Origin: Gammaproteobacteria bacterium
GTDB lineage: Bacteria; Pseudomonadota; Gammaproteobacteria; Eutrophobiales; Eutrophobiaceae
Reading direction: 5' to 3'
NCBI GenBank assembly: GCA_965243205.1
Contig: CBDEUK010000002.1
Location: 512,001-576,000 of the forward strand
DNA length: 64,000 bases
Shown: piece after piece, positions 1 to 64,000 of the stretch
How positions within the stretch are numbered: the first letter of the stretch is position 1
Layout of the letters: each line of letters opens with the position of its first letter
The notes under the pieces: model-generated
What the model saw: the letters and a program-made list of their open reading frames with translations, nothing else
Database searches by the model: none
What the model was told of the DNA's origin: nothing
Position numbers and translations under genes: made by a program

Positions 1-2
1 TC

Positions 3-551
3 AACTTAGTTGATTTCATTCGATTAAAAGAAGAAGTAACACCACCAGATGAAGTCAAACCCGAACAAGAATTAGAAGAACCACCACCTCCCGATGAGGT
101 ACCTCCACCTCCAGATGTACCTCAACCCGAAGTATCAAAACCAGATGTATCACAGTTGGATGTTCAAATACCTAACTTAGACATTCCACTCAATGTTGAA
201 GGCACGCCTTTTATTGGAGATTTTGTTAAATCAGCACCAAACACATCTGATGCTGTTTCAATGAAAGCAAGTCGTGGCATATTAACGGACATCAAACCAA
301 CTTTAAAAGTACAACCAGAATACCCACGTCGAGCGTTACGTTCAGGGATTGAAGGAATTGTTGTTGTTGAATTTACTATTACTAAAGATGGGAAAGTAAA
401 AGACCCTGTGATTATCAAATCACCTTCAGATATTTTTAACCGTGCAGTACTCAAGGTAATTACTCGATGGCAATTTAACCCTGAAACTGAAAACGGTAAG
501 CCAATAGAAGTCCGCGCTCGACAAAATGTAAAATTCAAACTGCAAAAATAG
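3..551 (+). CDS. tonB: Energy transducer TonB (5' end outside window)
   Basis: Frame is open from base 3 through a Pro/Glu-rich linker (EEPPPPDEVPPPPDVPQP), then a TonB C-terminal domain (QPEYPRRALRSGIEGIVVVEFTI...WQFNP). Confidence 0.9.
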   Translation, partial: NLVDFIRLKEEVTPPDEVKPEQELEEPPPPDEVPPPPDVPQPEVSKPDVSQLDVQIPNLDIPLNVEGTPFIGDFVKSAPNTSDAVSMKASRGILTDIKPTLKVQPEYPRRALRSGIEGIVVVEFTITKDGKVKDPVIIKSPSDIFNRAVLKVITRWQFNPETENGKPIEVRARQNVKFKLQK

Positions 552-553
552 TT

Positions 554-1765
554 ATGATGAAAATACGCTTATTACTTTCTGCTTCAATTCTTTTAACTTT
601 AACGGCTTTTTCTTCTGTTAGCTTAGCTAAAGAACAAGCTCTATCTAGTCTATCTTATAAAGTAATATCAGCAGCTCAAGAATCATTAAGCGCGGGGCAA
701 CCAAAAGAAGCAATTAAGAAGATACGACCATTATTATCAAAAATTAAAGATAAACCTTATGATCAAGCCATAGCGTTTCAAACGTTAGGGTTCGCGTTTT
801 ATGAAGCGAATGATAGCAAAAATGCCAAAGCCGCATTTGCAAAAGCCATAAGTCTAAATGTACTACCAAAAGATGTGCAGCAAAAATTATTATTCAATCT
901 AACAAAAATTTATTCCTTGGATAATGATGATAAACAAGCAAAAATCTACCTTGAAAAATGGCTTAATACTAAACCTAAAATGGATACGGACGGTTATATA
1001 CTAGCCGCAATGGTTTACTATAACCTACAACAATACCAATCGATGATACCTCATCTAAAGTCTGCAATTAAATTGAAAAAAAATGCGCCTACTAATTGGT
1101 ATGAATTATTAGGTTCTGCTTATATCCAAATTAAACAATATAAAAATGCTGCTTCAGTCTATGAATCATTGGTTCGTAAAAAACCAACTGAAAAACAATT
1201 ATGGTTACAACTTGCTACCATTTATCAATTAGCAAACAACAGTAAGAAATCATTGGCTATATCTGAATTAGCTTATAAAAAAGGCTTGTTCAATGAAAAA
1301 GAAATTTTAAATTTAGCAAACAGTTACAATTATCATAATATGCCATTTAAAGCTGGCACATTACTGGAACAAGAATTATCTAATGGCTCTATCAAACGTA
1401 CTAAAAAAACTTTAGAGCTACTAGCGAATAGTTGGATCCTTGCGCAAGAACAAACTAAAGCGATAAAAACGTTAACAACTATTTCAAAAAATAGCCCTAG
1501 TTCCGATATTAGTTTTCGACTTGGTCAGCTCTACTATGAAACTGAAAAGTGGGATAAAGCAATTGCAGCATTTAAAACGGTTGTTGAAGATAAAGATTAT
1601 AAACTACGTTCTAAAGCGCTAATATTTCTAGGTATTGCAGCATACGAACAAAATGAGTTAGCTTTATCTGAAAAATCTTTCACGCGTGCTTTATCTTATA
1701 AACAAACTAGAAATCATGCGGAGCAATGGTTGCGACAATTAAAATCTAAACAGGCAAATAGCTAA
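554..1765 (+). CDS. Periplasmic TPR-repeat protein of the TonB operon
   Basis: Signal peptide, helical TPR-like repeats, 2 bp after tonB; typical of exbBD-tonB-TPR operons. Confidence 0.8.
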   Translation: MMKIRLLLSASILLTLTAFSSVSLAKEQALSSLSYKVISAAQESLSAGQPKEAIKKIRPLLSKIKDKPYDQAIAFQTLGFAFYEANDSKNAKAAFAKAISLNVLPKDVQQKLLFNLTKIYSLDNDDKQAKIYLEKWLNTKPKMDTDGYILAAMVYYNLQQYQSMIPHLKSAIKLKKNAPTNWYELLGSAYIQIKQYKNAASVYESLVRKKPTEKQLWLQLATIYQLANNSKKSLAISELAYKKGLFNEKEILNLANSYNYHNMPFKAGTLLEQELSNGSIKRTKKTLELLANSWILAQEQTKAIKTLTTISKNSPSSDISFRLGQLYYETEKWDKAIAAFKTVVEDKDYKLRSKALIFLGIAAYEQNELALSEKSFTRALSYKQTRNHAEQWLRQLKSKQANS

Positions 1766-1778
1766 TTTATTAATAGAA

Positions 1779-3050
1779 TTAAGCAATATCAAAATTACCC
1801 TGTTCCGCAGCATTAAGTACATCGATAAATTCTTGTGCAGTTTGATATCTATCTTCTGGGTTCTTCGCCATAGCCTTATCAATAATTGATTGGTAATGCA
1901 TCATATGGGAAGGCAATCTTGGTATTTCATTATTGACATGCTGAAAAATCAACGCTGATGGCGACTTCCCCATATAAGGCTTATGTTTAGTCAGTAATTC
2001 ATAATAAATAACACCAGCGCTATAAATATCTGAACGTTCATCTGTCGGTCTACCCAAACCTTGTTCCGGACTCATGTAATGTGGTGTCCCCAATATTTGA
2101 CCAACTGCAGTTAGATCACCATCATCATATAGATTTTTTGAAATCCCAAAATCAGCCAAAGCTAAACTATCATCACCACGAAACATGATATTGGCAGGTT
2201 TAATATCACGATGAATAATGCCAACTTTATGGATAGCAGCTAACCCATGCACAATATGATTGATATATAAAGTTGCAATCTCAGCATCGAAATTAAGTTC
2301 TAAACGATGTTTAAGATCACCTCGAGGAAAAAACTCGATTACGATATAAACATAATCATTATTTGTTACACCATATTCAAAAATATTCGCAACAAATGGA
2401 TTATTCAGTTGTGAGAGTAATTTTGCTTCTTGAATAAAGCGTTTTATATAGGTTTCACTTTGAACATTAGAGATATTGAGTATTTTGAGTACAACACTCT
2501 GTTGATCTTCTAGACGTTCTGCTAAAAAAACGTCCGAGGTCAAACCACCACCTATACGACTGACAAATTTATAACTGGACGACATATCCGATGTCATTTT
2601 TGATTCACGCAATTCATCCAACATATCGTTAGCATCGCGCACTGTTTTATCATGATGAGCTTGCTTACGCGGTGTAAACTGTAGTGCGTCAGCAATCATT
2701 TCATTTAAACGACCACCTGTCACGTCGCGCTTATTAATGTAATCACTCGCGCCAATCTTCATAGCCCTCAAAGCGACATATTCGTCACCTTCAGCTGTTA
2801 GAACAATTGTTGGTGGATAACCGGAAAGAGTTTGAAATTCTTCGAGCCAAGTGAGTCCGTCTTCTTTGCCCAATTGATAATCAAGAATAACCACATCATA
2901 TTCAGACCAATTAAAGCTGTGATCGGGTTTGGGCAATCTTAGTGCATCGTATTCATGGACTTGAACATCCTCGACTTCACGTTTTAACCAAATTTTTAAT
3001 AAAGCTCGATACTCTTCTGAATCGTCTATGATAAGAACACTAATAGCCAT
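1779..3050 (-). CDS. Receiver (REC) domain fused to a Hanks-type Ser/Thr kinase
   Basis: REC motifs (LIIDD, ILDY, LTA, DYINK) plus kinase motifs IGGG, VLK, HRDIKPAN, DFG, GTPHYMSPEQ. Confidence 0.9.
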   Translation of the reverse strand: MAISVLIIDDSEEYRALLKIWLKREVEDVQVHEYDALRLPKPDHSFNWSEYDVVILDYQLGKEDGLTWLEEFQTLSGYPPTIVLTAEGDEYVALRAMKIGASDYINKRDVTGGRLNEMIADALQFTPRKQAHHDKTVRDANDMLDELRESKMTSDMSSSYKFVSRIGGGLTSDVFLAERLEDQQSVVLKILNISNVQSETYIKRFIQEAKLLSQLNNPFVANIFEYGVTNNDYVYIVIEFFPRGDLKHRLELNFDAEIATLYINHIVHGLAAIHKVGIIHRDIKPANIMFRGDDSLALADFGISKNLYDDGDLTAVGQILGTPHYMSPEQGLGRPTDERSDIYSAGVIYYELLTKHKPYMGKSPSALIFQHVNNEIPRLPSHMMHYQSIIDKAMAKNPEDRYQTAQEFIDVLNAAEQGNFDIA

Positions 3051-3278
3051 TGCTGTACTTAATTAAATTCCAATATTGTTCGAAAATTGATTCATTTATT
3101 ACAAATAAGATGCTAAATCATAGCAGAATTATTAACAGAGTCACGCTTTCCTTTTTAATTCAACGACTTATAGAAATAAAGTTGTTTTTATCAGTGCTTT
3201 ATGCTTGACAATATTAATTATTCTTACTGATTTAAGATACAACTCAAGAGGATGGGTTCAAGAATATATATTATTACC

Positions 3279-5039
3279 TTAAACAAAGACCATATCGAGT
3301 AGAATAGATGACACATTACTCCATTTTGGATTCATTTCATAATCCAATAATTTATGCGCCAAAGATAATTTCTTTTTATGTGATGTGAAATAAAACGGTT
3401 TTCTAGAACTGACTATGGGAAATTTAGCAACCATTTTTTCAATGCCTTCCACCATAGATGTGTTATGTATCCAACCTCTGCCACTTTGAATATTACTTAA
3501 GACAGATCCTGGATAAGCACCCCAAGCAGCAGCAGCGGTGATAAAACTTAAAGCTGTGAAAGAAGAGTTAATAGCGACCGTGCCATATTCTAAATCTGTT
3601 ATTGTCTTTTCTAGAGCTGATGAGATTTGTTTATTTTTTGCAGAACGTGGATCAATGATAATACTTGCACTTAAAGTACCCCACACTTTATTGTTCACAA
3701 AATAGACTGCTTTATTCAGAAATGCCAATTCATCTTCTGCATTGAGTGTTGTTTCACTGATCACAGCACAGAAAGGCTCATTTTGATATAACTCAAAATC
3801 ATATTGATCTTCAGATATACCTTTTGCAAACGCCCATGGTGTAGAATGTTTTTGCTCTTCTCCAAGCACTTTAAATTTCATTGAACTCATAACCATATTA
3901 TGCCAACGTTCTTTGGCTCCTGGATAATAAGCTCTTCGAGGTTCTAATTTAGAAATTTCTGTTTCTAACAATGTTAAAAATTCAGCCCGTTGCGGCCAGT
4001 ATTTATATGTGAACAATGAAACTGGAACTGAACACATATAGCCTGAGTTAAAATTTAATGAGCTTGCAATATCTTCTGCTTGGAAAGCTAACTCTTCTTT
4101 TGTGTATTTGCCTGGAAATATAATAACAGGGGAAATATTGCCTAATGCGGAAGTACTTGGTTTAGTATTAACTGGAAGGTTACGTGCCATTCTATTTGCA
4201 CGCTCAGTTCCTGGTGCTCCCCAATAAATATAGTCATGCGTTTTATTAGAACCAGTAATATGCAACTCATCTATTTCATCATGATTTAATAAACGTTTTG
4301 CTTGTTCTACCTTACCATATACGACGGCTAAATAGTTTTTTTCAATCGCTTCTTTAAATGCTTCTTCAATAAAGTAACCTAGATAAGCATTTACTGGGTT
4401 CATCTTTAAAATACATGACTTACCTTCATTGAACATTTTGGTAAGCACATCCATAGCAGGTATAGATGATAAATTACCTGCTCCTAGTATTAATACAATT
4501 TTTCCATCGTGTTTATTGTTACGATAAAAAGAGGCTCTATTCTTTTCTAATGCGTTTAAATCATAATTTTTATCCATACGCATTTCTATAGATGCTTCTT
4601 TAAATAAAGTTTTATCAATTAATCTATTTGGAAAAATAGGAATACTTAATTGGCCATTCGATAATGTAGCTGGTTGTTCAATCTTAGTAGTGCCTGTCTT
4701 TTTAATTTGCTCCAAAGATTCTTTGAGTAAGCGTAAATGGCGGAAGATACATAATGGACCTGATATCCACTCTTCTCCTTCAGCAGGTGTGCCAAACTCT
4801 ATACCTTTAGCAGCGCAACTTGCTTGAACACTACGCTTTGTGACCTTTTTAAAACCTTGGTGAATAGAATCGATAAGTGAAATACGAGATTCAATAGATA
4901 AGTTAGCAAATTCTTGTTTAGACTGATTAAGGCGCTCAACAATATCATTAATCTGATACTTATTTGTATCAACAGGTGCTTCTATCACCGGTTGAAATTC
5001 ATAATCAGAAAATGTTTTATTAAAAACTGCTGCTGTCAT
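3279..5039 (-). CDS. Aldehyde dehydrogenase family protein
   Basis: LGAGN, LKMNPVN, HITGS, NSGYMC (catalytic Cys), EPFC, YGTVAIN motifs. Confidence 0.8.
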   Translation of the reverse strand: MTAAVFNKTFSDYEFQPVIEAPVDTNKYQINDIVERLNQSKQEFANLSIESRISLIDSIHQGFKKVTKRSVQASCAAKGIEFGTPAEGEEWISGPLCIFRHLRLLKESLEQIKKTGTTKIEQPATLSNGQLSIPIFPNRLIDKTLFKEASIEMRMDKNYDLNALEKNRASFYRNNKHDGKIVLILGAGNLSSIPAMDVLTKMFNEGKSCILKMNPVNAYLGYFIEEAFKEAIEKNYLAVVYGKVEQAKRLLNHDEIDELHITGSNKTHDYIYWGAPGTERANRMARNLPVNTKPSTSALGNISPVIIFPGKYTKEELAFQAEDIASSLNFNSGYMCSVPVSLFTYKYWPQRAEFLTLLETEISKLEPRRAYYPGAKERWHNMVMSSMKFKVLGEEQKHSTPWAFAKGISEDQYDFELYQNEPFCAVISETTLNAEDELAFLNKAVYFVNNKVWGTLSASIIIDPRSAKNKQISSALEKTITDLEYGTVAINSSFTALSFITAAAAWGAYPGSVLSNIQSGRGWIHNTSMVEGIEKMVAKFPIVSSRKPFYFTSHKKKLSLAHKLLDYEMNPKWSNVSSILLDMVFV

Positions 5040-5301
5040 CTTGCGACCCTCCCTACATCAATACAAACTAAGAGGACATTCTCTAGTACTAATGCCGATA
5101 CAAAACATGAATACAAACTACAAATGGTTGGGGATAATTCCGTTTTTTATTGTTTTTTATTAAGTAATATCATATTACTTTTTCATAACAATTTCACGAC
5201 AAGAAATTATTTCATAAAAAATAATATTCAGTTTTGATATCAATCATTTAATGATATTTATTAATTTGAGATGGGCAGAAGATAATACTTTCGTACTATA
5301 A

Positions 5302-8300
5302 CTATTGAGCAGATTTAAAGTTTCCAAACTTATGCATCACGGAAGGCATGATCAATAAATTAAGTATCGTCGAAGAAATTAAACCACCAATAATTATCGC
5401 GGCCATGGGCCCCATAATTTCTCGACCTGGGTTATCGCTATCAAGTGCTATCGGCAACATGGCTAACGCTGTTACTAAAGCCGTCATTAGTATAGAAGGT
5501 AATCGTTCTTGTGCGCCACGAATCACCGTTTCTATATTCCACGACATTTCTTCAACATGAATTAAATGTTCATAATGGCTAATTAACATAATTGAATTTC
5601 TCACTGTAATACCAAATAAAGTAACAAACCCAACTAAAGAACCAACAGATAAAGAAGCTCCAGTAATAACCGCAGCAGCAACACCACCTACCATTGAGAA
5701 AGGAAGATTTAACATGATTAAAAACATGTGACGAATAGATCCAACAGCGATAAGAATTAAAATAAGAATAAATGCACCAACTAAAATAGAATGTACAAAC
5801 AATTCTTCTTTTGCTTTAGCTCTTTCTAAAGCAGCACCAGTAAATTCAGGCGAAGTCACTCCATCAAAATTAATTTTATCTAGAATTTTTTGCTCAGCTT
5901 CTTCGATGAACGATATTAAATCTCTATCTTTCACATGAGAAGTGACTGACTGTAAACGTTGAGCATTCTGATGAAGAATATTATAACGACCAGTTATTTG
6001 TTCAATTTGCGCTACATCTTGCAACTCTATAATTCGTCCATTATTTGTCTTTATAGGTAAAGAATATAGATTATTTATATTGTTTCGACTTTCATCCAAG
6101 ATAACATTAATATCCCTTATTAAAGCTCCTTCTTGATAATTTCCAACAACAACTCCCTGGTATGAAGTTTTGACAACTTCAAAAACATCTAATGGTCTTA
6201 AGCCATATTGACTCAATTCATCTTCTTGAACATCAATCGACATGACTGGAGTACCAGAAACCGCTCTAATTTGAACATCTGTCGCGCCATCTATTGTTCT
6301 TAATGTTTCTGCAATTTCTTTAGATTTTTGATCCAAAGTATTTAAGTCATTACCATATATATTGATAACGACTGGAGAGGAATATCCCGAGATTGTTTCA
6401 AAGATACGCTCTGATAAAAAATTATGAGCTTCGAATAATAATCCTGGAAAAGAAATTAATATCTCTCTTATTTCATCTAAAACTTTCTGTTGTTCCTGAC
6501 CACTTAAAGTATATAAGTCAACTTCAAACTCGCTGTAATGACTACCAAAACTATCAGCACTTCTTTCTGCTCTACCAGCCCACTGAGAAATAGAGCGGAC
6601 GCCATTTATATTGATAATTTCTTCTGAAATATTATTACCAGTTCTAATAGATTCTTCTAATGCAGTTCCAGGTTGCATAGTGGTATGGACAATATAATGC
6701 CCTTCTCTTAATTTAGGTAAGAAGCTACCACCCAAGTCATGTAAATATGAAATCCCAAACAAACATAAGACTATCGATAAAATTAAAGTAAGAATTGGCA
6801 TTGAGCAGGTAGCACGTAATACCCATGAATAGATAGGCTGGATAAATCTTAATAAAGGAGGTTCATTAGATTTCAAATTATCATTAGCGAGTAAGATATA
6901 AGACAATGCTGGAGTTACAGTCAAAGCAACGAATAACGACATCATAATTGAAAGAATATAAGCTATTCCTAGTGGAGAAAATAATCGCCCAGCTAAACCA
7001 CTTAACGTTAGTAGAGGAATAAACGCTGCAGCCACAATAAAAGTTGCATAGACAACGGAACCTCTTACCTCCATAGATGCATCATAAACTACTTTTGATA
7101 ATGGCTCTGGATTTTTTAATTTTCGATTTAATCTTAATCTACGATAAATATTTTCTGTGTCGATAATGGCATCATCTACTACTTCTCCTAATGCTATAGC
7201 CAAACCTCCAATGATCATAATATTAAGATTTATTCCCGCTTCAATAAGAACAATAATTGCACTCATCAAAGATAAAGGAATCGCAACTACAGATATAAAA
7301 GCTGTGCGAACATTAAATAAAAACAGAAAAATTATGATGACAACAAAAAAACCACCTACTAATAAATGTCCAAAAATACTTTTTATTGAGTTTTCAATAT
7401 AGTTTGCTGGGCGAAACAGATCGGAATAAAGCTTAATGCCTTGTTTAGTTAAAATAACTTCGTAATCTTTTAATACATTTTCAATGTTATTTGTAACAGC
7501 AAGCGTGTTTGCATCGAATTGTCCTATTATCATCATAACAATACCTGAATCACCCATAATCGATGCTGCACCTATCGCAGGTTCAGGCCCATAAAAAATA
7601 TCTGCTACGTCTTCTAGATAAATAGTATTTTCAGTAAATTGTTTTAGTACTATACCTCCAATATCTTCTGGCTTAATTGTTTTACTATCAAAACTTAAAG
7701 TGATTCTTTGATTAGAATTTTCTATAAATCCAGACCCAAAAATCACACTGGCTTTTTTAGCACTGTTTAATACTTCGTCGATACCTATCGAATACAGTTT
7801 TAATTTTTCAGGCTTTATTTGTATTTGTAATTGCTTAACATGCCCACCAAAAATATTAACATCAGCAACTCCAGGAACACTTAATAAACGAGGAACCAAA
7901 CCAGAATCAACAACTGTTCTTAAATCGATTAAATCAAGAATGTCTGATTGCACACCGATTGTCATGACAGTTGCTGAAGATGATGCCATTGGTGCTGGAA
8001 CAACAGCACCAACACCTTCAGGTAACTGGCTATTAATACCCATAAGACGTTCATTGATAAGTTGTCGATTACGAAAAACATCGGTATCTTCCTTGAAAAA
8101 AACATTCACGATGGATAAACCTTGAATAGATTCCGAACGAATTTTATCTAACCCTATCATTCCCATTAAGGCATTCTCTATTGGCTGCGTTACTAAAACT
8201 TCTACTTGTTCGGTGGAAAAACCGCGAGCCTCAGTTTGCAAAACAACCAGTTTAGGAGAAAATTCAGGAAATATATCTAAACCCGCATTATTGATTCTAT

Positions 8301-8385
8301 ATGCTCCATACAAAATCAACATACAGGATATAAAAATAATTACCCCACTGTATCTAATAGAGAAACGAATTAGTGATGCAAGCAT
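5302..8385 (-). CDS. RND efflux permease, CusA/CzcA (heavy-metal) type
   Basis: 1027 aa, DIFPEF, GEVVDDAIIDTENI, ERLPSILMTAL, two blocks of transmembrane helices. Confidence 0.9.
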   Translation of the reverse strand: MLASLIRFSIRYSGVIIFISCMLILYGAYRINNAGLDIFPEFSPKLVVLQTEARGFSTEQVEVLVTQPIENALMGMIGLDKIRSESIQGLSIVNVFFKEDTDVFRNRQLINERLMGINSQLPEGVGAVVPAPMASSSATVMTIGVQSDILDLIDLRTVVDSGLVPRLLSVPGVADVNIFGGHVKQLQIQIKPEKLKLYSIGIDEVLNSAKKASVIFGSGFIENSNQRITLSFDSKTIKPEDIGGIVLKQFTENTIYLEDVADIFYGPEPAIGAASIMGDSGIVMMIIGQFDANTLAVTNNIENVLKDYEVILTKQGIKLYSDLFRPANYIENSIKSIFGHLLVGGFFVVIIIFLFLFNVRTAFISVVAIPLSLMSAIIVLIEAGINLNIMIIGGLAIALGEVVDDAIIDTENIYRRLRLNRKLKNPEPLSKVVYDASMEVRGSVVYATFIVAAAFIPLLTLSGLAGRLFSPLGIAYILSIMMSLFVALTVTPALSYILLANDNLKSNEPPLLRFIQPIYSWVLRATCSMPILTLILSIVLCLFGISYLHDLGGSFLPKLREGHYIVHTTMQPGTALEESIRTGNNISEEIININGVRSISQWAGRAERSADSFGSHYSEFEVDLYTLSGQEQQKVLDEIREILISFPGLLFEAHNFLSERIFETISGYSSPVVINIYGNDLNTLDQKSKEIAETLRTIDGATDVQIRAVSGTPVMSIDVQEDELSQYGLRPLDVFEVVKTSYQGVVVGNYQEGALIRDINVILDESRNNINNLYSLPIKTNNGRIIELQDVAQIEQITGRYNILHQNAQRLQSVTSHVKDRDLISFIEEAEQKILDKINFDGVTSPEFTGAALERAKAKEELFVHSILVGAFILILILIAVGSIRHMFLIMLNLPFSMVGGVAAAVITGASLSVGSLVGFVTLFGITVRNSIMLISHYEHLIHVEEMSWNIETVIRGAQERLPSILMTALVTALAMLPIALDSDNPGREIMGPMAAIIIGGLISSTILNLLIMPSVMHKFGNFKSAQ

Positions 8386-8400
8386 AACCTTTTACTTGTA

Positions 8401-9522
8401 TTAAGGTTTATCATCTTCATCTGGAATAAAATTTCTGAACTCTTCAGATAACAATAATTGTGCTCCCTCAACGACAACTTTATCACCAGGAGTAAAATTT
8501 TCTGAAACGAACCAACCTGAGCCCGTGTCAATAGGATTTACCAGTGCTTTTTTTATGAAATATTCATCGTATTCCTGAACATAAGCCCATGGCACGCCTA
8601 GGTGCCAAATGATGGAAGAATCAGGAACAACTACACCATGAAGATATCGTTCGTTTTTGGGAATCCAAACATTGAGTCTCATACCAGGTCTTAAATTTTT
8701 TGAATCTGTATGTAAATAAAAACTTTCTCCTTGTATAGAACTATTAATTACGTTTGAAGCTGAGATTAAACTAGCCTCTCGCGCTTCTAATCTATTATTG
8801 TTTTTATTTATAAAAACAGTTTTAATATTTTCAGGCATTGTTTGATTTGGCTTTAAACTCAAAAGAATAAGTGATTGTTTAAAACCTAATAAGTCTTGAT
8901 ACAAATCCGATTTATCAAATAATACTATTTCAACTAACTCTTTGCCCCATTTTTGGGTCATACTATTTTGATGATTCGTAAGAGAAATTTTAAGTCGATT
9001 AAGTTTAGACGCATCAAGATCTTTCAGCACTTTAGCTTCCAATAACTTCCTTGAAGAAACATTATCTGTTCTACTGTTAAGTTCTTTTAAGTTCTTATAA
9101 ACATTTGTGGTATTCGCTAAATTAATTTTAGCAATTTCGATATCTGCTATGATTAATTCATAAGCACTCTTATCTTTTTGTAATTCTTCTAAAGAAATAA
9201 CATTTGCATAAGCTAAGATTTCTTCCCTGAATTCTTGAATTTTAACCACTTCAGTTTTTAAGCCACTTATAAATTGTTGCTGCGCATTAAGGTTCACATA
9301 AATTAAATCATTTTTTTGTACCAATCTAAGTGGAACATCATCATCGTCATCATCTGAAAAATCTTTCTCCTCATCATTATTGCTATCGCCATCTTCCTCT
9401 AACTCGGAAATTTCGAAATTCTCTCCAAAAAATGAACTCATAAATGATGTTTTTTCTAACAAGAGCCAAGTGATAATTAAAAATATAATGGCAACAATGA
9501 TAAATCTGATAAAATTTTTCAT
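8401..9522 (-). CDS. RND periplasmic adaptor (membrane fusion protein)
   Basis: N-terminal anchor, LRPGM, VVPDSSIIW, GDKVVVEGAQLLLSEE; lies between TolC-like and RND genes. Confidence 0.85.
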   Translation of the reverse strand: MKNFIRFIIVAIIFLIITWLLLEKTSFMSSFFGENFEISELEEDGDSNNDEEKDFSDDDDDDVPLRLVQKNDLIYVNLNAQQQFISGLKTEVVKIQEFREEILAYANVISLEELQKDKSAYELIIADIEIAKINLANTTNVYKNLKELNSRTDNVSSRKLLEAKVLKDLDASKLNRLKISLTNHQNSMTQKWGKELVEIVLFDKSDLYQDLLGFKQSLILLSLKPNQTMPENIKTVFINKNNNRLEAREASLISASNVINSSIQGESFYLHTDSKNLRPGMRLNVWIPKNERYLHGVVVPDSSIIWHLGVPWAYVQEYDEYFIKKALVNPIDTGSGWFVSENFTPGDKVVVEGAQLLLSEEFRNFIPDEDDKP

Positions 9523-9523
9523 G

Positions 9524-10981
9524 TTATTGATCTTTATTTATTCTTAATTCTATAAGTTTTGAAACAAGTCGTTTTATATTCACTTGGTCAAATACTGGAT
9601 ATTGAACGACTGATTGTAATTCACCAACTGCTAAAACTTCCTCTACGGTTAGTTTAATCAATGATTGCTGTAAATTAATACGTTCTAATTCTGCACGTAA
9701 AAACTCTAATCGATCAATTGCACCCAACTCATATTGAGTTTGAATTATCTCATGTCTTTGATGAAATTGGTCTAATAAATCAAGTGCTATTTTTCTCGCA
9801 ACAACACGTAAATTAAAATCATTTAATCGATATTGAATTTGATTAAGCATTTTAGTTTGCATAGAAATAATTTGTTGTTGTTGTTTTTCTCTAACCTTCA
9901 TCGCTTTATCAATTGCTGGTTCATTGTTATGCAATAAAGGTAAAATCCAACTTAATCCTAAGGAAAGTATTTGATCGCCTTGATCATAAACAAACCCAGG
10001 TGACAAATTAACATCAGGGTATTGCTGTTCGATTTGTAATTTTAATTCTGCTTCGTTTCTCAAATAAGTTTGTAATGCTATTAAAAAATCTGTGCGTTGA
10101 TGAATTGCGGCTTCTTTTAAATCTTGTTCTGATAAATCAAAACTTGTATAAAATTCCAAATCTAATGTGAAAAAGAGTTCTGTAATATCCAAGGCTCTTT
10201 TATCAACACCTATCAAAGTCAATATCGTATGATATGCCTGATGCATGTTTCTAATATATTGAGTCTGCTCCAATAATTCACGTTGCAGACTTAATCGCGC
10301 TGTTGAGATTTCAAAGTTACTTGCTTCACCAAACTCTCGACGTTTTAATAATAAATCTACTACTTCAGCTTTTATTTCAATTTCTTTTTTTAAAATATTC
10401 AACTGGTATTTATTAAGATAAAATTCCCAATAAGCTCGATAAAGATTTAAATATAATTCCCATGCCTTATTTTCTATCTGCAATTTTGATTGCTGTATAT
10501 TTGCTTCAGCGATTAAGGTTTTTGCATCGCGCTTACCTTGGCGTTCGTAAAAGAAGCTTTTAACTAATCCAATTGTCCAGGGTGAAAAGCCATCAAATAT
10601 TTCGCTGTGATATTCAAGAGGAATTTGTATGGTGGGATTGGTACGTGTTAATGCAACAATTTTTTGAGACTCTTGTATTGGGATGTCTTGAATCAAGGTT
10701 TGTATTTCAGGGTTGAAATACAACATAGATACCGTTAAAAAATCTAAATCTTTATTATCAATATTGAAACTTGCTATTTCAGATTGGATAATTTTTTGGA
10801 ATGACTCATCACTGAATGCTTTATCATCTATTTGATGATAAATATCATCCGTATCTATCGGCTCAGCGATATATTCTTGCTTAGTACACGATACTAAAAC
10901 AAACACAATCACTAAAATGAATGGTATTAGACATGAAGTGAGTTTGCTTGAGCTTTTGTTATTATAGTGTTTAATATTCAA
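9524..10981 (-). CDS. TolC/CzcC-family outer membrane efflux lipoprotein
   Basis: Lipobox LVSC, helical OEP repeats, QYPDVNLSPG; operon context. Start codon uncertain. Confidence 0.8.
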   Translation of the reverse strand: MNIKHYNNKSSSKLTSCLIPFILVIVFVLVSCTKQEYIAEPIDTDDIYHQIDDKAFSDESFQKIIQSEIASFNIDNKDLDFLTVSMLYFNPEIQTLIQDIPIQESQKIVALTRTNPTIQIPLEYHSEIFDGFSPWTIGLVKSFFYERQGKRDAKTLIAEANIQQSKLQIENKAWELYLNLYRAYWEFYLNKYQLNILKKEIEIKAEVVDLLLKRREFGEASNFEISTARLSLQRELLEQTQYIRNMHQAYHTILTLIGVDKRALDITELFFTLDLEFYTSFDLSEQDLKEAAIHQRTDFLIALQTYLRNEAELKLQIEQQYPDVNLSPGFVYDQGDQILSLGLSWILPLLHNNEPAIDKAMKVREKQQQQIISMQTKMLNQIQYRLNDFNLRVVARKIALDLLDQFHQRHEIIQTQYELGAIDRLEFLRAELERINLQQSLIKLTVEEVLAVGELQSVVQYPVFDQVNIKRLVSKLIELRINKDQ

Positions 10982-11082
10982 ACTTCGTCTACTATCTTGT
11001 TGAATAATATGATAAATGCCATATTAACCGAATCCTGTTTATTAATCATGTAACATTATTCTGAAACGACAGTCATATCGAT

Positions 11083-12033
11083 ATGTTCAATAAATTACCC
11101 ATACTATTATCTTGTACATTATTCTGGTTTGGCCTAATACCATCTATTAGTCAAAGCGAAAATGCTAGCGATACTCAAAAGGTGGCATGTGAACCATACC
11201 AGTTACCAATCAGTTCAGAAAACATCCGCGATTATTCAGATTACCCCTATACAGAATCTCTTATCTGGAAGGCAGTAAAAGACGATAAAGTAAATTTCCT
11301 GTACGGAACCATCCATACTCAGGACCAAATGGCCACGCGATTCCCGCCGCAGGTCCGTCTAGCCATTTATCAAAGCAAAACTTATTTAATGGAAATCCAA
11401 CTTAGCCAGGAAACCAATGATATTTTTCAACAAGCCATGTTTTATAAAGATGGTGAGTCATTAAAAGGAAAAATCGACCCTATCCTGCTCAATATTCTAG
11501 GAAACCAGTTGTCACAATATGGTTACGAAACCAATGATGCCAAACGTATCAAACCCTGGGCTGCGTTCAGCACCATCGGAGCACCAAAACCCACCAGGCA
11601 ACCAAGCCTGGATCAGGTTTTAATGAATTACGCTGGCTCACGAGGCTTAGAAGTCATTGGCATCGAGACCATGCAGGAACTAGTTGATTCTCTAGCCAGT
11701 ATATCCAAACAAGATCAGCTGACTATTCTTGGCGATACCATTTGTAATCGCTCCAAAATCATTGCAGATACCAAGCAACTTGTGGATATGCATATGCGAA
11801 ATAACCTACTAGGGTTGGTCAAATTTAATGAGCAGCCTCATCAAGATGAGGCTTTATTCGAGCGTTATATGCAGACCATGGTATTTGATCGAAACCAACG
11901 AATGCATGATCGTATCCTGCCTTATTTCGAAAAAGGTGCCACAACTGTCGCAGTAGGAGCTTTACATCTTCCTGGTGAAAAAGGTTTATTGAAATTGCTT
12001 GAACAATCTGGATTCAAAATAAGTCCGCTTTAA
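11083..12033 (+). CDS. TraB/GumN family protein
   Basis: Signal peptide, FLYGTIH, GIET, DRNQRM, VAVGALHLPGEKGLL. Confidence 0.85.
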   Translation: MFNKLPILLSCTLFWFGLIPSISQSENASDTQKVACEPYQLPISSENIRDYSDYPYTESLIWKAVKDDKVNFLYGTIHTQDQMATRFPPQVRLAIYQSKTYLMEIQLSQETNDIFQQAMFYKDGESLKGKIDPILLNILGNQLSQYGYETNDAKRIKPWAAFSTIGAPKPTRQPSLDQVLMNYAGSRGLEVIGIETMQELVDSLASISKQDQLTILGDTICNRSKIIADTKQLVDMHMRNNLLGLVKFNEQPHQDEALFERYMQTMVFDRNQRMHDRILPYFEKGATTVAVGALHLPGEKGLLKLLEQSGFKISPL

Positions 12034-12037
12034 ACTA

Positions 12038-12283
12038 TTATTTTTGATATTTTTCTTTCCATTCTTGGTAGGTCATTCCATACACATATTCTCTCGCATC
12101 ATCGTATGACATTTCACTGCCCTGCTCTTCGGCAGCTGCTAAATACCATTTTGCTAAACAATTACGACAGAAACCTGCTAAATTCATCAAGTCGATATTT
12201 TGTACTTCTGTGTGCTCACGAAGATGCTCCAGTAAACGACGAAATGCTGCAGCTTCAAGTTCTGTTTGGTTTTGATCTTGCAT
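12038..12283 (-). CDS. DUF1244 family protein
   Basis: ELEAAAFRRLLEHL..VQNIDLMNLAGFCRNCLAKWY..YGMTYQEWK. Start moved to ATG 12283 so it does not overlap ndh. Confidence 0.85.
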   Translation of the reverse strand: MQDQNQTELEAAAFRRLLEHLREHTEVQNIDLMNLAGFCRNCLAKWYLAAAEEQGSEMSYDDAREYVYGMTYQEWKEKYQK

Positions 12284-12359
12284 TTTTTTAATTACCATTT
12301 TGTTGCGGTGTAACAATCTTGTACTATAGAGAAAAAACACTATTCGGAAAACAATAATA

Positions 12360-13700
12360 ATGACCAATAAAACAATACCAGAAAATTTACACAAAGTTGT
12401 CATTGTCGGTGGTGGTGCTGCTGGCCTAGAACTGGCAACAAAGCTAGGTAAAAAATTCGGCAAAAAGAAAAAAGCACAGATCATGTTGATCGATTCTGTT
12501 CGCACACATCTCTGGAAACCTTTATTACACGAAGTAGCCGCTGGTAGTTTGAACTCATATGGCGATGAAACCGGATATATGGTTCACGCACATGTTAACC
12601 ACTTCTTATTTCGTTTAGGCAAAGCAATCAAAGTTGATCGAGAAAAACAGTTGGTCATCACTGCCCCTCAAGTCGATGAAGATGGCAATGAATACATTCC
12701 TTCACGTTCTTTCGAATACGATACTCTTATTCTAGCCGTCGGCAGTGTTACAAATGATTTTGGCATTAAGGGTGTAAAAGAACATTGCTACTTCCTAGAT
12801 AGTCGTGAGCAAGCAGATAAATTTCACCAAGATTTACTGAAATCCGCCTATATCGCACATACACAGGAAACTCCATTAAAAGAGGGCCAATTGCACGTTG
12901 CTATCGCTGGTGCAGGCGCAACTGGTGTTGAACTTGCCGCGGAATTACATGAATCAATCCGTGAATTAGCCACGATGGGTCTAAATCGGTTTGACCCTGA
13001 AAACGATATTGAGATCCATATCATTGAAGCTGCGGATCGTATCTTACCTGGCCTGCCAGAGCGGTTATCCGCACAAACTGCAAAAACTCTGGAAAAGCTA
13101 AATGTTCAACTACATACCAGTGAGCGTGTGAGCGAAGCTACTAAAGAAGGTTTTAAAACAGAAAGTGGCGAGTTGATCCCCGCTGAGATAAAAGTTTGGG
13201 CTGCAGGTATTAAGGCCCCTGAATTTCTGGCCGAGATAGATGGACTAGAAACCAATAGAATAAATCAATTATCAGTACATAAAACCTTACAAACTACCAA
13301 TGACGAAAACATTTTCGCGATGGGCGATTGTGCAGCCTGCCCTATGGAAGATGGGAAATTTGTTCCGCCAAGAGCTCAAGCTGCCCACCAACAAGCATCT
13401 TTATTATATAAATCAATCAAATACCGTCTAGCCGGTAAAGATAAGATGCCTGAATACAAGTATGTAGATTATGGCTCATTGATCAATTTAAGTAGTTATA
13501 CCACTGTAGGCAGTTTAATGGGAACCGTCTCGCGCAAATTCTCGAGTCGGGTGTTTATTGAAGGTGTCATTGCTCGCTTTGTATATTGGTCATTGTATAA
13601 AATGCACCTCATGGCGATACACGGTTTCATTCGCACAACCTTCATGACGATTGCCAACTTTTTAACAATGAAAACCAAACCAAGAACAAAACTGCACTAG
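12360..13700 (+). CDS. ndh: Type II NADH dehydrogenase
   Basis: GGGAAG, HLWKPLLHEVAAG, GAGATGVELAAE, WAAG, VPPRAQAAHQQA. Confidence 0.92.
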   Translation: MTNKTIPENLHKVVIVGGGAAGLELATKLGKKFGKKKKAQIMLIDSVRTHLWKPLLHEVAAGSLNSYGDETGYMVHAHVNHFLFRLGKAIKVDREKQLVITAPQVDEDGNEYIPSRSFEYDTLILAVGSVTNDFGIKGVKEHCYFLDSREQADKFHQDLLKSAYIAHTQETPLKEGQLHVAIAGAGATGVELAAELHESIRELATMGLNRFDPENDIEIHIIEAADRILPGLPERLSAQTAKTLEKLNVQLHTSERVSEATKEGFKTESGELIPAEIKVWAAGIKAPEFLAEIDGLETNRINQLSVHKTLQTTNDENIFAMGDCAACPMEDGKFVPPRAQAAHQQASLLYKSIKYRLAGKDKMPEYKYVDYGSLINLSSYTTVGSLMGTVSRKFSSRVFIEGVIARFVYWSLYKMHLMAIHGFIRTTFMTIANFLTMKTKPRTKLH

Positions 13701-14064
13701 ATAACATCTAAATACAATGCGTACCCCTTAAGAAGTTTCCGTTTTCTGGAACGTAAACAGGGATGTTTACTTATAGGAATTATTTTTGATTTCTATACTG
13801 CCTGAATTTCTCATAATTTATTCATAAATGTCTTGATATAGATTTATTTTTGCTAACTGATTGAATAACATACTCTTTTAGCTGTTTAAGCAGATGCACA
13901 ACCGTTTTGTAAAAGATTAAATCGCTATTATTTGTAATAACAATTGATTGGAGCTCTACAAAAACAGGAATTCCTCCTAAAATATAAAGTAATAATAATC
14001 CAAAAAACCTAATAAAAACCTATAATTACTAGTGTTTTTGAACTTATTTTGTTAACTTAACAAG

Positions 14065-17000
14065 ATGAGTTTGTTTCATTGCTTAAAAACGATAATTATC
14101 GGTTCGATGGTCGTGGCCATATGTCCTGCGTCTGCGAACCGAGAACTTGCTAATCATCTCCATGATGATTTTCTAGAGCAATCGATTCAATTCAAGCTAA
14201 TGAACCCTCATCGCCGATTTGTTGACCAATCTGCACTATTCAAAATTGATCCTCAGAGGAACTTCCTATTAGCTCAGGTAGACGACCTCGATATTGACTT
14301 TGGAGAGTATGGAGAAGAAGAAGCGTTAGAAGAGTTTGAGGAAGAATACCAAGAAGAAATTGAAGCATTAGAGCAAACTGAACCTGAAATAATAGAACCA
14401 GTAGAAGAAATCGTCGAGCAAGAACCTCTCGTAGGGCCTGAGGAAGTAACTACGTCTACAACAGAAGAAGAGGTGTTTGCAGATGATACAAGTGAAATAA
14501 TCATTGATGATGAACAGGAGACAATTCTAGAAGAGGCACCCACCAATGAAGTTGTCGATGACGGTACTATTTTCATTGACCCTACAGAAGAAACTGCTCC
14601 TATTGAATTTGAAGAAGAACTTGTAGATGAAGCAGATGAGCTTATCGAGGAGATACCTGAAGAAGTTGCGGATGATGAAACTTCCCCTGAGATCCTCGAA
14701 GTCGATGATGTTGAAGTAATTGGTGAACCATTTAAACTCATCACTCCCTTACCGGGCGTCGACTTCGACGAAGACCAAATCTCGACCAATATCCAAACTG
14801 CTACTGGAGAAGACATAAAGAAATCCGGTGCCATCAATGCAACGCAGTTTCTCAATGAACAACTGCAATCGATCACAGTCAGTGATAACTCAGGTAATCC
14901 ATTCCAACAAGACGTTAATTTCCGCGGCTTTTCTGCCTCTCCTCTAATTGCAACACCACAAGGTCTCTCCATCTATATCGATGGAGTTCGAGTTAATGAA
15001 TCCTTTGGCGATGTCGTCAATTGGGATCTAATCCCATTAAATGCCATCGATTCGGTAGCGTTAGTCCCAGGAGCAACACCGCTCTTTGGTCTGAACACCA
15101 TCGCAGGCGCTTTAACCCTGTCGACCAAGACAGGATTTTCTTCACCAGGAGTTGATGCAGCCGCTCGCTACGGAAGTTGGAATCGACGCCAACGTGAACT
15201 CACAATTGGAGGAAATAATGGGTTAGTAGGTGCATTTGTGGCCTACAATCGGGTACAAGAAGATGGCTGGCGTAATAATTCCCCATCAGACGTAGAACAA
15301 ATATTTGGTCGTGCTGATGTTACAACCGACATGCTTAATTTAAGCTTTTCAGGACTAGCTGCTGATAATTCCTTAGTAGGTAATGGTACTGTCCCATTTA
15401 GTGATTTTGAAATCGATCCTGAACAAATTTACACATCACCGGATATAACAAATAACTCAGTCAATCACTTTAATATGACAGCTACTTTGACCCCTAACGA
15501 TAATACTTCTATATCAGCCCTTGCTTACCATCGTGGGGTTAATCAGACTACAATTGGTGGTGATTTCTGGGATGATTTTGAACGAGCGGTCGACGGTCGT
15601 CTGGGCTACTTTTGCGATAGATTTGCTGCTCCTGGTCAACCAGCCAATGGAGCTGGAACAGGTGATCCAGGCGTTCCTGGTTGTTATCCGAATGGTGTTT
15701 TAAATCAAGGCGGGTTAGAACAGGATACCTATGGTGCTTCACTACAACTAAACTGGGTTACCGAGCGTAATCAAGCCGTTTTTGGAGCTACGTTTGATAA
15801 ATACAACGTTGAATTTAGTCAGAGTCAATTATTAGGCTTCATTGAATCGGATCGCAGTGTCGTAGCTGACCCGACGCGCTTAGTAGGAGCAAATCTCATA
15901 GGCGCTCCGTTTTTTGATGACCCTCAAGTTTTTATTAATCTTTGCGTCTTATCCGGACAAACACTTGCAACATGTCAAGAGCTCTCAAGGCAGGATGAGC
16001 TCGGTCGCATCAACTTTGCAGCAGAAAATCCCATTCTACGAAACCGTGTTAAGGGCGTAGGAACCAACGCTGCCTTCTTTTTATACGATGCTTTCAATGT
16101 TACACCTAAGCTCACAACAACTTTGGGACTAAGGTACAACCGCACTCGTGTACAAAACCAGGTGCAGGCGGATGCACCTACTCCCCTTTGGACATTTGAT
16201 CGAGCCACATTCGAAAATACAATATTGCAGTGCCGTCTCGATCCAACCGATCTAGTTAGTCGTTTGCAATGTACTTCAGAGGACATTGTATTTAAGTCTT
16301 GGAACCCAGCCCTCGGTATAACCTATGCCTTAAATGAATCCACAAGTACATTCGCCAACGTTAGTGTAGGAACGCGTACTCCATCTGCTATAGAACTCGC
16401 ATGTGCACGTCCTGCAGATGAAGATATCCAACAAGGGCTTATCGTTGGTTGTACGATTCCGACAAACTTTACGGCTGATCCACCCCTAGAACAAGTTCGA
16501 TCTACTTCTTATGAGATTGGCACACGAATGCAGTTTAATAATGGAATTGATGCCAATCTGGCTTTTTTCCGAACGGACCTTAAAAATGATATCTTATTTT
16601 TATCGCTTGGCCGTGGTAATCGTGGAGTATTTGATAACTTTGGTGAAACTCGTCGCCAAGGTCTAGAATTGGGTCTTTCGGGTGACCATGGCCGTTTTAA
16701 TTGGTTTCTTAACTATACCTATCTCAAAGCAACCTTTGAATCAGAAGCAACCGTAGTTAATTCCTCAAATAGCACCGCGGCCAGAGGATTCAATGCGATA
16801 AACGAATTTACAGTGGACATAGGTGATGAAATTCCTGGCGTTCCTAATCATGCTATTCGAGCCGGGGTTGAATTTGCATTCACACCAAAATTCAGTCTAG
16901 GGCTGAATTTGATCGCACAAAGCGACTCGTTCGCCCGTGGTAACGAGAATAATGAACATCAAGCGGTCGGTAATGATGAATTCAGCAATGGTCAGTCTTC

Positions 17001-17361
17001 ATCAGGACCCTGTGCCCCCAATATTCAATTACCAGGCGGAGCTTGTTTTGAGGGCGGTCGACCGTTCATTGGAAGTGGCAGCATCAAAGCTTTTTGGATT
17101 CTGAATCTTGATGCCACATACCGTCCTACTAAACGACTGACGGTTTCATTAGCAGTTGATAATCTATTTGACAAAAGGTTTGCAACCGCAGGCAATCTGG
17201 GTTTTTCACCCTTTCAATCAGATTCTGTAAACTTCCCTGGTGCAGTGGATGCAGCTGGATTCAACTTCAATTCCTTCAACTGGAAACACGACCTCTTTGT
17301 CGGCCCAGGCGCCCCGAGGGCTGCCTGGTTGAGCTTGCGCTATACCTGGGATGGTTGGTAA
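14065..17361 (+). CDS. TonB-dependent receptor resembling the lanthanide-associated LutH/LanA type, with long acidic N-terminal extension
   Basis: Plug motif NPFQQDVNFRGFSASPLIATPQGLSIYIDGVRVNESFGDVVNWDLIP, ADPPLEQVRS, DNLFDKRF, GAPRAAWLSLRY C-terminal strand. Subfamily call is from recall of motifs. Confidence 0.85.
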   Translation: MSLFHCLKTIIIGSMVVAICPASANRELANHLHDDFLEQSIQFKLMNPHRRFVDQSALFKIDPQRNFLLAQVDDLDIDFGEYGEEEALEEFEEEYQEEIEALEQTEPEIIEPVEEIVEQEPLVGPEEVTTSTTEEEVFADDTSEIIIDDEQETILEEAPTNEVVDDGTIFIDPTEETAPIEFEEELVDEADELIEEIPEEVADDETSPEILEVDDVEVIGEPFKLITPLPGVDFDEDQISTNIQTATGEDIKKSGAINATQFLNEQLQSITVSDNSGNPFQQDVNFRGFSASPLIATPQGLSIYIDGVRVNESFGDVVNWDLIPLNAIDSVALVPGATPLFGLNTIAGALTLSTKTGFSSPGVDAAARYGSWNRRQRELTIGGNNGLVGAFVAYNRVQEDGWRNNSPSDVEQIFGRADVTTDMLNLSFSGLAADNSLVGNGTVPFSDFEIDPEQIYTSPDITNNSVNHFNMTATLTPNDNTSISALAYHRGVNQTTIGGDFWDDFERAVDGRLGYFCDRFAAPGQPANGAGTGDPGVPGCYPNGVLNQGGLEQDTYGASLQLNWVTERNQAVFGATFDKYNVEFSQSQLLGFIESDRSVVADPTRLVGANLIGAPFFDDPQVFINLCVLSGQTLATCQELSRQDELGRINFAAENPILRNRVKGVGTNAAFFLYDAFNVTPKLTTTLGLRYNRTRVQNQVQADAPTPLWTFDRATFENTILQCRLDPTDLVSRLQCTSEDIVFKSWNPALGITYALNESTSTFANVSVGTRTPSAIELACARPADEDIQQGLIVGCTIPTNFTADPPLEQVRSTSYEIGTRMQFNNGIDANLAFFRTDLKNDILFLSLGRGNRGVFDNFGETRRQGLELGLSGDHGRFNWFLNYTYLKATFESEATVVNSSNSTAARGFNAINEFTVDIGDEIPGVPNHAIRAGVEFAFTPKFSLGLNLIAQSDSFARGNENNEHQAVGNDEFSNGQSSSGPCAPNIQLPGGACFEGGRPFIGSGSIKAFWILNLDATYRPTKRLTVSLAVDNLFDKRFATAGNLGFSPFQSDSVNFPGAVDAAGFNFNSFNWKHDLFVGPGAPRAAWLSLRYTWDGW

Positions 17362-17378
17362 AAATATCAAAAAAGAAT

Positions 17379-18454
17379 TAAAAAGAAAGCCCCTTTAGTG
17401 GGGCTTTCTGAATCTTGAATTAGTAACTGTTTGTTACTTTGTAGGTTTTATTAAGGAAAGGCAGAACTTTTTCTTACTAAACCGCTTTAAACCGAGCGGC
17501 TCCAACCCCGATAACCCCAAGTGCTACAGCCAAACCGAGAATTCCCAACCATGGTAAAGGAACCTGTTCAGTATTGCTGCTACATTCTACTGAGACAAAA
17601 CCCGGTAAGAAAATAGAAACCTGAGTTTGTCCCTCCTCGCCAGCTTGATTAAGTTCTAGAGAATTTGGCTGCTCTTCATAACATTCAGCCGTAGTCTTCA
17701 AATGAAAATACATAGAGGTAGGATTAAGTTCACTAACGTTAAGATCCGTTTGAAACCGCACCACATCTGGGTCAAAAGGTGTGGCACCCCCAAGGGTTTT
17801 AGCCGTAGTCCGTGCTACGTTATATAATCTTAAGCCTCCCTCACGTCGCTCCGAGCTCGCGGCTTGCACAGTGTAACCATCGTTTCCAGAACGTAGAATA
17901 TAATTGAATTCAGATTCGTTTACGACCGCACCAGCACCTTCAGGAAGGGTTGGTTCAAGGTCTACTCGCAAAGATAACACCAATGAATTATCCGTAGTAT
18001 CCGTAAAAACACTATCCGTAATAGTACCGACGGTGACTGGTCCAGTCGCTGGATCAGACAATCCAAGTACTTGCGACCGATCTAGGACAAGGTCGCGTAC
18101 TTTTTCTTCAACTAAGGTAAGACGCTCAGGGGCATCGAAAATATCGAGCGTAGTCGTACCCACCACCACATCATCAATGTCAGGTCCGTTACAATCGAGA
18201 TTCGCGTTGGTGATGAACAGTCGATTTATACCGCTGATTGGAACTCCTGGATTACCGCTGGAAATGTTTTCGCAATCCAGGGCATAAAACACATCTGACG
18301 TAAGTTGCGCAACACCATCAACTCGCGTTCCGTCACTGGGAATGTCACAATAACCAGTTGCTAATTTGATATTGTTGTCAGTGCTAGTGCAATCTTTTGC
18401 TTGTACTCCAGATGCTATTAACATGAGCGAAATAATAATGATGCTGTATTTCAA
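17379..18454. repeat. Tandem duplication, copy A (about 1.08 kb, gene plus terminator)
   Basis: Aligns ungapped to 18881-19956 at offset 1502; 17835-18289 is identical. Confidence 0.95.
17384..17409. terminator. Intrinsic terminator between the convergent receptor and copy A
   Basis: AGAAAGCCCC-TTTAGT-GGGGCTTTCT hairpin with an A-run on the left. Confidence 0.8.
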
Positions 18455-18472
18455 ACTTGGTGCTTTATACAC
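17477..18472 (-). CDS. Secreted protein with PEP-CTERM/VPLPA-like C-terminal anchor (copy A)
   Basis: GTG start with AGAGGT RBS, signal peptide ending VQA, six Cys, C-terminal VPLPW + hydrophobic helix + RFK. Confidence 0.85.
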   Translation of the reverse strand: MYKAPSLKYSIIIISLMLIASGVQAKDCTSTDNNIKLATGYCDIPSDGTRVDGVAQLTSDVFYALDCENISSGNPGVPISGINRLFITNANLDCNGPDIDDVVVGTTTLDIFDAPERLTLVEEKVRDLVLDRSQVLGLSDPATGPVTVGTITDSVFTDTTDNSLVLSLRVDLEPTLPEGAGAVVNESEFNYILRSGNDGYTVQAASSERREGGLRLYNVARTTAKTLGGATPFDPDVVRFQTDLNVSELNPTSMYFHLKTTAECYEEQPNSLELNQAGEEGQTQVSIFLPGFVSVECSSNTEQVPLPWLGILGLAVALGVIGVGAARFKAV

Positions 18473-18686
18473 AATTTTATACCTCTTCTGAACGATACTC
18501 TCTTTTTCAATATAGTAAGGAGTCTGAGTAACTCCTACAAATTAGCTTCTAACCTCTCATTCACGTTAGAGATCAGTTACAATAAGAGACTTGAAATTGT
18601 TCTGTCCATAAATCTAATTTGTGTCGTGACGAGTCGCTTATTATTCAATGATTAATTTGTAGAACAAACTAATTAGTTTAATCCCA

Positions 18687-18728
18687 ATTTTATTATTAGT
18701 TATACATAATTTGTTAGGGATATCTTCC
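18687..18728 (-). promoter_or_regulatory. Putative activator-dependent promoter of copy A
   Basis: Sense GGAAGATATCCCTAACAAATTAT then TAAAAT 22 nt after CCTA; same box at 21359-21381. Confidence 0.55.
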
Positions 18729-18885
18729 TGCTTATTTATTATGTAACACAATTTTCATATTTTGAACTGCTCTAGAAAAATTATATTTTTCATCTATATT
18801 ATTGAGATCACAGGGTTACCAAAGGCAAAACCACTTTGCTGAATAGCCAAACCCATTGATAAGGTTATGGATGGGAATAATAAAA

Positions 18886-18911
18886 AGAAAGCCCCAGAAT
18901 TGGGGCTTTCT
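18886..18911 (-). terminator. Intrinsic terminator of copy B
   Basis: AGAAAGCCCCA-GAAT-TGGGGCTTTCT hairpin; U-tract on minus strand. Confidence 0.8.
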
Positions 18912-18978
18912 GGATCTTAAATTAGTAACTGTTTGTTACTTTGTAGGTTTTATTAAGGAAAGGCAGAACTTTTTCTTA

Positions 18979-19956
18979 CTAAACCGCTTTAAACCGAGCG
19001 GCTCCAACCCCGATAACCCCAAGTGCTACAGCCAAACCGAGAATTCCCAACCATGGTAAAGGAACCTGTTCAGTATTGCTGCTACATTCTACTGAGACAA
19101 AACCCGGTAAGAAAATAGAAACCTGGGGTTGCCCCTCCTCGCCAGCTTGATTGATCTCTAGAGCATTCGGCTGCTCTTCATAACATTCAGCCGTAGTCTT
19201 CAAATGAAAATACCTTGAGGTAGGATTAAGTTCACTAACGTTGATATCCGTTTGAAACCGCACCACATCTGGGTCAAAAGGTGTGGCACCCCCAAGGGTT
19301 TTAGCCGTAGTCCGTGCTACGTTATATAATCTATTTCCTCCCTCACGTCGCTCCGAGCTCGCGGCTTGCACAGTGTAACCATCGTTTCCAGAACGTAGAA
19401 TATAATTGAATTCAGATTCGTTTACGACCGCACCAGCACCTTCAGGAAGGGTTGGTTCAAGGTCTACTCGCAAAGATAACACCAATGAATTATCCGTAGT
19501 ATCCGTAAAAACACTATCCGTAATAGTACCGACGGTGACTGGTCCAGTCGCTGGATCAGACAATCCAAGTACTTGCGACCGATCTAGGACAAGGTCGCGT
19601 ACTTTTTCTTCAACTAAGGTAAGACGCTCAGGGGCATCGAAAATATCGAGCGTAGTCGTACCCACCACCACATCATCAATGTCAGGTCCGTTACAATCGA
19701 GATTCGCGTTGGTGATGAACAGTCGATTTATACCGCTGATTGGAACTCCTGGATTACCGCTGGAAATGTTTTCGCAATCCAGGGCATAAAAGGGATCTGA
19801 TGTAATTTGTGCAACACCATCAACTCGCGTTCCGTCACTGGGAATGTCACAATAACCAGTTGCTAATTTGATATTGTTGTCAGTGCTAGTGCAATCTTTT
19901 GCTTGTATTCCAGATGTTATAAGCATGAGCGAAATAATAATGATGCCATGTTTCAT
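18979..19956 (-). CDS. Secreted protein with PEP-CTERM/VPLPA-like anchor (copy B)
   Basis: Paralogue of 17477-18472 with 8 amino-acid changes in the mature region. Confidence 0.88.
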   Translation of the reverse strand: MKHGIIIISLMLITSGIQAKDCTSTDNNIKLATGYCDIPSDGTRVDGVAQITSDPFYALDCENISSGNPGVPISGINRLFITNANLDCNGPDIDDVVVGTTTLDIFDAPERLTLVEEKVRDLVLDRSQVLGLSDPATGPVTVGTITDSVFTDTTDNSLVLSLRVDLEPTLPEGAGAVVNESEFNYILRSGNDGYTVQAASSERREGGNRLYNVARTTAKTLGGATPFDPDVVRFQTDINVSELNPTSRYFHLKTTAECYEEQPNALEINQAGEEGQPQVSIFLPGFVSVECSSNTEQVPLPWLGILGLAVALGVIGVGAARFKAV

Positions 19957-20194
19957 AATTAACTTATTCCTATTCTGTGAGATGCTTTTTTATAAAGTAT
20001 GTAAATTAATTTATTGGCTGAAATTAAATCACAAATGGTTTTTTCAAGTAATCTTCTTGAGTAAGATTTTGAACATAAAGGACTGATTTAATTAGATATT
20101 TAGGATATGTTAACTATTGAAATAGGATTATTTCACTGCTTTATGGAAAACGTTTTAAATTGCATCCTCCTTATTATCTGTGATCTATTAGATC

Positions 20195-20220
20195 AAAAAA
20201 GGGGCCTGAACGGCCCCTTT
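20195..20220 (-). terminator. Intrinsic terminator
   Basis: AAAGGGGCC-TGAAC-GGCCCCTTT with a U6 tract on minus strand. Confidence 0.7.
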
Positions 20221-20341
20221 GAATTAACTTCTATTTAATTTTAGGTATGAGTTTACTAGGTTCCACTTTTTAGAGATAAAGACTAAACAAAAGAGAGGTG
20301 TCTTAGCTATTGATGTACTGTCGCTATGCGACCGTGTGCAT

Positions 20342-20379
20342 AAAAAAACCTCGAATGCACAATGTGCAGTCGAGGTTTT
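20342..20379 (-). terminator. Intrinsic terminator of the VPLPA-CTERM gene
   Basis: AAAACCTCGA-A-TGCAC-AAT-GTGCA-G-TCGAGGTTTT, 20 nt after the stop. Confidence 0.75.
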
Positions 20380-20399
20380 AAAGTAAAAAATTTAAGCAA

Positions 20400-21239
20400 T
20401 TAAGATTTTTTACGAATGCCTACCATTCCAATCAAAGCAGAACCTAATAACCATACTGCAGCTGGCACAGGAACTGGAGCAAAAGATTGTAGGTTATCAC
20501 CAAAAATATAGTTCTGGAATCGATCTTCACTAGGGTCAAATTCAGAGAAGAGCGTCAATGCACCAGTGATTTGGGTATAGTCGGTCGCATCAGTAGCAAC
20601 GAGATGCCATACAGAGTAAGGGTTATCTTCTTCGCCACTCATGTCATTAACGAAAGTCACAAGATTTGAGTCTTTGCTTACTTCGTCGAAAACACGATCG
20701 ATACCACTTTGGGCAAAATATGCTGCTTCTGTTGAAACCGATGAAGCGTATTGTCGTCTGACTTCATTGAATTCACCTTCGTATTCAAATAAGCCTGAAC
20801 CACCTGGGCCATCATCTAATTCCGGGAAGAGCGTAACTCGTGTAGCAAATACTAGAGTGTTATCAGAATTATTACGCCAGACCTGATCTGTAAGAATTCC
20901 AATCTCTTCAAGTTCACCATCTTCAGGAAATGTGATCTCATATTCATTTTCATCGATTATGGTGTAGCCTGCAGGAAGTAGAAATCCATTTGTACTGCGA
21001 GTGAAAAATTCTTCTTCTGGTGCCTCACCGAAGGTACCGAAACCCGGATCCACGGCTGCTGGTGCATCACCGCCTAGGACAAAACCTTGATCAGGTCCTA
21101 GACCGCTACCAATGATCTGGAAATCAGGACCACCAGTACTAAGAAAACTATCACCGTTGTTAAGATTTTGAAACGCCGCATTAGCGCTACTTGATGTAAT
21201 TAATGCTAGAACAGATATAATGAGAGACTTAGAATTCAT
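20400..21239 (-). CDS. Acidic secreted VPLPA-CTERM protein, distant paralogue of copies A/B
   Basis: AGGAGGG RBS, signal peptide ending ANA, C-terminal VPVPAAVWLLGSALIGMVGIRKKS. Confidence 0.9.
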   Translation of the reverse strand: MNSKSLIISVLALITSSSANAAFQNLNNGDSFLSTGGPDFQIIGSGLGPDQGFVLGGDAPAAVDPGFGTFGEAPEEEFFTRSTNGFLLPAGYTIIDENEYEITFPEDGELEEIGILTDQVWRNNSDNTLVFATRVTLFPELDDGPGGSGLFEYEGEFNEVRRQYASSVSTEAAYFAQSGIDRVFDEVSKDSNLVTFVNDMSGEEDNPYSVWHLVATDATDYTQITGALTLFSEFDPSEDRFQNYIFGDNLQSFAPVPVPAAVWLLGSALIGMVGIRKKS

Positions 21240-21339
21240 GTCTCTACCCTCCTAATTTAATTGTGTGAAGACTTGTATCTTGACGAGTCGCTTGTTATAA
21301 AAAATATATTTTTGAACGCCTTACGCCGTCAGAATGTTG

Positions 21340-21381
21340 ACTATATCATTTCATAATTATAATTCGTTAGGGATATCTTCC
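21340..21381 (-). promoter_or_regulatory. Putative activator-dependent promoter of the VPLPA-CTERM gene
   Basis: Sense GGAAGATATCCCTAACGAATTAT then TGa-TATAGT extended -10, 22 nt after CCTA. Confidence 0.6.
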
Positions 21382-21503
21382 CGGTTTTTATTAAATATCC
21401 CCTTTTTATTTAGCAAATTAGAATTTTTTTAACTATTTAATAATATGTTTTTTTAGCCTTTTCTTGTTGTATTCTCGCTTTTTCTTTTCGATCTTAACTG
21501 AGA

Positions 21504-22931
21504 TTAAAGATTGTATTTCTTCATTCGATATCGCAAAGCCATACGTGTTATACCTAATTCTCTTGCGGCCTTTGAGACATTACCATTAGTTTTTTCTAAA
21601 GCTTGTTTAATCATATTTAATTCAGCTTCGCTTAGTGTTAAATCATCTTTGGTTTCTTCCATAACAACTGCTTGTTTAGGTTTATTCACTAAAGCTAATT
21701 GTTCAGAAGTAATTTCTTCACCACCACTTAATAGTACTGCACGTTCAATCAAATGCTTCATTTCTCGAATGTTACCTGGCCACTCATAATTTAAAATCGA
21801 GTCTTTTGCATCATCATTAAACTCTGGTGTTTCTAAAGCATAACGTTTAGCAGTTTGAGCAGCGAAATGATTGGCTAATATCATCGCATCATTACCGCGT
21901 TCTCGTAATGGTGGTAAGGTAATACTTAAAACATTCAATCGATAAAATAAATCTGAACGAAATTCACCACTCTCCGATAACGATTCAATATCTCGATTGG
22001 TTGCAGCGACAAACCAAGCTTGTACTGGAATTTCCTGTGTTGAACCTACTTTACGCATACTACGGCGTTCTAATACTGCTAATAATTTACCTTGTAGGTC
22101 CAAAGGCAATTCACCAATCTCATCGATGAATAACACGCCATCTTCAGCTGCTTCTATTAAACCCGTTCTAGCTACATGTGCATTGGTAAACGCACCTTTT
22201 TCATGGCCAAATAATTCCGCTTCAATCAAATCTTTTGGTAATGAGGCACAGTCCATATGTACAAATGGTTTTTGCATTCTTGCACTTTTAGAATGTAGAA
22301 CACGTGCTAACACATCTTTACCTGTACCTGTTTCTCCTAGTATTAATACTGTAGGAGGAACAGCATCAGCATTCATTGTAAGCTGGGCAATACGTTCAAC
22401 TTGTTTTTTAACATCTTTAATCGCTTTACAGTTACCAAGAAAATCAATCGTATTTGCTGAATGTTCAACAGCATGTTGTTCGCGCTTACTTGAGTAAGTT
22501 AATTTTTGTTCTGTCTCCTGTCGTCTCATAACTTTCTCGACATTCAACATAAGCTCATCAAGATCGACTGGTTTCTTAAGATAATCAGAAGCTCCTAATT
22601 TCATTGCTTGTACTGCGTCTTCAATTTCACCATAAGCAGACATTACAATCACAGCAGCATTAGAATCGTATTTATTTCTAACATCGGTTAAAAAATCCAG
22701 GCCTGAGCCATCAGGTAATCTCATATCAAGTAAAATTAAATCTGGAGAAAACGCTTTGAATTTTTCATGAGCTGTTTCTATATCGCCTGCAATTTCGCTA
22801 TTAAATCCAGAGCGTGTTATACGTTTATTAACTGCTTTTGCTAAAATGGTTTCATCTTCAACGATTAATACTTTATGTTCTATGACTGGTATTTCAGTTG
22901 CAGGCACATAGTTATCAAAAAAGTCTGTCAT
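21504..22931 (-). CDS. Sigma54-dependent response regulator (NtrC/AtoC family; REC-AAA+-Fis HTH)
   Basis: LLDMRLPDGSG, GETGTGK, ELFGHEKGAFTNA, FRSDLFYRLNV, WPGNIRE, NVSKAARELGITR. Confidence 0.93.
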   Translation of the reverse strand: MTDFFDNYVPATEIPVIEHKVLIVEDETILAKAVNKRITRSGFNSEIAGDIETAHEKFKAFSPDLILLDMRLPDGSGLDFLTDVRNKYDSNAAVIVMSAYGEIEDAVQAMKLGASDYLKKPVDLDELMLNVEKVMRRQETEQKLTYSSKREQHAVEHSANTIDFLGNCKAIKDVKKQVERIAQLTMNADAVPPTVLILGETGTGKDVLARVLHSKSARMQKPFVHMDCASLPKDLIEAELFGHEKGAFTNAHVARTGLIEAAEDGVLFIDEIGELPLDLQGKLLAVLERRSMRKVGSTQEIPVQAWFVAATNRDIESLSESGEFRSDLFYRLNVLSITLPPLRERGNDAMILANHFAAQTAKRYALETPEFNDDAKDSILNYEWPGNIREMKHLIERAVLLSGGEEITSEQLALVNKPKQAVVMEETKDDLTLSEAELNMIKQALEKTNGNVSKAARELGITRMALRYRMKKYNL

Positions 22932-22945
22932 AATTATTGATCTAA

Positions 22946-24403
22946 TTAATTGGTTGTATTTGGAATGGTAATCGTTATATCAGTACCGATACCTTCATTG
23001 ATTTCAAAATTCAAATCCCAACCATGGGTTTGACAAATTTTAAAAGCAATCGGAATACCTAAGCCAGTACCAAAACGTTTCGTCGTAGGGCCTGGCTCTA
23101 AATTTCTTGGTTCAGGTTTAAATGGTAAACCTCCACCTTCATCTATGATGGATAAGATAAGATTTTGTTCTCGTTGTATGAAACCGATTTTTAACCTGGC
23201 ATTTTTAGGTGATGCATCAACGGCATTAGCAAGTAAACCATACAATGCTTGCTCCATTAAATCTGGGTCAACAAGTACTGTAGTTGAGTCATCCCAATCC
23301 AGTTGTTCAAGTTCGATTTGTTTTTCTTCTAATTTTGTTTTTAATACCGCTAGAGTTGAGTTTAATAAGTCGCTGACTTTATGTTGTCGCTTATTTGGTT
23401 TTAAAGGATGTAAATACGATACTAAGGAATTAACCCACCGCCCTAACCTATCTATTGTTTCAATTATCGCTTCACTACTTTCTTTTAATTCTTCTTTATC
23501 ATCAGCATCATCTAACACTTGTGCAGTTGCTCTAATCGCAGCCAAAGGATTTCGAATATTATGTGCGACAACTGGCACTAGTGCGCCTAGAGCCGCTTGT
23601 TTTTCACTTTGAACTAAAGCATCACGACTGGTTTCAAGATCGCTTGCCATTTGATTAATCGTTGCCGCTAATTCAGAAACTTCTTCAACGCCTTTTTCAG
23701 GAATGGAATGAGATAAATCACCAGCTTTGATTTTATGGGCACCATCCATAATATTGGTCATGGGTTTCATAAAACCACGTTTTAAAAAGTTTCGTGCAAA
23801 GACAACTAAAATTAAAGCAATGATTAATGGGATTGGAATGATTAACGGTGCATAAGTCGACCAGCGTTTGAGTGTATTATCTAAAACATCATGCTGTTGA
23901 TCTAATAATTTACGAAATTCTAAATATCGGTTTTCAAATTTATCGACCATGCTTTCAGCAAATCGCGGATCGAGAATTTTCATCCGAACCCGTAAATCTG
24001 AAATATACGGGTCGGTAAAGATTTTATTCATATCTTTTTGAATTTCACGATAGGACTCTTGCAAATCTTGAATCGCTTCATTTTCCTCACGAGAATCAGC
24101 AGTATTTCTTAGATTATTAAATTGCTTATCGATAAGACGTGAATATTCTGCATATACATCAAGTGACTTAGAGTCCTCTAAAACTCTGACTCGAATCGCA
24201 GCCTGGATTTGTCGAAACAAAGAACTTCGCACCTGCTCAGTCACAGATTTCAACTCATTAATACGTACCGATTCAGCCGAATTTTTTTGCCAGAAATAGG
24301 CAGACATACCACCAATGATCCCTGTTACAGCGACTAACAATAAGAACGCAATCTCATGGATTAAAAGTAGATTGCTCAGTGATTTAGGTCGTTTAGCAAG
24401 CAT
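22946..24403 (-). CDS. Membrane sensor histidine kinase (periplasmic sensor, HAMP, HisKA, HATPase)
   Basis: Two TM helices, HAMP, VAHNIRNPL H-box, NAVDA, DEGGG, GTGLG. Confidence 0.9.
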   Translation of the reverse strand: MLAKRPKSLSNLLLIHEIAFLLLVAVTGIIGGMSAYFWQKNSAESVRINELKSVTEQVRSSLFRQIQAAIRVRVLEDSKSLDVYAEYSRLIDKQFNNLRNTADSREENEAIQDLQESYREIQKDMNKIFTDPYISDLRVRMKILDPRFAESMVDKFENRYLEFRKLLDQQHDVLDNTLKRWSTYAPLIIPIPLIIALILVVFARNFLKRGFMKPMTNIMDGAHKIKAGDLSHSIPEKGVEEVSELAATINQMASDLETSRDALVQSEKQAALGALVPVVAHNIRNPLAAIRATAQVLDDADDKEELKESSEAIIETIDRLGRWVNSLVSYLHPLKPNKRQHKVSDLLNSTLAVLKTKLEEKQIELEQLDWDDSTTVLVDPDLMEQALYGLLANAVDASPKNARLKIGFIQREQNLILSIIDEGGGLPFKPEPRNLEPGPTTKRFGTGLGIPIAFKICQTHGWDLNFEINEGIGTDITITIPNTTN

Positions 24404-24430
24404 TATTCAGCCAGTATACTCTATTAGATA

Positions 24431-24469
24431 TGGTTCATATAGACCAATTTCATGGTTATTCATAACCAT
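24431..24469. promoter_or_regulatory. Tandem palindromic upstream activator sites (TGGT-N8-ACCA x2)
   Basis: TGGTTCATATAGACCA (24431-46) and ATGGTTAT-TC-ATAACCAT (24452-69), centres 22 bp apart. Confidence 0.65.
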
Positions 24470-24588
24470 TTATCTTCAATGAAACACTGTAAAACATTGA
24501 ATTATGAATAGTTATTATTTAAATAAAAACAACGTAAGCAACTGTTTTTAAAATACTTTTATGTAAAATATTTTTGTTGTCTATATCA

Positions 24589-24605
24589 CTGGCATACAAA
24601 CTGCT
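24589..24605 (+). promoter_or_regulatory. Sigma54 (-24/-12) promoter of pqqA
   Basis: CTGGCATACAAACTGCT = GG-N10-GC, about 80 bp upstream of pqqA. Confidence 0.75.
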
Positions 24606-24687
24606 GATGTAGGTATGTACTGTCATTAAGTACATCTGGGAAACCAGATTGAACCTTATCTTTTAACATTAACGAGGAGAACTCATC

Positions 24688-24762
24688 ATGAAATGGGAAA
24701 CACCTGCTTACAGTGATATCCGTTTTGGTTTTGAAGTTACCATGTACATCAACAACAAATAA
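24688..24762 (+). CDS. pqqA: PQQ precursor peptide PqqA (missed by ORF track)
   Basis: MKWETPAYSDIRFGFEVTMYINNK, with the E-x-x-x-Y core and a GAGGAG RBS. Confidence 0.97.
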   Translation: MKWETPAYSDIRFGFEVTMYINNK

Positions 24763-24790
24763 TTGTTGAGGTAGCTTACAGCTAAAACAC

Positions 24791-24813
24791 GGGGCTGTAA
24801 CAGCCCCTTTTTT
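24791..24813 (+). terminator. Intrinsic terminator of pqqA
   Basis: GGGGCTGT-A-ACAGCCCC followed by a T6 tract. Confidence 0.85.
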
Positions 24814-24981
24814 GTCGAAGTTCTTTTCAAACGCTTAATTCATCAGACACAAACAAATCCTCCTCATATAGGAGCCATTGAAACATATTCAATGGCTCCT
24901 TTTTATTTCATAACATTTATCGAAACTCGGGAATTATTCCTTTGTGCAAACATTCATTATTCATTTAGTCTTAAAATAAAA

Positions 24982-25713
24982 ATGAATATATTCATGAAAC
25001 TATCTGCATTTAAATTTTTATTACCGATTACACCTTTATTCCTTATTCAGGCTTGCTCTGAACAACCTTCGAATCTATTTTTTCCTTCAGAAAAAGGCAT
25101 TACTTGGACTTATAATGTTGAACAACTAACGATGACCGAACCTGTTTTTTATCGAATGATGTTTACTAATCTTGGTAAAAAAAAGATTGACGATCAATCT
25201 TTCTATATACGTAAGTTACATAATAATAGTTTTCAATATTTTAATGATGACGACTCCGGTTTCTATGAATTAATAAAAAACCAAGAAACTAAAACAGAAC
25301 ATAAAAAGTATCTATTTAAATATCCATTAAAAATGACCACAACATGGAAAGCTGAAGGCGATCCTTTTTTAATGCGTCGCTCAATAGATGAAATTAATGC
25401 ACAACAAAACTCTATGCCGGGTTTAAGTCAGGATTCACCTTTAAAGATGGAATACAAGATCGCTAGTATGAGTGATTCTGTAAAAGTACCTGCGGGAAAA
25501 TTCAAAGGCTGTATGAAAGTCGTTGGTAAAGGAAACTGTTCTTTCTCCAGTACTGGCAGCTTTGCTCGTAAAATGATTGTTGAAGTCATTAATAACGAAT
25601 GGTATTGCCCTGAAGTTGGATTAGTAAAAATTGATCGTAGGGAATCCAGTGAGCGTGTCTCATTGAAACCTGTTCACTATGTTATCGAACTAGAAAAAAT
25701 ATCTCACCAATAA
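24982..25713 (+). CDS. Hypothetical beta-rich lipoprotein
   Basis: Lipobox IQAC; FFP..G.TWTY, VKVPAGKF..C, WYCPEVGLVK. Start shortened relative to the ORF track. Confidence 0.7.
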   Translation: MNIFMKLSAFKFLLPITPLFLIQACSEQPSNLFFPSEKGITWTYNVEQLTMTEPVFYRMMFTNLGKKKIDDQSFYIRKLHNNSFQYFNDDDSGFYELIKNQETKTEHKKYLFKYPLKMTTTWKAEGDPFLMRRSIDEINAQQNSMPGLSQDSPLKMEYKIASMSDSVKVPAGKFKGCMKVVGKGNCSFSSTGSFARKMIVEVINNEWYCPEVGLVKIDRRESSERVSLKPVHYVIELEKISHQ

Positions 25714-25738
25714 AAAACCCCGACCGAAGTCGGGGTTT
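25712..25738. terminator. Terminator between the lipoprotein gene and xoxF
   Basis: AAACCCCGAC-CGAA-GTCGGGGTTT hairpin; longer U-tract on minus strand. Confidence 0.85.
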
Positions 25739-25779
25739 CTAGTCTTATAGGAACATAACTGCTCCTTAAACTAAGTTGC

Positions 25780-27765
25780 TTATGGCAATGAGAAAACCAT
25801 TAACACACCAGCATTACGTGATGAGTTCAATAGTTTACGATAACCACCAACCGCACCTAGAGCCGCTTCACCTGGAGCAGCTGCTAAGCCTGGGATAGCA
25901 ACAACAGCACCAGCCCAACCGCCGATACCTGAAAGGATACCTACGTATTGTTTGCCTTTGTGTGCCCATGTATGGAAGTTACCGATAATGCCTGATGGAG
26001 TTTTGAATTTCCAAAGAAGCTTACCAGATTTCGCATCAACCGCTTTAGCATACGAATCAAGTGTTCCATAGAACACAACATCGCCCGCTGTGGTTAATAT
26101 GCCAGACCATACAGACCATTGTTCGGTAATATTCCAAACAATTTTACCTTTGTCCGCATCCCAAGCAATGAAGTTACCCATATTATCCTTTTCAGGGTTA
26201 TTGTTAGGGCAATCTGGGCATACAGCACCAGCAGGATACATGGTTAAGTTAGCATTAACGTAAGCTTGACCAGATACATAACGGTTACCACCAGCCGCAT
26301 AAGATACAGGCTCATAGGTCATACAAACGTGGTTTGTAGGAACATAGAAAAGACCTGTACGTGGGCTATAAGCCGCAGGTTGTTGGTCTTTGGTACCTAG
26401 AGCAGCAGGACATACGTCTTTAGATACAACATCTTCACCATTATGATGCGGGCTGTATTGATTAAGAACCTGAGGATAACCAGTCTTCATATCAACATGA
26501 GTAGCCCAGTTAACCGCAGGGTCAAATTTCTCAGCAACCAAGAGTTCGCCGGTAATACGATCCATGGTGTATGCAAAACCATTACGGTCAAAGTGAACTA
26601 ATGCTTTACGCATTTTGCCTTTGACTTTCATGTCAACCAAGATCATTTCGTTAACACCGTCATAATCCCACTCATCATGTGGAGTCATTTGGTAAGCCCA
26701 ACGAGCAACACCTGTGTCGATGTCACGAGCGAACATGGTCATAGACCATTTGTTGTCACCTGGACGAACCGTTGGGTTCCAAGTAGATGGGTTACCTGAA
26801 CCGTAATAGACTAAGTTTTCATCAAAGTCAGCAGGCCACCAGCCCCATACAGAACCACCACCAGTTTTCCACTGAGGTCCGCGTGTTTTACACTCACGTG
26901 CCTGAAGATTGAAATTACGTAGTTCCTTGTCACCAGTCCAATCATTTTCAGCACACCAAGTTTTCAGTGAAGAATCTTTACCAACTTTTCTACCCATAGA
27001 GGTGGTATTTTCGTCGAAAAGAATATCTTCATCAGGACCCATTGAGAATGCGCGCCATGCTAAAGAACCATCTTTCGCATTGTAAGCTGCTAACCAGCAA
27101 CGAACACCAAACTCAGCACCAGAACAACCAGTCATAATTTTATCTTTGATTGGGTGTGGAGCATTGGTGTTGGTCATACCACTTGCAGGACCAACGCCTC
27201 GGCCCTCTTTAGGATTTGGACCAGTAGTAATTTCGTGACCGTTAAATACATCCCAAACCACTTCACCTGTTTTAGCATTCAAAGCAACTAATTTGGTGTC
27301 GTTTTGTTGTAAGTAGATTTGACCATATGAATAACCTAAACCACGGTTAACAATGTCGCAGCACATAACTGGTACAGTTTCTTCTTCGTTTTGTTGTGGC
27401 TCGAAAGACCAAACGATTTCGAAAGTGTCTAAGTTAATCGCGAAAACATCATTCGGGAATGATGAATGGATGTATAAGGTGTCATGAGGTAAACCAGTAG
27501 CACTGGTAGGTAATACCAATGGACCACCTTCGTGACCTTGTAGACGACCTGTTGAGAATGTCCAAGCTGCAACTATTTTATTGACGTTTTCTGTGTTGAT
27601 TTGTTTCAGCTTCGAATATCGCCAATTATTATAGTCACCACCAGGGAATGCCCAGTAGTTCGGATTGTCATTCAACGCACGAACTTCGTCGTTTGCTGAT
27701 GCTGACATAGGAACGGCTAAAGCGATAGAAGCCACTAAAGCCGACTTAAGTGTAAATTTATTCAT
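25780..27765 (-). CDS. xoxF: Lanthanide-dependent PQQ methanol dehydrogenase XoxF
   Basis: Signal peptide, vicinal CC ([10 protein letters not shown]), [15 protein letters not shown] with the extra lanthanide-binding Asp (MxaF has Ala there), [12 protein letters not shown]. Confidence 0.92.
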
Positions 27766-28158
27766 AACCTCCTCCTCTCTTGGTGTTATTGAATAATTAA
27801 TGAATGTTTAGCCTCTATATCACTACATCATTTCCCCTGAGGCCATTAGGAAAACTCATGTCTGAACTATGGCCTCTTTCGGTACCTATAAACAAAATGA
27901 CTTAATACATGCTGTTTAATGCAACGAAATCTAGAGGAGGCAATATACAGATTCGATAATACTTGCTTACCGAATCAATAATTTAGGATGGATAAGTGAA
28001 TATAGATATAGGACTACTTCCCATCTAACCTAGGAAATACTCCGTTTAAACATTATGATTTTAATTACATTTTAATTGTGAATTTTTCCCAAAGATAAAA
28101 TGTAGTGTAGCTATTTAGGTTTAAGGAATAGTTTTTGATTAATTATCAAACAATCAGG

Positions 28159-28701
28159 TTAAAATTTATTCGGTAACATTCTACTAAGAACGTTTTCATG
28201 TCGACTTATCAAAAAAGCAAAAGCACCACATAGATGGATAACGATCAAAGTTAGTAAGAAAATTGATGAAATCTCATGGATCGCAGTAAAAAAATCATTC
28301 CATTCTTTACTCGGTTCAAAAATACGTGGCAAATCAATTATGCCCCAAAAACTGGTTTTATATTTCGTAAAGCTAGAAGAAATAAAACCGGTTAATGGCT
28401 GTAGAATCATAAATAAGTAAAGTGAATGATGAGTTGCTGTAGCCAATTTCCTTTGCCATGAAGACAATGACCTAGGTAATGCGGGTCGTCTGTCAATTAC
28501 GGCCCATATTATGCGTATAAACAGTAACAAAAAAACCGTCATACCAATATTTTTATGCAGTCTAAAGAAATAACTTCGCTCATCCGAACCTTTGGGTAAA
28601 TCTTCCATGTACCACCCAAGGCAGAACAAAACGAGGATTAAAATGGCCATTAACCAATGCAGTGACATAGCCAATTTTGAGTATTTTTGTACTTCAGACA
28701 T
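28159..28701 (-). CDS. Cytochrome b561 (YceJ/CybB-like)
   Basis: LHWLMA, LHKNIG, THHSLY, IHE/IHL histidines on four TM helices. Confidence 0.88.
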   Translation of the reverse strand: MSEVQKYSKLAMSLHWLMAILILVLFCLGWYMEDLPKGSDERSYFFRLHKNIGMTVFLLLFIRIIWAVIDRRPALPRSLSSWQRKLATATHHSLYLFMILQPLTGFISSSFTKYKTSFWGIIDLPRIFEPSKEWNDFFTAIHEISSIFLLTLIVIHLCGAFAFLISRHENVLSRMLPNKF

Positions 28702-28784
28702 AAAGAAATAACCTTAAGAATGATTGTTTGAGTATTATTTTAACTATAAAATCCATATAAATAATGAAAAAAATGTAATGAATA

Positions 28785-29378
28785 ATGCATCAGTATTTTA
28801 TAGCCATGTTTAATCCTATTCAAAAACAGACCACTTTATTTTTTTTATTGGCTGTTTATTTAGCTTACCCAGCAACCACTTTAGCTAGTCAATATGAAAT
28901 AGAAATCAGTAAATCCAATCAAGAGCTGCTGGTAAAAAATGCTGATACCATCGTTAAGCGCTATCGTATTGCTTATGGTAGAGGTGGCAAAGGAACAAAA
29001 TATAAAAAAGGCGATAAAAAGACCCCTATTGGTGTTTATAAGATTATGGACTTTAAAGCTGAAAGTCGATTTCATTTTTTTATGCAGCTTAATTACCCTA
29101 ACCTATTAGATGCATGGGGTGGTTATAAAAATAAAGTTATTAATGCTCAAGAATTCGATGCAATAGCAACAGCTATCTCCAATAAACAAAAACCACCTCA
29201 AGATACCATTCTAGGAGGTTACATTGGAATCCATGGATTAGGCGAAGAAAACCCAGAGAAAATTAAATTACATCGTAATACAAATTGGACTGAAGGCTGT
29301 ATCGCATTAACAAATAAAGAAATTATTGAACTTAAACAATATGTAGATATCGGTACTAAGGTTGTGATTAAAGAATAA
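28785..29378 (+). CDS. L,D-transpeptidase (YkuD) family protein
   Basis: GDKKTPIGVY, LNYPN, IGIHG...WTEGCIAL. Confidence 0.88.
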   Translation: MHQYFIAMFNPIQKQTTLFFLLAVYLAYPATTLASQYEIEISKSNQELLVKNADTIVKRYRIAYGRGGKGTKYKKGDKKTPIGVYKIMDFKAESRFHFFMQLNYPNLLDAWGGYKNKVINAQEFDAIATAISNKQKPPQDTILGGYIGIHGLGEENPEKIKLHRNTNWTEGCIALTNKEIIELKQYVDIGTKVVIKE

Positions 29379-29387
29379 AAGCCTGCA

Positions 29388-29903
29388 ATGTCATCAAAAC
29401 ATCATTTTTTATATATCTTTATAGGTATATTTCTACTAGCTCTTTATTTATATAATAAAGCAAAACTTGATGCTGCCAACAATGAAGGTTCAACTAAACA
29501 AGAATCGTTATATTCAGTAAGCTCAAATAAATCTTTTACCGATGCTGCAGAAGATGCCGCCTTTGCAATATCAGAACGTAATTTTCGAATCACGAACACC
29601 CTAAGGATAGGTAACGCAATTCGCGAGCGAGGCACAGAAAACTATTTAGATTATGACGTAATATTATTTTGTAATATTCAATACGCTGAACTTATGATTG
29701 ATGCAGATCCATATTACGTAAATTATTGCCCTGGACAAATAACCATCAGCGAAGTGTCTGAAAATCAGGTTATAATATCTGCCCCTTTGGTACCACTGCA
29801 TGGTTCCAATAATGAATTAAATGAATTAGTACAAGAAATAAATCGCCTAGTAGTTGAAAGCGTAGACTTTGCAGCTGAAACTTGGCAACAAGAATCAGAA
29901 TAA
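29388..29903 (+). CDS. DUF302-like membrane-anchored protein
   Basis: N-terminal TM; ILFCN...YCP pattern. Confidence 0.65.
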   Translation: MSSKHHFLYIFIGIFLLALYLYNKAKLDAANNEGSTKQESLYSVSSNKSFTDAAEDAAFAISERNFRITNTLRIGNAIRERGTENYLDYDVILFCNIQYAELMIDADPYYVNYCPGQITISEVSENQVIISAPLVPLHGSNNELNELVQEINRLVVESVDFAAETWQQESE

Positions 29904-29920
29904 TTCTTGAGGAGAAGGTT

Positions 29921-30661
29921 TTGAATAAAATTGAACATCATTTATTACTCAGTTGGTTAATATTAATTGGTTTAATTACATTCGGCTTATACTTAGCTTG
30001 GGATCAAGGAATTCTTAATTTATTGTATGGCAGTGATAAAAGTAAAATATCGTATTTAATTAGTTTTATTTATCTTTTAATTATTGGTCATGGAGCAATT
30101 CGTGTTTGGTATGTATCAAAACAATTAAACTACTCAAGCCAAATTGTGAATGATATTAAACACCATTCTTCTGAAAAAATATTTGTTCATGACGAACAAG
30201 TAAAATTTTCAAACAATCAATTCTTACCTAACTCAATCACTACTGAATTTATTCATGATTTAGTAACTCGTAATAATAATCAGATCAATAAAACAAATTC
30301 TGAGAATGCAAGCGAAACAGACTTAATTGATGTCTATGAATCAAGATTGAAGAGCCCAGACGAAATTGGTTGGTTTGCGTCGGACGCGATGATTAAACTT
30401 GGTTTATTAGGCACAATAATTGGTTTTATTTTAATGTTAAGTTCAGTCGTAAATGTTACTGAGTTTGATGTTACAACCATGCAAAAGATTCTAGCCAACA
30501 TGAGTTCAGGTATGGGTACAGCTTTATATACAACAATGGCAGGACTTATTTGCAGTTTATTAGCAACTGCTCAGTATCATATGATTGAACGCCATATAGA
30601 TGAATTAATGAATTCAATCAAACATATATCACAAGTTCATATCTTACCTAAACTCAGCTAA
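29921..30661 (+). CDS. MotA/TolQ/ExbB proton channel family protein
   Basis: LGLLGTIIGF and GMGTALYTTMAG; TTG start with GAGGAG RBS. Confidence 0.85.
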   Translation: MNKIEHHLLLSWLILIGLITFGLYLAWDQGILNLLYGSDKSKISYLISFIYLLIIGHGAIRVWYVSKQLNYSSQIVNDIKHHSSEKIFVHDEQVKFSNNQFLPNSITTEFIHDLVTRNNNQINKTNSENASETDLIDVYESRLKSPDEIGWFASDAMIKLGLLGTIIGFILMLSSVVNVTEFDVTTMQKILANMSSGMGTALYTTMAGLICSLLATAQYHMIERHIDELMNSIKHISQVHILPKLS

Positions 30662-30669
30662 TCATAATC

Positions 30670-31266
30670 ATGGGTATACGTAAACGTTTAAAATCTGATC
30701 CCTTTACAGATCTTTTATTTAATGCACTATTAGGTTTTACTTTTTTATTTCTGGTCGCCATTATGTTTATGAATCCAGAAGCAAAAACAGGCATTATTGA
30801 TCCTAAAGCTGAATATATTATTACTGTTACCTGGGAAGACTTTAGTCCTGAAGATATCGATGTTTGGGTTGAAGATCCTGATGGAAACTTAATCTATTTC
30901 CAAAATCGTGAAGCAGGATTAATACATTTAGATAGAGATGATCGTGGTATGTTGAACGATATTATTATGGTTGGAGGCAAAGAAGTTGAAAACCCTTTAA
31001 ACCAAGAAATCGTAACCATTCGAGGTGTTGTTAAAGGTGAGTACGTAGTAAACCTACATTACTATCAATCTGAAAGCGGCAAACCCGTTAACGCAAATAT
31101 ACGTTTAGCCAAAGTAAACCCTAAACTTGAAGTGATTTATTATGGGCAAGTATCCTTAGCTGAACATGAAGAAAAAACTGCTTTCAGATTTAAAATAACC
31201 AATAACGGTAAAATATCTGGAATTAATTTTATACCTAAGACTTTAGTTACCCTAGGAAAATCCTAA
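30670..31266 (+). CDS. ExbD/MotB-like single-pass partner with a beta-sandwich (DUF2135/YfaP-like) periplasmic domain
   Basis: DPFTDLLF at the start of the TM; DIDVWVEDPDG, LDRDDRG, GEYVVNLHYY. Confidence 0.6.
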   Translation: MGIRKRLKSDPFTDLLFNALLGFTFLFLVAIMFMNPEAKTGIIDPKAEYIITVTWEDFSPEDIDVWVEDPDGNLIYFQNREAGLIHLDRDDRGMLNDIIMVGGKEVENPLNQEIVTIRGVVKGEYVVNLHYYQSESGKPVNANIRLAKVNPKLEVIYYGQVSLAEHEEKTAFRFKITNNGKISGINFIPKTLVTLGKS

Positions 31267-31335
31267 TTGGAAAATCTTTTAGACAAAGTCTTAGTGAACA
31301 AATCATAACGACAATAAATTAGAGGAGTTAGTATT

Positions 31336-31860
31336 GTGTTTACATTAGGTATTACTGGCATCATAACCGCTTATGTCATACTTGGACTATTATTATTAAG
31401 CTTGAATCTTTATTCCAAATGGCCTTGGTACGTTAAGTTCAGCGCAATCGCTATTACTTCTTTATTTTATATAGTGACTTATATCTCAATGCCTCCACTG
31501 TTAGGTTGGCCAACTGACCAAACACCGCCAGAACGTTTCCGATTAATATCAACCTATGTTGAACAACCTAATAAATTAACAGGTGATGAAGGCGGCATTT
31601 ATTTATGGCTATCCGAAATAGATGATTTATCAGAAACACCTGAACCGCGTGCGTATAAATTTCCTTATAGCGATCCTTTTCATGAAGATATATTAAAGGC
31701 TCAATCCAAACTTAATAAAAGCATTTTGCAACTTGGAGAATTCAAAGACGAAGAAGAAGCTGGCTCGCTAGAAAATCTTGAACTCAAAAATAGAACTACA
31801 AATATTAGCGCAAAGATTTCATTCTATGATTTGCCTGATCCGCTATTCCCAGAAAAATAA
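31336..31860 (+). CDS. Hypothetical membrane protein (2 TM plus soluble domain)
   Basis: GAGGAG RBS, two hydrophobic helices, LLGWP, IYLWL, PRAY, acidic tail DLPDPLFPEK. Confidence 0.7.
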   Translation: MFTLGITGIITAYVILGLLLLSLNLYSKWPWYVKFSAIAITSLFYIVTYISMPPLLGWPTDQTPPERFRLISTYVEQPNKLTGDEGGIYLWLSEIDDLSETPEPRAYKFPYSDPFHEDILKAQSKLNKSILQLGEFKDEEEAGSLENLELKNRTTNISAKISFYDLPDPLFPEK

Positions 31861-31867
31861 TTTAAAT

Positions 31868-32608
31868 CTATAAAGAACCTAACCATTTAATCAATAAATC
31901 TTCTTGGGCACTGATTGAAAGTTTAGGTTCTTTACCATCAAACCATCTATTTTTTTGTTGAGTAATTTCATTCACAATCTTAGATGGTTTTATTTTGCCT
32001 TTACTATCTTTACAAGATTCAGGTTGTTTTGCTAACAACGCCAATGCAGCGCCTAAAACAACTTCTTTCTCTTTATCAAAGTCGTTTGATAACGTTGTTG
32101 CTTCTGGGTTAATTTGTGTATCTTTTTCATCCGTTGTAAACGATGTAGTCTTGATGCTACTAATAACAAATTCCATTAAACCTATCATCTGTTCTGGCAA
32201 TTCAATTCTACTTACCGCTGCCCACCGATAAAATTCAGATGGAATCACTTCCCAATCATTTATATTTTGATCTGTATCACGAACACTTAACGATAAATTA
32301 TGCTCTATACAATGTATAGCATGTTCAAACACCTCATTGATACGAACTATAATATCTTCATTGCCTTTCCAATCATTAATTTCAGGATCTAACCCTAAGC
32401 TCAAAGGTATGGCTTGTCCTTTTAAATTCCAATATTCTTTTACACACCAGGATTCATACATTTGTTGAGCTGCTAAATTATCTTCTCCATGAAATGATTT
32501 AAGTTTTTCATGGAGAACTGACGATTCTGTTTCTTGATATTTGGGAACAGTATGATTATCGATTGTTTTTTTTATAAAAATAGATTTAATTTTATCAACA
32601 ACACTCAT
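31868..32608 (-). CDS. Hypothetical protein
   Basis: 246-aa ORF overlapping the DUF455 gene by 4 bp; no family recognised. Confidence 0.65.
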   Translation of the reverse strand: MSVVDKIKSIFIKKTIDNHTVPKYQETESSVLHEKLKSFHGEDNLAAQQMYESWCVKEYWNLKGQAIPLSLGLDPEINDWKGNEDIIVRINEVFEHAIHCIEHNLSLSVRDTDQNINDWEVIPSEFYRWAAVSRIELPEQMIGLMEFVISSIKTTSFTTDEKDTQINPEATTLSNDFDKEKEVVLGAALALLAKQPESCKDSKGKIKPSKIVNEITQQKNRWFDGKEPKLSISAQEDLLIKWLGSL

Positions 32609-33435
32609 AGTACTTTATTTGTTTTATTATTTGGATTGAATTGATTATTACCAAGCCAATCAATTTCAGCTTGAGTAAATCCTGCTTGTGTTCTAGCTTT
32701 TAGATTAAACGGCCCTCTTAAACCTTCTGAGAAATAATCATTTAACAAAGATTTAAACGTTTCATAAGAATTCAGTTGCCTTTTTTCACAGAGGTAATGA
32801 AACCAATAAGAACCTGTCTCAACATGACCTATTTCTTCTTGATAAATAACTTTTAAAATTTCAGCTGCTTCATTTTCATTGGCAGATTCGAAACGTTTAA
32901 TCATATCAGGCGTTACATCTAAGCCACGTGCTTCTAACACTCTAGGCACTAAAGCCATCCTAATTAGAACATCATCCGCTGTTCTTTCAGCCATTTGCCA
33001 TAAACCATCATGCGCTGAAAAATCACCATAATCATATGTTCGAGATTGTAAATGATTACGCAACAACAAAAAATGTTGTGTTTCTTCATAAGCAATTTTG
33101 GCCCAATCGCTGTAATATTCGATGGGCATTTTTGAAAACCTAAATACTGCATCCCATGCAAGATTAATTGCATTAAACTCTATATGGGCGATTGCATGTA
33201 ATAATGCAGATTTGCCTTCTTTACTTCCAAAACCTCTTCTTGGAACAGATTCTGGAGAAACTAATTCTGGCTTTTCAGGTCTGCCAGGAACAATATCAGT
33301 GTCATATTCGTTTAAAGTATCAACAAATAAATCTCCAGAAATTAAACGTTTATAACAATCTAGTGACAAATCAATCTTGCGATCGATGTCTTTCTCAATA
33401 ATACATTCTTTAGCTAATAATCTTAGAGAATTCAT
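32605..33435 (-). CDS. Ferritin-like DUF455 protein
   Basis: LLHAIAHIEFNAINLAWD, EETQHF, LEARGLD, EEIGHV. Confidence 0.9.
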   Translation of the reverse strand: MNSLRLLAKECIIEKDIDRKIDLSLDCYKRLISGDLFVDTLNEYDTDIVPGRPEKPELVSPESVPRRGFGSKEGKSALLHAIAHIEFNAINLAWDAVFRFSKMPIEYYSDWAKIAYEETQHFLLLRNHLQSRTYDYGDFSAHDGLWQMAERTADDVLIRMALVPRVLEARGLDVTPDMIKRFESANENEAAEILKVIYQEEIGHVETGSYWFHYLCEKRQLNSYETFKSLLNDYFSEGLRGPFNLKARTQAGFTQAEIDWLGNNQFNPNNKTNKVL

Positions 33436-33439
33436 TTTC

Positions 33440-34783
33440 TTAAGCAGTTAATCTTAATTGACTATCCCAGGAGATATCCCAACCTTTTTCTTCAGGCAAA
33501 CATGCATATTCATTTGAAACCCAAAAACCAGAAACCAGCACAAGCTCATTATTAATATAGATCAACGGAATCTTATCTCGAACCCAAGGTAATACTTCTG
33601 CTTCTTGTAATAATTTCTTAAGCTCATGTTTATTATTTCGTTTAAACGGGCGTATTGTTTCCCCGCCTTTTCGAAATTTAATTTGAACATTATTATTATT
33701 TATTAATTGCGTTTTAATACCTTTGCCAATTTCTAATGATGCAGTAAGAGAACCATAATCTAATTCAATAGAATTCATTATATTCCAATCTGTTTCAAAA
33801 TTATTAATCTCTCCTAATGATTCCATAATATAAAGTTTATTTTTATATCTTCTAACATCTACATTTTGCCAACGCACTAACGGCATTTTATCTTCCTCGC
33901 AATTTATAACATTTTTTAATATTTGTTCTAATATTGCTTCAGAAGGAAGAATATAATTATTATTATCAATCCAAGTACGAATTAAATGCTTTTGTTCAGA
34001 ATAAGAAAACTTTTTTAGCCCATCAATATTTATGACATCGCAATCACTGCTGATAATAGAATTTAAATCTATTTGAGTTTTTTGATTTAATTGATCAACT
34101 AGCTCGCCTATATGTACAGATGAACGGTTTAGTGTTTTTACAGCTGCTGGCCAACGTTTTTTAATCGATGGAAAAATAGAGTTTCTTAAATAATTTCTAT
34201 CAAAACGAGTATCTACATTAGAAGTATCATTTACCCATTGAATGTTATTATTTTTTGCGTAAGCTTCTAATTCATATTTTTCAAAAGCTAAAAAAGGTCG
34301 CCCCAAATAATAATTATGTTTATGCATTAATTTGGGCATTGCCGATAGGCCTTTAGGCCCAGCACCTCTTAAGAGTTGTAAAAGTATAGTTTCTGCTTGA
34401 TCATCTTGATGTTGTGCAGTTAAGACTAAATCGTCATCGCAACAAACTTCAGAAAAAGCTTGATATCGTATTGATCTTGCCCATGCTTCAATACTTTCAT
34501 TTTTTTCAGGTTTCTCTGCTACCTCATAAGCTTTAAATTCAATATCATTATCTCTGCAGATATTTTTACAGTGAGTCTGCCACTCATCAGAATCTTTGTT
34601 TAGTTTATGATTAACATGAATCGCACCAATTCTATTAGTTAATCTGGATTTAATTTTAATGAGTGCATGCAATAAAACTGATGAATCGATACCGCCACTG
34701 AATGCTACCCAAACAGTATTCGTAATTGAATATGATTGAATGGCATTAAATAATACGTCTTCTAAAGAATCTTTATTATTCAA
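33440..34783 (-). CDS. tilS: tRNA(Ile)-lysidine synthetase
   Basis: AFSGGIDS, HQDDQAET, RNYLR; downstream of accA. Confidence 0.93.
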   Translation of the reverse strand: MNNKDSLEDVLFNAIQSYSITNTVWVAFSGGIDSSVLLHALIKIKSRLTNRIGAIHVNHKLNKDSDEWQTHCKNICRDNDIEFKAYEVAEKPEKNESIEAWARSIRYQAFSEVCCDDDLVLTAQHQDDQAETILLQLLRGAGPKGLSAMPKLMHKHNYYLGRPFLAFEKYELEAYAKNNNIQWVNDTSNVDTRFDRNYLRNSIFPSIKKRWPAAVKTLNRSSVHIGELVDQLNQKTQIDLNSIISSDCDVINIDGLKKFSYSEQKHLIRTWIDNNNYILPSEAILEQILKNVINCEEDKMPLVRWQNVDVRRYKNKLYIMESLGEINNFETDWNIMNSIELDYGSLTASLEIGKGIKTQLINNNNVQIKFRKGGETIRPFKRNNKHELKKLLQEAEVLPWVRDKIPLIYINNELVLVSGFWVSNEYACLPEEKGWDISWDSQLRLTA

Positions 34784-34812
34784 TTACGTTATAGCAAGAA
34801 TAGATAATGGAA

Positions 34813-35760
34813 TTAATCGAAAAAGCCGTATTGTCGAATACGCTGATGTCGGTCTAATAATAATTCATCGACAGACTTTGATTTTAATTCTTCAAGAGTG
34901 GTTGATAGAGTCTCTTTGAGTGAATTTGAAATTTCATCGTAATTACGATGCGCACCACCAAGTGGCTCTTGAATAATTTCATCAATCAAACCTAGTTCTT
35001 GTAAACGATCGGCAGTAATACCCATCGCTTGAGCTGCTTCAGAGGCTTTATCTGCGCTCTTCCATAAAATAGAAGCACAACCTTCTGGTGAAATCACAGA
35101 ATAAGTACTGTACTGAAGCATAAGTAATTTATCGGCAACACCGATCGCCAATGCGCCACCAGAACCGCCTTCACCTATCACTGTCGAAATAACCGGAACC
35201 GACAGTTTGGACATTTCAAATAAATTACGTGCAATAGCCTCACTTTGACCACGCTCTTCTGCACCAATACCAGGATAAGCTCCCGGTGTATCAATAAATG
35301 TTAATATAGGAATATTGAAACGTTCAGCAAGCTTCATAATTCTAAGCGCTTTACGATATCCTTCAGGCCTTGGCATACCATAATTGCGATAAATACGATC
35401 ATTAGTATCACGACCTTTTTGTTGTCCAATTACGGCAACTGGCTGACCATCTAAACGAGCCAGACCACACATGATGGCAGGATCATCAGCAAAACTTCGA
35501 TCGCCATGCAATTCATCAAAATCCGTAAATAATCTTTCGAAATAATCTTTGGTATAAGGACGTTGAGGATGCCTAGCTACTTGTGAAATTTGCCAAGGCG
35601 ATAAAGAAGAAAAGATCGATTTAATGAGTTCTTCACTCCGATCTTGTAATCGAGAAACTTCTTCATTGATATCAATATCGGAATCATTTCCAACATAACG
35701 TAATTCTTCAATTTTTGCGTCTAATTCAGCAATCGGTTGTTCAAAATCAAGAAAATTCAT
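34813..35760 (-). CDS. accA: Acetyl-CoA carboxylase carboxyltransferase alpha subunit
   Basis: [34 protein letters not shown]. Confidence 0.97.
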
Positions 35761-35798
35761 AACAGTACTATCTATTATCCCCAAAGTTTAATTCAGTA

Positions 35799-38700
35799 TT
35801 ACTGGTAGCTCACGGCTATATTGTCCTCGCCAAAATCGGTCTTTAGTTTTTCCAATAAGTCGTTACTTAATGAGACTTTCCAGTCTTGGCCTAAAGGTAA
35901 TAAACAGCGAGCTTGGCCATTATTATATGCGATAAATACAGGCGTTTGTCCCTGATTATACTTAAATAAAGTCGATTTGAGTTGTTTTATCTCATTATCC
36001 ATCGATTGGCTAGTTTTCAATGTTAATAATAATTTAGCATGCCTTGAACGGTATTCTTCTAAACTCAGTATTTCTTTCGCTTCAATTGAACGGCCTGAAC
36101 TCGCATATTCATCTTCTTTTACCTCTCCTAACACGATAATGAGCTGATCTTTTAGTAATAGATGCTGATATTTCTGATAAGGTTCTGAATAAACCGTTGC
36201 TACTTGTAAAGCAGTATTATCATCTAACCTTACTTCCGCCATTTTTCCACGACTGGTATTTCTAACTCGAATACTATGTACATAGGCCGCAACGGTTATT
36301 CCACCCAAGCCCATTGTTCTCAATTTCTGTCTGGTAAATTGCTCGATTTCTGTTCGAAATTGTTCGATTGGATGACCATAGAGATAAAATCCCAGCGATT
36401 CTTTTTCACGTTTTAAACGTTCATCATCAGACCATTCGGCAACATTGATAAAATCGCCCGATGCATCTGTATCCGTATCCACTTGTTCAAAACCGAATAC
36501 ATCAATCTGTCCTGTATTCTTATTTTGATTGTATTGCTCAGCCATTGATATAGCTTTATCCAAACTCGCCATCAAAATACTACGACTGGGACCTAATTTA
36601 TCCATTGCACCACAGTTAATCGCCGCTTCAATCACGCGTCTATTTACTTTTTGCAGATTGACCCTTTTACAAAAATCAAACAAATCTTTATATGCGCCAT
36701 GATCTTGAATATCTTCCAAGATGGTTTCAATCGCTGCTTTACCTACGCCTTTGACTGCACCTAATCCATAAAGGATCGTTTTATCATCGACGACACTAAA
36801 AACATGTTGGCTGGTATTGATATCGGGTGGTAATAACTCAATCCCCATATCTTGGATTTCAGAGCGTAACATCACAACTTTTTCAGTGTTATCCATATCT
36901 GAAGATAATACTGCTGACATAAATGCCGCCGAGTAATGTGTTTTTAACCAAGCAGTTTGATAGGCAACTAATGCATAAGCTGCTGAGTGGGATTTATTGA
37001 AACCGTAACCAGCAAACTTTTCCATTAAATCAAAAATAAAAGTAGCTTGTTTCTCATCGACACCGCGATCAACGCTACCTTTAGTAAAAATCTCTCGCTG
37101 CTTATTCATCTCTTCGGGTTTTTTCTTACCCATCGCACGACGTAATAAATCCGCACCGCCTAATGTATAACCTGCTAAGACTTGCGCAATCTGCATTACC
37201 TGTTCTTGATATAAGATCACACCATGAGTCGGTCTTAAAATATCATCCAAACTAGGATGTAATGATTCAACTCTAGCTCGACCATGTTTACGTTCTACAT
37301 AATCATCCACCATACCCGACTGCAACGGGCCAGGACGAAATAAGGCAACCAACGCTATTAAGTCATCAAATTTATCAGGCTTTAATCGCCCAATGAGTTT
37401 TTTCATGCCATCCGATTCTAATTGGAATATCGCAGTGGTATCCGTTTTTTGAATCAATCGATACGTTGTTTCATCATCCAAAGGTATATCATTTATATTG
37501 AGTAAATCTTGTTTTTGTTTATTCCTTTGTTTGTTAACCTCGATTACAGTCCAGTCAATAATGGTTAATGTTCTTAAGCCCAAAAAATCAAACTTAACTA
37601 AACCAATCGACTCAACATCATTCATATCGAACTGACTAACTTTTGCAGTAGAACCTTGTTCACAATATAAAGGCATGTATTCAATCAATGGTTTCGGTGC
37701 GATCAAGATACCACCTGCATGCTTGCCCGCATTACGACTCAAACCTTCTAGTTTTAGTGCTAAATCAAATAAGGTTTTTACTTCATCTTCAGAGTTATAC
37801 CGTTGACGCAAAGCTTCTTCAGCAGCTAAAGCTTTATCTAACGTCATACCTATTTCAAATGGAATTAATTTAGCAAGTTGATCGACGAAGCCGTAAGGGA
37901 AACCCAATACACGTCCAACATCTCGCACCACAGCTTTCGCTGCCATACTACCGTAGGTAATAATTTGAGAAACATGCCCTCTTCCATATTTTTCTGCAAC
38001 ATAGTCAATCACCTCATCACGACGTTCCATACAAAAGTCGACATCAAAATCAGGTAATGAAACTCGCTCTGGATTTAAAAAACGTTCAAACAGCAGTTCA
38101 TACTTTAAAGGATCAAGATCAGTAATACCTAAAGCATACGCGACTAAAGAACCAGCGCCCGAGCCACGTCCTGGTCCTACTGGAATTGCATTTTCTTTTG
38201 CCCATTGAATAAAATCAGCAACAATTAAAAAGTAGCCCGGGAAACCCATTTGAATAATGACATCAAGCTCGATATCGAGTCGTTTAATATATTCTTCTTT
38301 ATTAAGTGATTGGTTCGAACGTTCTAATATTGTTTTCAGACCTGAATGTGATTGTTCTCTTAACCATCCACTTTGATCATAGTTTTTAGGCACTGGAAAT
38401 TCAGGTAAATAATGTTCTCCCAGTGTTAACTCTAAATTACAACGCTTTGCTATCTCAACAGTATTCTCAATTGCCTCAGGTATATCTTTAAATAGTTCTA
38501 TCATTTCTTCAGAACTTTTTAAATATTGTTGTTGACTATAATTTTTAGGGCGCCGTTGATCGTTTAGTGTATAACCGGTTTGAATACATACTCTTGCTTC
38601 ATGCGCTTCGAAATCTTCTTGTTCTAAAAAACATACATCATTAGTAGCGACTACAGGTAATTCGTAATCAACTGCGATTTGAATAGAATGCGCAATAATT

Positions 38701-39233
38701 AATTCATCATATTCACGATCGGTTCTTTGTAATTCTAAATAGAAACGATTAGGAAAATGCTGAGTATAAAATTCTATTGATTGTTTTATATCATCTGTTT
38801 TATTAGCAATGATAGATTGAGCGATATCGCCTTTCTTTCCTCCTGAAAGACAAATCAGCCCTTCTGTTTTATTCTCTAACCATGACTTATGAACAAATGG
38901 AACGCCTTGAATTTGACCTTGGATATAGGCCTGGGAAATTAAGTAACTTAGATTTTGATAACCAATACGATTTTGGCATAACAACACAATGCTATATTGC
39001 ATGTTTGTTTTCTCATCAACAATTCTAAGATCTGAACCAATAATTGGTTTTAAGCCTTGATTATGAGATGCCCGATAAAATTTAACTGTAGAAAAAAGGT
39101 TAGAGACTTCTGTCAATGCCACTGCAGGCATATCGTGACTTGCCACAGTATTCGTTATTTCATTTACACGTAAGATGCTATCTTCTAAAGAATATTCTGA
39201 ATGGATATGTAAATGTACAAATTGATTTAGCAC
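35799..39233 (-). CDS. dnaE: DNA polymerase III alpha subunit
   Basis: HLHIHSEYS, GPGRGSGAGS, PDFDVDF, KFDFLGL, YGFNKSH; no intein visible. Confidence 0.97.
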   Translation of the reverse strand: MLNQFVHLHIHSEYSLEDSILRVNEITNTVASHDMPAVALTEVSNLFSTVKFYRASHNQGLKPIIGSDLRIVDEKTNMQYSIVLLCQNRIGYQNLSYLISQAYIQGQIQGVPFVHKSWLENKTEGLICLSGGKKGDIAQSIIANKTDDIKQSIEFYTQHFPNRFYLELQRTDREYDELIIAHSIQIAVDYELPVVATNDVCFLEQEDFEAHEARVCIQTGYTLNDQRRPKNYSQQQYLKSSEEMIELFKDIPEAIENTVEIAKRCNLELTLGEHYLPEFPVPKNYDQSGWLREQSHSGLKTILERSNQSLNKEEYIKRLDIELDVIIQMGFPGYFLIVADFIQWAKENAIPVGPGRGSGAGSLVAYALGITDLDPLKYELLFERFLNPERVSLPDFDVDFCMERRDEVIDYVAEKYGRGHVSQIITYGSMAAKAVVRDVGRVLGFPYGFVDQLAKLIPFEIGMTLDKALAAEEALRQRYNSEDEVKTLFDLALKLEGLSRNAGKHAGGILIAPKPLIEYMPLYCEQGSTAKVSQFDMNDVESIGLVKFDFLGLRTLTIIDWTVIEVNKQRNKQKQDLLNINDIPLDDETTYRLIQKTDTTAIFQLESDGMKKLIGRLKPDKFDDLIALVALFRPGPLQSGMVDDYVERKHGRARVESLHPSLDDILRPTHGVILYQEQVMQIAQVLAGYTLGGADLLRRAMGKKKPEEMNKQREIFTKGSVDRGVDEKQATFIFDLMEKFAGYGFNKSHSAAYALVAYQTAWLKTHYSAAFMSAVLSSDMDNTEKVVMLRSEIQDMGIELLPPDINTSQHVFSVVDDKTILYGLGAVKGVGKAAIETILEDIQDHGAYKDLFDFCKRVNLQKVNRRVIEAAINCGAMDKLGPSRSILMASLDKAISMAEQYNQNKNTGQIDVFGFEQVDTDTDASGDFINVAEWSDDERLKREKESLGFYLYGHPIEQFRTEIEQFTRQKLRTMGLGGITVAAYVHSIRVRNTSRGKMAEVRLDDNTALQVATVYSEPYQKYQHLLLKDQLIIVLGEVKEDEYASSGRSIEAKEILSLEEYRSRHAKLLLTLKTSQSMDNEIKQLKSTLFKYNQGQTPVFIAYNNGQARCLLPLGQDWKVSLSNDLLEKLKTDFGEDNIAVSYQ

Positions 39234-39238
39234 AGAAA

Positions 39239-39832
39239 CTATCCTTCCATGATCGACCGTACTGGAGAGAAAGAACGTCTATGTATGTCGCATACTCCAT
39301 ACTCTTTTAAAGCTTCAATATGTTGCTTTGTTGGATAACCTTTATGTTTAGCAAAACCATATTCAGGATAGACTGAATCAAATTGACACATTTCATTGTC
39401 TCTAAAAACTTTTGCAATAATCGATGCTGCACTAATTTCAGGCTCGGTTAAATCGCCCTTGATAATTGTTTCAACTTTACAATTCACATTGGGCTTTTGG
39501 TTACCATCAACCTTCACCATGTTTGGTGTTATATCGAGTGATTCAACAGCTCTTTTCATTGCAATTAAACTAGCTTGAAGAATGTTGATTGAGTCAATTT
39601 CATCAACATCAGAAATAGCAATCGACCAGGCTATTGCTTGATTTTTGATTTTATCAGATAAAATTTCTCTACGTTTTTCAGATAACTTTTTTGAATCAGT
39701 TAACCCTTCTAATTCATAATTCAGCGGTAAGATAACTGCTGCGGCAACAACAGGGCCAGCTAAAGGACCTCGACCGACTTCATCGACACCAGCAATAAAA
39801 TAACCAGATTGTTCAGAGTTGGATTCAAGCAT
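39239..39832 (-). CDS. rnhB: Ribonuclease HII
   Basis: [35 protein letters not shown]. Confidence 0.96.
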
Positions 39833-40970
39833 TTTTTTGTTCTAATAATTTAATAATCGCGTTTTTTGCATCATCAGGATTGTTTAATATTAACGACTCA
39901 TGCAATTTAGTAAATTTAGACTTTAATAACTCGACTTCGTTAACATCGTTTAAATATCTCAATAAGGCTTGTGATAATTTTTCCGATGTACATTCAGCCT
40001 GTAAAAACTCTGGTATTAATTTTTCACCCGCCATCAAATTGGGTAAGGAAACATATGGAATTTTCAATAAAGGTTTAATCAACCAATATGTGAATGGATT
40101 GGCTTTATATGCTACGACCATCGGCCGTTTAATTAACATAGTTTCTAATGTTGCAGTACCAGAAGCCAACAAAACACAATCTGCAGCCTTCATAACCTCT
40201 TGGGTCTGTCCCGTAATCACCGTCAATCCTAAATCAGGCGCAACATCTTGACATAAAGATTCAAATAATTGCTTTGCTTGATTATCCCGTAAAGCCACTA
40301 AAAATTGCAGTTCTGGTTTCTGTTGCTTCAGTAACTTACATGTGTTTAAAAATGGTTCTGTCAATTTAGTAATTTCAGAACGTCGAGAACCAGGTAAAAT
40401 AGCAATCGTAGGAGATGATTTTTCTACATTTAATATGTCACGAGCAGTAGTAGTATCATTGTGCATAGGAATTTGATGAGCTAATGGATGACCTACGAAT
40501 TTAACGGGTATATTGTGTTTTTGATAATAACTTTCTTCAAAGGGAAATAAAGTCAGCATCAAATCCACAGCTTTTTTAATTGTTTTTAAACGCCCTTCTC
40601 TCCATGCCCAAACCGAAGGACTCACGTAATGTACCGTTTTAATATTATGTTTCTTTAAATATTTTTCTATAGAAAGATTAAAGTCAGGTGCATCAACTCC
40701 AATGAAAACATCCGGTGGATTCTCAACAAAATATTGTTTAATTTTATTTTGAATACCTAAAAGCTCGAAATAACGACCCAGTATTTCAAATAAACCCATT
40801 ACAGAGAGTCGTTCCATATCAAATAAAGAACGGCAACCTTCAGCGATTAATTTTTCTCCACCTATTCCTTCAACGATAGCGTCAGGATGTTTTTTTTTTA
40901 TTGATGTAATTAAAGCGGCGCCGAGTTCATCTCCAGAAGGTTCTCCAGCGACAATGCCTATTCGCAACAT
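39825..40970 (-). CDS. lpxB: Lipid-A-disaccharide synthase
   Basis: [36 protein letters not shown]. Confidence 0.96.
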
Positions 40971-40988
40971 GATTAAATAAAAAAACGC

Positions 40989-41762
40989 TTAGCGAGCAAG
41001 TCCTCGCGTTGAGCCTTTAACAAATTCAAGCAGCAACGCAATAGACTCTGAATTAGTTGACATGGCTTGAAGCTTTTCAATCGCCTCAAGTAAAGTATTC
41101 CCTTCTCTATACAATACTTTATACGCACGTTTGAGATGATCTAATTGTTCACTAGAAAAACCATGACGTTTTAAACCTTCTCTATTTAAACCTGAAGGTT
41201 TAGCAGTGTTACCAGAAACCATTAGGAATGGAGGAATATCTTTGGTAACAACAGAAGAGATAGCAGCAAAACTATAAGCTCCTATATGACAGAATTGATG
41301 AACACCCGTAAAGCCACCTAAGATAACATAATCGTCAATTGTCACATGGCCCGCTAAGGTTGCGTTATTGGCAAAGGTGGTATTATTTCCAACGATACAA
41401 TCATGTGCTATGTGAACATATGCCATGATCCAATTATGATCACCAACAACTGTTTTACCACCACCATCACCAGTACCACGATTTATAGAGCAATATTCTC
41501 GAATGGTGTTGTTATCACCAATCATTAATATTGAATCATCTTCACCTTCAAATTTTTTATCCTGAGGATCATCTCCAATTGAACAAAATTGAAAAATCTT
41601 ATTGTTTTTACCGATTGAGGTAGGACCTGTAATAACCGTATGTGACCCAATAATACAACCTTCATCGATTTCAACATTCTCTTCTACAACAGCATAAGGA
41701 CCGATTGTAACACTAGATGCAATCTTAGATTTTTTGCTTACAACAGCAGTAGGATGTATCAA
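40989..41762 (-). CDS. lpxA: UDP-GlcNAc O-acyltransferase
   Basis: Hexapeptide repeats, PQDKKF, MAYVHIAHDC, LAGHV. Confidence 0.96.
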   Translation of the reverse strand: MIHPTAVVSKKSKIASSVTIGPYAVVEENVEIDEGCIIGSHTVITGPTSIGKNNKIFQFCSIGDDPQDKKFEGEDDSILMIGDNNTIREYCSINRGTGDGGGKTVVGDHNWIMAYVHIAHDCIVGNNTTFANNATLAGHVTIDDYVILGGFTGVHQFCHIGAYSFAAISSVVTKDIPPFLMVSGNTAKPSGLNREGLKRHGFSSEQLDHLKRAYKVLYREGNTLLEAIEKLQAMSTNSESIALLLEFVKGSTRGLAR

Positions 41763-42208
41763 TCTTTCTTTTCCGTAATAGTGGTTAGAAGTTCACCTGA
41801 AGCGACTTCTTTGTCATCAACAATTGCAGTAGTAGCAAAACGCCAAATATCTCTTCTTAATTTAATAAACTCGACTTTAACAATTAATTGATCACCCGGA
41901 ACCACTGGTTTTTTAAAACGAACTTTATCTACACCCACTAAATAATATAAAGAGTTTTCTCTTGTCTCTTCGCCCATGGATAAAGCACCTAATAACGCAG
42001 CAGCTTGCGCCATAGTCTCAGTAATTAAGACTCCTGGGTAAATTGCTTGCTCAGGGAAATGACCTTGGAAACAAGGTTCATTAACAGATACATTTTTTAT
42101 TGCTGTTAAGCTTTCATAATCAACATAATCAACGACTTTATCTACTAATAAAAAAGGATAACGGTGTGGAAGGTATAACTTTATTTGCTCGCTAGATAGT
42201 GAAGGCAT
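41759..42208 (-). CDS. fabZ: 3-hydroxyacyl-ACP dehydratase
   Basis: LPHRYPFLLVD, FQGHFP, PGV..E.MAQ. Confidence 0.96.
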   Translation of the reverse strand: MPSLSSEQIKLYLPHRYPFLLVDKVVDYVDYESLTAIKNVSVNEPCFQGHFPEQAIYPGVLITETMAQAAALLGALSMGEETRENSLYYLVGVDKVRFKKPVVPGDQLIVKVEFIKLRRDIWRFATTAIVDDKEVASGELLTTITEKKD

Positions 42209-42225
42209 AGTTTTTCTCTAGAATT

Positions 42226-43245
42226 TTAATCTTTTAATTGTTTTTCTATTGAACTGATTCTTTCTACTATATTGCCTAGTTGATTAAATCTTGCAATATT
42301 TTTTCTCCAGCTCAAATTATCTTTTAAAGGCAATCCTGATGAATACACACCTGGTTCACTAATAGATTTAGTCACCATAGAAAAACCAGTAAACATAACA
42401 TCATCACATATAGTTAAGTGTCCATTAAAACCAGAGCCACCTCCTATTTTGCAACGCTTACCAATTTTAGTGCTACCAGAGATACCCGTACAAGCAGCAA
42501 TTGCCGTATCTTCATCAATATAACAGTTATGACCTATCTGGATCTGATTATCAATTTTGACACCACGTTTGATAATAGTGTCATCCATAGCACCTCGATC
42601 AATCGTCGTATTCGCTCCAATTTCAACATCATCTTCTATGATAACAGAACCAACTTGAGGAATTTTTTTCCAGACATGCTCAACTTCTACTAACCCAAAA
42701 CCATCCGCCCCTATGACAGCTCCAGGGTGAATGATCACACCTTTACCGACTTTAACACCGTCACAGATAGTAACATTCGCATGAATAAAACTATTTTCGC
42801 CAATAGTTACATCATCTCCAATACAAACATTACTTTGTATAACGACATTAGCATGCAAAGTCGAGTTAGAGCCGATAACTGAATTTGCTCCTACATGAAC
42901 ACTATTTGAAATATTAGAGGATCCTGAGCTTACAACAGATTTGTCAATACCACTTTGATATGACTTAGCAGGATGAAATAACTCTATGATCTGACAAAAT
43001 ACTAATTGAGGGTTATTTGAAACTATAACATTATCAATTATACATTCATCTTTATCTTTATCAGATAAAACAACTGCAGAAGCTTGAGTATTTGCTAAAT
43101 TCTTTTTGTAAAGGCTGTTTGCCAAAAAGCTAATATGACCTTTTTGAGCAGAGGCTAGAGTAGCAACACCATCTATTACTAAGTTGGCATCACCATGAAG
43201 TTTTGCATTACATTTTTCTGCAAGCTCACCCAAGGTGTATGACAT
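42226..43245 (-). CDS. lpxD: UDP-3-O-acylglucosamine N-acyltransferase
   Basis: IGADGFG, IGANTTIDRG, KIDNQIQIGHN. Confidence 0.96.
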   Translation of the reverse strand: MSYTLGELAEKCNAKLHGDANLVIDGVATLASAQKGHISFLANSLYKKNLANTQASAVVLSDKDKDECIIDNVIVSNNPQLVFCQIIELFHPAKSYQSGIDKSVVSSGSSNISNSVHVGANSVIGSNSTLHANVVIQSNVCIGDDVTIGENSFIHANVTICDGVKVGKGVIIHPGAVIGADGFGLVEVEHVWKKIPQVGSVIIEDDVEIGANTTIDRGAMDDTIIKRGVKIDNQIQIGHNCYIDEDTAIAACTGISGSTKIGKRCKIGGGSGFNGHLTICDDVMFTGFSMVTKSISEPGVYSSGLPLKDNLSWRKNIARFNQLGNIVERISSIEKQLKD

Positions 43246-43276
43246 TTCATAATAACCCTAACAATAAAACTACAAA

Positions 43277-43789
43277 TTACTTTTTAAGTTTTTCAATCAC
43301 TTTATTACTTAGATCAACACGTGGACTCGCAAAGATCACACCTTCACCTAAAATAATATCGTATTTATTCTCTTTCGCGACTTCATTAATTGCTTGCACA
43401 ATGTCTTTTTGGATTTTGGCAAATTCTTCATTACGACGAAAATTTAGATCTTCACGAAATTCATCTTGCTCACGACGTAATTCACGCTTTTCAGCAACAA
43501 TATCTCGCTCTAATTTTTTTCGCTCCGCTTCACTCATAATTGCAGCATCTTTAGCGAGTTTATCTTCCAATTCTTTTACTTTTTTCTGTTTAGCAACTAA
43601 TTTACGATCACGCGGTGCAAATTCTTTCTCAATCATTTTTTTTGCTGCTTCAGCTTGAGGAGATTGTTCAAGAATACGTAAAGCATTCACAGCACCAATT
43701 TTTAATTCACCTTCTGCAAAAACAGAGAGAGGCAATAAAGCACTAATGGTTAATAAACCAACAGATAAAATAATTATAAATTTTTTCAA
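43277..43789 (-). CDS. skp: Periplasmic chaperone Skp/OmpH
   Basis: Signal peptide, coiled coil, position between bamA and lpxD. Confidence 0.92.
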   Translation of the reverse strand: MKKFIIILSVGLLTISALLPLSVFAEGELKIGAVNALRILEQSPQAEAAKKMIEKEFAPRDRKLVAKQKKVKELEDKLAKDAAIMSEAERKKLERDIVAEKRELRREQDEFREDLNFRRNEEFAKIQKDIVQAINEVAKENKYDIILGEGVIFASPRVDLSNKVIEKLKK

Positions 43790-43812
43790 AGTTCTAACTC
43801 CAACTAATGAAA

Positions 43813-46116
43813 CTAAAAAGAAGTTCCAAAGGTAAATTGAAATGGTTGTAAATCGTCACCAGATTCATCGCCAAACGGTTGTGCGATACTAACACTTATT
43901 AAACCAAATGGTGATACCCAGATACCAGATAAGCCAGCAGAATAGCGAAAATTGCCTAAATCTACATCATCATTAGTCTGAAAGACATTACCAGCATCCA
44001 AAAAGCCTGAAAAACGTAAATTTTTCACATCAGTTAAGAATGGCACGGGCAAAATTACTTCAGCCCCACCAAATAATCTGAAATTTCCACCCAGCGGGCG
44101 GTTTAATGAATCTTTCGGTCCCAATGTATTTTCTTCATAACCACGTACTGAACGCGGGCCACCTGCGTAAAAATTTTCAAAGAATGGTAATCTATCAGTT
44201 GAACCATAACCATCACCATAGCCCACATCTCCACGGAATGAGAAGATAAAATCTTCGACCAGTTCAGTAAACCATTGAGTACGATAAGAAAGCTTGTAAA
44301 ATTCTAGAGAATCTCCAAAGCTTGGTACTGCTACCTCTGCACTCACGCGATGTAAAATACCTTTATCCGGTAAGATACCTTTATTTCGAGAATCATACGT
44401 AAAACTACTGTTCCATCGTAGAATATTAAACTCATCTCCATTTTCATTAATGAAATCTGTGACCTCGGTTGCAGTTAAACTATCTGGACTAATTTTTGTA
44501 TTTTCAAAACTAAATCCAGTAAAAAATCGATTAAACTCTGTCACAGGAATACCGAAATTAATATTTCCTCCTAAGGTTTCAGAATCATATCGAGTGATGT
44601 TTGCATCGGTAGCATCAACCTCACGATAAAAAGCACTAAAACCGCGGCTTATGCCATCAATTGTCCAATAAGGATTATTATATGCAAGTTGGTATTCAGT
44701 ATTTACATCACTATTATTAAACGCGAAAGAAACTCTTTTACCGCTACCTAGAAAGTTATCTTGACTAACTCTGGCTTGAAGTATCAAACCTTGCCCTTGA
44801 GAAAAACCAAGGCCAGCACTTAATTGGCCTGAAGGGTACTCCTCAACAGAATAATTCACATCAACTTGATCCGTTGTACCAGGAACTGCAGGTGTTTCTA
44901 CATTCACATCTTTAAAAAAGCCTAAACGTTGTAAACGAACTTTTCCACGTTCTACTTTAGTCGTTGATATCCAACCACCTTCCAACTGACGCATCTCACG
45001 GCGTAAAACTTCATCTCGTGTGGTATCGTTACCAGAAAAATTAATACGGCGAACATTGACTCGTTTTCCTGGATCAATGAAGAAAGATAACTTAACACTG
45101 TTATTTTCATTGTTAATTTCAGGTATAGCATTCACGTTCGCAAAAGCATAACCCTCATTACCAATCACATCAGTAATATTTTTTGTTGTAGAAGTAACAT
45201 ACTGTCTTGAAAAAAGATCGCCTTGATGTATATCGACTACTTCAAATAAACTTTCTTCAGGCACTATTAAATCGCCGGAGAGAGTCACTTCTGAAACGAT
45301 AAATTGTTCACCTTCATCAATATTGACTGTGATATAGATATCTTTTTTATCGGGGGTAATAGAAACTTGTGTCGATTCTATATTGAAATTGATGTAACCA
45401 TTATCTAAATAGAAAGAACGTAGTGACTCAAGATCAGCACCCAGTTTTTGTTTTGAATACTGATCAACATTTGTAAAAAAAGAAAGTAACGTTGGTGTAC
45501 TCAATTTAAACTGATCAAGTAAATCATCCTCATCTAAATCTTCATTGCCAACAATATTGATTTGCTTGATACGAGCAGCAACGCCTTCAGAAATATCGAT
45601 TAATACAGCAACTCTGTTGTTATCTAACTCTGTTACTGAAGACTCAATTTCGACCGCATATTTACCTAATGAAAAATACTGACGGCGTAATTCACGTTCC
45701 AAAGAGTCTAGTTGAGATTGATCAAACACTCGACCTTCTGCAAAACCAATTTGACGTAAGCTATCAATAAGCTCTTCACTATCGATATCTTCGTTACCAG
45801 TTAGAGTAATCGTTCCAATCGCTGGTCGTTCAGTAACAACAACAACCAAAACGTTGCCATCACGTTCTAAACGTACATCATCAAATAAACCTGTTTTGAA
45901 AAGGCTACGAACGGCATTTCCTGATTTAAGTTCAGTAAATTCATCACCGACCTTCATCGGCAGATAATTAAAAACTGTTCCTGGTGTGAGTCGCTCTAGT
46001 CCTTCAACGCGAATGTCGCTGATCGTGAAGTTTTCAGCGGCAATGGTGAACTGTTGAGAAGATACGAATAGAAACGAAACATAAAGCAAAACCTTAAGTA
46101 ATTTACATAGCTTCAT
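43813..46116 (-). CDS. bamA: Outer membrane protein assembly factor BamA
   Basis: POTRA domains, VRGY motif, C-terminal FQFTFGTSF. Confidence 0.97.
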   Translation of the reverse strand: MKLCKLLKVLLYVSFLFVSSQQFTIAAENFTISDIRVEGLERLTPGTVFNYLPMKVGDEFTELKSGNAVRSLFKTGLFDDVRLERDGNVLVVVVTERPAIGTITLTGNEDIDSEELIDSLRQIGFAEGRVFDQSQLDSLERELRRQYFSLGKYAVEIESSVTELDNNRVAVLIDISEGVAARIKQINIVGNEDLDEDDLLDQFKLSTPTLLSFFTNVDQYSKQKLGADLESLRSFYLDNGYINFNIESTQVSITPDKKDIYITVNIDEGEQFIVSEVTLSGDLIVPEESLFEVVDIHQGDLFSRQYVTSTTKNITDVIGNEGYAFANVNAIPEINNENNSVKLSFFIDPGKRVNVRRINFSGNDTTRDEVLRREMRQLEGGWISTTKVERGKVRLQRLGFFKDVNVETPAVPGTTDQVDVNYSVEEYPSGQLSAGLGFSQGQGLILQARVSQDNFLGSGKRVSFAFNNSDVNTEYQLAYNNPYWTIDGISRGFSAFYREVDATDANITRYDSETLGGNINFGIPVTEFNRFFTGFSFENTKISPDSLTATEVTDFINENGDEFNILRWNSSFTYDSRNKGILPDKGILHRVSAEVAVPSFGDSLEFYKLSYRTQWFTELVEDFIFSFRGDVGYGDGYGSTDRLPFFENFYAGGPRSVRGYEENTLGPKDSLNRPLGGNFRLFGGAEVILPVPFLTDVKNLRFSGFLDAGNVFQTNDDVDLGNFRYSAGLSGIWVSPFGLISVSIAQPFGDESGDDLQPFQFTFGTSF

Positions 46117-46140
46117 AAATTTTATATATTTTTTTATACA

Positions 46141-47514
46141 TTATCCGACCAAGCGCATGATGTCGTTATAAAACACCAAACTCATTAACCCGAGTAAAAG
46201 CGCCAAACCGAGTTGCTGACCGACCAACTGAGTAGACTCAGAAACAGGTCCCCCCTTGACTAGCTCTATAAGGTAATACATTAAGTGCCCGCCATCCAGT
46301 AGTGGAATAGGAAAAAGATTTAACAATCCTAAACTCACGCTCACAATTGCCAGGAAGCTGACATAAGAAGCAATACCAGCTGCCGCAGTATAACCAGCGT
46401 ATTGAGCAATACTGATGGGTCCACTTAAATTCTTTATTGAAGCTTCGCCAGTAATCATTTTACCTAATACTCGCAAAGACATCACGGAAACATCCCAAAC
46501 TTTTACAGTCGCTTTTATAATACTTTCTATTGGACCATAAGACTCAGTAGCTTGTTTATCAGGGTTATTCAATAATTCTTCTGGATAATCTGCTTTAACA
46601 CCAATACGCGGCGTATTATCACCATCATCTGGGTGAATTTTTGATTGAACATAAAGTGTTTTATGTAAGCCATTTCGAGAAATGATAACTTCAATATTTT
46701 TTTCAGGATTAGCAACTAAGTAGTCAGCCCATTCATCCCAATAGTCAATAGCATTACTATCGACACTCAAAATAAGATCTCCTGCTAAAAAACCCGCTTG
46801 TTCTGCTGGTCGCCCAGGTATCACTTCTGCCAGTTTTGCAGGTATACGTGGTCGCTCAGGTGCTATACCTAAAACCTTCATCAACTGTCCACCCGCAATA
46901 TCATCCACAGAAATCGAACTGGTATTTAAAATAACTGAACTTTCAACATTGTTTTTATCGCGTACTGATAATTGTAAAATATCAGCCTCAATAATTTCAT
47001 TCACCGCTTTATCCATTACACTGGCCCAAGTTTTAGTCTCTACACCATCAACCTGGATAATTTGCATACCTGTTTTTAAACCAGCTTTTTCTGCAATCGA
47101 AGCAGATTCAATCTCACCTATAATCGGTTTAATACCAGCTACGCCATAGACAAAGACAAAACTAAATGCAGCAATTGCGAAAATATAATTAAATAACGGA
47201 CCTGCAAAAACTATCGCTATCCGTTGCCAAACTGTTTTACGATTAAATGCACGGTCAAGTTCATGTCTTGCAACAGCCCCTTCCCTCTCATCAAGCATTT
47301 TGACATAACCACCCAAAGGAATAGCAGCAATGACAAATTCTGTTTTATCTTCACCAAATACTTTTTTATATATAGGTTTACCAAAACCGACTGAAAAACG
47401 AAGAATTTTGACATCACAAAGCTTTGCGACCCAATAATGACCATACTCATGGAAGGTAACTAAAATGCCAATGGCAAAAATAAAAGCGATAATATGCTGT
47501 AGTAAATCGATCAT
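46141..47514 (-). CDS. rseP: RIP metalloprotease RseP
   Basis: HEYGH, PDZ domains, [12 protein letters not shown]. Confidence 0.96.
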
Positions 47515-48692
47515 AGTGCTAACTTATTTACAAATGTTGTTGCAACGTTTCGCGCCTCTTTATCCGCCTCTAAAACTTTCTCTAAACCGTTTGCATCAGA
47601 ATGAGCTATCACTTCTAATGCTTTTTCGACTACGTTTGGTATATCAGTAAAACGAATTTTATTTGCTAAAAATTCGGCCACAGCAATCTCATTGGCAGCG
47701 TTAAGTACTGCTGTTGCAGTACCGCCTGCTTGCATGGCTTCACAAGCCAGCCTCAAACAAGGAAAACGTTCTAAATCAGGTGCTTCAAAGTTTAATTGTG
47801 CGACAGCTATCATGTCTAATTGTTCCACCCCAGAGTTAAACCGCTCAGGCCAAGCCATCGCATGAGCAATCGGTGTACGCATATCAGGGTTACCCAATTG
47901 AGCTAAAACGGAACCGTCTGAATATTGCACCATAGAATGAATCACACTTTCGGGGTGTAGCAATACAGTGATGTAATCAGGATTCGTATTAAATAGCCAA
48001 CATGCCTCTATTACCTCCAAACCTTTATTCATCATCGTTGCTGAATCAACAGAGATCTTCCGTCCCATGTCCCAATTAGGGTGAGCACAAGCTTGATCGG
48101 GTGTGACTTTTTCCAGTTCTTCTAAAGGTGTTTGCCTAAATGGCCCACCTGAAGCCGTTAAAAGAATTCGAGTCACGCCTGTCTCTGCCAAGCCATTAAG
48201 ATAATTCGTCGGCATACATTGGAAAATAGCATTGTGTTCACTGTCTATAGGCAACAACTCAGCATTCGCTTGATTAACTGCATCGATGAATAATTGGCCT
48301 GACATAACTAAGGCTTCTTTGTTTGCCAATAAAACTCTTTTGCCAGCTTTTGCAGCGGATAGAGTCGGTAATAAACCAGCAGCACCAACAATCGCAGCCA
48401 TGACATAATCTACTTCGTCTAGAGCAGCAACCGTTTCCAAGGCCTGAGTCCCACCAAGAACCTCGGTTTCAGAATCCAGTTGTTTTAATTCTTTGCTTAA
48501 GGTTTCAGCAGCTTGCTCATCAGCCATTACGGCATATTTTGGTGAGAAATCTAAGCACTGTTGCTTTGCATCCTTAATATTTTTATTTGCAGTAATTGCA
48601 ATTAATTGGAATTTATCGGGGTGTCTTTGAATAACATCTAAAGTACTAACACCAATACTACCTGTTGAACCTAATATGCAAACGCCTTTCAT
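47511..48692 (-). CDS. dxr: 1-deoxy-D-xylulose-5-phosphate reductoisomerase
   Basis: [42 protein letters not shown]. Confidence 0.97.
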
Positions 48693-49507
48693 GACCAATA
48701 CCCTGACCAGTAAAGCGCACAGAAAAATACTGGAGCAGCGGCCGTCATACTATCAATGCGATCTAACACACCGCCATGACCGGGCAATATTCCTCCACTG
48801 TCTTTAATTTGTGCACTTCGTTTAATTAAACTTTCGAATAAATCTCCCAAAATAGAACTCAATACTGTAAGTATGCAAATTGAAAGAAATATCGGTAAAT
48901 GATTATTATCCATTTGTTTATAAAATGAATATACAAGTCCAATGACAAAGGTTGAGATAATAGCGGCTATTGCGCCTTCCCAACTTTTTCCTGGGCTGAC
49001 ATGAGAAGCCAGACGATGCTTTCCCCATTGCTTACCAGCAAAATAAGCCACGCTGTCAGCCCCCCATATAATAGCGAATAAGAGTAGAACCCACATCATT
49101 TCAACATGTTGATGTAATAACACCAAGCCTAACCATGCTGGTATCAATACCAAAGCGCCTATCACTAACATCCAAAAAGATTGCTGAGGCAAAACGAATG
49201 GTTTGAATTCATATCGTGTTACTAATGCTAGAGCCAATAACCAACACACAGGGATTAACTGAATTATAAATAACTGATGTTGCAAAGATATAAAATACAA
49301 CAAATACCAACACAACCCAGTTAGTAATGCTGCATATGAATACATAGAAAGCTTGGAGCTAAAGCCCGATAGTCTAGACCATTCAATAGCACCCAAAGTA
49401 ACCGTAATACTAACGAATAAAGCAAAGTATTGATTCGGTAAATACAACACCGCTAAGACGAATACAGGAATTAAAATTGCCGCAGTAATTAGACGTTTTT
49501 TAAGCAC
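48689..49507 (-). CDS. cdsA: Phosphatidate cytidylyltransferase
   Basis: [27 protein letters not shown]. Confidence 0.96.
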
Positions 49508-50267
49508 CGCTCGTTCTCACAACTTGTTCACTGGTCTTGCCATAACGACGCTCTCGGCCTTGATACCATTCAATTGCTTGTTCAAATTCTTTGATATCAA
49601 AGTCAGGCCATAAACAATCGGTGAAATAAAGTTCGGTATAGGCTATCTGCCATAATAAATAATTACTGATACGTTTTTCGCCACCAGTACGAATAAACAA
49701 ATCAGGATTAGGTAAATCACTTAATTCAATAAATTCTGTAATTGAGTCCTCTGAGATATCTTCAATTGATATTTCATTGCTTTGAATTTTATGAAATAAA
49801 TTAACGACGGCCTGTTTAATATCCCAATGGCCACCATAATTGGCCGCGATATTAAAGTGCAACCCAGTATTATTGACTGTTAACTCTTCTGAATCTTTAA
49901 TGTATTTTTGTAGTTTTTCAGGAAACTCCGTTTTATTACCAATAAAACGTAAGCGAATATTATTTTGATGAAGATTATGAATTTCTTGTTTGAGGGATGA
50001 TAAAAATAATTCCATTAATAGAGTAACTTCCTGTTTAGGCCGTTGCCAATTTTCACTACTGAATGCATAGACTGTTAATGCTTGTATATTCTTATTAGAA
50101 GCGTATTCAACAATATTACGCAGTGATTTCACCCCTGAACGGTGTCCCGCAACTCTAGGCATACCTCGCTTTTTAGCCCAGCGACCATTACCATCCATGA
50201 TGATAGCGATATGTTTGGGTAAAGGTGATTGTTGCTGAATATTCTCGTTACTCTGTTTTGATGACAT
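49500..50267 (-). CDS. uppS: Undecaprenyl diphosphate synthase
   Basis: IIMDGNGRWA, AFSSENW, IRTGGEKRISNYLLWQ. Confidence 0.96.
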   Translation of the reverse strand: MSSKQSNENIQQQSPLPKHIAIIMDGNGRWAKKRGMPRVAGHRSGVKSLRNIVEYASNKNIQALTVYAFSSENWQRPKQEVTLLMELFLSSLKQEIHNLHQNNIRLRFIGNKTEFPEKLQKYIKDSEELTVNNTGLHFNIAANYGGHWDIKQAVVNLFHKIQSNEISIEDISEDSITEFIELSDLPNPDLFIRTGGEKRISNYLLWQIAYTELYFTDCLWPDFDIKEFEQAIEWYQGRERRYGKTSEQVVRTSGA

Positions 50268-50284
50268 TCAATAACAGCCAAACA

Positions 50285-50845
50285 CTAAATTTCCATTACT
50301 TCTTTTTCTTTTTCAGTAAGGACTTCTTCTACTTGCTTCACCCTGGTATCAGTCACTTTTTGAATACGTTCTTCGGCCTTTCGATCATCATCTTCAGTAA
50401 TCTCTTTTTCTTTTAGCAATTCTTTAAATGATGAAATGGCATCACGACGAATGTTTCGAATAGCGATTCGACATTTTTCACCTTCAGCTTTAACCACTTT
50501 CACTAATTCTTTTCGTCGTTCTTCTGTAAGTGGCGGTAAAGGAATTCGCATGACTTCACCTGCTGTGACTGGATTTAATCCTAAACCTGAATTGAGAATT
50601 GCTTTTTCGATATCTGGAATGGCTGATTTATCCCAAGCAGAAACTGATAAAGTTCGTGCATCCATCACGCTGATATTTGCTGTTTGGTTTAGAGGAACTT
50701 CTCCGCCGTAATAATTAACGGTAATAGATTCTAATAAGCTCGGGTGAGCACGACCGGTGCGAATCTTACTCATATCTTGTTTTAATGATTCGATACTTTT
50801 ACCCATACGGACATCTGCATCTTTTATAAGATCGTCTATCATCAT
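50285..50845 (-). CDS. frr: Ribosome recycling factor
   Basis: [24 protein letters not shown]. Confidence 0.97.
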
Positions 50846-50881
50846 ATCTCCCCTACTTTAAAAACTGATGTACTAAATAAG

Positions 50882-51604
50882 CTAACTAACTAAAGTACCT
50901 TCGTCTTCGCCTTTGGCTGCTCGAATTAATGAACCTGGTTTGGTCATATCCAATACACGTAATGGCATATTGTTTTCTTTACATAGGACTATCGCTGTTG
51001 CATCCATCACTTGCAAATTCTGCTGTAACACATCATCGTAACTCAGTACGTCATAACGTTTAGCATCTTTGACTTTCACTGGGTCAGCTGAATAAATACC
51101 ATCAACTTTAGTGGCTTTAATCATTAAATCAGCATTGATTTCAATTGCCCTTAAACTGGCGGCTGAATCAGTTGTAAAAAAAGGATTACCAGTACCTGCA
51201 GCAAACACAACAATACGACCTTTCTCAACATGTCGTACCGCACGACGTCGAATATATTCTTCACATACTTCGTTGATTTTAATCGCTGACATCACACGAG
51301 CATACATACCCGCACGTTCTAAAGCATCCTGTAAGGCAAGTGAATTAATCACCGTCGCCATCATCCCCATATGATCTGCCGTCACTCGATCGATACCCGA
51401 AGCAGCTAAACCTGCGCCGCGAAAAATATTGCCTCCACCAATCACGATGGCGACTTCGACTTCAGCGTTACGAAGTTCTAATACTTCTTGAGCTAATCGG
51501 GTAATGAGATCAGGATCAATACCATAATCCTGATCTCCCATTAGGGCTTCACCACTGAGTTTCAGTAGGATACGTTTGTATTTGATATCAGTGGTTTGTG
51601 ACAA
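50882..51604 (-). CDS. pyrH: UMP kinase
   Basis: [28 protein letters not shown]. Confidence 0.97.
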
Positions 51605-51625
51605 TGTTTTATCCAGTATTAAGGA

Positions 51626-52504
51626 TTATTTATCTAATCCTGCTTGGCTCATCACTTCTTCAGCAAAGTTGTCTTCTTCTTTCTCAATCCCATCTCCCAC
51701 TAAGAAGCGATGAAATTGATTGACTGAAGCACCAGATGCTTTTAATAACTGAGCAATGGTTTGGTCTGGGTCTTTAACAAAGCTTTGATCCAATAAAGAA
51801 ATTTCTTTTTTGAATTTATTGATGCGACCACCAACCATTTTTTCAACAATTTCTGGTGGTTTACCACTCTCTGCGGCTTGCGCTACAAAGATATCTTTTT
51901 CTTTATCGATAAGCTCTTGTGGAATTTCATCCGAACTAACACAGATAGGGGACGGATCATGACCCGCAATATGCATAGCAACATCTTTCGCCAAGGCTTC
52001 ATCGCCACCAGAAAGATCCACTAACACACCGATACGGCTACCGTGGTTATAAGAACCAAATAAACCATCGGTCTCAGCGATAATAAAACGACGAACATTA
52101 ATATTTTCACCAATCTTTTGAACAAGACCTTGACGAGTTTCTTCAACGGTTTTGCCATCAATTGTCAATGCTTCCAATGCTTCGACATCCGTTGGACCGT
52201 TTTCTAAAACACAATCAGTGACTGATTTAACAAAGCCTTGGAAATCAGCTTCTTTTGCAACAAAGTCTGTTTCAGAGTTCACTTCAACCATCACAGCTTT
52301 ATTGCCAGATTGAGCAATGCTAACAACCCCTTCTGCTGCAACTCGACCCGATTTTTTCTCTGCTTTCGCAATACCTGATTTGCGCATTTCTTCGATGGCA
52401 AGCTCCATATCGCCGTTAGCTTCTGTTAGAGCCTTTTTACAATCCATCATGCCAGCGCCTGTGCGCTCGCGTAATTCTTTAACCATTGATGCTGTAATAG
52501 CCAT
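51626..52504 (-). CDS. tsf: Elongation factor Ts
   Basis: [30 protein letters not shown]. Confidence 0.97.
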
Positions 52505-52507
52505 TGT

Positions 52508-53587
52508 TTAACCCTCTTTTACAAATTCTTTGGCTTGTTCCACCCAATTATCTCGGGTAATACGGCCTTTGAAGTTCAATTCTTCATCTAAACGCTCGAT
52601 ATCCGCTTCAGTAAAATCGGCAACTTGTTGGAAAGTTGTGATGCCTAAACCTTCCAATTTACCGACTAATACTGGACCGACGCCACTGATGCGAGTCAAA
52701 TCGTCTTTTTCAGCAGGAGCAGCTGATTTAGCTGGGGCTGGCTCTTTTTTAGCAGCAGGTTCGGCTTTTTTCTCTGCAGCTTTCTTAGTAGTTTTTTTCT
52801 TGGTCTGAACCTTAGCGGCTTTCTTGGTTTCTTTGACGATAGGATTACCATCAGCGTCCAGTTCAACAAAGTCTTCAGATGAACCTTCATCACCAATATG
52901 CATGGTAGTTGCTTTCGCATCTAAAATCGCATCCGCTACGCCTTGAGCGTAAAGTCTGATTGAACGAATCGCATCATCATTACCAGGAATAACGTAATCA
53001 ACGTTATCTGGGCTATTGTTACTGTCAACAACAGCAATAACCGGAATACCTAATTTTTTGGCTTCGTTAACCGCAATGTATTCAAAACCGACATCGATAA
53101 TGAATAATGCATCAGGAATACCCGGCATATCTTTAATGCCCGATAAAGAACGTTCTAGCTTTTCTAATTCACGTTGCTGTTGTAGCTGTTCTTTCTTGTT
53201 GAGGTGCTCGTGCTTGCCCTCTTCTCGAATGGTTTCTAATTCTTTCATGCGGTTAATCGATTGTTTAACCGTTTTGAAATTCGTTAAGGTGCCGCCCAAC
53301 CAGCGACGGTTGATGTATGGCATACCGCAACGTTCGGCTTCTTCTCGAATAATGCCTTGAGCTGCACGCTTGGTACCGACAAACAGAATCTTGCCTTTTT
53401 TTGCAGCTAATTTACCAATAAAATTAACAGCATCTTGGTAGAGCGGAAGGGTTTTTTCGAGGTTGATAATATGGATTTTGTTGCGTTGACCGAACAAATA
53501 AGGACCCATTTTAGGGTTCCAATAACGGGTTTGGTGTCCAAAATGGACGCCAGCTTCTAACATATCACGCATAGTGACATTTGACAT
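52508..53587 (-). CDS. rpsB: 30S ribosomal protein S2 with C-terminal extension
   Basis: [29 protein letters not shown]; ATG 53587 with AGGAG RBS. Confidence 0.97.
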
Positions 53588-53599
53588 AATAGTTCTCCT

Positions 53600-53692
53600 G
53601 TTAGGGTTTTTGCCTCTGCACCCCCCGCATAACAACCCTTAATGGGCACCCCATATACGGTTTGAGTGTGCATGTGACGTTGGTTTGTGTAA
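53600..53692 (-). ncRNA. t44/Tff rpsB leader RNA
   Basis: Minus strand ...CACATGCAC...GGGGTGCCC...GTGCAGAGGCAAAAACCC follows the conserved rpsB leader layout. Ends approximate. Confidence 0.75.
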
Positions 53693-53695
53693 ACT

Positions 53696-53712
53696 GCGGG
53701 CGCTTTATACCA
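53696..53712 (-). promoter_or_regulatory. rpsB extended -10 promoter with GC-rich discriminator
   Basis: TGGTATAAAGCGCCCGC on minus strand. Confidence 0.75.
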
Positions 53713-53759
53713 TACCGTTCCATTAACAACAATCATCGATGTGGTCAAACTGACGAAAT

Positions 53760-54527
53760 ATGGCGATCTCTATCAAAAACGCTGAACAAATTGAAAAAAT
53801 GCGTGTTGCAGGCAAATTAGCGGCCGAGGTTCTGGGAATGATCGAATCTCATGTACAAGCTGGCGTGACTACGGATGAACTCAATACCATTTGCCATGAT
53901 TACATCGTCAATGAGCAAGATGCCATTCCTGCTCCTCTTAACTATCATGGTTTTCCAAAATCTATCTGTACCTCAGTGAATCACGTTGTTTGCCACGGCA
54001 TTCCCAATGAAAAACGTTTAAAAAATGGCGATATCATTAATATCGATATTACTGTTATTAAGGATGGTTTTCATGGCGATACCAGCAAAATGTTTTTTGT
54101 CGGCGAACCATCAATCAAGGCAAAACGATTAGTAGAAGTTACCTATGAATGCATGAAACGTGGTATCGAGTTAGTTAAGCCAGGTTGTCAGCTTGGTGAT
54201 ATCGGCTATGCCATTCAAAAATACGCAGAATCCCAAAAATATACTGTCGTAAGAGAATACTGTGGACATGGCATTGGTGAGGTATTTCACGAAGACCCAC
54301 AAGTTCTACATTACGGGCAACAAGGAACCGGGGTTGAATTACAAGCTGGCATGACATTTACCATCGAACCCATGATCAATGCTGGGAAACGCCAAGTAAA
54401 ATTATTGTCTGATAACTGGACAGTCGTCACCAAAGATCGCAATCTTTCTGCTCAATGGGAACATACTATTTTAGTTACCGAAAATGGATACGAAGTCTTG
54501 ACCATACGTCCCGAAGAAAATTATTAG
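53760..54527 (+). CDS. map: Methionine aminopeptidase
   Basis: CTSVNHVVCHGIP, FHGDTS, GHGIG, FTIEPMIN, SAQWEHT. Confidence 0.97.
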   Translation: MAISIKNAEQIEKMRVAGKLAAEVLGMIESHVQAGVTTDELNTICHDYIVNEQDAIPAPLNYHGFPKSICTSVNHVVCHGIPNEKRLKNGDIINIDITVIKDGFHGDTSKMFFVGEPSIKAKRLVEVTYECMKRGIELVKPGCQLGDIGYAIQKYAESQKYTVVREYCGHGIGEVFHEDPQVLHYGQQGTGVELQAGMTFTIEPMINAGKRQVKLLSDNWTVVTKDRNLSAQWEHTILVTENGYEVLTIRPEENY

Positions 54528-54531
54528 CCTT

Positions 54532-57201
54532 ATGTCAGCGATACCCGATTTGAATGACTTAGATGAAGAAATTTTTGATGAACAACGTTTTATTAATGAA
54601 TTAAAAACATCTAAGTCTGATATTACCGTCTATAAAAAATTCCTAAATTCTGGGTTAGAAAAACTCAAACAAGGTTTCTTTGATGGTTGGAATAGTCGTG
54701 CCCTAGTTAACAAACAAGCAAAGCTAGTCGATCGCTTACTGTCTCATGCTTGGCAAAGCAAAATCAGTATAGAACAAACTTCTCTTTTAGCTGTGGGCGG
54801 CTATGGTCGTGGAGAATTGTGCCCTAGTTCTGATGTCGACATTATGCTTCTTCATAAAAAGAGCTTATCCGATAATGAAAAATCACAAATAGAAAATTTC
54901 TTAGTCATGCTTTGGGATATTGGCTTAGAAGTCGGCCATAGTGTACGAACTGTAAAAGACTGTGTTGTTGAATCCAAACAAGATGTCACTGTCATTACCA
55001 ATATCATGGAATCACGCATGATTGCAGGCAATGCCGAACTTTATGATTCTATGCGCAAAGCTATTGGACCTGAAAAAATTTGGAAACCCCATAAGTTCTT
55101 CGAAGCTAAGCTTGAAGAACAACAAAACCGCCATGGTAAATATAATAATAGTGAATACAAATTAGAACCCAATGTAAAAGAAGGGCCCGGCGGCCTTCGT
55201 GATATTCAGATCATTGGTTGGGTAGCAAAACGCCATTTTGGTGTGGCTCGTTTACATCATCTTATTGAGCACGACTTCTTAACAGAAGAAGAGTACCAAA
55301 CTCTGTCTAATGGCAGAGAATTTTTATGGCGAGTTCGCTATGCCTTGCACTTAATTACTGGACGTCGTGAAGACCGCGTCATGTTTGATTATCAAGCACA
55401 AGTTGCTGAAGTATTTGGTTATCGTGGTAAAAATAATGCAGGCATAGAGCAATTTATGAAGTTGTATTATAAAACGGTTTTTGAAGTTGCTCGTTTAAAT
55501 GAAATGCTATTACAACATTTCGAAGAAGATATTCTGTTTATTAGAAAAAAAGAAAAAAATATTTCTCTCAATAATCGTTTTCAAATCCGTAATGATTATA
55601 TAGAAGCCAAAAGTAAAAATGTTTTTAAAAAACGTCCAGGTGCTTTATTAGAAATTTTTTTACTCATTCAACAAAATCCTAAAATAAAAGGCGTTAGGGC
55701 CAGTACTATTCGATTAATTCGACATCATCTTGAATTAATCGATGATGATTTTCGTAATGATATCCGTAATAAAAGTTTATTTATGGAAATTATGCAACAG
55801 CAACGTTCTATTGGTCATGAATTACGACGCATGCATCGTTATGGTGTTTTAGGGCGATACTTACCTGCATTCGGAAAAATTGAAGGCTTAATGCAATTTG
55901 ACTTGTTTCATATATATACCGTAGCGGAACATACACTGTTTGTCGTTCGTAATTTACGCTTAGCGACACTTGAAGAAACCAGTGAGAACTTTCCTTTATG
56001 TTATGAATTGATGCAAAAAATTCCTAAGCCTCAACTATTATATCTAGCAGGTTTATTTCATGATATCGCAAAAGGTCGTAAAGGCGATCATTCCGATCTA
56101 GGTGCAGTAGATGCTTATGATTTTTGTATTGACCATGGTTTGAGTGAATTCGATTCAAAATTGGTTTCCTGGTTAGTGCAACATCATTTAACCATGTCAC
56201 GTACATCTCAACGTGAAGATATCGATGATCCTGAAGTTATTCATCGTTTTTCTAAAATCGTTGGTAATAGAGAACGGCTAAATTATCTCTATCTTTTAAC
56301 AGTTGCCGATCTCAATGGTACTAACCCTGAATTATGGAACAGTTGGAAAGATTCATTACTGAGAAAATTACACAACAGCACGCAACGTGTATTACGACGA
56401 GGTATTGAGGAAACCGTTGATCAAGATTTACAAATCAAAGAAATCAAAACTGCTGTAAAAAGTTTATTAAGATCAAGAGTTATCGAATCGACGGACATCA
56501 ATTCTATTTGGGATAACTTTGCAGATGATTTCTTTCTTCGTCATAGTCCAGATGAAATCGCTTGGCGAACAGAAAAAATAGCCGCTCATAAAAACTTTCA
56601 AGAGCCTTTAGTCGTAGCTCGAAGTAAAACCGAGCGTGGTGGCAGTGAAATTTTCATTTATATGGCTGACCAAGATAATATCTTTGCTACTAGCGCCAGA
56701 GTTATGAAACAACTTGGTTTAACTATTCTTGATGCAAGAATTATTACATCTAAACATGGCTTTACTATTGATAGTTATATTGTTCTTGAACGTGACGGTA
56801 ATTTTATAGGTAATAAAACCAGTAAAAAAGAAATCACCGATACGTTAAAAAATGCGTTAAAAAATCTTGACGTTGTTACTGCTAAAGTTTCCAGATTAAA
56901 TGAGAGAAATTTAAAACCGTTTAAACGCTCGACAAACATTAGTTTTTCAAAAGATCAAACTCGAGACTGGACAATCATGGAAGTGACTACGATGGACTAT
57001 CCTGGCCTTTTAGCTTCAATAGGGATTGGATTACAGCATTGTGGTGTCAGCTTGCATGGAGCAAAGATTGCAACTCATGGCGAATTAGCTGAGGATATTT
57101 TTTATATTACTTATAATGGAAAACCTGTTGATAATGATCAAATAAAGCTAGATTGTTTAACAAACTCCATTACGGAAAGCATTGAAAAATATCAAGCATA
57201 A
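54532..57201 (+). CDS. glnD: PII uridylyltransferase
   Basis: AVGGYGRGEL..SDVD, KEGPGGLRD, FHDIAKGR, two ACT domains. Confidence 0.96.
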   Translation: MSAIPDLNDLDEEIFDEQRFINELKTSKSDITVYKKFLNSGLEKLKQGFFDGWNSRALVNKQAKLVDRLLSHAWQSKISIEQTSLLAVGGYGRGELCPSSDVDIMLLHKKSLSDNEKSQIENFLVMLWDIGLEVGHSVRTVKDCVVESKQDVTVITNIMESRMIAGNAELYDSMRKAIGPEKIWKPHKFFEAKLEEQQNRHGKYNNSEYKLEPNVKEGPGGLRDIQIIGWVAKRHFGVARLHHLIEHDFLTEEEYQTLSNGREFLWRVRYALHLITGRREDRVMFDYQAQVAEVFGYRGKNNAGIEQFMKLYYKTVFEVARLNEMLLQHFEEDILFIRKKEKNISLNNRFQIRNDYIEAKSKNVFKKRPGALLEIFLLIQQNPKIKGVRASTIRLIRHHLELIDDDFRNDIRNKSLFMEIMQQQRSIGHELRRMHRYGVLGRYLPAFGKIEGLMQFDLFHIYTVAEHTLFVVRNLRLATLEETSENFPLCYELMQKIPKPQLLYLAGLFHDIAKGRKGDHSDLGAVDAYDFCIDHGLSEFDSKLVSWLVQHHLTMSRTSQREDIDDPEVIHRFSKIVGNRERLNYLYLLTVADLNGTNPELWNSWKDSLLRKLHNSTQRVLRRGIEETVDQDLQIKEIKTAVKSLLRSRVIESTDINSIWDNFADDFFLRHSPDEIAWRTEKIAAHKNFQEPLVVARSKTERGGSEIFIYMADQDNIFATSARVMKQLGLTILDARIITSKHGFTIDSYIVLERDGNFIGNKTSKKEITDTLKNALKNLDVVTAKVSRLNERNLKPFKRSTNISFSKDQTRDWTIMEVTTMDYPGLLASIGIGLQHCGVSLHGAKIATHGELAEDIFYITYNGKPVDNDQIKLDCLTNSITESIEKYQA

Positions 57202-57207
57202 TTGCTC

Positions 57208-57888
57208 ATGTTAGTTTCTCATCCTCCACAAAGTGAAACTGAATTGCTAACAAGAGCAGAATCGTTAGCCGGTATAAAATTACAAGATATTGCAAAGCAA
57301 TTACAAATACCGGTACCAGATAATTTAAATCGTATCAAAGGTTGGGTTGGTGAGTTATTAGAGTCTGCACTAGGAGCAACTGCATCGACTTTACCAGAAC
57401 CAGACTTTCAATCATTAGGTATTGAACTAAAAACCATCCCAGTTAAAAATAATGGGCATCCTAAAGAATCAACTTTTGTTTGTACCGTTAATCTTCTCGA
57501 AGCTCATAAATCAGATTGGCAAAACTCAATCGTAAAAAAAAAATTACATCGTGTTTTATGGATACCTATAGAAGCTAACTCTGAAATTAAATTAAAAGAT
57601 CGTCGAATTGGCCAAGCTTTACTTTGGAGCCCAACCGAACAACAAGAATCCATTCTTAAAAGCGATTGGGAAGAGATCATGGAATTAATTAGCTTGGGTC
57701 AACTTGATACAATCAGCACTTCTATTGGACAATATTTACAAATACGACCAAAAGCGGCGAATGCAAAATCTTTATGCGATGCCTTTGATAAAGAAGGCAA
57801 TAAAATTAAAACATTACCTCGTGGTTTTTATTTACGCAGTCTATTTACACAACAAATATTACAACAACATTTTCATTCCATAGCCTAG
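57208..57888 (+). CDS. mutH: Mismatch repair endonuclease MutH
   Basis: KGWVGELLE, PDF..LGIELKTIP, LQIRPKAAN, PRGFYLR. Confidence 0.92.
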   Translation: MLVSHPPQSETELLTRAESLAGIKLQDIAKQLQIPVPDNLNRIKGWVGELLESALGATASTLPEPDFQSLGIELKTIPVKNNGHPKESTFVCTVNLLEAHKSDWQNSIVKKKLHRVLWIPIEANSEIKLKDRRIGQALLWSPTEQQESILKSDWEEIMELISLGQLDTISTSIGQYLQIRPKAANAKSLCDAFDKEGNKIKTLPRGFYLRSLFTQQILQQHFHSIA

Positions 57889-57895
57889 TCGTAAC

Positions 57896-58903
57896 ATGAA
57901 TATCGCTCAAGATTCTCATCAACTATCTTTAGCTCCTATGATGGATCGTACCGATAGACATTTTCGGTATTTCATTCGTTTAATTTCATCGAATATCCTG
58001 CTGTATACAGAAATGATAACGACAGGTGCTTTGATCCATGGCGATCGAAAGAAATATTTAAAATACGATCCAATTGAGCACCCAGTTGTTTTACAACTAG
58101 GCGGTTCAAATCCAAAAGATTTATCGAGCTGCTCAAAAATGATCGAAGATGAAGGTTATGATGAGATCAATCTAAATGTTGGCTGCCCTAGTGAACGAGT
58201 TCAAGCAAATAAGTTTGGTGCTTGTTTAATGTTTGAACCTAATTTGGTAGCAGAATGTATTCATGAAATGCAATCTTCTGTTTCCATACCCGTCACCGTT
58301 AAATGCCGCACAGGTGTTGATGATAAAGATCATTATGATGATTTATATCAGTTTATTGAAACCGTCAATAAAGCTTCATGTGATACTTTCATTATTCATG
58401 CTCGTAAAGCTTGGTTATCAGGATTAAGTCCGAAAGAAAATCGTGAAGTACCACCACTAAATTATCAAACTGTACATCAAATAAAACAGGACTTTCCAAA
58501 TCTGAATATTGAAATCAATGGTGGTTTTACAGAACTTAATGAAGTAGTAGAACAATTACAACATGTTGATGGAGTAATGATAGGCAGAGCGCTTTATCAT
58601 AACCCTTACTTATTAGCTGAAGCGGATCAATTGATTTATAAAACTGAGTCCAAACTTAAGAGTCGAAATCAAATTATGGAACAGATGTTAAGTTATATTG
58701 AAAAAGAATTAATGGTTGGAACAAAACTCAGTAATATCACTCGGCATATTTTGGGTTTGTATCATAACCAACCGCATTCAAGATTATTTAGGCGTCACTT
58801 AGCTGAAAACGCTTACCGGGATGATGCTGATACCGCCGTTCTTAAAACGGCACTAGGATTTGTCGAAACTGTAGAACCTGCTGAAGCTTTAGTCAGAATT
58901 TGA
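57896..58903 (+). CDS. dusA: tRNA dihydrouridine synthase DusA
   Basis: APMMDRTDRHFRY, NLNVGCPS, HARKAWLSGLSPKENR. Confidence 0.95.
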   Translation: MNIAQDSHQLSLAPMMDRTDRHFRYFIRLISSNILLYTEMITTGALIHGDRKKYLKYDPIEHPVVLQLGGSNPKDLSSCSKMIEDEGYDEINLNVGCPSERVQANKFGACLMFEPNLVAECIHEMQSSVSIPVTVKCRTGVDDKDHYDDLYQFIETVNKASCDTFIIHARKAWLSGLSPKENREVPPLNYQTVHQIKQDFPNLNIEINGGFTELNEVVEQLQHVDGVMIGRALYHNPYLLAEADQLIYKTESKLKSRNQIMEQMLSYIEKELMVGTKLSNITRHILGLYHNQPHSRLFRRHLAENAYRDDADTAVLKTALGFVETVEPAEALVRI

Positions 58904-59220
58904 GCAATTTCATTTTTCATGGTTTTTGGCGACTGAGAATAAGCCTCAAACAATCGTGTTAAATTTTTACATAAAGACGATAATTGATTTGGGTCTTCAA
59001 GAATCTCTGTCTGTCCTGACAAAATTTCAGATAACGCAAAAATAACCGCAGGTGTGGTATTTAATTGGTCGGCCAAGCGTTTAAGCTGTAATGGACCAAA
59101 TCCCGCACCGCGTTCAATTTTAGAAATATTACCGCGATTAATGCCTGTTAATCGCTCAAGTTCACGTATACCAATCCCTTTAGAATTGCGTAACTGACGA
59201 ATAATCTTACCAATAATCAT
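58813..59220 (-). CDS. XRE/Cro-family HTH regulator
   Basis: IGKIIRQLR..KGIGIRELERLTGINRGNISKIERG; GGGAG RBS. Confidence 0.8.
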   Translation of the reverse strand: MIIGKIIRQLRNSKGIGIRELERLTGINRGNISKIERGAGFGPLQLKRLADQLNTTPAVIFALSEILSGQTEILEDPNQLSSLCKNLTRLFEAYSQSPKTMKNEIAQILTKASAGSTVSTNPSAVLRTAVSASSR

Positions 59221-59420
59221 ATAATTAACTCCCTTCTCTTTTCCCAAATAGCGGCTAAAACCAAGCTAATATCAATGTGATTGTTACTGATATCGACATT
59301 TTTCATATTTACTTAATATTTTTTTGACAGGATTCAATCAGATACCCCTTGGACACAACTATGAACTATGGGAAGATGCGCGACTCTCAAACAGCGACGT
59401 TATTTAACATGAGGTTTCCA

Positions 59421-60086
59421 ATGAAATATTTTTTACTTTTCTTATCAACTAGCTTCGTCATGGCAGGCGCTTCAGCTGAAGTCACTCTAGATACCGAACA
59501 AAAAAAATTCAGCTATACCGTTGGTATTCAGATTGGTAGTAATTTAAAACAAGGCGATGAAATCGACCTTGATGCACTCAATGCTGCAATCAAAGATGCT
59601 TATACAGGCAATAAATACCAGCTTACGGTTGAAGAAATGCAAGCCGTTATGGGCAAATACCAAGAAAAACAATTTGCTCAACGAATCGAACAATCTACTG
59701 ATAATAAAAAAGCAGGTGATGCATTTTTAGAAGCTAATAAAGCCAAAGAAGGCGTTTCCGTTACTGACAGTGGCTTACAATATAAAATCATTAAAGCTAG
59801 TGATGGGAAAAAGCCAACTGCGAGTGATAGTGTGAAAGTTCATTATCATGGCACCTTAATTGACGGTACTGTCTTCGATAGCTCTGTTGAACGCGGAGAA
59901 CCTATCGTATTTGGTGTTGGTCAAGTTATCAAAGGCTGGCAAGAAGCATTACAATTAATGCCTGTCGGATCAAAATGGCAGATTTATGTACCATCGGAGC
60001 TTGCTTATGGCGAACGAGGTGCTGGTGCTAAAATCGGACCTAATGCAACATTAATCTTTGATGTTGAATTACTTGGAATTGAATAA
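59421..60086 (+). CDS. FKBP-type peptidyl-prolyl isomerase (Mip/FkpA/FklB-like)
   Basis: Signal peptide, SGLQY, VHYHGTLIDGTVFDSS, LAYGERG, LIFDVELL. Confidence 0.93.
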   Translation: MKYFLLFLSTSFVMAGASAEVTLDTEQKKFSYTVGIQIGSNLKQGDEIDLDALNAAIKDAYTGNKYQLTVEEMQAVMGKYQEKQFAQRIEQSTDNKKAGDAFLEANKAKEGVSVTDSGLQYKIIKASDGKKPTASDSVKVHYHGTLIDGTVFDSSVERGEPIVFGVGQVIKGWQEALQLMPVGSKWQIYVPSELAYGERGAGAKIGPNATLIFDVELLGIE

Positions 60087-60092
60087 TCAGTA

Positions 60093-61067
60093 TTAATTTT
60101 TCTGACACATAGCAACCGATAGTTCATCGGTTGCTATGTAATTAGGATAATTTAAACAAATTTTATTAATAACTCCTTCAACGGCGTTAGCAACTAATTC
60201 AGGTTGCTCCGCATAGACTAAATGTCCACTATCTTCTGCAATGACTTGGGATGAATCTGTACTCAAATCCAATAACTCTTTCTGTAACTGCTTCCATATT
60301 TTTTCTTGTTGATCTCCATAAGGTGTATCTGGCCACACACGCTTTGCACGAGTAACAATCACTAAAGGTACATCCAATTGTCTTTTCACTTGACTCACTT
60401 GTACCCCACTCTGAGTAAAATTTAAAAACTCACGTTGTTGAGTACGTATCGATTTATCAGAAGATAAGAATTGGCCCGCTTGAATGCGATAGGGCTCAGG
60501 GTAGTTTCTCAATATCCTCGGATCAAACATAGTAGTTAAACGTTGTCTGCTTTGACTTTTTGCCGCTTTTAGAGGGATATCAGGCAAACGACTAAATTGC
60601 TCTGGATGCGATGATTCAACTAACACTAATCCTGCAACCAATTTTGGATATAATTTACTAAAATATTGGACATTAAAGCCTCCGAACGAATGCCCCACCA
60701 ATACATAAGGCGGTGCTAAATCGGCCTTCATTAACAGCTCATGGAATTCGTCGACAATTTGCTCTGTCACACGAGGTGATGGTCCTTCATCACTCCAACC
60801 ATAGCCTGCTCTATCATAGGTGCAAATAGTCGACACATCCTTTAATTTATATTGGACTTTGAGCCAATCCATTGAGAAACCACCAAGACCTGAATCAAAA
60901 ATAACAACTGGCCGCCCTTTTCCTTCACAATTGATATGTAATTGATATCCATCAATATCGACCATTTTGCCAAATGGCGTAATTTCTTCAAATTCTTGTG
61001 CCAACAATCCATCTATGAAAAGAATTAAAGAAAAAATGACCAATAATTTAATACGTCTCAAATTCAT
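60093..61067 (-). CDS. Secreted alpha/beta hydrolase
   Basis: YDRAGYGWS, GHSFGG nucleophile motif, SGH. Confidence 0.9.
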   Translation of the reverse strand: MNLRRIKLLVIFSLILFIDGLLAQEFEEITPFGKMVDIDGYQLHINCEGKGRPVVIFDSGLGGFSMDWLKVQYKLKDVSTICTYDRAGYGWSDEGPSPRVTEQIVDEFHELLMKADLAPPYVLVGHSFGGFNVQYFSKLYPKLVAGLVLVESSHPEQFSRLPDIPLKAAKSQSRQRLTTMFDPRILRNYPEPYRIQAGQFLSSDKSIRTQQREFLNFTQSGVQVSQVKRQLDVPLVIVTRAKRVWPDTPYGDQQEKIWKQLQKELLDLSTDSSQVIAEDSGHLVYAEQPELVANAVEGVINKICLNYPNYIATDELSVAMCQKN

Positions 61068-61082
61068 TTTTATAAAGTATTG

Positions 61083-62399
61083 TTATTTTTCGTAAACAAC
61101 TCGCCAAATTCTGCCTTGAACTGAATCAGATATATACAAAGAACCATCTTCGCCGACAGCTAATCCCGTTGGGCGATATTCTGCATCCTGTGGCGATCCG
61201 ATAGGAGTATCTCCAATAAAACCATCTGCAAATACACTCCAATCCTTTGACAAACCTTCTTCGCCTTTCGGAACAAATACTACTTGATAGCCAACTTGTT
61301 CAGTTGCATCCATTAAGTATGAACCGTGAAAAGCAATAAATACTCCGCCTTGATAGTTTTCTGGAAATTGAGTGCCGTCATAGACTACTAAATCGTTTGG
61401 ACCATAATGGCCAGGAAATGCAATCACCGGTTTCGGGAACTCAGAACATTGTTCAACTTTTTTTCCATCCCCTTTGTATTCTGGTGCTAAAACATAAGTA
61501 TCATTAAACTGATCAAAATAACAATAAGGCCATGCATAGACCTCATTCGGATTTACTTCGATTAACTCTTCAGCCGGTAAACGTTCTTCATCTATTTCAC
61601 TAAAATGTTCTGGCCAAAGCTCATGCAAATGATCACGACCGTGTTGAGCGATGAATAGTTTATTTAATTCTTTATGCCAATCGATGGCGTAAGCATTTCG
61701 AATACCCGATGCATACCTTTCTGCATTTTCAAATGTTTGGTGGGTTTTCTTTGCATCAAACTTCCAAATACCAGCAAGTCGCTCAAGCTCATGACAAGGA
61801 TTTGGAGAAAATTCACCGGCTTTACGATCATTGACCTGACAAGCATTGCTATTTGAGCCAATATTTATATACATATTCCCAATTCCATCAAATGTGAAAG
61901 GCTTACCTGAATGCTGCTGCTGTTTAGGTAAACCACTCATGACTATTTCAGCTGGCATTATTGGCATAACCTTATTGGGGTCTAAGGAATACCGAATGAC
62001 CTCAGTATCAGACGCGAAATACAGATAATCTTCATATAAACCTATACCCATTCCAGGCGCTTCGCCCATTCTTGTTACTTCATCTAAAAAATAATCGTCA
62101 TTAGAATCGGACAAAACCAATATACCGCCTATATTTAGACTACGATTACGTAAACTGGCGTAAATTTGCCCGGCATCACGAACCGCAATATGACGCACTA
62201 TTCCAAGGTTATCCGCAATAACCTTAGCGCAAAACCCTTTCGGCAACGTCAAACCACCATTGTCATGGTCACATTGAAATTTTTTATTCAGAATATCGGT
62301 ATTTTCGTGATGGGTATCACATGAAATTAACGTTGATAAAGCAATGAACAAACCAGGAATTAATGTAATAACATTCTTCTTCATTTTTAGTATTGTCAT
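61083..62399 (-). CDS. Glucose/sorbosone dehydrogenase-type (PQQ beta-propeller) lipoprotein
   Basis: Lipobox LISC, GIRNA, HGRD, YAWPYC, AFHGS, RPTGLAVGEDGSLYISD. Confidence 0.85.
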   Translation of the reverse strand: MTILKMKKNVITLIPGLFIALSTLISCDTHHENTDILNKKFQCDHDNGGLTLPKGFCAKVIADNLGIVRHIAVRDAGQIYASLRNRSLNIGGILVLSDSNDDYFLDEVTRMGEAPGMGIGLYEDYLYFASDTEVIRYSLDPNKVMPIMPAEIVMSGLPKQQQHSGKPFTFDGIGNMYINIGSNSNACQVNDRKAGEFSPNPCHELERLAGIWKFDAKKTHQTFENAERYASGIRNAYAIDWHKELNKLFIAQHGRDHLHELWPEHFSEIDEERLPAEELIEVNPNEVYAWPYCYFDQFNDTYVLAPEYKGDGKKVEQCSEFPKPVIAFPGHYGPNDLVVYDGTQFPENYQGGVFIAFHGSYLMDATEQVGYQVVFVPKGEEGLSKDWSVFADGFIGDTPIGSPQDAEYRPTGLAVGEDGSLYISDSVQGRIWRVVYEK

Positions 62400-62647
62400 G
62401 CGGTTTATTCACACTGGCTGTAATGGTCAGTTAGACGACATTCTTGTTTATTAGTGAACCTATTTGAACCAAAATAGTTCAATCCTACTCAGAATATCAA
62501 CAATAATAGTGTAATAGAACACATTTCTACGGCTAGACTTTCCTGAAAATAATCATGGAACGAGTTATACTTAGCACTGGTCTAGCAATAGATTTGATTT
62601 ATTTTGAACATAAAACAATTTTTTAGAACCATACAACAGTGAACATA

Positions 62648-64000
62648 ATGCTTAAACGAATCTTTATCTTATTAGCAACCTCTATTTCTCCATTTCTTGT
62701 GAACGCTGCTATAAATTTTGTTCCAGAATCAGAATTGAACCCAACTGCATTACAAGCTGAATCCACAGAAATTATCCGACACTTATTAGAAACTTATCAT
62801 TATAAAGAACATGAGCTCAATGATGAATTATCAGCCCGAATCCTAAAAAATTATTTAGAAAGCCTGGACTCAAATCGAAGCTTTTTTCTTAAAAGTGATA
62901 TCGATACATTTACAAAAAATTATCGTTTACAGCTTGATGATTACATTGATGAACTCGACCTAACCCCCGCATATGAAATATTCAAAATTCACCGTCAACG
63001 CGTTCAGCAACGTGTAAGTTATGCTCTGGAGTTATTGAAACAAAAGCATGATTTTACTGTGGACGAAGAATTTCAATTTGACCGACGTGAAACCGAATGG
63101 CCTTCTACAATCAAGGAACTTGACGAGACTTGGCGCAAGCGTGTTAAAAACGATATTTTGAATCTACAGCTTTCTAAAAAACAAACAGAAGATATTACAG
63201 ACACCTTAGCAAAACGCTATAAGCGAATACTTGATAGTACCAATCAGTTGAACCGTAACGATATCTATCAATCATTCATAAATGCGTATACATCTGCGAT
63301 AGAGCCTCATACTGCCTATTTCTCACCACGTATTTCAGAAAATTTTGATATCAGTATGCGTTTGTCATTAGAAGGGATTGGTGCCGTGTTGCGCTCAGAA
63401 AGTGATTACACTCAAATCCAGAGAATCATCCCAGGTGGTCCTGCTGATCTAAGCGAACTACTTAAAGCTGATGACCGCATTGTTGGTGTTGGTCAAGGTA
63501 TTGATGGTGAAATTGTTGATGTCGTTGGTTGGCGTTTAGATGATGTCGTCGATCTTATCCGCGGCCCTAAAGGTACTGATTTACGTTTAGAAGTTTTACC
63601 CAATGAATCTGGATTAGAAGGTCCTGCTAAAATAATTTCTTTAAAGCGTGATGAAATTAAATTAGAGGAATCGGCCGCTAAATCGAACATTATCGATATG
63701 CCAAATAGCGATACCAAAATTGGCGTTATCGAATTAGAAAGTTTTTATGTAAATTTTGAAGCATACGCAAAAGGAGAAAAAGATTATCGCAGCACCACAC
63801 GTGATGTAAGAAAACTCCTAAAGGAATTAGAAACAGAAAATATTAGTGGGCTAGTGATTGATCTTAGGGGCAACGGTGGCGGCTCTTTAAGTGAATCGAT
63901 GAGTTTAACAGGCCTATTCATACCTGAAGGACCAGTTGTCCAAACTAAAGATTCTAATGGCCGCATTGATATCAATAAAGATCCAGATCCAGATATTGTA
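62648..64000 (+). CDS. prc: Carboxy-terminal processing protease Prc/Tsp (3' end outside window)
   Basis: Open frame MLKRIFILL..HY..EPHTAYFSP..LSLEGIGAVL (PDZ)..IDLRGNGGGSL; absent from the ORF track because it has no stop in the window. Confidence 0.92.
   Translation, partial: MLKRIFILLATSISPFLVNAAINFVPESELNPTALQAESTEIIRHLLETYHYKEHELNDELSARILKNYLESLDSNRSFFLKSDIDTFTKNYRLQLDDYIDELDLTPAYEIFKIHRQRVQQRVSYALELLKQKHDFTVDEEFQFDRRETEWPSTIKELDETWRKRVKNDILNLQLSKKQTEDITDTLAKRYKRILDSTNQLNRNDIYQSFINAYTSAIEPHTAYFSPRISENFDISMRLSLEGIGAVLRSESDYTQIQRIIPGGPADLSELLKADDRIVGVGQGIDGEIVDVVGWRLDDVVDLIRGPKGTDLRLEVLPNESGLEGPAKIISLKRDEIKLEESAAKSNIIDMPNSDTKIGVIELESFYVNFEAYAKGEKDYRSTTRDVRKLLKELETENISGLVIDLRGNGGGSLSESMSLTGLFIPEGPVVQTKDSNGRIDINKDPDPDIV

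Follow-up and report, generated by a model that had tools for sequence, protein, structure and literature searches.

A receptor and exosortase-type protein cassette of methylotrophs as a candidate for rare-earth metal capture

We describe a gene cassette in which a TonB-dependent receptor (TBDR) adjoins three secreted beta-sandwich proteins with exosortase-type C-terminal tails (A1, A2 and A3), found together with a sigma54 two-component system, pqqA and xoxF in the window, i.e. the whole 64,000-nt stretch of gammaproteobacterial DNA that was analysed. The pairing of receptor and anchored protein is almost confined to methylotroph lineages. Receptor and partner are conserved as a pair, the insertion site of the cassette adjoins a lanthanome-type regulator, and the sister receptor is absent from this genome. 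We regard the cassette as a good candidate for a new way to capture rare-earth metals, and the chance that it is a lanthanide acquisition module appears to us about even.

The receptor and the anchored proteins

All genes that a sequence-only reading had placed in this locus (TBDR, three anchored proteins, the sigma54 pair, pqqA and xoxF) proved real. The TBDR gene (14065-17361, plus strand) encodes 1098 aa, and a profile search found a Plug domain (PF07715, 55.5 bits) followed by the barrel (PF00593, 149 bits, E 5.1e-43), the plug-then-beta-barrel order of a TonB-dependent receptor. Ahead of the plug lies an acidic N-terminal extension (14065..14739, plus strand), a signal peptide and then a low-complexity stretch, with 71 D/E and 8 K/R in 225 residues. 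A comparable extension (19% D/E) was present only in the Methylomonas receptor of L020 and in none of the other 51 receptors compared. A Plug-domain search of the genome returned 10 receptors, therefore other import routes exist.

The TBDR and A1 genes are convergent, with a hairpin terminator between them (17384..17409). A1 (17477-18472), A2 (18979-19956) and A3 (20400-21239) are all on the minus strand, and their earlier description as homologous secreted proteins with exosortase-type tails was correct. A2 is a recent tandem copy of A1: the two proteins are 96% identical (13 of 325 aligned residues differ), and the duplicated segment 18881-19955 matches 17379-18453 at 96.7% identity over 1075 nt, the upstream region being left out of the duplication. 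A3 is a distant paralogue that shares 27-28% identity with A1/A2 across 182 aa (E about 1e-7); it has no counterpart of their Cys-rich N-terminal part and matches the anchored-family profile at 3.3e-57.

The A3 tail reached the VPLPA-CTERM model TIGR03370 (27.3 bits, cut-off 25.35) and scored 17.2 bits with PF07589 (PEP-CTERM), under the cut-off of 20.7. The A1 and A2 tails reached no curated model, and their VPLP motif, hydrophobic stretch (a predicted helix) and RFK are visible by eye; relatives in Betaproteobacteria do reach PF07589. The Pfam scan gave no family for A1 and A2 and only the sub-threshold PEP-CTERM match for A3, and it detected no EF-hand (lanmodulin) or PepSY (lanpepsy) domain in the three proteins. 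The earlier statement that the window contains no PepSY protein was borne out for the scanned ORFs; a two-PepSY lanpepsy-like protein is encoded elsewhere in the genome. The same genome has three exosortase matches (PF09721) above cut-off and about 35 proteins with PEP-CTERM/VPLPA-type tails.

An AlphaFold2 model of A1 (pLDDT 88, pTM 0.82) predicts a beta-sandwich at residues 98-295. Residues D153, D158, E188, N190, D243, E248 and E279 of the domain are invariant. With this model, Foldseek found no match in the PDB at E<=1e-3, and VIA-align returned generic beta-sandwiches only (best Z 6.7); the weak fold matches were adhesin and pilin sandwiches. An ESM Atlas search gave no lead (best score 0.77). 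A1-A3 are acidic (D+E 15-19%, pI about 4.1). As to acidity as a pointer to Ln3+ binding, many secreted proteins are equally acidic.

Conservation of the receptor-partner pair

With 62 clusters at E<=1e-30, the family of the anchored beta-sandwich domain is small. In 31 of 34 genome loci an orthologous TBDR adjoins the gene for the anchored domain, the other 3 loci being truncated at contig ends, and the window TBDR is 37-47% identical over ~900 aa to such receptors in other genomes. The pair also occurs in 16 of 25 metagenome loci and holds in every Methylomonadaceae locus (9/9). Moreover, the tie to the receptor clade extends to tail-less relatives of the anchored domain, and no further gene cluster was common to the cassette loci. 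Profiling of the anchored domain pointed to methylotrophy: 24 of the 34 cassette genomes are named methylotrophs, and an XoxF-like dehydrogenase was found in 9 of the remaining 10, compared with 2 of 16 genomes of other families in the same class. Within Methylomonadaceae, the domain was detected in only 18 of 151 genomes. No XoxF, regulator orthologue or lanpepsy-like gene lay within 10 kb in the other 34 cassette loci. The receptor and anchored proteins had been read as one unit of lanthanide-dependent methylotrophy; that part of the claim gains comparative support from the pairing, the methylotroph genomes, the insertion beside the regulator and the absent sister receptor, whereas only in this genome does the cassette adjoin xoxF and pqqA.

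In 6 Methylobacillus loci (of 34) the cassette lies just upstream of an exopolysaccharide/exosortase-type gene set, directly before genes for a CAAX protease, a beta-barrel porin, a sugar transferase and a PPIase, which are typical of exosortase EPS loci. This arrangement, the PEP-CTERM or VPLPA tails, the number of genome proteins with such tails and the resemblance to adhesin and pilin folds would all fit an alternative that we consider quite unlikely, namely that the anchored proteins are adhesins or structural proteins of an EPS/biofilm matrix, sorted by the PEP-CTERM/exosortase system, and that the receptor is co-inherited for reasons other than metal capture. However, exosortase systems are far wider spread than the anchored domain, which was found in methylotroph lineages only, and a purely structural role leaves unexplained a near-absolute tie to one receptor clade that includes the tail-less relatives.

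In the receptor tree, from which LanA and LutH themselves are absent, the partner-linked cassette receptors form a single clade (clade II) of 30 rows with SH-aLRT of 98, and the window TBDR falls in this clade. The other main clade among the sampled receptors consists of ~800-aa receptors, including the Methylobacillus flagellatus one that precedes a sigma54 regulator; the window TBDR lies outside this Mfla_1253-like clade. In the accessible part of the M. flagellatus proteome paper, that receptor and regulator (Mfla_1253/1254) are La-induced, Mfla_1253 is the only La-responsive receptor named, and PEP-CTERM proteins are unmentioned (PMC9988556). According to secondary papers, LanA and LutH share <20% identity, and LanA is common in gammaproteobacterial methanotrophs. 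Of 9 Methylomonadaceae loci, 2 have two-PepSY lanpepsy-like genes no more than 3 kb from the cassette, and in 3 relatives such genes adjoin the sister receptor.

An ancestral locus with two insertions, its regulation and its methanol dehydrogenase

The sigma54-dependent response regulator (21504-22931, minus strand) has receiver (PF00072), Sigma54_activat (PF00158, E 2.2e-60) and HTH_8 (PF02954) domains, the composition of an NtrC-type regulator. Its partner, a sensor histidine kinase with HAMP, HisKA and HATPase_c domains (22946-24403, minus strand), has an 80% identical counterpart in G001, a genome of the same genus. Compared with the regulator that adjoins the La-induced M. flagellatus receptor, the window regulator shows 53-57% identity, and it shares 56% identity over 456 aa with the gene after an ~800-aa receptor in L059. 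Each of 4 methylotroph genomes held a single match at E<=1e-90, always beside a receptor of the superfamily, and by sequence comparison the regulator is orthologous to that directly downstream of the La-induced M. flagellatus receptor.

Synteny indicates that regulator-kinase-pqqA is a conserved ancestral locus, with an insertion on each side in this genome. The pqqA gene (24688-24762, plus strand; terminator after the gene at 24791-24807) fits the PqqA precursor model TIGR02107 with 47.3 bits against a cut-off of 20. One insertion is TBDR-A1-A2-A3, and the other consists of a DUF3108-like gene (24892..25713, plus strand; start probably at 24982, lipoprotein-like signal) and a second xoxF (25780-27765, minus strand), a combination also found in G015. 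Further on, cytochrome b561 (28159..28701, minus strand) is an ancestral pqqA neighbour in this family, and in L067 it is likewise next to the kinase and regulator orthologues. Of 24 family members, 22 carry an ~800-aa sister receptor, which is missing here at the syntenic site; because of this absence, the cassette receptor alone represents its receptor superfamily in this genome. As a sign of foreign origin, GC3 is ambiguous: it is 0.28-0.37 in the cassette against 0.21-0.27 in the regulator genes, but equally high in PyrRedox, TraB and core xoxF.

Upstream of A1 and A3 is a common block of about 150 nt with 77% identity (A1 copy at 18619..18736, A3 copy at 21273..21389, both minus strand), containing two exact boxes found nowhere else in the genome. 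Promoter elements had been proposed to be common to the anchored genes and xoxF; these two boxes are absent upstream of A2 and xoxF, and the proposal fails. Between kinase and pqqA, two tandem TGGT-N8-ACCA palindromes (24431..24468, plus strand) are candidate activator binding sites and are partly kept in G001 and G019, and ~85 nt upstream of pqqA there is a sigma54-type promoter-like site, TGGCAT-N5-CTGCT (24590..24605, plus strand), of which CTGGCA..CTGC is kept in 3 of 4 related genomes. Allowing 1 mismatch, the canonical sigma54 promoter TGGCAC-N5-TTGC had no site in the region; no GG-N10-GC (sigma54-type) site was found upstream of TBDR, A1, A3 or xoxF, nor any sigma54 promoter or activator-type palindrome upstream of TBDR, A1-A3 or xoxF within the window. 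A Methylophaga paper reports c-di-GMP riboswitches preceding pqqA, a TBDR and PEP-CTERM genes; at gathering scores Rfam detected no such element in the window, and at E<=5 it brought up nothing relevant.

If the locus were simply prone to insertion, the cassette would have come to lie near xoxF, pqqA and the sigma54 pair by accident, unconnected with them in function or regulation. The two separate insertions may indeed point to a hot spot, no regulatory motif is common to the cassette and either xoxF or the sigma54 pair, and each anchored gene has its own terminator. We nevertheless find such an accident distinctly improbable, as the insertion junctions showed no tRNA, integrase or transposase, the regulator orthologues stand beside same-superfamily receptors in 4 of 4 other genomes, and the sole superfamily member here is the cassette receptor, with the sister receptor missing.

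The second xoxF encodes a XoxF5-type lanthanide methanol dehydrogenase of the PQQ methanol/ethanol dehydrogenase family (TIGR03075, 632.9 bits, cut-off 480), whose best solved match is 6dam XoxF (E 1.3e-228) and which shares 87% identity with its counterpart at the core xoxF-xoxJ locus. The WDYDG motif ascribed to it is present in the translation; in XoxF the extra Asp that coordinates the lanthanide gives DYDG rather than DYAG. All three PQQ dehydrogenases of this genome have DYDG and there is no MxaF, therefore no Ca-dependent methanol dehydrogenase (MDH) has to be supplied. The genome also has pqqC, and thus its own PQQ synthesis is very likely.

These observations bear on a further alternative, in which receptor and partner do form an uptake unit, but one serving another scarce methylotroph nutrient: Ca2+, copper, an iron chelate, cobalamin or PQQ. 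In line with this, the TBDR reached the cut-off of no NCBIfam receptor family, its best sub-cut-off matches were siderophore, haem and PqqU models, a lanthanome neighbour is absent from most cassette loci, and pqqA is adjacent in the window. However, the adjacency of pqqA is ancestral to the locus and not to the cassette, PQQ is very likely self-made, there is no Ca-dependent MDH to supply, no Fur-box-like site was found within 3 mismatches, and of the sampled receptor clades it is the nearest that has a published link to lanthanum (PMC9988556). We judge another nutrient unlikely.

A possible lanthanide capture mechanism and known systems

In the lanthanide acquisition module that we propose, the acidic beta-sandwich proteins would capture the substrate outside the cell and present it to the receptor, which would import it with TonB energy, and the window receptor, through its polyacidic N-terminal extension, may accept the cation on the periplasmic side. 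The substrate would most likely be a lanthanide ion or lanthanide complex, supplying the XoxF enzymes. We infer the substrate, its capture at the surface, contact between partner and receptor, and control of the cassette by the sigma54 pair.

In weighing this module, we counted in its favour the conserved pair, the methylotroph lineage, the receptor tree, the absent MxaF, the absent sister receptor, the two flanking insertions, the regulator orthologues, the lanpepsy-like neighbours, the LW13 suppressor described below and the three exosortase matches. Counted against it were the generic fold, the absence of XoxF, the regulator orthologue and lanpepsy-like genes within 10 kb at the other 34 loci, the EPS-type neighbours in 6 Methylobacillus loci, Mfla_1253 as the only La-responsive receptor named in the accessible text, the unsplit LW13 mutations, the lack of sigma54 promoters and activator-type palindromes upstream of the cassette genes and xoxF, and the 10 Plug-domain receptors.

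Zheng et al. 2018 described a suppressor strain of Methylomonas LW13 whose lanthanide switch was broken and in which two exosortase genes were mutated, a finding for which they gave no explanation; it carried 4 mutations in total, none assessed singly (PMC5874918). A more far-reaching version of our proposal, to which we give tentative credence well short of an even chance, is that exosortase-sorted beta-sandwich proteins are protein 'lanthanophores' held in surface polysaccharide, where they strip Ln3+ from minerals or colloids for a dedicated receptor clade. In this genome such a module would have replaced the usual ~800-aa receptor, and the polyglutamate tail of the receptor would act as a periplasmic cation sink. 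If true, the PEP-CTERM/exosortase system would be part of the lanthanide uptake machinery, and the broken lanthanide switch of the exosortase-mutated LW13 strain would be explained.

Of the means by which bacteria gather picomolar to nanomolar, poorly soluble lanthanides extracellularly, one small-molecule chelator and a few receptors are known, and many methylotrophs are without those chelator genes. A conserved cassette confined to methylotrophs is a concrete candidate for protein-based extracellular lanthanide capture. A lanthanide role would also assign a function to a PEP-CTERM protein family, in a class with few functions known, and would offer an explanation for the published LW13 suppressor mutant. 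Anchored proteins that bind rare earths selectively would be of interest for recovery of these metals.

Like the LutH, LanA and Mfla_1253-type receptors, the window TBDR is a TonB-dependent receptor in a methylotroph; as in the Mfla_1253 arrangement, its gene neighbours a sigma54 regulator, here the orthologue of the one after Mfla_1253, and the TBDR shares about 30-32% identity over ~900 aa with the Mfla_1253-type ~800-aa receptors. It differs from the latter in belonging to a separate well-supported clade (of the tree without LanA and LutH) that is always paired with anchored beta-sandwich partners, which the ~800-aa clade is without. Further differences are the polyacidic N-terminal extension of the window receptor and the absence of ABC transporter, lanmodulin or chelator genes beside the window cassette.

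SusC/SusD, TbpA/TbpB and HasR/HasA are uptake pairs of a receptor and a surface partner, and the cassette resembles them in that the gene for a TonB-dependent barrel lies beside that for a putative extracellular binding protein. By contrast, the modelled fold of the cassette partner matches no solved partner, and this partner is a probable exosortase (PEP-CTERM/VPLPA) substrate, neither a lipoprotein nor a free hemophore. The tails of A1-A3 resemble the signals of PEP-CTERM/exosortase sorting (Haft et al. 2006, as cited elsewhere) in their Pro-rich motif, hydrophobic helix and basic residues, whereas the cassette family is dedicated to one receptor clade, and we found no published report of such a pairing of a PEP-CTERM protein family. 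Compared with lanpepsy (LanP) and lanmodulin, A1-A3 are likewise small, acidic, secreted methylotroph proteins, and lanpepsy-like genes occur near two related cassettes; however, lanpepsy and lanmodulin are periplasmic Ln-binding proteins, whereas A1-A3 have no PepSY or EF-hand domain and are predicted to be extracellular and anchored.

Gene content and history of the locus

The genes between 14065 and 28701 are, in order, a TonB-dependent receptor (TBDR; 1098 aa, + strand, with Plug and barrel domains), the secreted proteins A1 (331 aa), A2 (325 aa) and A3 (279 aa), all on the - strand, a sigma54-dependent response regulator (21504-22931, -), a histidine kinase (22946-24403, -), pqqA (TIGR02107, 47.3 bits against a cut-off of 20), a DUF3108-like protein (24892-25713), which is probably a lipoprotein, a PQQ dehydrogenase of 661 aa and finally a cytochrome b561. 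The dehydrogenase is an XoxF: WDYDG is present in it, TIGR03075 matches at 632.9 bits, and among solved structures the XoxF chain 6dam comes closest (E = 1.3e-228). The receptor, the three homologous anchored proteins, the sigma54 pair, pqqA and the WDYDG-bearing XoxF named in the sequence-only reading are all present; that observation was largely right, and its interpretation as a lanthanide capture and uptake system is partly supported.

In three related genomes (G001, of the same genus, G007 and G019), the order is PyrRedox, regulator, kinase, pqqA, (cytochrome b561), YkuD, DUF302 and ExbB, and the regulator and kinase of G001 are 77-80% identical to those of the window. Relative to this order the window has two additions: TBDR-A1-A2-A3 separates PyrRedox from the regulator, and the DUF3108-like gene and xoxF separate pqqA from cytochrome b561. 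The genome has another xoxF in the core locus of the family (SoxYZ, xoxF, xoxJ, FDH), with which this second, inserted copy shares 87% identity. A DUF3108-like gene beside a second xoxF also occurs in another genus of the family (L071:9047-9712; 34% identity).

A search for the anchored domain in 40 relatives returned tail matches only, with no case of the domain itself. XoxF was found in 22 of 24 family members, and so was a receptor of ~800 aa from another clade. In the window's genome, the orthologues of the two genes that flank this ~800-aa receptor in G001 lie next to each other with 217 bp between them, and the receptor is therefore missing at the syntenic site here. The cassette TBDR is one of 10 Plug-domain receptors in the genome and its sole member of the lanthanum-linked receptor superfamily.

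XoxF is known for its lanthanide dependence. Since DYDG is present in each of the genome's three PQQ dehydrogenases and a MxaF-like copy did not turn up, the organism should need lanthanides for methanol oxidation. The third dehydrogenase lies within a cluster (L002:9708-15769; G000:C2:101708-107769) that also encodes a fusion of a MoxJ-like protein with ankyrin repeats, a PQQ-system ABC binding protein and a beta-propeller protein.

Also in the window, an ExbB/MotA-family gene and two small proteins without family match (29882-31860) lie 1 kb from cytochrome b561; their order is kept in relatives, and the group may be an energising system for receptors. A tripartite efflux system of the RND type, made up of an AcrB-family pump, a fusion protein and an outer-membrane factor, and a DUF455 protein occupy 5302-10981 and 32605-33435; in the M. 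flagellatus proteome study (PMC9988556), members of these two families responded to La (Mfla_1632 up, Mfla_0898 down), a likeness to the window genes at family level.

Pairing of the receptor with anchored proteins

The most solid finding is that one receptor clade and exosortase-sorted beta-sandwich proteins form a conserved, methylotroph-restricted pairing, of which we found no description in the literature searched. In 34 loci from a scan of one genome per species, the receptor directly adjoins the anchored gene or genes in 31, where it is 37-47% identical to the window TBDR over ~900 aa, and a contig end cuts each of the three loci without a receptor. Clustering the ORFs of all 34 loci gave receptor and anchored proteins as the sole cross-lineage clusters. 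The pair was also present in 16 of 25 metagenome loci, the other nine being contigs of at most 6.1 kb. Loci without a receptor may exist, because L099, L102 and L103 show none in the 0.8-2.4 kb upstream of the anchored gene.

The domain was found 15 times in a word-seeded search of 5.8 billion proteins, and HMMER, run as a full profile search over 1.84 billion representatives, gave 62 matches at E<=1e-30, rising to 109 at E<=1e-10, with 3828 weaker matches, mostly to the tail only. A sample of 151 Methylomonadaceae genomes held four strong matches and 14 weaker, tail-less ones, and in all nine loci fetched from this family a receptor of the same superfamily lies within 2.5 kb. Genome titles read Methylophilus, Methylobacillus, Methylotenera, Methylophilaceae, Methyloversatilis or Methylomonas in 24 of the 34 cases. 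A XoxF-like dehydrogenase (E<=1e-80) was present in nine of the ten other MAGs, the exception having ~1x coverage on its contig, and in two of 16 same-class genomes outside the window's family, counts that compare related, non-independent genomes. Within 10 kb of the 34 other cassettes we found no XoxF, no orthologue of the window's regulator and no lanpepsy-like gene.

A1 and A2, with 13 differences in 325 positions, arose by a recent tandem duplication, seen as a gap-free repeat of 1075 nt with 96.7% identity (17379-18453 and 18881-19955). The copied stretch includes the terminator along with the coding sequence and leaves out the promoter region, so that the sequence upstream of A2 differs from that of A1; each anchored gene has a separate terminator. 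A3 is a distant paralogue (27-28% identity to A1/A2) that the family profile matches at E = 3.3e-57. The tail of A3 reaches the VPLPA-CTERM model, and that of A1/A2 (VPLP, hydrophobic helix, RFK) was recognised only by eye. Three exosortase matches and ~35 proteins with exosortase-type tails were found in the genome.

The structure model of A1, although confident (pLDDT 88, pTM 0.82), matched only generic sandwiches among solved folds. The family's invariant polar residues (D153, D158, E188, N190, D243, E248, N250 and E279) sit in loops and at strand ends of this model, and could form a cation site. The acidity of A1-A3 (D+E 15-19%, pI ~4.1) is suggestive but not specific. In the TBDR, residues 1-225 ahead of the plug (14065-14739) contain 71 D/E against 8 K/R, and EE or DD recurs in long runs; of the 53 related receptors compared, only the Methylomonas receptor of L020 has a similar stretch (19% D/E). 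The part of such receptors ahead of the plug faces the periplasm, and we speculate that the extension acts as a periplasmic cation acceptor.

Promoters and the sigma54 pair

A1 and A3 have a common upstream block of ~150 nt (77% identity), and two exact boxes within it are confined to these two sites in the 2.79-Mb genome. The boxes are absent upstream of A2 and xoxF, and the proposal that the anchored genes share promoter elements with xoxF did not hold. The sole good sigma54-type (-24/-12) site, TGGCAT-N5-CTGCT at 24590-24605, is upstream of pqqA and preceded by two tandem TGGT-N8-ACCA palindromes (24431-24468), which suggests activation of pqqA by the sigma54 pair. CTGGCA..CTGC is conserved there in three of four related genomes, and palindromes and site are partly kept across three.

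Within the window we saw no sign that the pair drives the cassette or xoxF, and no GG-N10-GC site of any quality precedes TBDR, A1, A3 or xoxF. A sigma54-type site, in forms such as TGGCTCAACTTTTGCT or TGGTTTGATTTTTGCA, immediately precedes the receptor ORF in 17/17 Methylophilaceae cassettes (L008-L037), but in none of five gammaproteobacterial cassettes, the window's included.

Lanthanide context and the M. flagellatus receptor

Outside the window, the genome encodes a lanpepsy-like protein (G000:C2:837637-838185; 182 aa, two PepSY domains, 25% D+E). Its relatives adjoin the ~800-aa receptor in three loci (L053, L055, L056) and the second xoxF of G015 (L071), and are no more than 3 kb from the cassette in two of nine Methylomonadaceae loci (L088, L090), with two PepSY domains confirmed; in L092 a PQQ dehydrogenase is 2 kb beyond the receptor. 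Work on Methylomonas LW13 describes a xoxF-mutant suppressor with a broken lanthanide switch and four mutated genes, two of them for exosortases, a link the authors left unexplained (Zheng et al. 2018, PMC5874918). On the other side, in six Methylobacillus loci the cassette is followed immediately by genes of the kind usual in exosortase EPS loci, and the M. flagellatus proteome text, as excerpted, names no second receptor or PEP-CTERM protein as La-responsive (PMC9988556).

A tree of 53 receptors sampled by similarity to the window TBDR (IQ-TREE quick search, LG+G4) has two main clades. All 30 partner-linked receptors fall in one clade (SH-aLRT 98), with the Methyloversatilis receptor L066 in its sister group; L066 also has an upstream sigma54-type site, and after it come a relative of the anchored domain and genes orthologous to the window's regulator (53%) and kinase (35%). 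At E<=1e-90 the window regulator had exactly one match per genome in four of five genomes searched, and all four adjoin receptors of the cassette/~800-aa superfamily. In the gammaproteobacterial MAG locus L067 (5642-10424), an ~800-aa receptor comes straight after genes for a MoxY-N-domain kinase and a LuxR-type regulator, and the locus further has cytochrome b561, PyrRedox and orthologues of both members of the window's sigma54 pair.

The second main clade holds ~800-aa receptors, among them those of L059 (M. flagellatus) and L061 (Methylophilus); in both loci the next gene, in the same orientation, encodes a regulator that aligns with the whole of the window's (56% and 53% identity). This order is the published Mfla_1253/Mfla_1254 arrangement, for which the study reports that La3+ induces both proteins and that deletion of Mfla_1253 abolishes the effect of La on growth (PMC9988556). 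Lanthanide acquisition is the best-supported function of the cassette and, resting as it does on genomic context and one indirect published phenotype, we give it about an even chance.
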